Origin: Raillietiella orientalis
Lineage: Eukaryota
Reading direction: 5' to 3'
Assembly (NCBI GenBank): GCA_036172245.1
Contig: JAYWIR010000003.1
Coordinates: 3,410,001 to 3,474,000 of the forward strand
DNA: 64,000 bases
The translations under genes and the position numbers were made by a program. Under the pieces are notes generated by a model. That model searched no databases. It worked only from the letters and a program-made list of their open reading frames with translations, and was not told the origin of the DNA. Shown one piece after another: positions 1 through 64,000 of the stretch; positions within the stretch are counted from its first letter, which is position 1; the number at the start of each line of letters is the position of its first letter.

Positions 1-562
1 TTCAATGGTCAATACTTTGAATAATTAAAATTTAGCATTTAGATCGGAGAGAAACAGAAAATTTCCAAAACACTATTTACCAAAAAAGTAAAAAGCCTAT
101 AATTTGCTAAGATCGAGTAGCTTACTTAAATAATGAAGGTGTTTAATAGTTATGGCGTTGTTTGAGTTAAGTAAAACGGCATTGCTTTTGTCAAGAAGTA
201 TCATTTTTGCACAACCCATAATTGGTGAAGTAATGAAAAATGCACGTTTCTAAGAGGAAGGATAATAAGAAACAAATACTTGAATAAAGTTATTTCATTC
301 AAAGTTATGTGTGACAGTTTATTATCAAACTGTATTTTGTACTTTAGTGATATTTTTCATTTTGCAGTTTTGTGTGTTTTAGTGGTACTTGAAGGGATGG
401 ATTGGAACACGGCATTGCAATAGCTTAGTGCCAAGCAAGCAATTCAGATTTTCAAAATGGGATGTTAAATATTGTAGCTAAATAGTATGTTTCTGTGGAT
501 TTGCAATGGTAGTTTCTCGATAATATTGCTTGCTACTTTGATGTGTAAAAATTAATGACAGA

Positions 563-880
563 ATGGAAGATGAAAGCAATGGGATTAAATCTCCAAGTCC
601 CCATGTTTCTAGATCTAGCACACCAGCAGGCAGCATGAAACCTATCCCAAATAATACAGAAGCAGATTCAACTACCATGTTATCTGGCTTACCCAGTATT
701 TCAAAATCTCAAACAAAATTTTGCCAACTATTAGCAGTTCTAGAAGACATGGGTCAGGCTATTCGACCAACTTATGCTGGCAGTAAGAGCAGTGCTGAAA
801 GACTGAGGCGAAGCATTATTCATGCAAGAATTTTAGTGAAAGAATGTCTGATAGAAACAGAGCGCTGTGCCAAACAATAA
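563..880 (+). CDS. CDK2AP1: Cyclin-dependent kinase 2-associated protein (CDK2AP1/DOC-1 family), 105 aa
   Basis: The C-terminus [51 protein letters not shown] matches the recalled family motif ([41 protein letters not shown]). The N-terminus is Ser/Pro-rich. AATAAA lies at 1031-1036, and a plausible upstream acceptor (tttttcattttgcag) lies near 367. Confidence 0.93.
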
Positions 881-3800
881 TTTAATGTTTCAGTTTGGAA
901 TGAGAATGATCAAGTAAATTATTTGGAGACCTTTTAGATAACTTTTGTGCATTTGTAGGTGACATCATCTGAACCTCAGTTGATCATCAAGAATGCTAGT
1001 GATTTGCCTAATTAAAAGCAGTTTTCTCGCAATAAAATACATTCCACTGCATCTGCGTATGTTCTGATTTATTCATCAGAATTTCGTTTGGTGATCTGTG
1101 TAGTTGAACAGATAGTATTGCTGCACACACCTTTCAGGAGCCCATTTAATTCCAAGGTCATCTGCATAACTGTGTATGCGAACTTTTGTTTCCTCCATTG
1201 AGGATCTGAAGATAGGGCAATATAAAAATGCGCAAGCACCCATATTTCAATTACATGTCCTTCTTGAGTGTAATTCTTGCCGATTTCATAGTACTTGGCA
1301 TTCGAATGCTTCGTGCCTCCGCGAATGAAGTCTTGAAGCATTTCATTATATCTCTTGTGTTTGTGATTGCCTTACGAGTTCACGTGTGCGTATAGTGAGG
1401 TCGTGTGATGTGTACACGTCCTCATGCTGCTGCTGTTGGCATTGGTCTTTTCCGGAGAGCATTGCCGTTCCCTCATTTGCAAGTGAGCCGGTTTCGGGTG
1501 GCATGATAACTTTGCGTGCCTCGTGCACTTAGAAAGTGCCGTAGGAATGTGGGGGGGAAAGCGTGTGGGTCCGACGAAAGGTTACCCGGCGATCGAAAGA
1601 CGAGGTCATAAGATCGTGAAAGATCCCGAAGGCCGATGGTGCGCGCAACACTTGATTTTTTAGGGGGAGTTCGCAGCGATCATTTGCCGATGAGTCCCCC
1701 GACTGCCCTTCGGCAGCTCATGAAATTGCAGTTCGCGTAGCAATGGGCAGTTTCAAAAGTGAACGCTCGCAGGGGGCGACCATCGGCTGTCCTTGAGCGA
1801 CCGTTTCCCTTCGGGGTGCCGGTTTTCCAGTAGAGCGCTGATTACTGCGAAGCGAACATCCTCCCTATTCCGGGATTTCGGGATTGGCAACCTTTCAGTC
1901 AGTCATATGCAAAGAGTGGATTCTGAAGCGGCCTCAAGGTCAGGACGCCTCTTAGCCAGTGCGACGACGCTTGAAGAGCGTGTCAACGTGACTTTCGGTG
2001 CTCCCTTTCGGTTCTAGCTGTGTGCTCCCCCCGCCGTCGTGGCGACAGCACGGTTTTCCTCAGGAGGTTCCCGTTTTCCGGGATGGCAGGAGCTCCTTCC
2101 GGGTTTTTCAGGGCTGTGCATTTTTTTCCTCTCAAAGTCGTGCCATCTGCCGGAAGCTGAGGCCGCTCCACAGACGCGGAAACACCAGGACCGAACGAAA
2201 TAGAGCGAGGAACCTGTAGGTGCCCGTGTCGTTTCCTAGCGGCTCGTAAGGAGTTCGTCGTGCGACCTTGCTTTCCGGCAAGGAAGCACCTCACCCCTGG
2301 TTCTTCTGATCCCCAGCCTCCGCGTCAACTCCCATCTGCCGTAAGAAGCGCAGTGCTGTTGCTGAAGCCGGTATCGCTGCCCAGGGGCCATGTGGGCAAG
2401 AAGGGACTCGCACAAGGAAGGTTTTGCGATGCGCCACCGATGACTCTTGGTTTTCCGGAAAACAGTGATGTTTTCCAGGTTGGAAGAGGGAGTGTGAGTT
2501 TTCCCACGGGGAAGTGAAGGGGACCAGAGGGGGGCAGGCCTGGCTGCAACTGCTAGGGCGGCTGGGTGATCGGGTAGGTGCTTGGTTTCTTGTTGCCTGG
2601 GAACTCTCAGGAAAAGGGGCTGCATCGGTGGAAAAGGCGCAGCCTACTCGAAAGTGGGTGCGCCGCAGTTGCTTGTAATACTGTCATTGCTAACAGTGCG
2701 GGTTCGCATTTCCCTGTGCCTTCTTGCTTTCGGCGATGCTCAGCTTTAGAAGCAGCAATAGAGCTAGAGGCTGTCAGTGGAAGGGAGGCGATTTCGGAGG
2801 CAAAGGTCACGCCTCGATTCTTTCTCCTCCGTGAATCACGTAAGATTCGGAGGCAGTCCAAACGAACCAAATAGATCCACTACGCCGAGATGAATAATTT
2901 AAGGGTAGCACTCCTGGAAAGCTCTTTTGCTTGAAACATCAGCACGGAAAAGCATTCGTTAAGAGAGGGAATGCCGTGAAGTCGTTAATCCTCAACACGT
3001 TTTGGTGCCTTTTTATTATATCTCGTGCAAAATGCCCACGAATCGGTCCTCTGTACGAGGTAAACTGCCACTCATCGGGATCAGTTTGTCAGTCAAAAAT
3101 GTGATTATCATGCAGAAAAGAAGTTCTGCGGAAAATTTTTCCCAATCCCAAGACAAACTTCGGGATTCATGGTAGATAGACACAAAAGGGCGGAGTGCAT
3201 CTGTTTGTGCTCGAACTCATTAGCACTGCAAAGGTTTCCTCCTCCTTCCCCCGTTCTCACTGAATCCACCGAGATGCAGAATGAATTTTCAGCGGCGTCC
3301 CGGAGACGGAAGAGGCAAGTGTGTCCGCAGGATCCCGTTGCCAAGAAACCCGCGTATGCGAGGCGCGGACTGGAAATGCTCGGAGCATTTCAACTTGGAA
3401 CTGCAGTGCACCAGGCATGTACTCCGGAAATATCTCATATCATGTCACAAAGCTAGGAAAACACACAGTCAGGTTGATGTCACTGAGCGCCATAATTGCA
3501 TCCTGGTTTTTCGACAAACGAAAATCTTGTTGCGATCATATCATTGCAATTAATGCGGACCCTTTCCATCGATTTCCAACTTCCTCGCTGGACCGGTGCT
3601 TTCCGAGTCGCGTGGACTATTTTGGAAAGAAGACGACTCAGCACGAAACGTTTTAAACTAAATCGGAAAAAGGCTCTTCCCATAAATAAGCAATCATCTG
3701 GAAAGCACGCTGCTCCGAAGCTGGTTTCGGAAAATTCCTCTGGATCTCTGGCTCAACTTGCCGAGCAGCGCGTTCATGGTATCGCAGGTCTTCCCAGATA

Positions 3801-5941
3801 TGAAAGTCCACAAAATTGCACGGTTTGCAGGAGAAACTGCGACGATTATTTGCAGCTTCAGCTTTCGCGAACTGCTGCTACATTTAAATTAGAGCATTCA
3901 AAAAAAAAAAAAAAAAAAAAAAGAATCCCGATCTGCAAGCAGCACATATCGGAGGAAAGCATCCAAGAGATGCAGTGGCGTATCGAATTACTGGCTATTT
4001 GATTACGAAGGCAGGCTGCCTCCGGTCTCCAGACATTCTGCCCATTGCCGATTCCCGAGCAGCCTCTCCCCCTTTCTCCTTTTTTTGAAGCCATGCCGGA
4101 ACGCATTCAGAAGATGCAGATGGAAGCTGTACGCAGTGATTCTTGTAAATAATGTTCCTGAGCGGCAGAACCGTTTCGAACTTCGTTTCGAAGCCTCCCT
4201 TTCCCAGAAAACGGAAAAGCAAGGACGCAATCCTCATGGAATCCACTGCGAACGAGTCCTGATCGGTTTGGCAAGGCTGTAGTGACGAGTGTGATATTTC
4301 AGTTGAAAGTGGAGTGCTTAATAATTCTGAATTCTCTGTGCCAAGGAGCGAGGGTCGAAAAATGTCAGGAATATTTATGGTTTGCATTCATCACGCTTTA
4401 TTTTATTTTATTTTCCCTTGCTTCTTGTGAAATGGACTCATAGATAAATTGTGGGATGTTTTATGCTTCAGTACTAGTGTTCCCCCGTTTTTGCAAATCT
4501 CCCGCATCTCGCGCTGTCATGTTCTATGTGTGTGGTGTAATAGAGATCATATGGAAACTCCAGGCTTGCTCCCCAGTAAGAAATGAGATCCGGAAAAATT
4601 GCCTGAAGCGAAAATCATCCTCAGGAAAGGAAAGCGGCAATTTCTGTCAAAGTCTCTAGGGAGGTTCAGTCCTTGATCTGACTTCATGATAGTCAGATAA
4701 AGTTATGCTCACGCACATGGTTTTGCGCACTCAACCTTTAGGATCAGCTGGGAATGCATATCGCTTCCGATATGCTCGGCGGCAGAATCCGCAACCATAA
4801 AGCTTCCTCCATGGTTACCGTTATTCTGGAGCTTACACTGAACTTCAATACCATGGCGCTTCCCATCACCTGCTCCGACCGCTCCTCATTATTCTGCAAA
4901 CGAAAAGGGAACCGGTGATCGAGGAGTAAGTTTAGACGGCTATCGCTTCTCGGGCTGCTCGAAATCATTGACAGGATCACACAAGAATTTGCTTGAAAAA
5001 ACATTTTGACTTCCGTTGTTATCTCTGACTTCCATCCTGGAGTCGTTTGACGCTAATGAACCAGTTTGCAGGCAGTGGTAGGTTTTAAGGAACCAATAAT
5101 GTCTGTAGTTTTGCAAGACTGCATTCCTGCTGGAGGGAACTTCAGTGATTTGAACAGTCTGGAGGAAGAAGAGACACGTAGAACGACGGTTCCAAAGCAA
5201 TCCATCCGGTGCAAACTTTTTTCGATAAAGATGTAGACAGTTCCAGAGAGATCTGATTACAGGGATGACTTACACAGACGTGAGGGAACACAAGATAGTT
5301 CTCTTTTTAGTGGTGCCTACTTCCATCTCATCATTCAACGGAAGTTTCCATATTCGACTTCTCTTTTCGTTCTTTTATTTATTTATTCCAGACTTACCAG
5401 AAACCTCTGTCAGCTCGATCTGGGTAAAATTCTGGGTTTCTTGCATGCCATCCGAAAATGGCATTTGCAATACTGGTTTTTGCGCGGACCAGATGTCAGA
5501 TCCCGAGAGCAGGGGTCCCATTGATTTCTTGGAGCTGAGCAAAGGGGAGCCTCCCGATTTTCCCATGTGACATGCCCGCATGGCAGATTCCTTGACCATA
5601 CCACTAGCATGCTGCAGCAAAGGAAAGACTTTCTCCACGCCACATTTGGGTAACGTGAGGTTATGGTCACTCGTGATTGGAGTTTGGCACATGGTTTGTT
5701 GATGCATTTTGTGCGTGTGTGCTCGAAGCTGGAGCTTTGCGTTCGTGTTTCTGGAGACACAAAACTTGCGTGCACGACTCGTGAGGTTGCTCTTCTAAGC
5801 TTTAAAGCCTTTTCGCTTTGTAGCACGCTGTTCTCACTGATCTGTTGCGTTGCCAGTGACAAGGCGCGGACTGGAAGGTTTAGCGGGACCTTTGGTGGGA
5901 TGAGCAGGACAAAAGAAACAAAAAGACGAAACGGTTGTCTA

Positions 5942-6094
5942 AGGAAAGAGACAGAAAGACAAGCGATTGTTGTGAGGAAAGAGACAGAAAGACAAGTGAT
6001 TGTTGTGAGGAAAGAGACAGAAAGACAAGTGATTGTTGTGAGGAAAGAGACAGAAAGACAAGGGATTGTTGTGAGGAAATAGACAGAAAGACAA
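5942..6094 (+). repeat. 33-bp minisatellite, about 4.6 copies (AGGAAAGAGACAGAAAGACAAGTGATTGTTGTG)
   Basis: Near-identical units start at 5942, 5975, 6008, 6041 and 6074 (partial). Confidence 0.95.
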
Positions 6095-6766
6095 AATTAT
6101 AACGGCACCAAGAGCAAGAAAGCCTGGCTGAGCGATATGAGGTTTTCGTGTCACGGTTCTCCATCCGTTTCTATTCTCAAGATTCGCGCTTGGTTTGAAC
6201 GCAGCGAGGGAGTCAGCGGTGTCACACAGATTGATGAGTTTTGCAACGAAGCGTGTGAACGGCTTAAAGGGACAAACAGTTTTCCAAAAAATTAGCATTT
6301 AATGCTTTGCAGTGGTTACGTGACGACAATTCTAGCTGTGTGCACTTCGTAGTTTTGTGGTCTTCGCAAAGAGGAGAGAATCTTCGTGTGAATTCTGACG
6401 GAGGTGCACTCAACACTGGAGAACCCGACTTCCACATGCAGCAGGAAACCTCGGTTCGGCGCTTTCTTCCTGGGCCAGCCTCTGCGGGCTGCGTTGACGG
6501 CAGCTTTTCGACTCCACCTGTTTTGTTAAATAATCGTCCTCTGAAGCGCTTGAGCCAGGTCTTTCTGAGGGATACAAGAAAAATGCCTTCATGATCGGCA
6601 GCTCAATTTGTTACGAGTGCCATGGCAGCCTAGTGGAAGTAAGAACAAGAATAATCATATTAATAATTACAATGAATGATGGATGGGGACTTTCCAGTTT
6701 CCCTCAGCTGACTTAGGAAGGTTCAGGCGAAAAAAATCAGACCGGTGATCGAATTTCCGAAAGAGG

Positions 6767-6797
<31 letters not shown>

Positions 6798-6928
6798 ATC
6801 AATTTCCCGTTTTCTGGCGTCCAGGTTTCCAATTCATCCGAAACTCTCGACAGCTCCTATTTCAAGGGGAGTCCCAGGATGAGACCTGTGAAGCATCCCT
6901 CCCGGAGGAAGAAAAATTGACACCGCTC

Positions 6929-9900
6929 TCATTGCGCGGTTTCCCCGGGCGAGAAGAGGTCTGCGCCTTGTTCCTGTCGGGAGAACGCACTCCCCAGGGC
7001 GTCATGACGATCTTGGGCAGGTGGCGCCACCGGTCTGCGAGGCGGTGGCAGCAGTACTGAGTGCGGGTAACGAAAACGACAGCGGTGACGACGCCAGAGG
7101 CAAAAAAGGGGGGGGGAGGGAGGGAAGAACAATAAACACGAAACCAAGCAACTGAACATGCAAGTCGTCGTTTAATTTTCTGGTTTTTTCTTTCTTTTTC
7201 TTTGTTCAACCTTCCACACGCTCGAGAAGCACGAGTGCGAACTGGTTGTCGTGCGCGTTTCCGGGAGAAAACTAAGGGCTAGGGAATCCTCCACTCCAAG
7301 GAGGAACCCTCCCTCCCCCTCCACCGCCGCCAATTGACAGGTCGCGCGGAACCCACGCGGCTGGTGAGTTGGAAAGGGTCTCGCTCTTGACCGGGGCCGC
7401 ATGGGAACGCATCTCGATCCCTCTCCTTCGCAGGGGTATTTTCCTCCCTCGAGAGAAACTCTTTCCTGGAACCCCCCCGATTTCTTCTCGACTCAAACAG
7501 GAGGGCAGACGGGAGAGGGAAGCGGTTCCCCTGGAAGGTCTGCACCTCACCCGGAGGGCGGGAAGGACGACGCAGCCTCGGGTCTTTCCCTTCCCTGCTC
7601 CAGGGAGAGAGCACGGACTCTCGCGAGATTGTTCTTCCCCCTTCTCCCCCCTCCGCTGCTTGGAGGTCGAGCGCACGGGAGATGCGCGGCAGTCGCCTAC
7701 CGCTTTGTGGTCGATGTGAGTCCACCAGTAGAGGGCGTTGAAAATCAGGAAGAGCACCGGGAACATCAGGCGGCAAGTGGCGTCGATAGTCTTCCCGATT
7801 TCGCCATGGGGGTCGCTTCCCGGTCCCGGAGGTCTTCCCAGGGAGACGGATGGGTGGAACCCAGCGGCGCGGCTCCAGGCACTGCCTCCTGCCTTTCTCT
7901 TGCAGAGTGGGAGAGGCATCTGGCGTCTCTTCACCGCCAGTGTGTACACCACCGGCGACTCCAGGAAGGCCATCATGATGAAGCCTGTCACCGCGGTGTT
8001 CCAGGTATCCATCGACTTGACGAAGTTCACCTGGAAGAGCGGCAGCAGCAACTCCGGGCAGCTTGGCTCTTCAAACGCATACACGACTTTCCCTTGCCCC
8101 ATCTTTCCCTCAAAGAGTGCCCTCGTGACACGGAAAAGCCCCCAGGGGCAAAATTCTACCGAAGCGAAGGACGGGGACGAGATCGACCAGTAGGCAAAGG
8201 GCAGATGACAGAAGCGGCGGCGGTGGCGGAGCTGAGGAGGGGGCGTGAATGAGGAAGAGATGAGCGATGCCGGCAGCAACAGCAGTGGTGGTGACGAAGA
8301 CGACGATGGCGAAGAGGAGGAGGAGGAGGAGGAAGTGGAAGGGAGGAGATAGAGGAGGCAGGAAGGATGAAGAGGAGGAGGCGGGAGGGGGGAGGAGGAA
8401 GAAGAAGAGAAAAGGAGGAATGAAGGAGGAAATGAAGAGTAGAGGGGATGATGGCGTTGCTCACAGCGACGGAGGCAGAAGAAGGACGTGTGCGCTAGGG
8501 GGAAGGTGGTGGTGCACTCACCTGGGCAATGTCCCTGTTGGCATACTGCATGAACGTGAAGTTGGTGATGAGCGCCGTGAGGCTGAGGGTGAGTCTGGCA
8601 CCGATCACGTGGACGTCCAGCCAGAAGGGCACCCAGCTGGCGATGACGAGCAGCACGGACGGCACGAAGGCGTCGAACAGGTAGCTGCTCAGGATGCGTT
8701 CGAAGACCAGCTCGACATCCAGGGAGCTGAGGAGCAGAGGAGAGGAGGCGGAGGGGGGGAGCGCGGAGGAGTCTTAGTGCCCCCTTCCCGTCGGGAGGGT
8801 TTCCTCCGAGAACTGCAAGGACCTGCGAGAGGAGGATGCAGGCGACCCCGGGTGCTTCCTCTTTCCTTCCTCCCGGAGACCAGTAGGACTCGCGGTTGGC
8901 TCGGGAGCCACGTCCCGAGGTGCTCGAGGAAGGGACGGGCCGAGTCCCTGCGTCCCGTCCGGGGACTGCGGCCTCAGCAGACCTGCCCCTCAGTGCTTCC
9001 GGGACTCAGGGGAGTCGTTGGCAGGGTAGTCCCTCGCTCGGACGGCATCTTCCGGTGCCCGGTCCCACCTTTCCTTCTCGGGAAGGCTCCCTTGTGTCCT
9101 CCCGCCCCCACCAAGTCGCCTTGCGGGAGGTCGGTCGACCCTTCCACCTCTTTCCCAGGCCCGCCCGAGGGCACACGCCGTCTCAGCTGCTGCTGGTCTA
9201 AGCTTCCGGGTACGCTCCAGTTGAGTTGCCCTCCCCTTTCCTAGCCAACTAGGGGTGTGGCTGGAGGGCTCAGAGTGCCTCCCACGGGAGGACACTTCGA
9301 CGCCTACGAACTCCATCTGCTGGACCGCGATGACACGATGGCCGCCTCGCGAGTCACGCAAGCTGGTCTACCCGCCCGTCCACCAGGGGACTCCGGCAGC
9401 AGCGGTCCACTGCCGAGGAGCCGCTTGCCTGCTTCCTGCCGGAGAAGAACGATAGAAAGTTCCATGCTGTCCAGTCGCAGCCCTCAAGCGCACGTCCGGA
9501 CCTTTCCTTGCTCTTCCCCCCCCCTTCTCTTGAGTTCCGGAAACGCCCTGCGGACGCTTATCCCGGGGGCGACTGTAGACCCGACAGATCAGCCTCCGAG
9601 CGCTCCTCCCGCGGAAAGAAAGGGGGAGGGAGAAAGATAAAGGCCAAAGCGGCAGCTCCTGGGGGACTAGCGCTCCCTCTCGGGCGGGCGGGGAGAAAAT
9701 GCCAGCGGCGGAGCGAGAAGCGCGCGCACTACCTGTAGTTGGCCACGTCAAACACGTAGACGGAGGGCTGCAGGGCACGGGCGCGCCGGAAGGTGTAGCC
9801 AGATACCTGGAGGTCCTCCGTGACGACGACGCTGGACGGCGCCCGCCGCCCGCGCGCGTGGCGCTCGTCGAGCTCGGAGATCCAGCGCAGCCGCAGTCTG

Positions 9901-12900
9901 CTGACGTTGTAGCTCCCTGGAAACGCCCGGTCATGGCTCGCGGGGGCAGGTGATCGGCGTGGGCGCGCTCACAGCTCTGGATGGTCAGCGGGCAGATCTG
10001 GATGTCCATCGGGTAGTTGTGCAGGTCGACCTCGCAGCCGAGGACTGACTCGATCCTGGAAAGAGAGAGGGGGAAGACTGTCGTCCTACACCACCGGGGG
10101 CAAGGTAGCAGAGGACGCGAGCTTCGAGGGAGCGCCTCAGGGCGTCTCTGCTGTGCCGCTCTCCGGGAAGGGGGCTTTCCGCGGACCGCTACGCCGTGTC
10201 TCCTCCGCTCGGCGACGCGCGATGGGAGAGGGCGTGGCATCCGTCTCCCCCAGACCAGCCACACAAACCCCAGAAGGATGCACACAGGAGAGAGCCGTGT
10301 GAGTCCGAGAAGCCGCCCGCACCTGGCCCCCGAGAAGGGCGGCTCTCGCGAAGAGTCCCGTCCCCATCTCTCGCGCTGCTCCGCGCGGGAAGTCAGAAAA
10401 GGGGTAGCCGTCTCCCTCGACCAGGTTCCCCCCCCCCCACGACGCCTGTGCTCGCGTCGTGTCTCTCTCTTCTTGGTCGCTGCCGCTGCCGTCGTCGGCG
10501 AGGCAGAGAACCAAAACCGCCCACCCCGAGACGCTGCGGCGTTCCGCTCGTCTCCCGGAGCTCAGCACTCCCTTCGGGCAGTGCCCACGAGAGCAACCGC
10601 TGGTCGTCGCGGTCGCTGACCCCCTGCCAATCCGCATGTGACGTCCGCAGAGAGCAGCAGTAGCCCCATGCGGGAGGAGCTCCTCCTGGGTCCCGGGGAA
10701 GAAGGGCCGGACTGAAAGCTACGGTTGAGGGCAGGAGGGACGGGGCGGAGCCCGCCTTCCCGCATCCTCGCGACGGTCCTGGAAGAGCTGCCCCTCCTCG
10801 CTCGTCTGCCTTCCTTCCTGAAAGGCTGGAAGGGAGGAGGGAACAGGGAATCCCTCGCACGCTACCTGGGCGCTCGACGGCCTCTGGTCAGAGGAAGGTC
10901 AGAACGCTCACTCGGGATGGATCTGGCAGAGGCGCGCCGAGCGCTATTTCGGGGGAGCTCGCGCCGTTCTCGGCCGGACCCCACCCTCTCCCTCTCCCGT
11001 CCGAAGCAGGAAGGGAGAGGAAAGGAGCGAGAAAAGATGCCACCCTGAGGCGCTCCATTCCTTGGCGTTTCCTCCCTCCGCGGGCTCGCGGGATGCAGTC
11101 AGGAATGCCAGCAGCAGAGCAGTAGAAGTGCCACCCATCCTTCACCTGCGTACCCCGAGGGCCCGGATTCGAATCCCGGGCCCGGGGGATTCACCCATCT
11201 GCTTCTACCTTGCTGCTCGAGGCCGAGTGGCTGCGTCCGTCCGAGGTGCCGCGCGCTTCCCCGCTTCGTGCTCGGCAGCAGCGCGGTCGCCGACTGGTGC
11301 CTCCGGGTCGCCGCACGTCACGGCGCGTTCTCCTCCACTGGCAGCTCCGCGAGGACACATGCAGTCCGCATCACTCCACCTGCATCTCTCTACCACGCGA
11401 ATAAGGAATAAGGAAGGAAAAAGGGAAGAGGAAGGGAAGAGGAGGAGGCGAAGGAAGGGAAGAAAAAGAGGAGGAAAAAGAAAAGCAGAAGAGGAAGAGG
11501 AAGAAGAAGAAAAGCAGAAGAGGAAGAGGAAGGTAAACACGGAGTTGCAGCAGCGAACAGGTTGCTGCTGCCGCCGCTGTCTTCCCTTCTTCAGGAGGGA
11601 TCTCGACGGAGCGTCCGGCCTCGCGGTTGCCGCCCGACCCTTTCCCTGTCTTCTCGGGCGCCTTCACCCACCTGAGCACGTAGAGGACGGTGCTGTCGTT
11701 GAAGATGCGGATAAACACGTTCTTCTGGGGTGCATCCAGGACCTCTGAGGAGATCTCGTTCAGGAAGTAGACCGCGGGAACCCAAATCTGCTCGGGGAGG
11801 ACTCCTGTAATGGAGGAGGGGGGGAGGACACGTGAGGTTTCTCTCGAGCATCGAAGCCTCCCCTCGCAGTCGGCTTGCGGGGGTCAACCGGGAATGGCGG
11901 CCCCCCGCACGGAGAGCTCGCAGGGCAGGGCTGTCGGGGCGAGACGCTTGCTGGCGAGGGTTCGCTCCGTGACGATCGGGGGACAGGAGGATAGGACAGG
12001 GGACCTGATCCCTGTCCGACCCTCCTGGACTGGCAGTCTCTCTCCGGGGGCTCCAGAATTATTTTTAAAATTTTTGCGCGCGCAGCGGGAGGCGCCAGAG
12101 GGGATCTCTGAGGGCGAGGAACGGCAAGGGAGCGAGCGAGGGCATGCTCGCATCCATCTGCCGCGGACCCGCAAGTCGATTGCGGCGCGCCCAAGCCGGC
12201 GGCTGACGCAGATGACCTCTCTTCTGGACCTCTTCTGGAGGAGAAAAGGGAAGGGATAAGAAGGCAGGGAAGAGAACGGAAGAAATTGTTGGGGAGAAGA
12301 TCGCCATCGCAGGGTCGTGGACTTGAGAGGGCGGCAGCTGCGAATGGGAGCCAGCCTCCGCCCCCTTGTCCCTCTTTCCAGCCCTTGTGAACGCTCTTTT
12401 TCAGCGGGTAGGTCGGCTGCGGATGCTGGAAGAAGGAGAAAGAAAAAAAAAGAAAAATCTCTTGCTCCTTCGCCCTCTGTCCTCCTGGTGACATCTTTAC
12501 AGGCGGCATAAAAGGGCCCGGATTCTTAAGACATCACCCACGCCCAGCAGGGAGACTCAGGGGGGGTCAGGTTCCGACGGCATAGGTTGCCGCAGGCAGA
12601 CGGAAGCTGCGGAGGAGTCGCAACGGACGGTAGCGCCTCGGCATCGGCGGGACGCAGGAGCTTGACACGAATTCCCCCCTCCCCTCCCTCTACGGACGCG
12701 CCTTCCATCGAGCCGCGCGCCCGAGAGGACGGAAACTCCCTGCGTCGCGCCAGGAGATGGCGCTAGAAAAGCTCACCTTCGATCTCCGGGGTCGTGGTGT
12801 TGCTCCAGTTGAACCTGCCATCTGTCCACACCATCAGGAGAGACCACAGCAGGCTGTACTCCTACGGAAGAGGGGGAATACGGGCAGCGGGGAGGGAGTG

Positions 12901-15014
12901 GCAGAAGAGGGGCGGACGATACCATGTTGTTGGAGTAGAAGTAGAGGATCTCGTGCAGCTCCAGCTGCACGTACACGTTCAGGGGGTCTCCGGCGACCTC
13001 ACCTGAAAAGAACCGCACAAACCTTGGTCGTCTGTGCCTCACGGAAGGGGAACTCTGCTTCGAGCTCTCGATTCCAGCAGTCAGCAGCCCGCAGGCCTCT
13101 CCATCTCGCTCCGTCTCTGTTTTTCTCCTCCTTTCCATTCGTTCCTCGCCCCACCCTTCCCTGTATCACCGTCTCTCTCTGCACTTTGCTCGCCCCGTTC
13201 GCGTCTCGCTACGTTCCTGATCTGGCACCCTCCCCTTCCATCTCCTTCCCTCTCTGTGTCTGCCAGCCTCGTTTTTCCTCCTGCGTGCCGACCACCGAAG
13301 CCTGGAGGCGGAGTCACCTCTTCGCGGTCTCCGCTCAGTCGGCGGCTCAAAGAGGGCGGTGAGCAGGGGGAGGAGGTGCGATGCGCGCGTTTGCGCGTCA
13401 TGGGCCAGGGGCACGGGAAGTTCCTTCCGCGGCGACGGACTCGATGCGCGCAGGCGGCAAGATGGCGCGACCCCCCAGACGGCGCGATGGGAGGGGCACC
13501 AATCCAGAGAAGGAGTCGAGCCCCGTCTAGGAACCAGCCTCGTCCAGGAGATGGCGCTCAGGATTTCACTCTCCCGTCCTGGACTCGGTAATGCGTCGCC
13601 ACGGAGGGAGCGCAAGCACAGGCAACCTCTGCCCTCGCTGGCTCCCGGGAGGACTTCCTGTGTCCTCTTATAAGCGCGAGGGGGGATTGCGGTTCTTCCC
13701 GTATCTGTCCCCTTTTTCCACCCTGTCTCGGCGCCTATGTCTGATTCCGCCCTTTCTTCCGCCCCCGAGGCAGCGACCCAGGGTGTGCCCTGGGGTATCG
13801 TTTCGTGCGATGATCGTAGTGACCATTGTGGCCGTGCTTGCCGGCTCCTCTGTCCTCTGCCCTTGCCCGTTTCCATCCTCCGTCCCGTCGCGGCTTTCCC
13901 TTCAGAACGAACGGAACTGTCCGTGGCCGCTCGATACTTCGCTTTCATTCCGTAGTCCGGGATGCTGGGGCGGAGTGGTTCAGACGGCTTTGGGGTCACG
14001 GGGAAAGGTGTCAACGGCGAAGGAGGGTGGACCATCCAAAAATTCCGTGGGGCTTCTTCCAAGCCGTCCTGGAGGGGACTCTACTAAACCTCCGTGCAGG
14101 GGCAGCCGCTGCAGTCCCTTGTCCTGTGACCCCTGTGATTCCTCCCTCCCTCCTGCACGCAGCCGATGCTGCCCAGGTCGCGACCTCCTTCCATCCACCT
14201 GACCACTCTCCGGATCTCTCTAGGGTCCCCCCTAGCGCCCACTACCTGCCGGGATTTCGGAGTAGTCATAGTCGGCGGGCAGGATGTCGTCCAAGTATGA
14301 CCGTTGCTCCTGGGTCGTCGGCAGCAGCAGCAGCAGCCTGCAGCGGAGACGACCTTTCAGGTTGAGGGCACGTCGGGAGTAGGGGTTCGGGGCGAGAGGG
14401 ATGAGAAGGGAGGCGGTGCGCGGTGACCTTTGCGCTCGAGGCGCCCTACCAGCGGGCAGGACGGCGTGGAGTAGGTAGCGCCGAGACGAGGACGCATGCC
14501 TGCGGGTTCCCTCCCGTTGCCGGAAAGCGATCTCCCGGCAACGGGAGGGACTCTGGGGGACGCTGTCCCTCCCGCAGTGATCGAAGCGGTCGGGGGACGG
14601 GAGGGGAAGGGTGAGCGCGCCGTTCACGTGGATGGCGGGTGCCACCCTCTCGGGCCGAGGACGACGGCGATGCTACTGCAGCGACAAGTTGCAGTGCGAC
14701 GGCCGCTCATCCCAGCGAGCGCCGTTGGAAGGCACACCTGCTGCGGGTGTGGGTGGAAGAGGAAGAGGAGACAGCTGTCCAGAGGTCCTCTGAAAGTGCC
14801 TCCGGATAGGTTCAGTGGTGAGGAGGGCACTAGAGGATGCCACCTTGTCGACCGCGACCGCCGCGACTCCCTAGAGCTGGTCGAAGAGGATGGTTCGCGC
14901 GAGTGAAGCCTGTGCAGGGGTCAGAAGCGGAGGGAGAAGGCACGACCGCTGGCTCCCCTCCCACCCTAGTACTCACGAGCACAGGCAGAGATGGGCAGCC
15001 GTCGCCACCGGCAT
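6929..15014 (-). CDS. Cys-loop ligand-gated ion channel subunit, anion-channel (GABA/glycine-receptor-like) superfamily, divergent; about 424 aa
   Basis: Phase-consistent GT-AG exons: 15014-14977, 14337-14246, 13002-12923, 12861-12777, 11804-11672, 10055-9973, 9916-9733, 8726-8522, 8030-7701, and a tentative last exon 6973-6929 (otherwise the frame reads through to a stop at 7272). Encoded features: signal peptide MPVATAAHLCLCSLLLLLP; WTDGRF; loop A IWVPAVYFLNE; Cys-loop CEVDLHNYPMDIQIC (C-x13-C); M1 YLFDAFVPSVLLVIASWVPFWLD; M2 GARLTLSLTALITNFTF; M3 KSMDTWNTAVTGFIMMAFLESPVVY; M4 IDATCRLMFPVLFLIFNALYW. Confidence 0.92.
8310..8447 (+). repeat. GA-rich polypurine low-complexity tract (intronic in the channel gene)
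   Basis: Almost pure A/G run with GAG/GAA iterations. Confidence 0.85.
11400..11535 (+). repeat. GA-rich polypurine tract
   Basis: Nearly pyrimidine-free GAAG/GAGG iterations. Confidence 0.85.
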
Positions 15015-16546
15015 CGCCGAGCCCTCGGTCGGTTCTTCCGAACCCCCACCCGCTTCCTCTCTCCGAGAAGGACTCGCGCCCTCTCCGCCCTGGAGCCCGG
15101 AAGGGGCGACTGATGAAGGGGAGGGGGAGGGGGAGACAGCCGCTCGCTCCGCGGCGTGGGAGGGTCTATGAAGCCAGGAACTCCCCCTCAACAACCGAAA
15201 GGACAGCTCCGGGATCTGCTCTCCCCTTCGTCTTCCCCAGGTGGGTCCCGCCCCGTCCCCGTGAATCGGCGGCAGGAAAACAGACCGGCCAAGCGGAGAA
15301 TCTCCAGGGTTCCCACCGACGACGACGCGTGCACTTCCTCCCCGCCCCTTCCATTAGCGGGGGCGATTCGACACTTTAGGGCTCCCAGGGAAACGAGGCG
15401 GTGGGGAGAGGAAGGGAAGAGAGGACCGGCGAGGGAGGTCGGGAAAACTTCTCGGGATCATCTGCCTCGGCGAAGAGCGCACCCGCGGCACCTCTTCGCC
15501 GAGGGTGTAGCAGAGCAAAAGCCGCATAGACGCCTTCCGCGAGAGGGCGAACCGGCGTCCTCTAAAGAGGGGTGCGTGGGTGGATTCACGGCTCTGAGCC
15601 TCCTTCCCCAACCTCTCCAGGGCCTCCTTCCCAGGAAGCGACGTCCACGCCACGTTCCAAACTACCCGGCGCACCACCAACATGCCCGGAACGTCCTCTG
15701 AAAGCCTCCGGAAAAAAGCGCCCCGTCGCCCCCCTTGCGATTCCGGGAAGCGGCGCCAGTGACTCCGGGAGGCCCCGCACGAGAGCCCGTAGTCATGGGA
15801 ACCCCCCTGGGGTGCAGCCCCGATCGAGGTTCATTGTCAAAGGAGCTCCGAGGGAACGGGTGCCGACCTCACACCCTAGGGAGGGATCGCCGCTCATCTG
15901 CCCCGCAAGGATGTGGTGCCGGCGATTCGCGGGAGGACCCCACCCGGAGCCCGCCTTCAAGTGCCCATTTTCCGCGCGGATTCCGGAAGGGCACCGCATT
16001 CTCCCTTCTCGCGAGCAGCTCCCACAAGCCACAGGAAAGGAGAGAGAAGGGGGGGGGAGAAGAGACTCCCTGAGACAGCAAAGAGCGCCCTCCCTGGTTG
16101 TCCAGGAACGCCCCTTCTCTCCTTTCCTTCCTTTCGTAGTGACTCTTACGCAGAGAGGGGGATGGGGGAGGAGGGTCGGGAGAGAGAAAGAGTGAAGGAA
16201 CCCATCCGAAGAGATCCTCCCCCCCCCCTTCCATGTGTCCTTCTCTGGTTTCCTGCGAGGTGCGTCCCTCGCAAAATGGGCCGTTCCGGAGATCCTTTGG
16301 GCTGCTGCGGACGGACCCAAGGAATGACCGCGCGCGTCCTGCAAGGGAAGGTAGTGACTCCTTCTTGGAAGAGCTCAGAGGTGGCGGCGGTGTTCGACGT
16401 CCTCTGTTGTGTGTGGAAGCCCAAGTTACCCAACCAGAGAAAAAAAAGGGAGAATCATGTGAGAGGGGGAGAGCGTGAGGAGGAAGCAGTCAAGGGGGAG
16501 CGGAAGGGAACAGAAGGAGGGAAATAGGAAAGTAACAGATGATCCA

Positions 16547-16815
16547 GGGGATGATGATGATGGAGATGAAGAGAAGGAAGGAAGGAAGGAAGAAGGAGGA
16601 GGAGGAAGAAGATGAAGGAAGGAAGGGAGGAAGAAGAGAAGGAGGAGGAGGAAGGAGGTGGAAGGGGAAGAGAAAAAGGGAGGAAGGAAGGGGAAGAGAG
16701 GAAGAAGAGGGAAAAGAGGAGGAAGGGAGGAAGAGGAAGAGGAGGAAGGAAGAAGAGGAGAAGGAAGAAGTGGGAGAAAGGAATGGGGGGGAGGAGGAAA
16801 AGGAAAAGGAGAAGC
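16547..16815 (+). repeat. Long GA-rich polypurine tract (about 270 bp)
   Basis: GAAG/GGA iterations that generate spurious E/R/K/G-rich and S/P/L/F-rich ORFs. Confidence 0.9.
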
Positions 16816-19800
16816 AAGCAAACACGAGGGCAGCAGCAAGAATCGACTCTCCTTCACGAAGTTGCGCGCGCTGCAGGCGAAAACGCCGCGAGCGGTTGGT
16901 CGATGGAGATGCGGCAAGTGACTGAAGTCGTCACCTTCGTCACCACCATCTTCATCGTCGTCTTCGCCACAATCTCCGCCAGCACCACCTCCATTGGGAT
17001 CGTCTGGGAGCGCAGTCACCGTCACGACAGTCCCTTCTCCTGTTGCCGCTGGCCGCCGCCACGGTTCCGTTCCAGCACGAGGCGCCTCGGTCTGTTGGAA
17101 CCACCGTGCCAGACGTGCGATCACGCTCCTGCCGCCAAGGGCCATGCAGGGCATTCAGAAGCCTCCTGGAGGCGCTCCGTTGCGAACGGAGCGGGCCACT
17201 GGTGGTCCGGGGGCCGGTTCGCACGGTGTGCGGAGTGCCAGATTTTCTTTCCTATCGGCGCAGTGCGGGGATGGCGATCCCGGGAAGCGGAGGCAGCGGC
17301 GACCCCGAGGATTGGCCGAGCATCACCGCAAGGGACCAGAGGCCGTGGAGAGGAGGTGCTGGGGAGTCCTTCGTGGTGGACGGGACGGCAAGGGGGGGGG
17401 GAAATGCCTATGACCCAAGCGTGTGGCCCTCCATCTCTCTCTCTCGGAGGCGCCCGCGCCGGCGGGAGAGCAGTATACGGATCCTCGCTGCAGTCCGGGT
17501 TTCTCTCGTCCAGCGCCTGCTTGGAGCCGGCTGGGGTGGGGTGGGGTGGCACCGCGCTCTCACTTGCGACGGCAGGCAAATGCGGAGGGAGCCAAGTGCG
17601 CGCGCGATCGAAGGCAGAGGAGTCAGGGCGGCTACGATACCCAGGGAGGGTTGGCGGGCGATGCGTCCGCTGCCTCCGGGAGCTCACTCGGGGCCAGGAT
17701 GAGGAGCCTCCGGGGGAAAAGAAAGTGCTCCGCCGTAGCATGAAGCGGAAGAAGGTAACGTCCGCCGGCACGGAATGCTGGAACCGCGGCGGCTTCTTGG
17801 CGGCGGCGGCGGCGCGCCCTCCCCCCCCTCCCTCATTAGGCGCTGCGAAGGCCGCTACTCAGCTGATCTAATGATCCATGAAACGTGTCGTTTTTTTTTT
17901 CTTTCGCCTCTGCTTCCCTGTTGCAGAACGCGCCTCGCATCCCGCGTCCGCCACTCACGGCGATTTCACGCGACGCGTCCGCTGTTGCCCGCAATCCGCT
18001 GCGCTGGCGCGGAGGGAAACGCTACCGCCAGCATCCGCGGGGTGCCGAGAGGAGGAAGGAAGGAAGGGAAGAGAGAAGAGGAGGAGGAGGAGGAACGGTG
18101 AAGGTAAAGACCTTCCCTTTCCTCTCTTCCTCAGTAAGGGAGCGGTGCCTCCGCTGTTCCTGATTCGCCAAAGGGCTCCTATGATCACCAGAGAGTGATG
18201 GATCCCGAATGTTCCCTCGGCAGGAATTTCCCTTCCCACCCCTTCCTTCTCTCCCGCCCGGACTGTCAACGCAGGAAAGTCGGACACACCTAGCAGCAGC
18301 AGCAGCAGCGGTCAGGTAGGCTGAGACCTAGAGAGAAGGCGAAAACGGAACGTAGGGGGCTGATGCTCCGATCAGTTCCCCCAGCCCCACCCACCTCCCG
18401 TCCACTCCCTTCGGACGAAGTCGGGAGCAGAGGGAGGAAGGGATCTGCGAGCGCCGCCTGCCGCCATCACACCAGCACGAAAATAAATAAATCATGTGGA
18501 AAAAAGGAAACACCCGCTGTTAAGACGACGAGATTTCCCAAGGTTCCCCGGCAAAAGCGCGGGAAGGATGACGGGAACTGTTTGCAAACCCCTTACGGAA
18601 GAAGCAAAGAGGCAAAAAAAAAAGGAAGATGGAAAAAGAAGCGGGGCAGGAGGGAGGTGCCACTTCCGCATCCGCGCTCCCGCTTTTCGGCTCGCAGGAC
18701 TCCTCGCTGCTTCTTCGCCCGCCCCCCTCTTTGCCGGGCTCAGGGGGAGCGCGCGGACAACAAAGCAGATGGATACCGGGAATCCAGGAAAGAAAAATCG
18801 CATCCCTCTTCCCGACCCCGTCGCGCTGGTCTTCCAGAAGCTCCTCATCTTGCTCCCGTCTTTCTCCCAATCTTCACCGAGTAATTCGGGCGCAGCACTG
18901 CCAGGAGCTGCTCCAGTTGTACATGTCGCGGTTAATTATTCACTGCCTCTTCCTTGTTTGCTAATGCTTCGGCGGAATGCATTTCCTTAAGATGGGAGCC
19001 TCCGTTTTGCAAAAGTCCCCCCCTGTCCCTTCCTCCTCCTCCTGGGAAGCGGGAAAAAACCCTATCGGGCGGCGAGCGCGATCTCCAGGGCGAGGCCGGC
19101 ACGTCGTGGCGGCATGTCGGTGGCAGTGGTGGAGGCTGATCCTCCATCTCCTCCAGGTTTCACATGCCCATCCTTCTTCAGCAGCTCGGAGGCGCGCGGA
19201 AGATGCAGCCAGAGGCGCCGACGATGGCGAGCGCCGAAAGGGGCGCAAGGATTGCGGGAACGAATGCATCCTCGTTAAAGCGGGGTCGCACGAGTGGTCA
19301 GTCGGCGCAGGTGAGTACGCAACGCTCCATATGATCTCTACGAGCACACACATCACCATGTTCACCGGTTGATGCTTGTAAGAAAAGAAAAAAAAAAAAA
19401 AATGTACACCACTTGGAGTCTCCTAAAAAACACGGGGAACAAAAGCAAACGTTCCATGGATTCATTCTATCCCGAAATCCAGGCTAACACCATCGAACCA
19501 CCTGACACTAGAAACCGACGCACTCGAAAGACGAACCCGATAAGTTCGGAAAAGAAAAGCCCCGATGCTGTGGGCACCAGGGGAGAGAGAAAGGGAATCT
19601 TCAGCGAATGAAACAGCTGACGCCTCGCCCAACCCTCTGGAACGCTCTGCGAAGCGGGCGGCGGCAGTAGCAGCAGGCGAAGAGTGACCTCTTCGTTTGC
19701 TGCAGCGCCCCGCGAGCTGACTCGACCCTCCTCTGGCAGCCCGGAACGGCGGTGGCCCATTCCTTGCGGCGCGACTGGTCGCTTGGATTTTCTTTCGTTT

Positions 19801-21834
19801 TCCGGCTAGTGGTAACGTGAGGAACGGCTAAACGCAACTCCCCTCGGCCGCCCTCGGAGTTCTGCACCCTTCCGGATGTCTGCTCAGCACGTGGATCGCA
19901 GCAGCTCGTCTTCGAGAGCTCACTGTCGGTAAATGCGTGGTCGGTTCGCTCGAGTGATGGCAAGATGGAAGCAGCCATCTGCGACTGCTTACCAGCTCCT
20001 CGTCAAACGCATTCTGGAACTGACAGCAGAAGGAAGTGCGTTTTTGTGCATAACCGTGATTCTTCAAGAAGAGGGCGAAAAAAAATATTGGAAAAAAAAA
20101 ACAAAAAACAAAAATGGCCGCTCTTTCCAAAAGGATAATAACTCGCAGGCAAGGGGCTCATTCGGGTTTGTTAAGTGGCAGCACCAAGGGGCAGCTGCGG
20201 CTTGACTGTTTGTTCTCAGTCATCACCAGAACGAGAGAGATGCACACTTGGTCGCGGAGAAAGCTGCAGGGAGCGCGCACGGCCCAACAGGAGGCACATC
20301 TGCACTCTCCATAACCCAACGGGTGGATCACATCCGAGGGCATCACAATGGGTGTGCGAGTGGTGAGAGAAAATCCGCCCGGGGTGTTTCAGAGGAAGAA
20401 CAAACTTCCGCGTTCCGCCAATACCCGAAATTCGCACCTTCGTGCTGCTGCTTTTTGTTCAGATTTCGACCCCAGAAAGCATCGTCCTGGGGTGCTGCTG
20501 TTTCGACCCATTCTGCTTGCTGTTCAAGTCGTCTGCGAACGACCCCCATTCCAACACAGTGCTGCCAAGACTCCACCCAAGCTGTCCGAGACGGCAGATC
20601 GGAACCTCAGGAACGCTGCCGAGGACTTTTTGCAAAACCACTGGCTCTTTCAAGAAAGAAGCAGGACAGACGTCGGCATTCCGTTATCGAGCAACAACAT
20701 GGAGTCGGGTTTTTTTTTTCCAGCAAAGTACCACAATAACGAGGATGGAAGTGCTCTGCGAAAAAAGTTTCCCTCATCCGTGATTATCTCACGCTCTGGA
20801 GTCTATCTCCCGACATTACGCGAGAGCACCGGACCCCCGGCCGGGAATCGCCAGGCAAAATCAGAAGGGGATTCAAGGGATGGGATGACGGGCTAGCAAA
20901 CCTTCGAATGAAGACGCTGTGCTTTGTTCCGCTACCTCCTTTACATTATACGTTCCAGTGGCACCGATGGAGGCACGGAAACGAGAGAGAGGGGGAGAGA
21001 GAGAGAGGAGAAGAAGAAAGCTGGTTACCACAGATGGTGGAGCGGTCGCCGTGCTGCGCTTCCTGGGACAAACAAATTTAAATAATATCCATCTGGACAG
21101 ACTGGAACCAGGAGTTCCCGGAAACCGATTGCTGCTGGAACGTCCGGCAGCAGCGGATCCACGGGAGCGGAGCTCACTGATTGCTTCGAAGCGGATCGAG
21201 GCAACAGGCGATCCCTTCCGGGTGCCAGAGATGGGATCCCTTCGAAAAGTGCCCGCTCTGAAATACAAATTGGAGCAGACGGTCGCTGCGGGTGGTTCCA
21301 ATTGCATCCCAGTAAGTAACTTTCCGGAAGGCGAGCCGACAACGCAATTTCAAACTACCACTCTTCCGCGATGCACTTCTTTCCGCGATGAAGATTACAG
21401 CTGCTGCAAAACCTCACTGTTGTGTCCCATGTCGGCCAGCGTCGGACCCAAGCAAGTGGAGGAAGCGGAAACTTTGTGCCAAAAATATAAACAACCAAGC
21501 AAACAAACTCGGAATGTGCATCCCGGGGGCTGTCGCGAAACCCTTGGCTGCGGCAACGAACACAATCATCATTTGCCCGCACTCGCACAAGAGCTTGCTC
21601 CTTTCTCTTCTTCCTTTTGTTTTAATTCAAGGGGGTTACGGGAGCATCTGCCAGCCAACGAGGAAGCAGCGAAACAACAGCAACAAAAAAAAAAAAAAAA
21701 AAAGGACACGAAAAATATTTACATCCGCCCCGGAATGGCACTCGATGGCGGTCTTGCACGGTAGACACGATGTTTTATTCATCGCCATCGTCGACGTCGG
21801 AGCACCGGGGCAGGAAATTAAATGGTCCGTTTTC

Positions 21835-21985
21835 CAACATGGCGGCGGGAGAGGGGAACGGAGACGGGGGGGGGGGGCGGCAGACGCCCTCGTTGCAGGA
21901 GGTCCCCTCGAATGCGCACCGCATCCCAGTCTCAATAGGTGAGCTCCGAGCCGAGTGCCGGTGGCGCGTCGAGCCGGAAACGGAA
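21835..21985 (+). promoter_or_regulatory. Putative housekeeping promoter or first-exon region upstream of MTCH
   Basis: YY1-type motif CAACATGGCGGC at 21835-21846, a donor-like AG|GTGAGC at 21939, ETS-like CCGGAA/CGGAAA motifs near 21974-21986, and CpG-rich context. Confidence 0.4.
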
Positions 21986-22284
21986 ATCGAAACAATCGGA
22001 TCGAACAATGGCGCCGAGGTTCGCGCGCCGCCATCGCGCTGCGAGGCCGCCGTCGGCGTTCCATTCGTTTCCAATGACGCTGCTCGTTCTCCGCTGGCGA
22101 GAGGGGAAGAACAAGAACGAAAACAAAAAAGGCAAGGCAGAGCGAAGACTGACGAAACGGACCGAAAGCCGAGCAAAAGTGACCGGGTGCAGGTGCCTCC
22201 CCCCCCCTTCCTCCTTCCACCCCCTCCCTCTGCGCGCGAAGCGGATGCCGCCGGCGGCATGAGCTACCGTCCGCCGTGGGAGCC

Positions 22285-23214
22285 ATGAACGCTTCTAACG
22301 TGGACCTGCTTCTCGGCGCCGCGTTCAACGCGGCGGTCTACCCGTTCGAATACGTGCAGAGGCTCATCCAGATGGGGGCGGAGCCGGAGCTGCCGAGGTG
22401 GCGCGTCTCCTGGTCGGGCAAGCCGTACCTGGCGCTGCCCAGCACCCTCGAGTACCTGCAGTTCATCGTCGCGTACGACGGGCTGCTCGGCTGCTACCGC
22501 GGGTGCGTGCCGTGGTTCGCCTGGCACTACCTGCACAAGATCACGTACGAGCGAATGATCCTCTGGGGAGCGTCTCGCCGGAAAGCGGAAGCCGAGGCGG
22601 ACGAAGGAGGCGGAAGCGAAAGGAGGGACGCGTTCATCCGGGATATGCTGTGGGACCTGTGCAGCACGTGGACGGCGACGGCGGCCGCGTACCCGCTGCG
22701 GCTGGTGACGCTCCGCTGCATGGCCCAGTTCGTGGGCAGGGAGACGACCTACTCCTCCCTGACCTCCTCCATCTCCGACGTGGCCCGGAAGCACCCCTTC
22801 TGGGGGTTCTACGCGGGGTTGGTGCCCTGCCTGCTGGGGGACGCCCTCACCGTCCTCCTGTCCCACACGCTCAAGTTCATGCTGGACACGCTCGCCGGAA
22901 GCAAGCCCGGCAAGAAGGAGAAGCTGTCGGCGCTGCTGGCCAACGCGCTGCTGCGCTCCTACGTCTGTTACCCGTTCGAGGTCGTCGCGACCAACATGGC
23001 GGTCGTCGACTCCGGGCTGGCCATCGGCAGGCCGCCTTACATGCCGCTGTACCCCCACTGGACGGGCTGCTTCGAGCACCTGCGGCAGACGAACCAGCTC
23101 AGGAGGGGAGCATCCTTCTTCCCTCGGGCACACACGTGGCCGAACAGGCGCCTCGAAGAGGTCGCGAGCGGCTCCAGCCAGTACCACGCGCTCCACCTCT
23201 TGCGATCGCTATAA
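22285..23214 (+). CDS. MTCH2: Mitochondrial carrier homolog (MTCH1/MTCH2 family, SLC25-like), about 309 aa, no intron in the carrier ORF
   Basis: YPFEYVQRLIQMGAEP...GKPYLALPSTLEYLQFIVAYDGLLGCYRG, YPLRLVTLRCMAQFVGRETTYS, GFYAGLVPCLLGD and YPFEVVATNMAVVDSGLAIGRPPYMP match recalled MTCH repeats. ATG sits in GCCATG context. AATAAA lies at 23239-23244. Paralog assignment (MTCH1 vs MTCH2 vs invertebrate Mtch) cannot be resolved here. Confidence 0.9.
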   Translation: MNASNVDLLLGAAFNAAVYPFEYVQRLIQMGAEPELPRWRVSWSGKPYLALPSTLEYLQFIVAYDGLLGCYRGCVPWFAWHYLHKITYERMILWGASRRKAEAEADEGGGSERRDAFIRDMLWDLCSTWTATAAAYPLRLVTLRCMAQFVGRETTYSSLTSSISDVARKHPFWGFYAGLVPCLLGDALTVLLSHTLKFMLDTLAGSKPGKKEKLSALLANALLRSYVCYPFEVVATNMAVVDSGLAIGRPPYMPLYPHWTGCFEHLRQTNQLRRGASFFPRAHTWPNRRLEEVASGSSQYHALHLLRSL

Positions 23215-24322
23215 GGGTCGTCGGGAGTTGCAGTCTCCAATAAACGGACGGACGCGCGGAAGGCGAGCAGAGGGCGAGGAAAGGGGAGGGGAGAGGGACG
23301 GGGCTGCGAACCCTGGTGGCTGCGGACGCGCATCCGCCGCCCGGAGGCGATCGCTGCGTTCCGTTTGCACCGTGCCTGCTCTTGAGCGAGCGGCTGGCGC
23401 ATCCTGGAGCTTCAGGACGGAAGGGGAGGTGAGAAAAGAGGGAGAGGGAGGGAAGGGCTGGAAGAATCATCATCATCACCACCACATCATCGGAAAGCTC
23501 ACTCAGGAAATGTCCAGGAGACTCATCCATGGCGACTGACAGGCATCCGCCGTCCCCTTTAGCCCCGCTTCCCCTCTTCCGCGTCTCCGGCCTTATGGAG
23601 CCGGTGGGACGGCAGGACTTCCTGCCGCCACCGCCGCCGCCGGTTTCACTGCCGGCAGACGGCGATGCGTGCCCCTCTCGATGGGGTTCTCCCCTCGGGA
23701 TGTTCACCCTCCCTCAGAAGGGAGCTCGTCTCCCGTCTTACGTGCCTCGGCATGGCCTACTGGATACGGTTGTTCCGAGTTCCCCATCCCAGGCGGCAGT
23801 GAGTTCGCGTCCGAGGGGGAATGGTAACCGGCCTGCCGGGCTGGTCCCGGAAGGAAGGGGAGGCCGAGGGAAAAGAAGATGGAAGAGGGGGAGGGGGCTA
23901 GGCGAGAGTGGGAAAGGAGGGGACGCGGTCAAGGAATGAGGGAAAAGGGGAAGCACAACGGAGAGAGGAGGACGAAGGGCTTTCCCGAATTCCTAGGGGG
24001 AAGAGGCTTTCACAGGAGGAACCTGTGGAAGCGGGCGTGACCTCTTCCTCTCTTGAGGGTCTTTCAGCATCCCCCGTTCAGGATGACTCCACTGGAGCAC
24101 CTGGAAGGTGCCCGGTGAGCAGGATGGCTCATCCCGGCCTCCCGTCACTTTCCCGGCACCTGCTGTCGGCGATCAGAAGAATCCTGGCACAGGGATAGAG
24201 CGCCAGCGGGAAAAGCCGCGCGTGGGGAAGGCGTGAAGGCTGGGGGAGGCAAGTGGGGCCGAGCCGGCTCGAAGGGGCTTCGCAGCAGCACGCGCGCGAC
24301 CTTCCTTCGGCTACTCCTGGGC

Positions 24323-24428
24323 CACCATGGGCGCTACGGATACAAGGGCGCCCGGGACCACCATGGCTACTTGCAGGACGGGCACAACTACGGCGACCTG
24401 GACCACGGAAACTACGGGAAGGTCCACC
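24323..24428 (+). pseudogene. Partial decayed duplicate of exon 3 of His/Gly-rich gene A
   Basis: Aligns by eye to about 26154-26287 (HHGRYGYKGARDHHGYLQDGHNYGDLDHGNYGK vs HHGHYGHKGARGHHGYSQDGHNYG[HQGGHHDYG]DQDHDNYGK). It has a 27-nt deletion and no evident signal exon or splice sites. Confidence 0.75.
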
Positions 24429-25489
24429 GGCACGACGGGCGCCCCTTGGCCATCCCTCGTGCCCACCTGCGCAGAGGCCACCCTCGTCCTTTCGCACGCA
24501 CGTGCGAGCGCGCGCAGACGGGAGAGAAGACGCGTGCGCCGCTGTTTCCTGGCGGCGGCAGTCCATTCGATCGGCCTGCCTCTGCCGATGCAACGGGGAT
24601 CGCGGCCCGGCGGCCTCTACCCCTTCCTGCCTCCAAGGAGGCAACCGGAGAAAGCAGACGCTGGGAAGCGGGACGACTGAGCTTCTCTGGGAAAGAGATA
24701 ACAGTGCTGGGCTGTCGCGAGGCGCCCGGGAGGTCAGCAGCAGCAGAGGTGGTGTGCGTCAGACGGAGAAGCGGAAGGACATCTCATCCTCTGGCAGATT
24801 CCCTAAGGCATCCCCTTCCTTCCCTGTTGATGATTTTCCGTACCTAGAGACTATCGGTACCTCGATCAGGAAGGATGAGGGAGGGAGGAAGAGAAAGAAG
24901 GGAGAAGAAGGGAGAGAGAGAAAAAAGTGGAGTGGGAGGAAGAGGAATGAAGGAAGGAAGAGGAAGAAGAGGAGGAACGGAAGAATGGATCAGGAGGAGA
25001 AGGAAGGGGAACGGCCTTGTCCTCGCCACAACGATGCGTCCAGTGGTATGGAAGGCGCAGTTACGCCTCTACGCTCGGACAGCGCCAAGGCCGTCCCGCT
25101 GCCTCGGAAGAGGCGGCCGCATGGTCGGCCGTTGCAAAACGCGGGGCGATCAACTTTCACCCGCCCTCCCGCGTTGCCTAACGGACGCCGACCTGTGGAT
25201 AGGAGGGGGCTCTTTGCGACAGCTCGGTCCCGGCCTTCTCCGAGGGAGAAGGCGGGAGAGTGCAAAAAGAGAGGGGAGGAGGAGGCCCTTCCCGGCCCTG
25301 CTTTCCTTCCCCCCGCCCGTCCCCCCCCCTTCGCCTCTCAAGGGTGGGGGAGCAAGTCGTCGCGGATCTCCCTCGGAGAGCGCAGCCGAGGGTGAAGAGA
25401 CGGGGGGTCACGTGGTCACGGTGAAGTTCCTCCGGAGACACCGCACCGTCGTAATGACCGCCGCTCCCGGGGGCCGTTGCGTCAAAGCG

Positions 25490-25502
25490 GCGGGTATAAA
25501 AG
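25490..25502 (+). promoter_or_regulatory. TATA box of His/Gly-rich gene A
   Basis: GCGGGTATAAAAG; TATAAAA starts at 25495, 98 nt upstream of the ATG at 25593. Confidence 0.75.
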
Positions 25503-25592
25503 CGTCGCGCGTCGCCGGAGGAACCGACCGCCAGCGACCGGTGGCTACCGCAGCGTCGACCTCAGCTCTTGAAACCGCACCAGAACGCTGCC

Positions 25593-26624
25593 ATGGCTCT
25601 CCCGTCACCCTTCGTGAGTACCGTCGGAGGGAAAAGGGTAGGGGGTTCTAGGGGCCCGCTCCCGGCGGTCTGACCTCGGAGGCGAGTCCCGCCCCCTCCG
25701 ACGCCCTCAGTTCGCCCCCATCTCCGGCACCCCTCAGGTTGCTTCCCTCTGCCTCTCGTGGATCTGCCTGCTGGGAGCCGCCTCCGCGCAACGCAGCCTC
25801 CTCCTCCTCCGCATCCCGCCCCGGAGCGACTCCACAGGCCTGGGGGCGCCCGCCGTCGCCAGCCGCCTCCTGGCCACCAACGCCTCTGCGACCGACCTGG
25901 AACCGGCTGCCACCGGCTACGGTGAAACATCTGACGCCTGGCGGCGGCGACCCGACCTCCGACGCGACCCGGCCCCTCGGCCGCCTCTCCCTGCTTTTCA
26001 GGAGGGTACGGCGGGTACCACGGCGGCGGCGGAGACGGTCATTACGGCGGCCACCATGGCGGTCACCACGGAGGTCACGACCAGGGCGCCCACCACGGCC
26101 ACTATGGGCAGCAGGGCTACCACGGCCAGCACGACCACCACGGGCACCAGGGACACCACGGGCACTACGGACACAAGGGCGCCCGGGGCCACCACGGCTA
26201 CTCGCAGGACGGGCACAACTACGGGCACCAGGGAGGCCACCACGACTACGGCGACCAGGACCACGATAACTACGGGAAGGGTCACCACGGGTACTACCGT
26301 GCGGAGTACCGGCACCACGAGTACGGCCATCACGACCGCGGACACCGCAACCACGGCCACCACGGCCGGCAGTACGGCGACAGCCACGGCCGGAAGGGGT
26401 ACGGCCACCACGACCAGCACCAGCACTACGGCGACCACGGCCACCACGGACACCACGGCCACAGGGACAATTACGGCCACCACGGCCACCACGGCCACCA
26501 CGGAGGACAGCACCACCGCGGGTACGGCCACCACGGCCACCAGGGCCACAGAAACTACCATGGAGGCAATCACTACGGCCACCACCAGTACCACCCCCAC
26601 CAGGGCTACGGCTATCACCGGTGA
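25593..26624 (+). CDS. Secreted His/Gly/Tyr-rich low-complexity protein A (about 275 aa, 3 exons)
   Basis: Exons 25593-25613 (MALPSPF|gtgagt), 25738-25921 (VASLCLSWICLLGAASA-QR...TDLEPAATGYG|gtgaaa) and 26002-26624 (GYGGYHGGG...GHHG repeats...GYGYHR*), with consistent phases. It has a signal peptide, an upstream TATA box and AATAAA at 26701-26706. Confidence 0.88.
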
Positions 26625-29600
26625 ACCGGACTCGTCGTGCTCAGCGGCCAGTCGGCCGGGTTCCCCCTCCCCGTACCAGCGCGACCGGAGTCAGCGCTCG
26701 AATAAAAGGGGGATGGTGGTCACACAAGGGCGAGGCCTGCGTGGGGGCGCGTCCTCCTCCGCTTCCCGGAGGAAGGGCGGGTGAGGGAGGGGAGTTACAG
26801 AGCGCGGGGCAGCGGGGGGAAGGGGGTGGGAGGAAGGCGATGAGGGAGGAGGATCTCGGCTCTCCTTGCCCCTTCTCCCTAGAGGAGGAGGAGGGGCAGC
26901 GCCGCCCGTGACGCACCCCTCCGGGAAGGCCGTTCCGTCACGCTGGCGTGAAGGAAAGGCCGCGGAGAAAGGCAGAGGAGGTTGCGCCAGGAGGTGGTTC
27001 ACGGGAGGCGCACACGTATCAACCAATTTCTTACTATAAGTCCTCTCATCAACTTCAACCCTATAATTACTATCATGACACTTGTTTAACTCTTCACCAT
27101 AAAATTTACCACCTTCATCAACAACAAACCAGCAAATACTTCCCTTGTCAACTCTCCCCTCCCTTCAGTATAGTCCCTAGCCCCGACTGGAAGACTCCCC
27201 CGTCCTCCCTTAGATGAGGCCTACCAGAAGAGACTCCTCCTGGGGATCTCTTCCGGAAGCCGCCGCCGAGCGCGGGAGCCCCGCTCTTCGCGTCCGTCGG
27301 GAGAGGCCCGGAAGAGCGAGAGAGGACCTTCGGGGGTCGCTGCGCTCTCGTGAGGGCTCAGCCGTCCCTCACGAAGGGGACTCTTCCGCGGGTGAAGGCG
27401 GAGACGGAGGGTGCAGCTCAGAGAATGCAGCTCCTGGCGGGTCCTCGAGAGACGAGGGAGGGACCCAAGAGAAGGGGAGGAGACAGAAGGCATCGGAGAG
27501 GACGCGAAGGGCCGTCTCCAAAAGAACAGGCGCCCAGACAGCGGTCCCCTCCCCCCGGTGCTCCTCTCAGAGTTACGGGTCGAGGACGCAGGAGTTCCCG
27601 GCTTCCCGCTGCCGACCCAGTTGGATCCCATCCGGCAGAAATGGAAAAGCGCCTCGGGAGAGCTCGGGAAGTCGGCAGAGGACAACCCTCTGCGCTGTGG
27701 GGTCATGGGCAGTTGAACCGGATCGAAGTGATGTTTCCTTGGCCATATGATGGGCAGTTTCAGGAGGGGCTGGGAAAACCTCTTGCACGGCTGCACCCTC
27801 TTCACGCGCGCAGAGAGGGAGAGTGGCTGGTTTCATCGCGGGAGAAAGGCGAGGGGCTCTCCTCACCCACCGGGGGCACCCGCGGGCAGGGGGAAACAGC
27901 GAGAGATCAATCCTTTCTCGGTTGTCCCGCCTGCCTCCGAGACCCTCCGTATAAGGGAGGAACCGTAGCACGAGCGAGGTGGGGGAGGGGGGCAACTCCG
28001 GCTCAGGGGAGGAGGCGCGCATTTCCGGGGGACCCTCTGATCCGGATCGTCTCTGACACTGACGGCCCGGGAGTCCCCCCTTCCTCCCTGCTGGCGCGCC
28101 AAGTCTCACCCCCTACCTCCCTCTCCACCTCCCGAAGGGCTCGCCGCGTCCTCTCCCGGACGCCTCTATCAGCGGAGCGGGGCGGAGGAAACCGAGGCGG
28201 ACCCTCTGATGGCATCTGCCCTCCGGAGCGCTTGCCCCTCGCGCGCTGCGCCGCCTCCGCCGCCCTCGGACCTGGCATCCGGACCGCTGGGATCTTCTAC
28301 CGCCGCCGACTCTCTCGGGAAAAATGTTCTGGAGGCACCCGAGGCTCTTTCGAGGCCGGCAAGGAAGGGACCCTCCAGAGGACCCTGCTGACGAGGGGAC
28401 GGGAGTCACCGACGTCCTTCACTGCGACAGGAGGCAGAAGGAGGAGAGCCTGCAGGGTTCTCGGGGAGGAGGCCCGGAAGGACCGCGTCTTCCGGTTGCT
28501 TTTCGACTCGGAAGGCCTCCACTGCATGCGCCGAAAAAGGGGCGGCCTTTCCAGGACCTCTCGGGTGTCTCTGTGGGTCTTCTTCCCAGGACAAGCCGCT
28601 TTCCTCTTCCTCCTGCCGCTCTCCCCTGGCCTGAGGACAGGGATCGCCTCTGCCTTTACGTCGCCCTTGGATACGGAGGTGACGTACCGCTGAGAGGTCG
28701 GGTCAGACTTCCCTGCTGTGTTGTCCACCCTTCCCGACGAAACGGCTGGAACGCATCCGGGAGAGCTGACAGGTTCCTGGAAGGGAGATGGAGTTGACAA
28801 GCGACTTTTAGGAGAGAGCGGGGCCTCCCCTGGAAGGCGCACCCTTTCCTCCACCCAAATACCGCGCGCCTCATTGCAGCGACCTTCGTGACCCCTCCCT
28901 CCGGGAGGTCCTGCGGGTAGCCTCCGATTCCCCATAATTCCCCATGAGAGGCAGAGAAGCATTCGGAACTACACTGAACAATAGCGGATAGTAGGGAAGG
29001 GCTACTGGAGGCGTGGAAAAAAGGGTGCTTCGGGTCAGCGCGTGCACCGGATGGTGTCTCTCTTACGAGTGCTGTCCTCTCACTTCACTTTGTACTCCTT
29101 CTCTAAAAGGAGTGATTTCCATCTTCTCACCAGTCCTCGCGGTCCGAGCAAAGAGTCGGATGCTGCTTCATCTGACTCTTCGGGGTAAGGAGGGCGAGCG
29201 ATGGAAGTCTTCCAGAAACGCCACTTGGAGAGGAGGAAGACAAGAAGGAAGAGGAAGGGGAGGAGGAGTAGGAGGAAAGGAAGAAGAGAAGAGAGGGAGA
29301 GAGGAGGAGAAAGAGGAAGGTAGGAAGAGGAGGAGAAAATTGGGTGGAGTTTCTTCCCTTGCCTTGCGGTGGCCACCTGACCACTCCATTCTACAAGGAT
29401 CCAAACTCCTAGAAGGGATGACGCTTTTCCAAAAAAACTGGAGATCCCGGGTCTGCTTCCGCCTCCGGCTCACCTTCCCTATGGCTCCTTTTCTTTCACT
29501 ACGGATAATTGAGGGGGAGGGCTTCCATCGACCCCCTGGGGGAATTTCGTTTTCCTGCAGAGGCGACCCCGCCATCAGAGAAGTCGCTCTGAAGGGAAAC

Positions 29601-30615
29601 GATCCAGCGAAGCTGCTCGGCAACTGACTTCCGACTTCTCGTCTGGGACGCTTGCCCAGTCCTCCGAGCAGGGAACTTCGGACTCGCAGAAGTGATGGTG
29701 GTTCAGGGGCGATCAAGAGGACTCCTCGGAAGAAGACGCCGGGAATCTTTTACCTCGTATTCGGGACAACTGCCTCGGAGGGGACGGCGCCACCATCTCT
29801 CTCTGTCCCGATCCTTCGCGAGAGAGAATTTTCCGGGAAACCGAGAAAAGTGCGCGGTCTGAAACACATGGTTGCCACGGGCGACCGAACAGCACCTCGC
29901 TGGACGCCTGTAGGAGAGCGCTCTCGACCCCGCCCACGAAAGTACTTCTGCCGCCCGACCAGTGGGCAGAGAGGGGTGTACCGAGAGCTTCTACCCCTCA
30001 CGGGTCCTAAAGGAGCTTGCGAAGCGGGAAGGACTCCTGGGAAAAGTGTCCCGCCTGAGGACTCCTCGCGGGAACGTCGCCCTCACGGAAACATTTCAGG
30101 ATCGCCGCGGCCCCTTCCTTCCCTCCTTCCCCAATTCATCCGAAGTGCGTCCTCCCGTGGGGTAGGAAAGGAAGAGAGCGACCTGAAGCTCGGCCTGCGA
30201 CCCTTGATCTTCGCCAGAGGTCGCTGGAGTCCTGGAGCTGCCTCCCGCTCTTGAAGCAGACGAGGGCCAGGAAGAAAGGGAAGGGAAGGGAGATCCGCTG
30301 CTCACCCTCAGGTCGCGGCCGCGCGACGACGTGGGAGTGAGCGCGTGAGGGAGGAAGGAGGGGCGGAGTGGGGCGGGCGAGCGCAGGACCTTTCTCTACG
30401 GAAACGCTCCGACGGCCACGGCCGGTCTCCCCCACCTCCTGGTCCGGGCGCTCGCGTGCCGGCCCATTTCGCGTGCGGCCGGGCCAAGGCTGACCGCGTG
30501 ACGAAAGCCCCCTCTTTCCCGAGGGCAGTAAAAGCCGCCGTCTTCGTCGCCCCGAGGCGCCCTGGCGAGCGGGTACAAAAGACCGCTCCCGGACGGCGTC
30601 CCGGCACCCGACGAG

Positions 30616-31427
30616 ATGCTTGCCGTCGCTAAACAGCGCGTCTTTCCCACGTCGGTGACAACGGCGGCGGCGGCGGTGACCGCGGTGGCTCTTTGGGCGG
30701 CGACGTCCGTCCTTGCGGATGGACGCGCGCATGCGGCCTCCCTGCGGAAGGAGGGCGACATCCTGGACACCTCGGAGACTCAGCACGGAGGTGAGGGAGC
30801 GGTGGGGAAGGGAGGAGGAGGCGGAGGGGCTCCGCTCACCGCCTGCTGACGTTCGCTCCAGGTTACGGAGGCCACGGAGGTCACGGAGGCTATGGAAGCG
30901 GCTGGGACGGTGGCCACTACGGAGGACACGGCCGTGGGTACGGCGGCATGGACGGCAGCTACGGCTACTGGAATCAGCATGGTCAGCACGGAAACCGGGG
31001 ACACCACGGCCAGCACGGAAACCGAGGTCACCACGGTTACGGTCAAGACGGCCACCAGTATGGAAACTACCAGGGCCACGGCAGCCAGGGACGCTACGAC
31101 CACGGCGGACATGGCATGGGCCGCGAGGGCTACCGCGTGGAGGAATACCGGCACCACGAGTACGGCAACCACGGGAAAGGCCACAGGCAGCACGGCCACC
31201 ACGGGCAGCATCACGGAGGGAACCACGGGCGCCATGGTTATGGTCACTACGACAAGAACGACCACGACGGCTACCGCGGGCACCACGGGAGCTATGGAAA
31301 TCACGGAAAAGGAGGGCATCATCGCGGGTACGGGCACCACGGCCATGATTACCACAAGGGCCACCACAACGACCACGGATACGGCCACCACGGTCATCAC
31401 GGAAACCATCACCATGGATACCACTGA
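30616..31427 (+). CDS. Secreted His/Gly/Tyr-rich low-complexity protein B (about 246 aa, 2 exons)
   Basis: Exon 30616-30790 (MLAVAKQRVFPTSVTTAAAAVTAVALWAATSVLA-DG...DILDTSETQHG|gtgagg) splices in phase 1 to 30862-31427 (GYGGHGGHGGYG...EEYRHHEYGNHGKG...HHHGYH*). A TATA-like GCGGGTACAAAAG lies at 30569-30581. Confidence 0.85.
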
Positions 31428-32899
31428 GCGAGAGCTCTCTTACCCTTCCTCCATGCAGAGGAATAAGGACGGGAAAGACCGATCCCGGTTGTTCCCCGTG
31501 TGATTCCCCACGAGCACTGCATGTTGCCAATACAAATCACTTTGTTCTCTTAGAAACCACTCTTTGCGCTGCCTTTCTTCGGTCCTCTCTTGCGGAGCCC
31601 AGAAATCCTCTAGAATAAGGGAAACTCAGGGAAAATGGGGGAGGAAGGGACTGAACACGTAGGTCGGACATCCATATTCTTCGGAATCGTATCCCTGTAG
31701 CACCCCCCCCCCCCCTACCCCACGCAGACACGCCGACCAACTCACTCGGCGTGTCTGCGTGTCCACACCCATCAGAAAGGGAGGATAAGGGAGGCGTTCC
31801 CCTCGATTGTCATCTGGTGGCGGGCCGCATGACGGGAAGTGCGGAACCGGAAATCCGACAGGGAGAAAACGAAAAGGAGGTCCGATGGGGAGCTGCACGA
31901 TGGTGAGCAACGCGTCAACCAGGGAAGAAGGTGCACCTCAGACGAGACAAGTGGGCTGACATAGTTGCGAGCGCAGTCTGGGAGAGAGAGATGTCTCCCC
32001 ACAGGAATCCACCTTTCATTCACAGGGGCGGAGCCGAGCTGCTTCTCAGGAGCCCCTAACACCGTTCTTCGGCGCTCGCTGGAGCTCTTTGTTGAGGGAT
32101 CACGCAGTCCGCTCGAAGGTTCGGCAGGGATGGAAGTTCTGGGAATGATCAGACTGATTCTACGAGTCCCTCCCTCCTTCACAGGTGCATCCTGGTAATT
32201 CGGAATGGTCCCTGGGAGATTCGGCTTTCTTCCGAAAGTCTGTCGTGGCGGCAGCCTGGTGCGCGTCCACGGGGAAGAGAAGGCAGGGAAAGTGGAGTTA
32301 TCCAACCGTGGGATGTTGCACGAATCTTGCGGGGGATGCTGGTAAACAACCGAACGAGTCCAGGGTCACCTGCTCTTGTCGCGTGCCGCTTCACGCGTTC
32401 AGATGGCGCGCGCTTGGTAAAGCACTGATTGTCAACGATCACTCACGTGGCACACGAGCTCGGAATCAAGCACGGGCATTGTTGGTGGGCGCCTCGATCT
32501 CCATAGTAACGGCATGGTGTGTGCCATTGTTTAGATCCCCTGTTGATAACGAAGACCACCCATGGAGACGGCAGCTGTGCTTCACGGTTGGGTTGACGAG
32601 CTCATCTCTTCGTCAGATGCGTCTGGGCGTTCTTAAGGAAACCATGGGGCGTTTCCCGGAGAAAGGTGATATACTCTGGTCGTCACAGAAGTGCCCATGG
32701 AAATGTTGAAAGAAATACCGACGCAAGACTGGTTACAAGTAGGATGTGCCCATGGTATGCAACTGAAGACGAATGACCACTTGAATCGGCTCCTACTTCA
32801 TGCTGCCTAAGGGCAATTTTCCCTTGCCCTGGAAGCGGAGGATTTGGTGGAGAAGTGAGAAGCGAAAGGGATCAATTTCCGGGAAGGAGGAGAGGCACT

Positions 32900-34060
32900 G
32901 TTTTTACGGAGCACTCTGAAAATGGTCCACCCGATGAAGACGACGTCTCCACAAGAGGAGTTGAAAAGGAAGTACTGTGCTTACTTCACTGGGAAGTTTT
33001 GCACCATCGTCGAAGTACGGAAATTTCCAAATAATGTCGGTGCAGACAGTTCCCCACTGGTATTCCGTCCACAGCTCCGGAACATCCGCCATCTATAAGA
33101 CGTTCTTTACTCATCCTAGGAACCCACTTTCCAGGAATCCCCGTTTCGGATTTGCGGTAGCTAATGCGGCGGAATCATTGACACGGAGAAGAACTTCCTG
33201 GAGCAGCTCGGATCTAGGTGACCTCTTGCTCCCAAAAGGACGCCGATGCTACCATATACCGAAACTTGCAACGGGATGGACCCTTTCAGAAACGTTCCTG
33301 GTTCACGTCCCTCTCCGAGTGAAAAAGGTGGACGACTACTAACGATCTGGAGGAAACGCTTCCGAGGCCACCTGAGTCATCCTTCTCCATGATGTGCCTG
33401 TGAACCCAACTCACGGCTATGACAGATCAACCCACCGCGCGCGCGCGACACACTTCAAGCACTCCGCCGCAACTCTGTTCAGCGAGAGGCGTCCTAGGAG
33501 GGATGAGATGGAGGCTGCGAGGCTCGAGGTGACACTGCCTTGAAGCTCTCGAGAAAGAGGGAAGCTCTGGAGGGAAAAATGGAAGCAGAGACCTTCCCTC
33601 CCTTCCCCCAGGAGTCAAAGGCGTAAGCCATGCGGAAAAACGTCATCCATCTAACGTGGCGGATTGACTGCCGACGGAGACTCCTGAGACGGCAGCAGGT
33701 TTCCGGACAGAGTAGACTTCTTCAGCAGCCCTTCCCGAAGAACCTCCGGGGGCTATGAGAAGGTGATCGTGAAGGCGGGAGGAAACGACACTGCGATCAT
33801 CCAGCTCAAGCGTCCGGTTCCAGCGTCGCAGAATCCTTCCTTTCCCGCGAATCTGCGGGAGGCAGGAAGCACCGGAACTGGAGGTTTGCCTTTGCTCCGG
33901 GAAATTAAGATCACGGAGACGTCTCCGACTTCTTCCGCATCTGGGGGAGAGGTCGGATCTCCCCCTTTTATGCTCACGAGCTCCCGGCTAAGCGCCCTGA
34001 GCTGGTTGAAGAGTCTTTTCCGTGCGGGCGCCGGGAGCAAGATAACGGAAAAGAAGGGAA
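32900..34060 (-). mobile_element. Highly decayed non-LTR retrotransposon (LINE) reverse-transcriptase remnant
   Basis: Frameshifted motifs occur in RT order on the minus strand: RLFNQL..VSVILISRSKGKPP (resembles V.PIPK.GK), KKSTLSGNLL (resembles KST.TNLL), AYAFDS (resembles KAFD), LLRVND (resembles IYVNDL) and YFDDGAKL (resembles FADDTKL). Confidence 0.45.
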
Positions 34061-34904
34061 GCACGAGCGGCGACGACAGTCAAGTGAGCAAAACACACGA
34101 GCATGGGCGAGGCTGCAAGGTGGGCCGTAGCAGCAACCTGAGGAACAAGTGGGAGACGAAGACTAGCGAGGAGGAGGATGGGAGAGGAAGAGGGTAGAAG
34201 GAGGAAGAGGGAGGAGAGTGAAGAATAGCTAGAACAGAACCAACAGGAAGGAAAGGCTAGAAAAGGACAAGGAAGAAGATGAGATGGTAACAAAAATAAA
34301 CAGCAGCAGACTCAGCAACGAGTATAGCGAAGAGTAGAGAAGCAGAGATGAACCAGGGAGTGGAGGAGGAGGAAGAGGAGGGATAATGCCTGACGCAGAT
34401 AAGTCTGTAGAGTCTCCCCCCTCCCGGGTACATATGGCTCGGGTTTGCACACTTCATCCCTGCCGGAAAGGGGGACCTTCCCTCGGGGGTCCTCGCAAAG
34501 GTCGCTTCCTTCCAAGCTCCCGAGAGCACACACTCGACCTTCGAGGGAGAGAGGAGTGGCACAGTGGCTGCGAGTGCTCTGAGAAATGATGGAACCAGAG
34601 CTCCAGAGCGCTGGTTTGCTAGCTTCTGTCTCCTCCCTCAGCGGGCTACTCCCTCGAAGTCGATAGCCGGAGATGGAGACCGGTCACTTCGATCAACTCG
34701 ACCCGAGAAGGGGGAAGGAAAGACGAGGCAGAGAGAGAAAGAGGGGGAAGAAGGAGTTTCGGGAGAAAATGAGAACTCCGAGTCCCAGCAGAGATGCGAG
34801 TTTTATTCCAGGTTTCCTGGTTATTTCCGTAACCATGCCGACACCACCAAGTCCTTTGCTGCGACAACCATGCTTCTCTACTCACATACATAGTCAGAGA
34901 AGGA

Positions 34905-35365
34905 TCAGTGGTACCCGTGGTGACCGTAATGGTTGCCATGGCCATGGTGGCCACGGTTGTAACCGTGTCCTCCGTATCCATGGTGACCGTGACCTCTGCT
35001 TCCGAACTTGGTCAGAATGTACCCATCGTCGTCGTGGCCGTGATGCCCGTAGTTGCCGTAGCCGTGGTTGTTTCCATAGTTCCCATAATGACCCCCGTAT
35101 CCACCGCCCCCATAGTGTTGAGGATGGTGATATCCTGGAAGAAGAAAAGTTCCCGGAAGATGCACCATCGCTTCTCACCGTAGTACGTGGCGGCAGTCTG
35201 CAGGTCCGAAGGCTGCGACTCCAAACTCTCTCCCTGATCTCGGCTACCCTCAGGCGCCGTGTGGACGCAGTTCAGAAGGCAAAAGAGTGCGAGGACCTGG
35301 AACTTCCATCGTCAACTGCAGCCCGGATTCCTACTCACCACGAAAGCTGTCTTGGAATCCATCAT
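34905..35365 (-). CDS. Secreted His/Gly/Tyr-rich low-complexity protein C (about 124 aa, 3 exons)
   Basis: Exons 35365-35339 (MMDSKTAFV|gtgagt), 35296-35179 (VLALFCLLNCVHT-APEG...SDLQTAATYYG|gtgaga) and 35134-34905 (YHHPQHYGGGGYGGHYG...GHHGYH*). Intron phases (0, 1) match gene A. On the minus strand there is a TATA-like ATAAATA at about 35461-35467 and AATAAA at 34802-34807. Confidence 0.85.
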
Positions 35366-38300
35366 GAGAAGGAACCGTTGTGGAGGAACCGTCAGCGAAG
35401 AAGCCGTTGCTCGTCGGGGGAAAGAGCCGATCTGCTGTGGAATTGTGGAGAGACGGTTCCTATTTATGGAGGGACCAGCAAGTGGTTTCGGGGAGATTTC
35501 CTTGGGTAGGAATTGGAGCGTGATTCCAGGGATCAAGGATTCGGTGGGTGTTTCTCGCTCGTGACCCACGGAGGGTGTCCCTTGCAGCAGTCCCAAACGC
35601 TGAAGAAACCCAGCGGATCCCCAAGAACGTGTTTCGGCAACGCGTTCGCCGAGCGTCAGGGAGCCCGAGGAGTTTCGGGATGGAGTTCTTTGGGGGGTTT
35701 CCAAGGTCCTTTGTCGGATTTCGTCAGCATCTTTTGGCGCCTTTCACCAGTGTCCTTTGGTGCATTTCATCAACGTCTTTTGGCACATTCGCCAACGTCC
35801 TCTGTCAAATTTCACCGACGTCTTTTCTTGCATTTCGAAAGCGTTCTCGGTCCTTCCACCAGTTTTGACGCGCTTTGCCAATGGCCACTGATTCCCAGAG
35901 TCCGCGTCTCCCTTGAGATTTCATGCACGTAGAAACCTATTCTAGATGCCGGAAGGCGGTCTCCCTGTCCCAGTTCCATTACAGGAACCCCCACGAGCTT
36001 TCCCGTCATGCGTCGCGAATTCCCCTTTCAGGAGTGCAACCCTTCGCATCCTTCGGGAACCTTCGCGGAATTTTTTCCCCCCAGGCGAACGTCGACGTCC
36101 TTTTGACGTGAGTCGCAAGCGTCCTTCGACGCGTTTCGACAGAAACCGTTGAGAAATCCTCCCCCCTCCTTCTCCTGGGGCGCATCCCGCTTACAACGCC
36201 CGGCCGGGTCCTCCCGAGTTGCCCGCGCTTCCTCGTAGCAGCGGACCCAACCGTTGGGCTCATCGGAAACACCCATCTCCGAGGCGACTTGGGGATTTCT
36301 GACGGACGCCCCTTCGGTTCACCGACCGCCTCCCCTCTTCCACTTCCGGTTTCCACAAGAAGCGTTTCCCAACGTCGGTGGCCTCCGGGGGCCGCTTCGG
36401 CATTGCTGGGACTCCGCGCCCCTACGAGGAGGGAGGGCTGGCTAGGCTTCAGGAACTCCCCAACTTTCGCTGGGAAGCAGCCTTGGGTGGGCTGCAGCAC
36501 GGAGGGTCACAAGTGCTGCAGCGGCCAAAAAAAAAGGGGGGATCCGGTGGTCGGCCGTGGCACGCCGCTTCCGTTAGGGGGAGGGGACCGAGAAGCGGCT
36601 CCTCTGGCGTGCGACGCGCACCTGGGCGGGGACGCGGTTCCTCTTCGGAAGGCGCCTCACTCTGTGTGGCCTCTCTCGGTCTCGGCTCCTTGCAGACAGC
36701 TACCCCCGGCACGCGCGCGCCTTCCTTGGAAGGAATTCACGCTGTTAGCATCGGGATCGGTGCCTTGCAATACTTGGCCCTCCGTCCCAGGAACGAGCGA
36801 GTGACCGGGAAAGTGGTCGTTGAGGTTCTCCGAGAGCCACAGGTCGGGTAAAGGGGGGCTCTCGCTGGGCCTCGTGACCGCACTCAGTCGGCTCCATGCT
36901 CCCGGAATCTGGGAAGTCCCGGTCTCCTACGGGAATTCCGCCTCGAAGATGACAGGGGAGGCGCCGCCTGGACACGCACGGGACCTCAGCGATGCAGCAA
37001 AGAGAACACAGGAAGACCGGATGTAGCCCGCCCCCTAAGTGCCGTCGGACCGATCACCTACGAAGCACCCAAGGGTGAGACGCGACCGCGGTCTCTTCCT
37101 CCTCCTCCCCGCAAGTGTGCTAAGAAGGGAAGAAGGACGAATTTCCGGCAGGCTCGAGGACGGAATCGTCGGTACTCGGCTGCGGGGATTTTAGAGAGGA
37201 GGCCAATGAGAAGAAGAGGGGAGCTGTAACAGAGTCGGGGTGGAGGGAAGATCAGTCGTGAGGGTGCTAGCAACGCGGATCAGGAAGCCTCGGGTCCTGC
37301 TGCCACAGCCGCACCCCGGGAGGACCTCTGGGAAGAGTGGCATTATAAGTTTGAGCCCCCTCATCCTTCTGTTGCAGCGGTTGTAGGGGCTGCGGTTTTT
37401 GCAGCTCCAGCTGTTTCGCTCTTTCCAGTGGCTGTGCGCCGCTCATCTTTCCAAGTGCTCTGTTTTTTCTCTGCCCACATGTGCAGCTTCCACTCCTGGA
37501 AGCAATGAGAAGGTGCAACTCGCGCCTCAAGTGCCGACGCCGACCCTTCATCCCTCTGTTGAGGTCAGGCGCGAGGACTCCGAGATGCGAAATCCGATGG
37601 AGGAGGAAGGGAGAAAGGGAGGAAGTAGAGAGTAAAGGAGGAGGAAAGAGAGTAAGAGGGGGAGGAGGGGGAAGAAGAAAGGAGGAAGAGAAGGTGGAGG
37701 AAGGGAGAAAGGGACAGCTCCTTCCCTAGTGGGCACCGTGCACGCCTATTTACTGTAGATAAAAGTCCTGGAGAGACCGAGTGAACAAAATATACTCTCG
37801 GGAATCACGACCTCTGAGAGACCAGCCCATTTCATCCTCATTTAGTCCTTCCACAAGTACACTCTATCCCAAGATGGCACGCCGCTCCCACAAGCCCCAC
37901 TGCCGCATGTCTTTGTTTATTTATTGATCCTCTCTCCACTCCCTACTGAAATCGGAAAATTCATAGGAGAGGTGAAGGGAAAAGGGGGCAATGTTATTGG
38001 GGGGGGGGGGTTATGTGGACTATGCCCTTCTTGAACAAATGTTTCAGAAGGGATCACCCAGTCATCTCCTCGTAGCTATGGGGGCGGATCGCTGGCGCGG
38101 ATCCCCCGCGCGGAGGGATGCTGCGGAACTGTGGACGCAACACAGGATCTCACGATCACTGCAGCTGGCTCAGGTCCATCTTTGACCGGAGAAACGGTTG
38201 TGGCAGATTCCTGAGATGCTCCCCAGGGTCCAGGTGTCAAGTTGAGTCTGTCCCTGAGTGGTAAGGCAACTGTTTCGGGAGCAGTCCGGACCTCCTGAAG

Positions 38301-41300
38301 CTCCAACGGGAAGATGCCCTCAGGAGGCCGTCGGACCTTGTCTGTGCCTTTCCAGGAGAGGGAAAAGCACAGGACGTGGTCGCTTTCAATGCAACGGCGG
38401 CCCGTTCCAGCAGGAAAATCTTGGGGCTAGGGAATGGGCACTCTGGCCCTTCTAAAGGCGCTCAGGGACGAACAAGGCAAAGGAGGTCATGAAACGCAGG
38501 CCTTGGTTGCCGCAGTTCCCTTTCTTGGTTCCAGCATTCCTCCCTGCAAGGCACGGGGCCGCACGCGGGCAAGCTTCCATCGGATACTCTGGAGAAAACC
38601 CGCTCCACTCTCTCATAAAGGAAGAGAAGAGGAAAGAAGGGAGAAAGAGGAGAAACGGAGGAGGAGGAGGAGTCCGAGAAAAGGTTGCGAGGAGCACAGA
38701 CGGGAGCATCAGACGTGGGGAAGAGAGTCATGCCGCTGCGTCCCCTTGCCACTTTCCTCCCTTTTATCCACCGCTGCCGCCGCGGCGCCCCAGCCGTTTC
38801 CTCCGCGCGGGATAGCAGCGGCTCCGGTCTTTCTCCCAGCCGTGGCTCAGTTGGCGCCCACGGGAGAGTCACCGCTTCCCGGAAGCGACAGATCCTGTTG
38901 CAGGTCTCTCGCTGTCCCCTTCCTCTTCATTGCTCTTATCTGGGCGGCTTCCAGGAGGAAGGGGGAGCGGAGGAGGATCTCCTGGCAACAGTTCGAAGCG
39001 GAAGGACCCACGCCGGCGAAACCACCCTTTGTCTCGGGAGACGCCCTTGGAGTCTTTCCTTCCCCCTTCGCCCTTCGCACGGCTGGAGACGTCCCGACGA
39101 CGAGAGACGCCTCCGCCCGTCCTGCTTCCCCTTTTTCCTCTCCGATGCTTTCCCCCTTGGCCCCTCTCCGCCGAGCTGATCGTAATCTCCCAAATTAGGG
39201 ATCCAATTCTCCCTGCCTCCATGATCCTCGCTATGGACCGCCCGTTCTGAACACTCGTCGCCCCCCCCCTCGCTGCTGTGGACGCGTTCTCCTCCTGACT
39301 GCCGTCCCGAATTCCCTTCTTCCCCTTCTCCCCTTTTCCACGACTCCGCCTCCTGGAGGATCGAAGCGCGTCACGCAGAACCCTAGGAGCGGATCATGAC
39401 GGAAGGGTCCAGGAGATCCCAGCAGCATCTCGTCCTCAGTCTGAACCGCCTTTGTCACCACTCGCCTCTGGGCATCGTATTGCTTGGTAAGGGCAGTACA
39501 CAGGGCGGAAGGAGAGGGGGACCAAACGGATCCCTCGGAGCCGGGGACTCGTGTTTGAGCGAGTGACTAAAGGAGAGACGGTTGCCGCAGCAACTCGCCC
39601 TCCCTGGCGGGCACCTTGGCGAAAAATGGCGACGCCTGCTCGCCGTTGGTTCCTGATCCTCTTTCCTCATCTCGTCGTTCGTGGGCGTTGCTGGAGTGGA
39701 ACTGCCAACGACGGTGCCAACAGGCGGATGTCCGGAGGATGCGCGTGCGCAGAAAGCCTGCAGGCGAGCGATGACCCCGACTGCTGTGCCGGTGACAGCA
39801 CAGCCGCTTCCTCATCTCCCTCCAGCCAGCCAGCAGACGCTGCGTCTCAACGCGCGCGCGGGATGTTCCTCCCCTCATTTCCCCACGACGCGTCACGTAG
39901 CGTCCGGACCGCGGGGTCCAAGGACTCCTCTGTGATGCAGAAGTCGAAAGGGGAAAAGGAGGAGGAGGAAGGGGAGAAAGAATAGGAGGAATAGAAGAGG
40001 AAGAAAGGCGGAAGAGGAGGAAGAAGGGAGGAAAAGGGGGGGAGGAGTACGATGCAATACAACAAAGGGATATCACTCTGCCGTCTCCTCCAAGACAAGG
40101 CTGCAGGAGATGCGCACGAGAGCAGATGAAGGTGGGGAGGCGCGGCACTCTGACCCGCAGCTCCGGAGGACGCCCTCTCGTGAGTACTGGTCAACCTCCG
40201 CGACCCTCAGAGAAATCCGTTCGGCGCCCAGGGGTGGGACGAGTTGGCGGAAAGGAGGTGATAGCGAATGCTCGCCTCCAGCCCCGTCTCATCTTCTGCC
40301 CTTGCGGTAGCGCCCCATGGGGAAGGGGGGGAGGAGAGGGGGGACTGGAACGATGGGTTTTCCTTCCTTACCCCACTGCTCCATCCTCGCTCTTCATTAC
40401 TCCCTGCTCGCGATGCCATGGAGGATCGTGACGTGGCCGTTGTCAAAAGAATTGTAAGTCCCTTTATTGAATCAAAGAGTATTACTTGATGTCGCTTTTC
40501 TTGGCTGCAAAGCGAACCAAGGAATAAGATTGAATTTGCTTCTCTGAAGAGATCTTTCTGGTTTTCTCGAGAATGAGGATATGTATTCATTAGGCTTATA
40601 GTATTCCTAAGATATAGCTTATCTGCGTCCTCTAGCTATACCTCTCCTTGCAAGTCCCTTCCCTGGCTGGATGCTTCCCATGGCACCGACCGACCTCAGC
40701 CTCACAGCTGAAGGAGAGTCCTCGGACTGGTCCAGTCACGTGCGCAGTCCGCGAAGACTGACGCAGTGACTTTCCCGTGCCACGTTGGAGAGGTTGCTGC
40801 AGCTTCGTCCATCCGTGCATTGAGAGAGGCATGCTGTTCGTGTGCCGCTCATCTCTTTAGGTCCCTCCCTCCATGCTTCCCGACCTTCCATCTTGCGCAC
40901 CCTTCTAATGCAGCGGAGAGGCTCAGGCACTTCCAGGATCAGCTGCTGGGACGTTCTCGAAAGCCCTGCGAATTCTCTCCCTTCCCTTCCCTTCCCCCCT
41001 AGCTGTTATCCTCGCGACTCACACGGGATATGCCCTTCTCAACACCAAGCAGTAGGAAGATCAGGCAGAGAAATCCCTTATGTCTCCCTGCCCGGTGGAC
41101 AAGATCGATGGTCCATAAGAGGATGGGGCACAGCAATCCACCCTCTTACGGACGGAGCTCTGTAGGGAGGAGGGAGGAGACCAAGAGAACGCCTTCAGCT
41201 ATGTCCCTACCTTGGCGTCTTGCCAAGCGTTTCCAGGGGCGACGGAGCCCGTCTGTGCAAGGAAGCGAACCTGCTGGAGACACACGTGACTGGTTCCAAC

Positions 41301-44300
41301 GAAAACAACAGTCGCAGCTCTTTCGCAAGTGGCCTGCAGCGTGCTCCGACAACTCCAAGGGTGGGGGTGAGATGTGCCTCATTGCCGAGAACGGTGGCCC
41401 ATTCCAGAGAGCCGTTGGTGCTTTTGACGGCAAGTTCACTGCACCAACTTGAGAGCTGGCCTGCTGTCGGGGAGAAGCCCCGTGCCAAGAGCCGTTGCTA
41501 GGGAACTCCAGAGAGAGAGGCGAAGATTCCTTGGACCCTTCATCTCCTCCCCTCTCACGAATTACTGCCAGATGCAAACAGTGGTACGAGGTTCCATGTT
41601 CAAGAACACGCTTTGCGGGTGTCTATGGACCACTCGGCTCAGGTTCTCTCGCTTCCCTGATGCAGCGGGTGGCGAGGAAACACACAGGCAAGATGCGGAA
41701 CTTCCTTGCTAGGGCCTCGAGCGTCTGCGGGCAATTCTCCCGCTTCCGCTGGAAGAGTCTGTGGCTGCGAAGTTACCAGCAACGTTCCGGGTCGCAGCAA
41801 AGCGGAGAGCAGGACACCCTCGGGGCGGGCAAGAAAAAAGCAGTAGGGCCGATTCCATCCTGGCGTGGAGTCGATCTCCGCCGGTCCGGAGGCGCCTTCT
41901 CCCTGATCCTGAAAGAAATACTTCTTCGCGGACGGCTTGAGGCGGCGCGATCCTTGAAGGATCTCCCTGGGAGTCACGTCGCGGCATTCCGGATATCTCA
42001 ATCTTTAAGGAGATCCGCACTTTCGGTTCCGCTTCCGGGTGGAGGGGAACTTGAAATGCATCCCCCTCGTTCCCCCTTCTCCTGCCAGCCGTTCTCAGGT
42101 GCTTCTTTACAGGAACAAAGCCGCCTCATCGGTCCACTGCCCTTTCCCACTCCTTGAGCCCCTCTGCCAGCCACCCTGCTGCCGGAGCTCTAGCGGCGCT
42201 TCAGCAAACGTCAGTTCGCCTCATTGCCTTCCTCCCCTCTCCCAACGCATCCCTTCACGCAATTTCTACCGAAAGGAGAAAAAGGGGAACTGAACAAAAG
42301 AGGAGGAAGGAAGTTCTTTTCCGGAAACGCTTCAGCGCCATCACCATTTTCCGATTTCCTAACTGACAGCTCCTCTGGCAGGACGCAGGAAGCAGGAAGG
42401 GGCGACCGCTTCCTGAAAGTCGGGCACTTCTGGCGTCAGCCTCGTTCCGACTGCAGCGCGCCCCGAGACAAACTCCCAAACATGCTAAGGGGTCTGGCTC
42501 CGACGCAATCGAGTCCCACGGGTCAGCAGCGGCGCTCGGCCATACATCCGGTCATCCTCGTCACGTGGGTGACAGCCAGGTGGTGGCTGTCAAAAGTGCT
42601 GCTATCCCCGCTGCGCATGTGCGCCCAATTGCGAGCTACCGCGTCCAAACACAGTCTTTCCGGTCAGGACCCCTCGGGTTCAAGGGCTCCTCTGCGACGC
42701 GGAGGTTGAGGAATGAAAGAAAAAGGAACAGGAAGGGAGGAAGAGGCCTCATCGTTTCTGGCCGGACGAGACCATGGGGACGCACATGTGTTCAATCCTT
42801 GATCTACTGCTCGCCTTCTCCCTCCGAAGCGCGAGGCTGGAAATGCCGCCAGCGTCAGGAGAGGTAGGGTCAGACGGATGGTGGTGCGCGCACTCCAAGG
42901 TGATCAGGATGCTGCTTCCCCTCTTCACCAGTAAAGGGCAGTGCTCGAGCGCAAAGAAGCTGAGAAGCCGTCGCCGCCGCTTCCAAGGCTAGTCAGACGT
43001 CTGGAAGGGTGGAAGCACCCGGGGGAGAAGGTGGACGACATTCTCCCCCGGTCGACACTGGAGAAAAGGTCACTCTCGAGACGAAAAGACGCGAGAGTGG
43101 CAGAAATTGCGCAGTTTTTTATTTGCATTTCCCGTTTCCAGAGCTAATTTTAACTCTTGGAGACCGTGACCGTAAGGATTGCTTGCCGGCGCTGAGGGGG
43201 AGGGGGAAGAGAAAAGGGGGGCGCGCGTTCTCAGTATCAGAGAACACCCCCTCTGTCGGACACTCCTCCTGCCTTCCGTGGGTTTATCATCTCTTTGCAT
43301 TCGTCAGTCCCGGCCATCTTGCCCGATATCCCATCTCACGGTCTGTCTGTCCTCGACGTCTTTCCCCTCCTCGGGCCCGTTGACCAACCTCCCGCGCTCA
43401 CACCCATTCCACTTTTTTCTTCTCTTGGGAGGCCGTCTGGAAGCTTCCTTCTCGAGTGCCCCAAGCAACTCCTGACCACCATTTGCGGAGAGGCAACGAG
43501 GCACCCTCCGACGACCTTGACGACAGTCATCGGAAGACGGAAGGTGCAGTCTTCAGGAGTCAGCTGTCAGTATGATCCTTCACAACTGAGGACTCTGCTG
43601 CTGACGCACCACACATTTCTCCCTCACTGCAAACATCTCCTTGGCCGAAAGCAAATGCGGAGCTGTCCTTAGCTCACATCCAGGGACTCCAAGCTTCGTC
43701 GCTTTGCACTTCCGGCTGGCACCACAGCAAGGGGTTCTTCTAATCCGTTCGTATTTACAGGGCTCCTCGGTCAAATGACATGGTCAAGCGACTGCAGTTC
43801 ACAACCCCACTAATGAAGGATGAAATTGTTAACGATTTTACAAGAGAAACTCGGTCTTTTCCTTCCTTCCTTCCCCCTCCCTCCCACTCCTACTTCCCGT
43901 GTCACGCACACATGTCAAATAAGTAGTATGAAAAATGGCGCCTGATGCACTCAAAGAGGGACAGTTACTGAGCCGGAACTAAGGGAAACCGTGCTCCCGC
44001 AATCGCTTGCAATCTCGGGAGGACGGAGAGCAAAGGCAATTTTTTGACAAGTGCCACTACTTTCACGAAGCGAGAGTTTAAGCACCGGATCCACACTCTG
44101 AACCCCCAAAAGTCGGCAGTAGTAATTTCTTCCCGACTTAATCGCCATTGTCCCCGTACGGAAGATCAGCAAAGCTGCCCAGCTCACTGTCGAAGACCTC
44201 GTTCGTCGACGTCTTCTCATGAAACTCCGGTCCTGTTCAGGTACGGATAGGTCGTAAGGGTATGTCTGTTTATTTTGCAGAAAAGGGCTGCAAGGTACCA

Positions 44301-47300
44301 AAGAGCTCTTTGCACAACGCTTCATTTCTTTTCTCCATTCACCCTCCGATGTTTCTCGGTCCTCACATTCCCGCATAATGGTTCTCTCCCCATCATTATT
44401 CGAATGTGCGATTTCCACGATCCTTGGATTTCTGTTCCAAATCTTTTAGTTGCGGCTGTTTCCGCCGGAGCCGTCAAGCACTGCGTGTCACATGCGCTTT
44501 CTTCTCTTAACTTGCACTTCCAGCTTTCCTCAATCTGAGAAATTCGTTTAATTCGTAACTCTTTTGCTGGTGAGGTCCCGGGTTCCACGGATGGAGTCAC
44601 CATCAGAGTAGGATAAACCACCTTGTGCAGGAAGTTGATCAAACCAATAGGAGCCATGCCAAGTCAGAGGAAAGCAGTCTGAGGAAACACCTCCGTACAC
44701 CGCGGGGAAGAAGTGGCACTCGAGAAATTTGCTCTATATAAAAATCAACACGAAAGTTTTATCACCTAGCGCTGATTTTTTGTTAGGCATGAAAAACTGA
44801 AATCATCTTCAAATCTTTCATTGCATGGGGCTGCTGCTCGCATCTTTGGCGACTTTACAAATCATTTACTCTTTTACAGATCTTCCTCTGATTATTGAAG
44901 CATTTCCTTCGCTGATCTTTCGTTCGCTCATTCGTTCTTTTTCCCCAGAGAAACTGTAGTTGTTCCTAGTTCAAGCAACTCCTGCGTGCATCTGAGCCGA
45001 GGAGCTGCAATTCTTCGAGGGCCAGATGCAACTTCTGAAGGGGGAAGAGGGGCACCCAGGTTCCAAACGCAAGTAACCCTCGTGGAAAATCACTCATTTG
45101 GTCCTTGATGACGGCTTCCCTGAGTCTTGGGTGAGCGTTCGAAAGATCCTATCTCAAGAACTGGGGCTCCACACAGCACCACTTTGCTCTAGCAACGGTT
45201 GGCCACGCACCTACTGCTCAACCGCGTCACGTACCGTAGCTCAGCTAGAGTTTTCTCTCAGGTAAGAGCCCGTGATGTCAAAATGTATTTATTTGTAAAC
45301 ACCACGGAAGAGTTTCGCCATAACTTTCTCAGAGGCCGAGCAGCCAGAGCAGGAGGGACGATAGGCAAGCGGGAGGGCTGAATGACCAGTTGCAGGTTTG
45401 AAAGGTAAACACCAAGAATCACATCTTCCGGAATTCGACATGCTCAAGACAGAGAAGCACGATTCAAAAAGTGCACGCGAACCTTTCCGACGGTGTAGAC
45501 GTTCATCAAACGGTCACTCCGAGGCGCTTATTTACGGATGGGCAAAGAAATATCCAGAGTGGGAAACAAGCTTCCATGTACACTCACTGGGAGGGATTGC
45601 TTGCCGCACCAAGGAGGCCTGAGGAAATCTCCCCAAGGAGTGATCAGTGAGTAAATAAGTACTGTAGGAGCGAAAAGTTGATCACCAGGTTTCCATCCTT
45701 CTCATGAGATTTACTTTCGAAGAACATTGCCTACATCTCGCGACAGATGTAGACCTTGTTCTTGCTCCCAGCTTATTTTCAGCACAGTGGCATTTGGCTT
45801 TCCTCATCACGGAATCTTATGTCCTCTTCTCACTGCCAGTGCTGCAGTTTTGCCGTCGTGATGAGCCATGGATGTGGCACAGGACTGCAACCATGGAGGC
45901 CATTCCCTTTGAAGGGAAACTCAGTAGTTCTTCGAGGGTGTCCTTTCGTTAAGAGAAGACTATATGTTATGCCCGTCAGCACGAAGGGTATTATCTCATC
46001 ACGCGTCAGATGGCGCTCATCGGGAAAGAGAGCGAAGAAGTTGCAGTAGCAGGTATGGATATGGAACCTGCCTTCGATGAGAGCGCCAACTACTCTCTGC
46101 GGCAGTTGGTGCACGCCACGCTCGCACACAAGGAAAGCTCTGTTGCTGTCTTCTAGCGTCCTAATGTGGATTCGCCCAATCCAGGAAATAGTCGAGGTGA
46201 CGATCACTTCCGGTTATGTCGAGAACCAGAGCCCCGAACATCGAAGTCCTTCCTTATTCTTTCCTCCGAAGGAGCCGTCTCCCGGGAGGCTTCAGTCGAG
46301 TTCCCACCTGAAAGAGAAGTTGAAGCCCATGGGTCTCCAAAAAGGACCAAGCGTTTGCGAAGCTTCCATCCTCTGCCTCAGCTGCCATCCTCGAACCCGG
46401 TCCTCCCTCTGCACTCTCTTGAGGATGACGGAAGAGAACTGAGAAAGAAAACTACAAGCAGAGCGTGCTCAGGGAACATCGGTCGGATGCGTCTGAGAAG
46501 GAACCTCAGTCCTCGAAGGAGGGGAGAGCGCCCGCCCTTTGGCGAACCACACGGGTATATACCGTAGTCGCATGCGGTTACTGCTGCTTCTCAGAGACGA
46601 GTAACTCGTCCCCGAAGCCATCCCCTCCGCACCGCCAGGCGTGCCCGCGAAGACCTTTCTTTCCCCGCCGATCTTCCCGGGAGTTCTCTTTCGCCCAGCA
46701 GTCCCTCCATTCATTCGCATTTGCCTTCCCCCTTCTTGCGATCGATTTCACTTGGGCTCAAGATCCTCTGCCGGGATACTGCCGGCTACAGAGACGGAGC
46801 AAACGGATTAGACGCCGTCCCATTTTCCCTCTCAGCCCTTTCTTTCCTTAATCTTTCCTGGATCGCTCGCCCCTGCATGTAGAGCTTCAAACCCGGGGTG
46901 CCTTGCACGACCCACAAAGGGCATCTGACCTACCTTTCGGGTGGGGTGCAGGCTTGAAGATGAGTGTGGAAATCTGAGAAATTCCCCCCCGGAAGTGAAA
47001 AGGTTCTTTTTCCCCCCTCCTGCGCCTCCTCTTGGACCCAAGGAGTCCAGAGGTGGAGGGCAGGGGTCAGAAGGCTCACCCTTTCGGAATACTAAGCTGG
47101 CTGCTCACACTTTTCCGAGGACGTCTGTGCCGTTCGAGGCATTTTGCCTGTTCCCTGTGGAAGGGTTTCCCAGGTCCTGCTCTTCAAAGTGCACACGGAT
47201 CCTCTCCTGCCAATCATCATCCTCTCCTCCGAGCATCGCGAAAATCGATGCACTCCTTCGCGAACCTCCTCATGTTGACGCACTTCCTCCTCCCCCATCT

Positions 47301-47849
47301 CCTCCTCACCCTCCCCTTCTTTTTTGCAATTCTCCGGAGACCCCTCCTTTGAAAGCGCCGTGCGATTGCTTTTCCTCCCCCTCCCCCCCTCCCCTCCTTC
47401 TCCATCCTCCCTCCCTCCGCCTTCCCACTGCCACTGTTCGAGCCTCCGAGCTTTGCAGACGCGGGTCTCCTCAGTAATGCCTCTCTCCTTTGTTCATGGA
47501 CTCCTGTGTGCGAAAATTTCGGGAGCTTCCCTAGCACTCGTAGTTCCCTACTCGCACCCGGAGGGTGATGCCTTTCTGATGAGACCGCCAGTGGGGCAGA
47601 AGCTTTTGACGTCTTTCCCATGCCTTCCTCCTCTCTTCCCCCCCCCCCCCTTCTTCACATGCCGTCCCTTCTCTCTCCTCTTTTTCGTGGCGGTCCGGAG
47701 AGGGGGGCATCCCTGAAAAGCTTTGAGAAAGAAGTCTTTGAGCACCCCTTTAGTGACCTCGAAGCGGTTTTTTTTTCACGTGCTACTGTCACCCTCCGAG
47801 AGCCGAGACCTCCCTTCGCGCGCTGAATGCACGTAAGAGAACTCATGGG

Positions 47850-48500
47850 CATGACCTAGGAAGGATCTGCATCAGGACGGTTATGGAAGACCAGGAGAGG
47901 TGGATGCTACACATCGTCTCAGCCCCCAGATGCAGTATTGAGTACTCTGGAGCTCTCAGCTGCCGACCGGAGAGGTTGACTCGAGAACCGGCCAGATGAG
48001 GATCGCAAAGACTGCAACAAGCTTGTAATTGGGTGGATGGCGACCGCTCTAGCCGCCAGAAGCGGTTGCCAACGAGTGGGAACTGACGAAATGTTGCAGC
48101 GCTGTACGGGAAGGCATCGTCAGCGAAGAGCTGGAGATCTCCCTCCCCCTCACCCTTTCGCTCCCAAGTTCCTGGACAGCTCTCTGTCCTCCTCAAACTC
48201 CTCCTATCTCAGATAGTGACCATGTTCTTCAGCTGTGGCTCCTCTCACCATAGACAACGTTGCCTACACAGCAAAGAAGAAAGAAGTTCCGCTTAACTTG
48301 TGGAGTAGCAGACTGTATCGAGTCCATCGGTCTTTGAAATGAGGAGGGCTGCCACCACGACCCTACCGAGGGAGCGTCGTAGGAACGCATTCCAGATCAT
48401 CATCGCCCTCAAGAAAATCTTCTGCATCCCCATTGGTCCATTAAGCGATGAAGGCGGACGCCGGTTGCATCGTGCGGCGGTTTCCCAGGAGAAGCGGCTA
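47850..48500 (-). mobile_element. Decayed LINE reverse-transcriptase fragment
   Basis: VVVAALLISKTDGLDTVCYS (resembles VFLDISKAFDTV.H) is followed by LQLFADDA (FADD catalytic motif) and HLGAETMCSIHLSWSSI (resembles YLGV..D.HLSW..HI). Frames are broken. Confidence 0.5.
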
Positions 48501-51500
48501 CAGATTTGCCAAGTCACTCCCTCGCCATTTTCTACTCGCCCTTCTCTCGTCTTCATTACACGCCTACTATTGATGCCTGTCTTGATTTCTTTACTCGTTC
48601 TTCCCTCACATCTTCCTCTCTTCTTCGGCGGTCCCTCTCTCGCCACAGAACGCAATTCTGGACCCTTCCTCCCACCCTCTCTGCAGCATATGATTCCCGT
48701 TTCAACGTTCAACGCGTTCTAGCGGGCAAGGAGACGACCAACGCCCCTGCGCACCTGGGAGAAACAACCTCTGGAGCGCGTGGCCCTCGCGCGCGAGGGC
48801 CCCGTCCTCTTGGCTTCTGGAACTGGAGGAGCGCCCAAGGTCGTCCGCGGAAGTTTTCGAGGGCGTCACGTGTCTCAGACACACACGTCGACCTCCTTTT
48901 CCTCAAATGTGAGGCGAGGAGGGGCTGAGGACCGGCGTTACAGAAGGTGGATCCCCTTCCTGCCTGCGCGCGGGCTTACGGGCCGTGCAGAGGAGACCTC
49001 CGAGCGGCGCTTCCTCTCGAGGAAAAAGGGTTCGATGCCTCCAGGCCTGACATTCTCACCTCGCCAGCCCATAGACTCTTGCACACGCGCTGTGCAAAAT
49101 TACCCTCTCCACGTGCGCGAGTGCGTTCATGCGAAGCCGCGAAGTAAACGAACTCGGGAACGAGCCCGTCCGGGAGCGTTCCTTGCTTCCCGTCGGCTCG
49201 CTCTTCTGGGAGAGCAAGCCGATGGGAGCAAAAACCACAGCGAGAGGACCGAAGCGCGCCGCTGTGTGGAATTCTTCTTCCTCCCAATTGCATCGGGGAG
49301 TGGCGGCGCAGCGCAGCAGCAACAGCAGCGCAGCGTGTCCCTTTGGAGAAAGGAGGAGCTCGTGGGCAGTTCAGGCTAGTCGATGGCGCAAAAAAAAGAA
49401 AAGGGGTGAGTGGGGATAAGTCACTGTGCACCCGACAAATGAGATGCCACCACTGAAGAGGCTGCCTGTCTTTCCTCCTTCCGCACTTCGATGCCTCAAA
49501 GCCATCCTGGCAAGAACGCGTGCTCCGCAAAGAAGGGACGGAGGGGGAGGGGACCTCCACCCTCTTCTGAAGAGCCGCTTTTTTCCTCCTTCCTCCCAAG
49601 GATCGCGACATGACTGTCCCGCGGCCATTTTCTTCCAGACGGACTCTTATCCCACGGGATTACCCACGGGGAATATCCTGGATGCAACGCCGGAGGTAAT
49701 TTGTATGTATGCAAAGCCGAGCTCAGACAGAGCGCGCGCGCTCTGCCCCGCGGCGGCCGGGAGAGACTCGAGTCGCTTGGGGAAACTTGGCTCTGCTATT
49801 GTTTTTTTCCGGGAAGCAGGATTCATCCGCAAAGGAAGACATCCAGGGATCTCCGAACCCCCTATTGCTGATACCTTCCGTTAAAGATTGGCCAAGTGGA
49901 GGCCCGCCAGAGGGAGCGCCGCATTTCCGTTGATCCTCCCGCTCCTGTGGTCCTTGCAGTTTCCTTTGTCGAAGGCCATCGGAGGAACAACAGACCCGCA
50001 GGAGACATTCAAAGGCCTCTGTTCTGGCCTCTCGTGTGGAGGAGGAGGAAGATCACTCTGACCATCTCCTGCAACTCATCCGAGAAGCGGGGACATTGCT
50101 CACCCAGAGCCACAGAAGAGTTACGGAAAGGGAGGAGGAATAAGAGAACAAGGAGGAAGAGACGGGAAGTACCCCTCCCCCCCCCACACACACACACACC
50201 CAACCCTGTCGGCATAGCAAGCGGTTTTTCAAGAAGGAAAGGGAAGGGTAGGCGAAACACGAGGCGCATCCGCTATGACAGGGTATACGAAGACTTCCTA
50301 GGAGGGCGCCAGGAGGACACTAGTCTCCCCACAAAGTTTTCTTCCAGCATCCTTTCCTCTCACGCTCGCGCTAGTGACACGGACTCTCTCGGAGTGGACA
50401 GACGGCGTGGTACCCGTGAGGGTATTTTTTTTTCTCTTGCGGATAAGGGACGGATGCACCTGGAAGGGCTGCCTTTCAGAGAAGAGCCTGCCGAAGAGCG
50501 CGCACCGGATAGGAAAAGGCACAGAAGTAGACGAATCTTCCGATGTCGGTCCAGGCTTTCACGCAGGCGCGCATCCGTCTGGAGGAGAAGGAAGGAAGGT
50601 TGGGGTGGCTGGACATGGGATGGCGGAGGGGTGCGGAAACTATCCAGTTCTTTGGCTCGTCGAGAGACGAGTCGGCAGAGACGTATAGTTCGTTCCCTAC
50701 AGGGGACATGGGAATGTGGGGAGGCTCTCTGGGATCCGGTTCGCGCGCGCCCTGGAGCTGAGCGTGCGCTTTGACCGTCTACTGCAATCCCCGGGCTGCC
50801 ATAATGGAAGACCCTCTGTCCCTCTTTCGCCTCCTCCAGGAGCTGCCCGCGAAGGGTCGTTTTGTCTCGGCGTGCTCAAGAGAGTGAGCATCCTGGTCCT
50901 TCGTAAACTGCGTGGTTCCTTCGGTCCCCTCTTCCCTAGCTCATGCAGAAGCGCCTCAGGACGCCGAGGCCTTCCGCTTCCGGAAGTGCCCGTCTTCCCT
51001 CTTTCGTTCTTCTCAAAGGCGTTGCAGAGTGAGCTTTCGGTCCAGGAGAGGGGTTCTTGGCACCCCAACCACGTGGTGGAGCAGGCTGACTCCCACCTTT
51101 GCCCACGTGCTTCGAGGGGACACGCACGACCTCAGCCTCCACTTTCGTTCCAACGTTTTTTCCTCAGCCACGTCCGCTTCTCTCCCAGCTTGGAGCCGGC
51201 TGCTGCCTCCCTCGCTCCCCCCGCGCACCGAATGAAGGATGAAAAGCCCTGGGGTGCTCTCCTCATGAGAGGAGCCACACGACGAACGCAACGGGTAGAG
51301 AGAAAGGGATAGCCCACCTTTGTTTCCTTATTCGGACCTGAGGAGGCGACTTTGCCCTCTTCGCCAGCCTGGAGTCTGAGGCAAGAGTCAGTGCCCTTTC
51401 CGCCGCGGCCTAGGGGAGATTCTCCAGGGAGGGGTGGGGGAGCTTGCGGTTGCGATTCTGACAGATTGGCAGATGGGAGCCGCCCCCGAGGAATTCCTTG

Positions 51501-54500
51501 AGAAGTCTCTCCCGAAGACTGGGAGCGGTGGCAAGGGCTGTCCGCCTCCACACCATCTCCCTTCCGAAGCTCCCCCTCCCTTTTTTGTCTCTCCCCACAC
51601 TCCCGTGATCCCTCTTCCAAGCTCTAAATCCGGACCCCTATCTTCGCGCAAAGCAAGCGAAGGAGGGGAAGGGCGCCGACGACGTTGTCCCCTTTTTAGC
51701 CGCACTGTTCCTCCAGATATCGGTCGGCGAGGCACGTCCTCAGCTCTCCGGATTCTTCCGTAGCCGATCGGATGCTGTAGGAGTATAAATCCCGAACCAG
51801 AAAAGAAGAACAAGGGAAAAACAAGACAACTCGTCGAGCCATTTCGTCAAAAGGATTGGACAACTGAAGCGTGGAGTTAATGGAACGTGCGGGGAGGAGT
51901 GCCATTACCGACGCCCATTCCTTAGGGATGCATTTCACCAAGTCGTCCTGTTTGGGTTCCTCGTTTCCATGGGAGGAAACAAAGGAAAAGAGGGGCGCGC
52001 ACGCAGTCGTAACACGTCGAGGAATCCGATGCAGAGATGCCACTAAAGGAGTCGAAATTATGTCACTGTGCTCGAGGCTATCCGGAAAAAGGGGGGGAAG
52101 GGGAGGAAGACAAGTGGGGGAAAGCAAAAGAAGGAAAAAAGGAAAGAAAGAAGCGAAAACCGCAGCAACACCGGAAAAAGGGGGGATCGCCCCAAACCGC
52201 TCCTGTTCCGTGAGTCCCCATGCAGCTTTTCGGGACGGAAATTTTGCTTGAGAGGGTTCGGGAGAGGGACCAGGATGGAGAAGATACGGGGAGGACAGGC
52301 GAGGGACCGAGCAGATGACGAATACCGCCACTGGAATTCATTTGTTCATGAATACTCCCGCGTTTAATGAGCTATAAAGTGCTCGGAGAGGGTTTAATCC
52401 ACACAACTCGTCTCCGCGAGCGCATCACGTGAATCATTACAGGAATCAGGGACCCAAAGAGGGCAATATCTTCTGCTCTTCCGGGACAGCTGTCCCTGGG
52501 CTGGCTCCGCGCAACCGGCGACTATCTGCGCATCGAGGGATTCGTAGGGTTTTTTTTTTTTTTTTTTTATTGCCTTTGGCGACTTTAGCCACGGCATTTT
52601 CCTCTTCCTTTTTTTCTTTCGTTTTCTTTATCTTTTTTTTTTTTTGCTTTTGCTTTCGCCTGAGCAATTCCCTCGAAAGTATCGATCGTTGTTTGCAAGA
52701 CCGATGCAATTCGGCTGATCCTCTGCAATTCCCAGATAACGTCTGAGAAAACTCGAAAAAGGAAAAAAAAAAAAAAGAAGAAGAAGAAGAAAAGGAGAAA
52801 AAGGAGAGAGAAAAAAAAAAAAAAAAGGGAAGAAAGAAAGGAATCGTAACAGGATGAATTCGAATGAATACATTCTGCTCTACCTTCATACCGTGTGGGC
52901 TATTACATCAAGCGTGTCATTGTCCGGCCGCTTGTTTCCGCCATGTTCGTTAAGCAGCGCGGATTACACGGCGGAAATCGGAATTCCTCGTGACGTTTAG
53001 GAAAAGTTCCGCGGATCGTGCAGGTACCTGACGCAGGCTCCTCCGGGAAACATCGAATCCCCACTCTGGGACATCCAGACGCGGGAGGGGGGTGGGGTCC
53101 CGCCACCGCCTGAAGGGTTCGGCCGTCTTCCACCACCGTTTCTGGAACCCGGAAGCGACGGCGTGCCTCCCAGAAGGCAACCCGTGGAAAATCGCCTCCG
53201 GATCGCGGGTTCCTCCAAGCGTTCTTAGCGTCCGGCTGTCTCTGCTGCCCCGGAAGATTGCTGCGGTCCGACCCGGTCACTTCAACTTCGTCCACTCGTT
53301 CCGAACGTCCAGAAGTGCGGGACGCCCCCGGGTGCCCCTGTGCACCGGAACTGACTTCCCTCCAGACCGAACTCCGCTTGACCACCGCGAAGGATTCGGT
53401 CGCCTCGATCCGATTCAAATCTTCCCTTCGCCTTCTTGTCTTCTGACATGACTTCTCAATGCGGGATCGAACCGGAAGAAGATTCGGATTCGCACCACTG
53501 CAGCGTTTGGTCTCTCACGCTCGACGTAACCAGGCAACCCCGTTTCGTCTTCCGCTGCTCCCAACAATGCAGACGGGAGCAAACCGCTGCCTTGGTGACG
53601 TTCGAACGAATATGGCGGAATGCTAAGCAGCCCATGCACGGGGTTTGCAGCCGACGACATCCTACTACAGGATCCACGTCCTGTAGGGAGGCGCTGGTGG
53701 ACTTTCGAGGATCGTAAATCATGTGGTCCTCCTTACAAGATATAATTTATTGTTATGATGCATTGAGTATATTCTTTTCATATATATTCATCCATCGACT
53801 ACCCAACCATTAAGTATTGCTTGTGTCTTATTTGTGAATTCTTCATTTTCTGGATATTAATCTTCATTATGAGCGATTTATTAATTGATTCACTAATGGT
53901 GCATGCTCGTGTAATTACTGATTATTCATTATTCGTTTTTTAAATAGATTTATTTATTTAGTATGTGTTTACAGTCATCGACAGGAACTGTCCTTGTCGT
54001 GTACCAGCGATGAAGTGAAGAAGGAAGACATTGTATTCTTCCTGAAGAGGACCCCGAAAGCTCAAACTTCAGAGGTGCCTCATCACCACCCCGTCTTGTC
54101 AGTCCCAGAGCACCCTGGAAGGGAACGAAAGGATTCCCATCCTTTCCGATGATCCCGGACGTGTGGGATGGAGAACTGGCCCTGGTGATACCCTACTTTG
54201 TCCCCGTTCCCAGGGAGACTTCAATCTGGATGATTCAGTTACAGAGTCCAACATTCCATCGGCTGCAGATCCGCGAACCCTGCCTCGCTTGTCTCGTCGT
54301 CAGCTACTTAGGGCAGACGAGGTGCGTTTGCGCCTCAAAGCATCAGGGAGGTCGCATCCCGATGAGTTCCGTCTGAGACTCCCCTCCAGGGTTGGAGCAG
54401 GAAGACCTGCGCCTTTTCTCTCCCAGTGTTCGGTGATTGAACGGAAGCTCTGCTCCTGGTGCCGATCATTCCCCCAGAGGCTCTGTGCCCTGCCCAGGCG

Positions 54501-54746
54501 ACTCGAGTGAGGGAGTCACTTCAACGCTGACCCAGGAGACTGGCGCGCACCGAGAGAAGAGAGCGCCTGTGTGCCCCCCCCCCCTGGCTGTCTGGTAAAG
54601 GATGCTCCGAGAAAGAATGCATGGACAGCGTATGGCTCCGCATTGGAGAGCGGGACATCCAGCAGATCAACTCATGCAGAAGAGGACGGGATGCTCGAAG
54701 TGAAGAAGGGGTAGGAAGGCGAAGGACGAACGGAGCAGCCTGTGAG

Positions 54747-54820
54747 AGCAGGTCGGTGGGCTTGAACCCGCGACCTGAGAGGTGGCCCCGACAAGCTGCA
54801 CTGACTCTCTGCTCGCCTTC
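54747..54820 (-). mobile_element. tRNA-like SINE head remnant (B-box only)
   Basis: The minus strand reads CAGGTCGCGGGTTCAAGCCCACCG (B-box-like GGTTCAAGCCC). It shares GTCGCGGGTTC with the element at 55753. No intact cloverleaf. Confidence 0.3.
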
Positions 54821-54885
54821 CCGAATGCTTCCTTCCCTCAGGTGGTGTTAGCGCTGAAAGTGGCTATCAGAAAGTGAGTTGAGTG

Positions 54886-55180
54886 ACCACTTCGTCCTTA
54901 CTTGCACCTGATCCCTTATGGAGCATTCCCGCTGCACGTGGCACGTCATCCGGGCTGCCCCCAGAGCATGTCCCAGACGTCCACTGGGAGCAGCGGGAGG
55001 TCACACCCTCTTTCTCGATCGACGGAGGACCCTTCTTGTCCCCGGGGCCCGCGGACCGGGTGCATCTGAAGGGGAGACGCGGGAGGAAACAGGTTGAGGG
55101 CGGGCTAAGACGGGATCGCCCCGGAACATCGGGCCGGTTTCGGGTGCGCCACCCTACGAAGCGGGTGGATAGCGCGAGAT
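54886..55180 (+). repeat. Dispersed ~300-bp repeat, copy 1
   Basis: Colinear with 59381-59676; shared blocks include ACCACTTCGTCCTTACTTGCACCT, GGGAGCAGCGGGAGGTCAC, CTCTTTCTCGATCGACGGAGGACCC and GGGCCGGTTTCGGGTGCGCCACCC. Confidence 0.9.
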
Positions 55181-55752
55181 GGACGGGAAGTGCACCTGTG
55201 ACCCGTTCCAGTCTCCACCTCCAGGGCTGCCTTTCAGCCCTGCAGTCTCTTTCCTTCAGGATCGCGTGCGGGATCAGCAAGTTTGGTTTGAGTACGAGAA
55301 AGGGAGGTCCAAGTGACCCCAAGCTGCGGTCAAGAAAAGAGCAAGGTTGTTGGTCGGAGCCTTCCGCTCCTGAATGGTTGTCTGCCGAAGAATGGTCGGA
55401 TAGAAGGAGGGAAGCCTGTCTGTGGGTCTTTCCCGACGAATTGCTCTCAGAGAAAGGTGAAGGGTACTCCAAGGAGGACATCAAGTCCCGGATCTCGTCG
55501 AAGACGGTCTGCGGATCAGTCGATGGTCATGAAAAAGAATGAGAAAGAGCGAGGTGTGACGCAAAGTCGAACACCTCAGGGAAGGATTCTGACGAACTTC
55601 AACTTGCTCTTTCTGGATATAAGTTGATGCCTTGGCGCGGAGGAGGAAAGAGCGTGACTAGGAGTAGAGATGAGTGCTCATGTCGGCTAAAGTGGATGGT
55701 GATACCAACAGAGGCCGTTCAGGTCACGGAATAGGGAGCCATTTTCTCGAAA

Positions 55753-55825
55753 GCCCGCGTCGGAGGCTTTGTGGTTAAGGCTTCCGCGTGTGGCACCATG
55801 CGTCGCGGGTTCGAATACTCCGGCA
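55753..55825 (+). mobile_element. tRNA-derived SINE head or tRNA pseudogene
   Basis: A-box-like AGGCTTTGTGGTTAAGGC and B-box GGTTCGAATAC at tRNA-like spacing. The T and acceptor stems do not pair, so this is not a functional tRNA. Confidence 0.45.
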
Positions 55826-56499
55826 GAAACTGACGCCACTGCGTCGTTGGGTTCCGAGTTTCTCCTGCAATGGCGCTGGTTGGCCACGCCATTCGGGCGT
55901 GGCGCCGGTGGTGGTTCAAGCCGAGAGGCCCATGAAGAAGGCCAGAACTTCAGAAGAGTGCAAGGAATCCCCCTGCGGGAAACTGCAGCGCCTCTTCTGA
56001 ATTTTGGAAGCGTCCCTTCGGAGTTCTCTTCAGAGGAGTGAACAGGAGCGGTTCCCTTACGGGTTCCCTCCGGAGTAGATGAAATGGAGAGGACCATCCC
56101 CCTTCCGGGGTGCTCCCTCCGGAGAGAATGAGGAAGGAGATTCCCTTCTGGGTTCCCATTCGGAGACAACCAGTGTGGGAGGTGCGATCCCAACAATCGC
56201 CAACGTCAGAGGAAAGCACTCCGAGGCTTTCTGGATTCATAGGGCATGGACCCCCTTCCTATTGATGCCTTCCCTATCTTGAAGAATAACACGCATCCTC
56301 CGCGGGTGGCGTGGAACCGGGTTAAAGAGCCACGTGCGCCACGAGGCACGCGACTGGCTCTTCAGGTACTTAGCGTACCAAAAAAAAAAAAAAACCTGAA
56401 AAAAATGCTGAAAGGGAATAAACAGCGAAGACAGATTCAAAAGAGCCCAAAAGGATTTCCATCATCCCAACGCCAACTAACTCGAGGAACCCGGAGAAT

Positions 56500-57350
56500 C
56501 CAGTGCGAAGGAAAGAGTGGGTGAGCTGAATTTGCTCCGAGAGGGTATTCGGGACTTGATGAGCAGAGTTCAACATGTCGTTCTCCTATTCCTAAGTTGA
56601 TGAGGGAAGAGCAAGGAAAGAGGGAATTCAGGAAACGCAGGACCCTTTCTGACGTTCAAGGACTTTCTTTTCACACACTCAAAGCAGCCCAAGACGGCCG
56701 CCTCTCAAGGCTCGTTGCACTCTTCCACCGTGTTCCTCGGAAGTCGGCAGCCTTGCCACTGCTGGAAAATGTGGCTCGGGCAGCTGTGAAGCCGTCTCCA
56801 GCTGCAGGCTTTGCGTGCCTAGTCTGGTATTTTCCGGGGAAGACGGCGGTCAGGTGACCTGAACGCCCTCGTTTTGGGGAACACGTGCGAACTTCTTGAA
56901 GACTGGAAGTGGTTTATCCAGGTCGAGACTTTCGACGACCTCCACGGCTCCTCGACACGAGCGCAGATTGTCGATTCGAGTTTCCATCAATCTAAAATCA
57001 CCCAGCTGCAGCCTTGCGAGGCGGTAATCCAAGGGTGCCAAGGCGCGGCGAGAGAATCGACTGATCAATTAGGCAGAAGGCGACTACTCATATGACGAAG
57101 CGGCTGGCTCGCCTTGACAGCAAGCTCCTGCTCATTTGCCGGACCCCATGCTCCCAGAGAACCGACGATGATCGCATGCACCTTTGTTTGCTTCCCACTA
57201 CTTCCGGGCGGCAATGCGAGATATCCCTATGTTCCTCCTCTTTGATTCTTCTCTCCCAGCCGTTTTCATATGGGCAGCACACTTATCCTTCTTCCTTTTT
57301 CTAAAACCAGGTCCGGTCTTGGGTTGGAAGTGGTTCCTGGTACTCTCCGG
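56500..57350 (-). mobile_element. Decayed CR1/L2-like LINE reverse-transcriptase remnant
   Basis: Ordered degenerate motifs: LVLEKG (resembles PIFKKG), RDISHCRP (resembles D..NYRP), LQLGDFRLMETRIDNL (resembles QHGFR..RS..TNL) and LDLDKPLPVFKKFARVPQ (resembles LD.G..VD...DFKKAFD.VPH). Confidence 0.5.
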
Positions 57351-59380
57351 CTGCTTGAGATGAGACTCCACTTTGCCTCGCCCGCTGCGGGCAAAGTGGA
57401 GTCTAATAAATTATCTTATTGTAAGGATCGCCTGGCAGTGGCCGTAGCTTTAAGAGGCTGTGATGGGTTTAACCCGCTGAATCACAATGCACTTCATGGT
57501 GCCACTGTGAAACTTATAGTGTCACATCACTTTATCCCCTGCGCTGAAATAACGCTGTTACTCCGTTCCTCTCTGTACAGTTTATTTTCACATATATTTT
57601 AAAGGGAGACAAATACGTACCAATTGATCACCGAATGCTTCTTTACTTTCGTTGTGCCATTGCATAATATGCAGGAATTTCGATTCCTAATCCTTTCCCA
57701 ATCGATTTTATTCAGTTGCACGGTCAATTAAAAAATTGCGAAGCGTCCGAGCACACAAATTCGTTACGTCGGTCATTACTCTACACAAAGTGGTGAAATC
57801 TGATTTTCATTTGTCCCAACCAATTCAAATGCTTCGTCAAACGTTTAGCGATGCTCATCTGCTTCAACCGCAGGTTTCACCTCCAATTGGGATGCAAACC
57901 CAATTGAGCTACGACCTATTCCTGGTAGGCAAACCAGATTTAAGGCAGGCCTGTGCACCATGTAAAACCTTGAATGCTGGCTTTTATTGTGACAGGAATA
58001 TCGAAACGGCGCCGAGGTCGAATGTAAAATCGTTAATCAAACGTTAATGATGAAAGTCGTAAACTTCCTAAATGCCAACTAAAACATGATGACAGATTGT
58101 TTCTTGGCATTTAATGCCAAGCTACTAATCACTCTACTACAAACATTCAGGATATTTTCGTAAGATTTGACAAAACATTGCACTGAATTCAAAATCTGGC
58201 GTGCCATGGTGAATTCGCAGCAGAAATAGGTTTCTTCTTAATTGGAATATGAATACACTTCAGCATCTTATTTCAAATACTACGAAAGCATGCAATAACG
58301 AAGAATGATACTATAAGAATACCACAATGATATAAAACCTGTAAATGTAGTAATCTGCAAGCATACTATAAACAAGTTATGCATCCACATTATAGCTGAT
58401 GCATACCGAAGTTCTCCTCAAACAAATATAAAACACATTTTCTACCACAATGCATCTTTTTTCTTCTCAAAATACAATATGGATTGTAATTTGGGAAAAT
58501 CAAAAACAGTTGCAGCATGGCTTATTTAAGCATCCTTTTCTCATGCATCTTAGCTGCAGTTTTACGCTTCATTATCTGTAATCTGTTATCTGCACTCAAC
58601 AAGGATGTGCTTGAGGGACTTCTGGAAAACCTCACAAGCTCTGCAATAACAAAAGCGAAACTCGAGATGTTGGCAACTCTTCAGCAACCAAAAATTCGCT
58701 CCTCAGAAAATCTAAATATACCAACCATTCCAATGGTTATGCTTTCTTTCTTTCTTTTCGGAAGAACGAAATTCAGTGCAGCCGCTCCTCCCCTGATTTT
58801 ATGGTTGGGGCGAAATGCAGATTCCGTCTTGGTTCGAGGTTCGTCTCGAATCAAGAGCAAGCAAGACGATGAGCTTCTCCAGGCTGAACCGACAAGGGCG
58901 TGGTCCCGGGGGCTGCCCGACCGTGCAGGACACCGCCATCGGTTTCCGCCTCCTTCCTTCAGGGCGAACGCGCATTTCCGGACTTCCAGCGGGCAGCTGC
59001 AGCGGAGTCAGCGAGTGGTGAGTCACCTGCTGCCCCGGTCCAAGTCTCGCTGGGTCGAATCCTGCACACACCTTGCTCCCGGCGGTTTCACCGGTCCGCC
59101 TCCCAGCTGTCCGACTCGTGGAGACATGGCGGACGCGGGCCGCGGCGTAAACCTCGGCTTCCGGATCCGAGGGTGCGAGCCACTTTCCTGACTCCTCTGC
59201 TCTCCTCTTCCGCGGAGTCCGTAGCCATGGTGCCTGTGGGGAAGTCTAGCGCGAAGCACGGGACGAGCCGCCTGAAACCGACCCGCCTCAGGGTCGACCT
59301 TGTGACGAAGAAGCAAGGAATGCAGCGAGGGAGGAGAATGCGGATGGAGAAAGTCCCTCTGCAAGAAACCACTCCTGGAA

Positions 59381-59676
59381 ACCACTTCGTCCTTACTTGC
59401 ACCTCATCCCTTCTGGAGCATCCCCGCTGCGCACGGCACGTCGTACGGGGCTCCCCGGAGCACGTCGCGGACGTCCACGGGGAGCAGCGGGAGGTCACGT
59501 ACTCTTTCTCGATCGACGGAGGACCCGTGTCTTGTCCCCGGGACCCATGGACCAGTTGCGTCTGAAGGGGAGATGCGGGAGGAAACAAGATGAGGACTAA
59601 GACGGGATCCTCTCGGACCCTCATCTTCGGGCCGGTTTCGGGTGCGCCACCCGAAGCGAATGGGTGTGCGCGAGAT
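59381..59676 (+). repeat. Dispersed ~300-bp repeat, copy 2
   Basis: Direct, diverged copy of 54886-55180. Confidence 0.9.
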
Positions 59677-61154
59677 CCAGGTGATTCGAGAGGCGATGGA
59701 ATGGGAGATGCCTGTCAGGTCAGCACCGCGGGAGCTCACCCTTTGGGTAGTCCGCCCGAGGTCCGGGAGTGGCGCGAATCAGCATCACGGATTCCAGAGA
59801 TTGTTGCCACGAGCAGGAAAGGTGGACCTTGGTCTTCTTGGCACTCCAGCGGCACCTAGGGAATGATCGCCGGGGACTCTGGAAACGGGCGTCGCTGGGT
59901 GGAGGGAGTCCGTCCTCCCCCCCCCCCCATCTCGTTCCCGTTTCTCGAGATGCAGCTCCTGCTCAAATGCCATACGTCCCTGGAGCAGTGCTGTCCTTCC
60001 TGAGTTGCCGTCGTCATCCCAGGGGGTTGTCGCCACCCCAGCAAAGCAGCAGCGGTGGCGGCGCGGTTCCCGTCCCCGGAGTGGGGCGCACCTGTAGCGG
60101 ACGGGGTCGCACGGAGGAGGATGACGGGCGGGACGATGTGCCACGGGAGCGAGGAGCTCCTAGCAGCCTTCTATCAGGGAAGGCGCGACAGGCTCGTCTT
60201 TCGCACGCGCAAAGACCGGGATCTAAGGGACTTGGGGGTGGCGGGGAGGGTTGTCCCGGCTGCTGCCGAAAGGGTCTGTCGGGAGACGCTTCCGGAGACG
60301 AGACGCCGAGAAAAAGGAGAGGCGGGAGCGCCCCTTCCCGGTTTTGGCGGCGTCAGTTCCCACGGGAGCAGGTCCCCTCCCAAGCGGAGGAGGCCAGCGG
60401 TTGGTGCCTTGCGAGCGACCAGCGCCCGCGAGGGGGGAGGGAGAGGGGAGTGAACAGCTGGCCGCTATCGCTCGGCGCAAGCGACGAATCTCGTGGTCCG
60501 GGCATCCACGCGACATGAGCGGCGGCTGCCCTTCGCTACTGGGAGAGGGCATTTTTTTTTTTCTTCTCCCTTTTCCTATTCTCTCCCCTTGTTCCAGATA
60601 AGATCTTCCATCCTCGAGCGTTCCCCAGGGTATCGGAAGATCCGAATGCTGACCTTTGGAAATAACCGGGTTCGGCTTTCCCGTTTCCGGAGTCGCAGCT
60701 CCGGGACCCCTCGTTAATTATCCCATTCCTCCCGCTTGCGAGTGCTGCAATGCCCGTTGATGAGGAGCGCCATCTTCCTCGGACGGGCGGCTCGGCTCCC
60801 CGACCGGGGTTGCCGGCCGAGAATGGCGCAATCAGCCGAAGGAATCAGACGATGACGCCAGCGCGCAACTTCCGTAACCATTGGAGACCGATTTCCGCGT
60901 CGCTCCGGGAAGGAGAGGCAGGGCTCCCTCCCTCGCGCGCACTTTTCATCTCCGCTCCCAACTCCCTCTTCCGTCAGGGTTCCGATTCTCCCGGCCGAGG
61001 GGGAACGCGCTGATTCCGGCCATTCAGGTGAGCTGAAGCGCTCCGGGTGTCGATCAGCGGAGGAAGGGAGGAGGAGCAGGGACGCGGCAGAAGTGGGGGG
61101 GGGGGAGAAACCAGGGAGGGCAGCAGGCGACCCTCGCCCCTCTCTGCAGCGTTC

Positions 61155-61380
61155 TTCTTTGGATGCACCCGGTACACAGGACCAGGGGAATCCCGGGCAC
61201 ACGAAGGCTCCCCCCGCCAACCGAAAGAGTTCCACGCAGTCACCCGCTGCTCCCGGTGGACGTCTCCGATGTGAGCGCCACTTCCGCCCTTCAGAGGACG
61301 AGGCAACATCCGCAGCAGAGGTGCGTCGAGACTGCGCGTGTCAGGGGCACCCCAGATGACGTGCCGCGTAGGGAGGAATC
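61155..61380 (-). repeat. Dispersed repeat, copy 3 (inverted, partial, more diverged)
   Basis: The reverse complement contains GGCACGTCATCTGGGGTGCCCC, GACGTCCACCGGGAGCAGCGGG and ACCGGGTGCATC, matching copies 1 and 2, with an internal insertion. Confidence 0.7.
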
Positions 61381-61655
61381 CTCGGCGTGCTCTTCGGGAT
61401 TGCCCTCCGCGACGGACGCGTGACGGAGCGAGTCAGGGAGACGCGAGGTTCCCAGAGCCACCTCTTTTATTCGCCGGAGAGAGGAGCAGAGGGAGGGTCG
61501 ATCAGGGAGGATTGGGGAAGAAACGAACAGGGGGGGAGCACCTGCGGCTCAGAAAGGAAAAGGGCCGCTGACCTGCCCTTCCCGCGCTGTCCATCCGCTC
61601 GCTCCCCGCTCTCGGAGAAAGGAGGGAGGTGGCGACGCGGAGGAGCCCTCGACCT

Positions 61656-62819
61656 TCAGACGGCGGTGGTCACGCCGAAATTCGGGGGCTGCTCCTTGCT
61701 GGACGTGGGCAGCGGGTTCCAGGAAGAGCAGGCCCTGGAGGGTGGAAGAAGCCTCCTTAGCGCCTCGCGGAACTGCTGGCTCATGTAGCAGTAGAGAACG
61801 AAGTTGGTGGCGCTGTTGACCAGGGCGAGCAGGTCGATGACCTCGTCCAGCGGGTTGACACACTCCTTGTAGAAGTCGTCCTTCAGCAAGGCACTGAGGA
61901 GGGACAGGATGCCCTGGGGCAGCTCGCTCATCAGGAAGAGCATGAGGATGCCGACGAGCATGGTGGTGGTCCTGTCCCGATGGCCGTCCGAGGACAGAGA
62001 TCCGCCCGCTCCTTTGGCGGCGGCGGACGGGATGGGACGGGACTTGCGGAAGGACATGAGGGACTTGCGCTTGCGGTGGGCGGCGCAGATCGTGGCAATC
62101 AGGTAGCCCATGAGGCCGGTCAGCAGGGCGCAAGGAACGAGCTTGACGGCAACGCCGTAGGTCCAGAAGAGGGCCATCCGCATGGAGTCGCTCTCGCCCA
62201 CGCCGCGCACCAGGTACAGAGTCTCGCCGCGGCTGTTCTTCAGCTCCTCGATGCGGAGGGACAGGAACACAGGGAGGCACAGGATGGGCGGGAGCAGGTA
62301 GGCGCTGGCGACGGTCATGGCGGCGCGGGAGCTGCTGCACAGCCGGGCGACGCTGCGGGGGAAGCGGACGTAGACGCAACGCCACACGGCCAGCGTCACC
62401 GTCAGCCAGATGGAGATGGTGTGGAAGAGCTGGGTGAAGTGGGCGTGGAAGAGGACGAACGCCGCCCAACGGTACGTGTACTTGGCGGACTGCGTGCGAA
62501 AGTGAAGGACGTAACTGTGGAGGCTGAAGGGGACGTACTCCAGCATGACCATCAGGTCGGCCACTGCCAGTCCCGTGAGGATCGTGTTGGTCGACGACCG
62601 CATCTCGCGGCGGGTCAGCACCACCACGTTGATGACGTTGCTGACGGCCCCGAAGAAGCACACGCACAGGCTGAGATACCCGTAGAAGGAGCTGAAGACC
62701 TGCTGGAAGTGCCGCAAGCTCCTGCCGCAGAACGCGCCCTCCAGCACGAAGTCGTTCGACTCCTTCGCCTCCATGACCAGGGAGTCGTTCAGCTGCCCCC
62801 TGGCTTCCCCGAGAAACAT
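61656..62819 (-). CDS. MsR: Rhodopsin-class neuropeptide GPCR, myosuppressin receptor (MsR/DmsR/dmsr-1)-like, 387 aa, intronless CDS
   Basis: Seven hydrophobic segments. GYLSLCVCFFGAVSNVINVVVLTRREMRSSTNTILTGLAVADLMVMLEYVP, HTISIWLTVTLAVWR, KLVPC, DRTTTML...FLMSELPQGIL and DLLALVNSATNFVLYCYMSQQFR closely match recalled myosuppressin receptor motifs. The first in-frame ATG is at 62819. Confidence 0.9.
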   Translation of the reverse strand: MFLGEARGQLNDSLVMEAKESNDFVLEGAFCGRSLRHFQQVFSSFYGYLSLCVCFFGAVSNVINVVVLTRREMRSSTNTILTGLAVADLMVMLEYVPFSLHSYVLHFRTQSAKYTYRWAAFVLFHAHFTQLFHTISIWLTVTLAVWRCVYVRFPRSVARLCSSSRAAMTVASAYLLPPILCLPVFLSLRIEELKNSRGETLYLVRGVGESDSMRMALFWTYGVAVKLVPCALLTGLMGYLIATICAAHRKRKSLMSFRKSRPIPSAAAKGAGGSLSSDGHRDRTTTMLVGILMLFLMSELPQGILSLLSALLKDDFYKECVNPLDEVIDLLALVNSATNFVLYCYMSQQFREALRRLLPPSRACSSWNPLPTSSKEQPPNFGVTTAV

Positions 62820-64000
62820 CCTCCTTTTGCCGAGGTCCCTTTCGTGCTCGGAGGGAGATCCTGCTCGGTGGCGCTGCACCGCTGCCGGACCCCTAGGAGG
62901 AGCACGTCACCGGTGCGGAAGGACACACCCGGGAGCGCTCGGGGACGCAGTCACCAACTGGGAACAGAGCCGTCATGAGGCACTGACCGGTCCTGGAAAG
63001 AAGCAGGGAAAAAAGGAGGACATCAGAAGAGTGTCTTGGAGGGTCGCATCACGAATGGAGGGACAGAAAGGCCGGAGGGGAGGCCGCGGGTACCGAGGAG
63101 GCGTTTTCGGCACGGAGCGACGACCGTGGCGATCTCCTACCGCGCCCATCGCTCTGAGGGGACGTGCCGCAGGCTGCAGCGCTCCCGCGGAGTTCTGCGC
63201 GGTCTTGTCGGGCCGGGAAACGAGAGCGAAGCCAGGCGATGACCTTCCGGGACCGACCATCACCTCTGTCCTCCGCCCTGCTCGCTTCTTCGGTTTTCCT
63301 CCCAGTGGAAATCGCGCGGTTCCGCCTCTGCTGGGAGACAGACCGGGAGGAAGGGCGCTTCTCTGACCAGTCCCACCCACCCGCTTTCTCTACGTAGTGG
63401 GTATTCATCTCCCTAGCCTGGAACGTTAGATGCAGACAGAAGGGCAGGCGGACGGTCACTCCTGGGAGATGCCGTGCCTCAGACGCGCAGGTCACGTGCA
63501 GGAAACTCACCGGCAAACTGCCGGTAGGAGGGTCGCACGCTCCGTAAGGACGACGTTTGCCCCTCTCCTCTCCTTCTCCCCCCTATGACCCCTCCGAAGA
63601 GCTACAGGGTAAGTTGCCGTGCCACCCGGGACGGAATTCAGGACGAAGAGGTCTCCGCGCCCTCTGGCGCGACACGGCGCTGACAGAGTTCTGTCGTTGG
63701 CATTGCATTTCCTGGAGGCTTCCTGTCGTGTCTACGGTGTCAGGGAGCTCGTGGCCGCCCTCCCGCCTACCCTCTGAGCGCATCGAGACCTCCAGGGCTG
63801 CGCCAGCAGTAGCGACCCTCGCGCGCTGCTGGACGCCACGGTTGCTACTAGTAGGATCGGAGTTTCCTCTCGGGAAGGGCCGAAGTTGCCTGGAGAGCGG
63901 CGGTGGCACTCGCCGTGTAGCTTTGACCCCGCAGTACAGTTTCCATGCGGACCCATCCCGAAGCTGAGAGCTTCCCTGGGAGAGCACGTCAGCGAGAGTG

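Follow-up and report, generated by a model that had tools for sequence, protein, structure and literature searches.

Among animal materials that are not mineralised, some of the hardest are based on secreted, disordered proteins rich in Gly, His and Tyr, which are also used as models of polymers that respond to pH and metals. The jaw protein Nvjp-1 of Nereis (Alitta) virens contains more than 25 mol% His and 35 mol% Gly together with abundant Tyr and acidic residues, and its gels are hardened by Zn (PMC9465683). Nai11527, a second nereid jaw-tip protein (from N. aibuhitensis), carries a signal peptide and contains 29% Gly and 16% His (PMC13120676). Squid HBPs undergo phase separation upon His deprotonation via His-Tyr and Tyr-Tyr contacts (PMC9999432), and the His-rich cuticle proteins of Bombyx supply His nucleophiles for laccase-2 cross-linking with NADA or NBAD (PMC8062583). 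Zn- and Br-rich tool materials are reported from crustaceans and other arthropods as well; imidazoles probably hold the Zn and phenyl rings the Br. The available part of that account does not name an arthropod protein as carrier of the metal (PMC8410824). Armadillidins are Gly-rich crustacean peptides confined to one lineage (PMC7017220). Here and below, these descriptions are those given in the available parts of the cited papers.

Gene models and locus

The window analysed is a 64,000-nt stretch of the genome of Raillietiella orientalis, an arthropod and probably a crustacean (contig JAYWIR010000003.1, positions 3,410,001 to 3,474,000). It contains three neighbouring Gly/His/Tyr-rich genes, A (25593-26624, +), B (30616-31427, +) and C (35365-34905, -), whose features are listed in Table 1. 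A sequence-only reading had proposed three spliced genes here, and all of its coordinates and features were reproduced, with GT..AG borders in 5 of 5 introns. The genes comprise 275 codons in three exons (A), 246 in two (B) and 124 in three (C). Each has a hydrophobic N-terminus and a single Cys-free last exon with a GYH or GYHR C-terminus. The last intron is in phase 1 in all three genes and interrupts, at a common position, the Gly codon directly 5' of a Tyr.

Signal peptides were predicted from hydrophobicity and small residues at -3/-1 alone, with Kyte-Doolittle means of 2.35 for the best 12 residues in A exon 2, 1.93 for the hydrophobic core in B exon 1 and 2.88 for the core in C exon 2, B being the weakest prediction. 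A short pro-like segment had also been proposed. The linker is indeed present, with one N-x-S site in that of A, but no conserved dibasic processing site occurs in the N-terminal sequences of A, B and C. The end of the C linker, SDLQTAATYY, is identical at 6 of 10 residues (E = 0.016) to TDLEPAATGY at the same position in A. None of the genes flanking the cluster is related to it: they encode an MTCH-like carrier, a Cys-loop channel, a GPCR and CDK2AP, with housekeeping or signalling functions. The locus offers no cuticle context, which counts against a matrix role.

Table 1. Features of genes A, B and C and of the relic, in positions of the window
Feature	Position	Strand	Description
TATAAAA box, gene A	25495..25501	+	92-98 nt upstream of ATG; read in sequence, putative promoter role
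Gene A exon 1	25593..25613	+	ATG + 6 codons, signal-peptide start; donor GTGAGT, phase 0
Gene A exon 2	25738..25921	+	remaining signal peptide, then 44-residue non-repetitive linker; donor GTGAAA, phase 1
Gene A exon 3	26002..26624	+	207-residue Gly/His/Tyr-rich Cys-free domain, C-terminal GYHR, then stop
Polyadenylation signal AATAAA, gene A	26701..26706	+	77 nt 3' of stop
Relic	24320..24439	+	120 nt, 40 in-frame codons of gene-A-like last exon
TATA-like sites, gene B	TAAAAG 30529-30534; TACAAAAG 30574-30581	+	candidates, either could serve
Gene B exon 1	30616..30790	+	ATG, long n-region, Ala/Val-rich hydrophobic core, 24-residue linker; donor GTGAGG, phase 1
Gene B exon 2	30862..31427	+	188-residue Gly/His/Tyr-rich Cys-free domain, C-terminal GYH, then stop
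Variant poly(A) signals, gene B	AATAAG 31462; AATACA 31529	+	
TATA-like ATAAATA, gene C	35467-35461	-	
Gene C exon 1	35339..35365	-	two ATGs, signal-peptide start; donor GTGAGT, phase 0
Gene C exon 2	35179..35296	-	signal-peptide core + acidic 26-residue linker; donor GTGAGA, phase 1
Gene C exon 3	34905..35134	-	76-residue Gly/His/Tyr-rich domain, C-terminal GYH, then stop
AATAAA, gene C	34807-34802	-	98 nt 3' of stop

Kinship and selection

The local alignment of A with B scores 617, compared with 346 +/- 20 in 500 shuffles of B, none of which reaches 617 (13.6 SD), and composition-adjusted BLASTP gives E = 1e-7. The blocks GHHGY(S/G)QDGH(N/Q)YG and EYRHHEYG are common to both proteins. By these sequence measures A and B are true paralogs, as had been proposed. 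Across 187 aligned codons they differ at 62, 41 and 93 first, second and third codon positions, the third position being highest in the His frame only; alternative frames would vary most at position 1 or 2. Different codons are used at 47 of the 106 identical residues. The Nei-Gojobori estimates are dN 0.349 and dS 1.435, and dN/dS is about 0.24-0.30, a ratio biased downward by the protein-guided alignment of low-complexity sequence. Together, the codon-position pattern and dN/dS point to an old duplication with constraint in the His frame and to purifying selection on A and B.

These data bear on whether the genes are functional at all, or whether the GC-rich DNA here holds simple-sequence tracts of the CAC/GGC type that are open in several frames by accident and lie close to chance ATGs and splice-like sites. 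Such an origin would agree with the 9-, 12-, 24-, 27- and 36-nt periodicities that Tandem Repeats Finder detects in the last exons of A and B, with the three plus-strand and some minus-strand frames that are open across both genes, and with the zero homologues in sequence searches. We regard it as very improbable: the third-position peak in the His frame alone, the synonymous changes at so many conserved residues and the low dN/dS all count against it. In addition, the stop codon directly follows the common GYH(R) end in 3 of 3 genes, the phase-1 intron position and the hydrophobic N-termini recur, and TATA-type boxes upstream of all three genes and AATAAA 77 nt (A) and 98 nt (C) 3' of the stop lie at expected distances.

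The relic lacks signal-peptide exons and a splice acceptor. Its DNA at 24316-24401 is 87% identical to A at 26147-26232 (86 nt), and it matches A residues 50-94 with 64% identity by tblastn; its local score against A is 160, compared with 78 +/- 8 for shuffled sequence (0 of 500 reach 160; z = 10.8), which bears out the fragment as first described. At E < 0.09, tblastn detects none of the N-terminal exons a second time. C stands further apart. Composition-adjusted BLASTP of C with A and B is not significant (E = 0.86 to 3.5), and its scores lie only 3.7 and 2.0 SD above shuffles for A and B, respectively. The placement of C in the family thus stood as far as gene layout and composition go, but not on sequence order, which is weakly like that of A and B; it is mainly through the former two that C probably belongs. 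The small lineage-specific tandem family would consist of A and B, probably also of C, and of one dead fragment derived from A.

Composition and computed properties

The composition counts agree with the initial description of Cys-free, Gly/His/Tyr-rich last exons. His, Gly and Tyr make up 31.9, 29.5 and 11.6% of the last exon in A, 25.5, 33.5 and 11.2% in B, and 25.0, 34.2 and 15.8% in C, so that the three residues account for about 70-75% of the rich domains, and beyond the predicted signal cleavage site all three proteins are free of Cys. GHHG is the commonest word, with 12, 7 and 4 copies in A, B and C versus 1.8, 1.3 and 0.5 expected; of 2000 shuffled versions of each protein, 0, 0 and 3 had at least as many. 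A, B and C have 24, 21 and 12 Tyr, of which 15, 12 and 8 stand in YG, more than in shuffles. The rich domains contain 15 (A), 13 (B) and 3 (C) Asp plus Glu and 3-5 hydrophobic residues (A, V, L, I, M, F, W) each. The mature proteins are 11-28 kDa in size, with rich domains of 21-23 kDa (A, B) and 8.3 kDa (C); the "graded length" initially ascribed to the family amounts to three lengths, 207, 188 and 76 residues. AlphaFold2 on single sequence gave a mean pLDDT of 45 and no secondary structure, and the proteins are predicted to be secreted and intrinsically disordered.

A domain with 25-32% His in a predicted secreted, Cys-free protein might equally sequester metal. In A there are 20 overlapping HH pairs, 13 H.H and 24 H..H, and Plasmodium HRPII, with similar His content, acts on haem in a non-structural role (PMC9465683). 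Under such an explanation A-C would be soluble Zn, Cu, Ni or haem buffers of haemolymph, gut or storage tissue, with His pairs sequestering their ligand and no material being built. This is quite unlikely in our assessment, given that 11-16% Tyr, mostly in YG above shuffles, would be superfluous for chelation, and that no metal-responsive context was seen at the locus. The results obtained do not discriminate between metal buffering and a structural role.

The computed net charge of the rich domains falls from +49 (A), +39 (B) and +14 (C) at pH 5.5 to +0.4, +2.8 and 0.0 at pH 7.5. Strongly cationic domains at pH 5.5 would also suit Gly/His-rich antimicrobial or antifungal precursors in which an acidic N-terminal linker masks a domain that is cationic at low pH, and the order of signal peptide, acidic or neutral linker and Gly/His-rich domain is in keeping with this. 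So is the C domain, whose 76 residues fall within the sizes known for Gly-rich defence peptides of arthropods. Lineage-restricted, fast-evolving tandem families with a pseudogene fragment are typical of immune effectors; the armadillidins, crustacean and Gly-rich, are likewise single-lineage, and plant and beetle Gly/His-rich peptides appear in the reference list of the same paper (PMC7017220, available in part). We nevertheless consider an antimicrobial role unlikely. The domains of A and B are 188-207 residues long, are nearly uncharged at pH 7.5 and have almost no hydrophobic residues; no dibasic processing site is conserved, none of the proteins has more than one copy of the armadillidin GGGX repeat, and dN/dS of 0.24 with conserved non-repetitive blocks indicates constraint, not diversifying selection. 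Judged by composition alone, A-C could just as well be antimicrobial or metal-buffering proteins as matrix proteins.

Searches for relatives and comparison with known systems

Pfam searches returned zero families at E <= 10 for the three last exons and at E <= 1 for the three N-terminal coding exons. Chitin_bind_4, the Rebers-Riddiford domain of CPR cuticular proteins, was absent from 6 of 6 query pieces of A, B and C, which upholds by a Pfam check the missing consensus reported before, and the other Pfam-A arthropod cuticle families likewise had zero matches in 6 of 6 pieces. Lacking a chitin-binding or cuticle domain, A-C leave a mode of attachment to a chitin scaffold unexplained. Profile and single-sequence searches found no relatives in protein sets, in metagenome scans, in the ESM Atlas or in the PDB, and for A or B there were none at E <= 0.001 among 1.84 billion representatives. 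The lineage-specific status that had been suggested fits these results.

The likeness to Nvjp-1 holds in composition: Gly and His dominate, Tyr is abundant, some acidic residues are present and the protein is secreted (as predicted for A-C), and Nvjp-1 is described as disordered (PMC9465683). Compared by description, A-C share this type, with 25-32% His, 30-34% Gly, 11-16% Tyr and a heuristic signal peptide. However, Nvjp-1 and Nai11527 are annelid proteins whereas A-C are arthropod, and the mature A-C are smaller (11-28 kDa) than Nvjp-1 (38 kDa) and Nai11527 (53 kDa partial, with a 45 kDa gel band; PMC13120676). Because no relative of A or B appeared at E <= 0.001 among the 1.84 billion representatives, the likeness is taken as convergent.

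Squid HBP-1, -2 and -3 resemble A-C in being of low complexity and rich in Gly, His and Tyr, with His as nearly the sole titratable residue. In HBPs this gives a near-neutral solubility switch, and cross-linking comes later; for A-C an HBP-like charge switch is computed from the sequences. HBPs, however, consist of pentapeptide repeats of the types GHGXY and GAGFA and contain Ala, Val, Leu and Phe (PMC9999432), and A, B and C contain 0, 1 and 0 copies of GHG.Y and none of GAGFA. Their commonest word is GHHG, and with the tandem repeats missing they were rejected as HBP-repeat proteins. Insect His-rich cuticular proteins such as BmorCPR152 (45% His; PMC8062583) are arthropod and very His-rich as well, and they are secreted, as A-C are predicted to be. 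Most of these insect proteins have the Rebers-Riddiford consensus (CPR family), whereas A-C have no Pfam domain, and Tyr is 2.5% in BmorCPR152 versus 11-16% here; the absence of Chitin_bind_4 speaks against A-C as CPR cuticular proteins. Like A-C, the armadillidins of terrestrial isopods are lineage-restricted, crustacean (probably so for A-C) and made up of an unstructured, Gly-rich peptide behind a signal peptide (PMC7017220). They are, however, short and Arg-rich with 3-7 GGGX motifs, while A-C are His-dominated and two of the three are several-fold longer. With 1, 0 and 1 copies of GGG followed by a non-Gly residue in A, B and C, and His rather than Arg dominant, A-C were not assigned to the armadillidins. 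Tentatively, A-C would best be read as analogues of Nvjp-1, of squid HBPs and of the His-rich cuticle proteins of insects, and not as their homologues.

Proposed role as extracellular matrix proteins

The explanation we favour, while giving it somewhat less than even chances, is that A-C may be lineage-specific disordered extracellular matrix proteins, with pH as the switch and His-metal or His/Tyr cross-links as the means of fixation. Its basis in the sequence is the gene structure, the composition, the computed charge switch, the paralogy, the purifying selection and the lack of a known domain; secretion, expression and all steps of assembly and cross-linking are inferred. In an acidic secretory compartment the imidazoles would be protonated and the chains strongly cationic and soluble. 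Upon release at about pH 7.5-8 the net charge would approach zero, and His/Tyr contacts could condense the chains, for which squid HBPs offer a precedent, although HBP-like coacervation is not assured because hydrophobic residues are nearly absent. The condensate could then be fixed if His binds Zn or Cu, for which Nvjp-1 of Nereis is the model, or alternatively through His/Tyr-quinone or Tyr-Tyr covalent bonds, as in arthropod sclerotisation. The proteins might be deposited in cuticle-type material, for example at the tips of mouthparts or claws, in the carapace lining or in an egg envelope. A narrower proposal, which we judge decidedly unlikely, is that A-C would be independently evolved arthropod counterparts of Nvjp-1, serving as the His/Tyr-rich matrix proteins whose imidazoles bind Zn, and whose tyrosines possibly bind Br, in the heavy-element tools (mandible teeth, claw tips) of a crustacean cuticle.

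The sequenced precedents, as far as the available text of these papers goes, come from annelids, squid and insects (PMC9465683, PMC13120676, PMC9999432, PMC8062583). If A-C were instead immune peptides or metal buffers, they would be an ordinary lineage-specific family. As three natural length variants with up to 32% His, they would be candidates for the role of an arthropod metal-carrying matrix and would make simple recombinant test objects; should they prove to be counterparts of Nvjp-1, the Zn/Br chemistry of arthropod tools would become testable with defined proteins.

Gene models and genomic surroundings

Models for the three neighbouring genes A, B and C, which the sequence-only reading had proposed to encode secreted Gly/His/Tyr-rich, Cys-free proteins, could be rebuilt directly from sequence at the coordinates first suggested. 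All five of their introns are of the GT...AG type, each preceded at its acceptor by a pyrimidine-rich tract. In each gene the last intron is in phase 1 and interrupts a Gly codon directly ahead of Tyr. The first coding exon is very short in A (7 codons) and C (9 codons), where a phase-0 intron that is missing from B ends it within the signal peptide. In A and C, TATA-type boxes are found about 92-100 nt ahead of the ATG, and AATAAA follows the stop at 77 nt in A and 98 nt in C. Gene B has two weaker TATA-type candidates upstream and only variant poly(A) signals. Comparison of 400 nt upstream of each gene revealed no 8-mer common to all three.

Features of the window (window-based positions)
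Feature	Position	Strand	Remarks
CDK2AP C-terminal exon	542-877	+	Pfam E = 2.3e-19
Cys-loop ligand-gated ion channel exons	~7275-11883	-	weak to moderate Pfam matches: ligand-binding, transmembrane regions
MTCH-like mitochondrial carrier	22285-23211	+	intron-less, 309 codons; Pfam Mito_carr E = 1e-13
Relic of a gene-A-like last exon	24320-24439	+	40 codons in frame
Purine-rich GGA/GAA tract	24868-25007		between relic and A
Gene A	25593-25613, 25738-25921, 26002-26624	+	275 codons
Read-through frame of A	25738-26784	+	348 codons, intron 2 (25922-26001, 80 nt) retained
Purine-rich GGA/GAA tract	29228-29338		between A and B
Gene B	30616-30790, 30862-31427	+	246 codons
Gene C	35365-35339, 35296-35179, 35134-34905	-	124 codons
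23-nt tandem repeat, ~4 copies	35706-35826		just upstream of gene C promoter
TRAP-alpha-like exon, weak	52449-52907	-	E = 4.7e-4, below Pfam cut-off
Rhodopsin-type GPCR	61659-62906	-	intron-less, 416 codons; Pfam 7TM_GPCR_Srw 2e-33, 7tm_1 2.4e-19

The region is GC-rich animal DNA (55-66% GC, no N). Recognisable coding sequence was not found in the intergenic DNA separating the three genes, and the neighbouring genes provide no functional context for them. Retention of intron 2 in gene A would leave the frame of the signal peptide free of stops and yield a Thr/Ala-rich, mucin-like sequence. The same test in B and C gives early stops (77 and 94 codons), and the open frame in A is therefore probably a by-product of its CAC/GGC repeat composition.

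Coding potential and reading frame

Because the last exons show periodicities of 9 to 36 nt and are open in several frames, it had to be excluded that A, B and C are not genes but chance open reading frames in simple repeat. This is very improbable. The local alignment of A with B scores 617, compared to 346 +/- 20 for shuffled sequences (n=500), and so exceeds what composition yields; together with a composition-adjusted BLASTP E value of 1e-7 and the non-repetitive blocks common to both, this upholds the initial view that the two are true paralogs. Across 187 aligned codons, differences between A and B number 62, 41 and 93 at codon positions 1, 2 and 3, respectively, and 47 of the 106 residues identical between them are encoded with synonymous codon changes. 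Any frame other than the His-rich one would place the most variable position at the first or second. The corresponding rates are dS 1.435 and dN 0.349, the latter biased downward by the protein-guided alignment of low-complexity sequence. In addition, the splice sites, start context, stops and poly(A) signals cohere with the His frame only. Taken at sequence level, A and B appear to be the products of an old duplication kept under constraint. The Thr-rich, Arg/Pro-rich and minus-strand Val-rich frames were rejected as coding since the codon-position pattern contradicts them, and the Arg/Pro frame is also interrupted by stops.

Extent of the family

When the whole window was scanned for composition in six frames, only the domains encoded by the last exons of A, B and C (hereafter, rich domains) emerged. 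Weak tblastn matches near 13.8 kb and 59.2 kb, considered as extra copies, were noise on reading. The gene relic noted earlier is borne out: it scores 10.8 SD over shuffles, and shows 64% amino-acid identity to residues 50-94 of A and 87% DNA identity to A across 86 nt. Given the lack of a signal-peptide exon beside it, the relic is read as a young partial copy of A.

Gene C is a probable family member, with a weaker case than A and B. Composition-adjusted BLASTP of C against A and B does not reach significance (E = 0.86 to 3.5), and its scores against them lie 3.7 and 2.0 SD over shuffles. C has the three-exon layout of A, with the same intron phase and position, and right at the end of exon 2 it agrees with A in 6 of 10 residues (E = 0.016).

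Searches for relatives elsewhere

None of six pieces of A, B and C matched a Pfam family. Word-index searches of 5.8 billion proteins gave no match for the last exon of B among 1550 candidates or for that of C among 58, and an exhaustive hmmsearch with an A+B profile recovered no protein at E <= 0.001 among 1.84 billion representatives. The ESM Atlas held no usable match to A or B, and PDB sequences yielded only three chance-level matches (E = 1.5 to 3.9). In metagenomes, the GY..EYRHHEYG.H block, part of the non-repetitive sequence common to A and B, had no matches when searched as a degenerate pattern; a scan for related loci gave 600 stretches fitting a pattern, none of which tblastn confirmed. 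These blanks weigh little because HMMER discounts biased composition and the close relatives of the organism are thinly sampled. The latter is evident from the MTCH-like neighbour, an ordinary gene that found a single relative (40% identity) in the set of 5.8 billion proteins. By sequence, the family thus far appears unrelated to any known example, and no description of it turned up in searches of the literature on crustacean and arthropod Gly/His-rich or ostracod histidine-rich proteins, subscription journals being outside the scope.

Protein features and candidate roles

Each protein begins with a hydrophobic stretch (best 12-residue Kyte-Doolittle mean 2.35 in A, 1.93 in B and 2.88 in C) followed by small residues, then a short linker, non-repetitive and 24-44 residues long, and a single rich domain of 207, 188 and 76 residues in A, B and C, respectively. 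In the same order, these domains contain 31.9, 25.5 and 25.0% His, 29.5, 33.5 and 34.2% Gly, and 11.6, 11.2 and 15.8% Tyr, with only 3-5 hydrophobic residues each. Past the predicted cleavage site there is no Cys, and the C-terminus of each protein is GYH or GYHR. GHHG occurs 12, 7 and 4 times versus 1.8, 1.3 and 0.5 in shuffles, and Gly follows Tyr more commonly than in shuffles. An AlphaFold2 model of the B rich domain alone (mean pLDDT 45, no secondary structure) is consistent with disorder; as a single-sequence model, it counts as weak evidence. The computed net charge of the rich domains switches sharply, from +49, +39 and +14 at pH 5.5 to +0.4, +2.8 and 0.0 at pH 7.5.

We regard a role in host defence as unlikely. 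The way the precursors are built, their restriction to one lineage and the shortness of C would all suit it, but A and B are long and near-neutral, and the motif of armadillidins (isopod Gly-rich antimicrobial peptides) is absent. A soluble metal- or haem-buffering role is somewhat less likely still; it would account for the His content but leave the YG-rich Tyr unexplained. Other secreted roles, such as adhesive or reproductive secretion, share the probability that remains.

The explanation we prefer, though only tentatively, is that A, B and C are secreted matrix proteins. A low-pH store would keep the proteins soluble before secretion, release to the outside would lead to their condensation, and the condensed protein may then be fixed through metal coordination and/or His/Tyr cross-links. 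Published systems alike in composition include the squid beak His-rich proteins (HBPs) and the Nereis jaw protein Nvjp-1. Squid HBPs are soluble while His is protonated, and near neutral pH His-Tyr and Tyr-Tyr contacts lead to phase separation and then cross-linking (PMC9999432). Nvjp-1, with >25% His, 35% Gly and plentiful Tyr and acidic residues, is hardened by Zn (PMC9465683), and a second nereid jaw-tip protein carries a signal peptide and contains 29% Gly and 16% His (PMC13120676). In Bombyx, laccase-2 and catechols cross-link His-rich cuticle proteins (PMC8062583). Against a matrix role, A, B and C lack the HBP-type repeats of the squid proteins, have no chitin-binding domain and are almost devoid of hydrophobic residues.

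The secreted, Gly/His/Tyr-rich disordered protein is a kind already known, and the cluster is a sound candidate for, rather than a demonstrated, metal-binding or sclerotisation system. Crustaceans too have Zn- and Br-rich tool materials, in which imidazoles likely hold Zn and phenyl rings Br (PMC8410824). It is conceivable, if quite doubtful, that A, B and C would be the so far missing His/Tyr matrix proteins of such crustacean tool cuticle.
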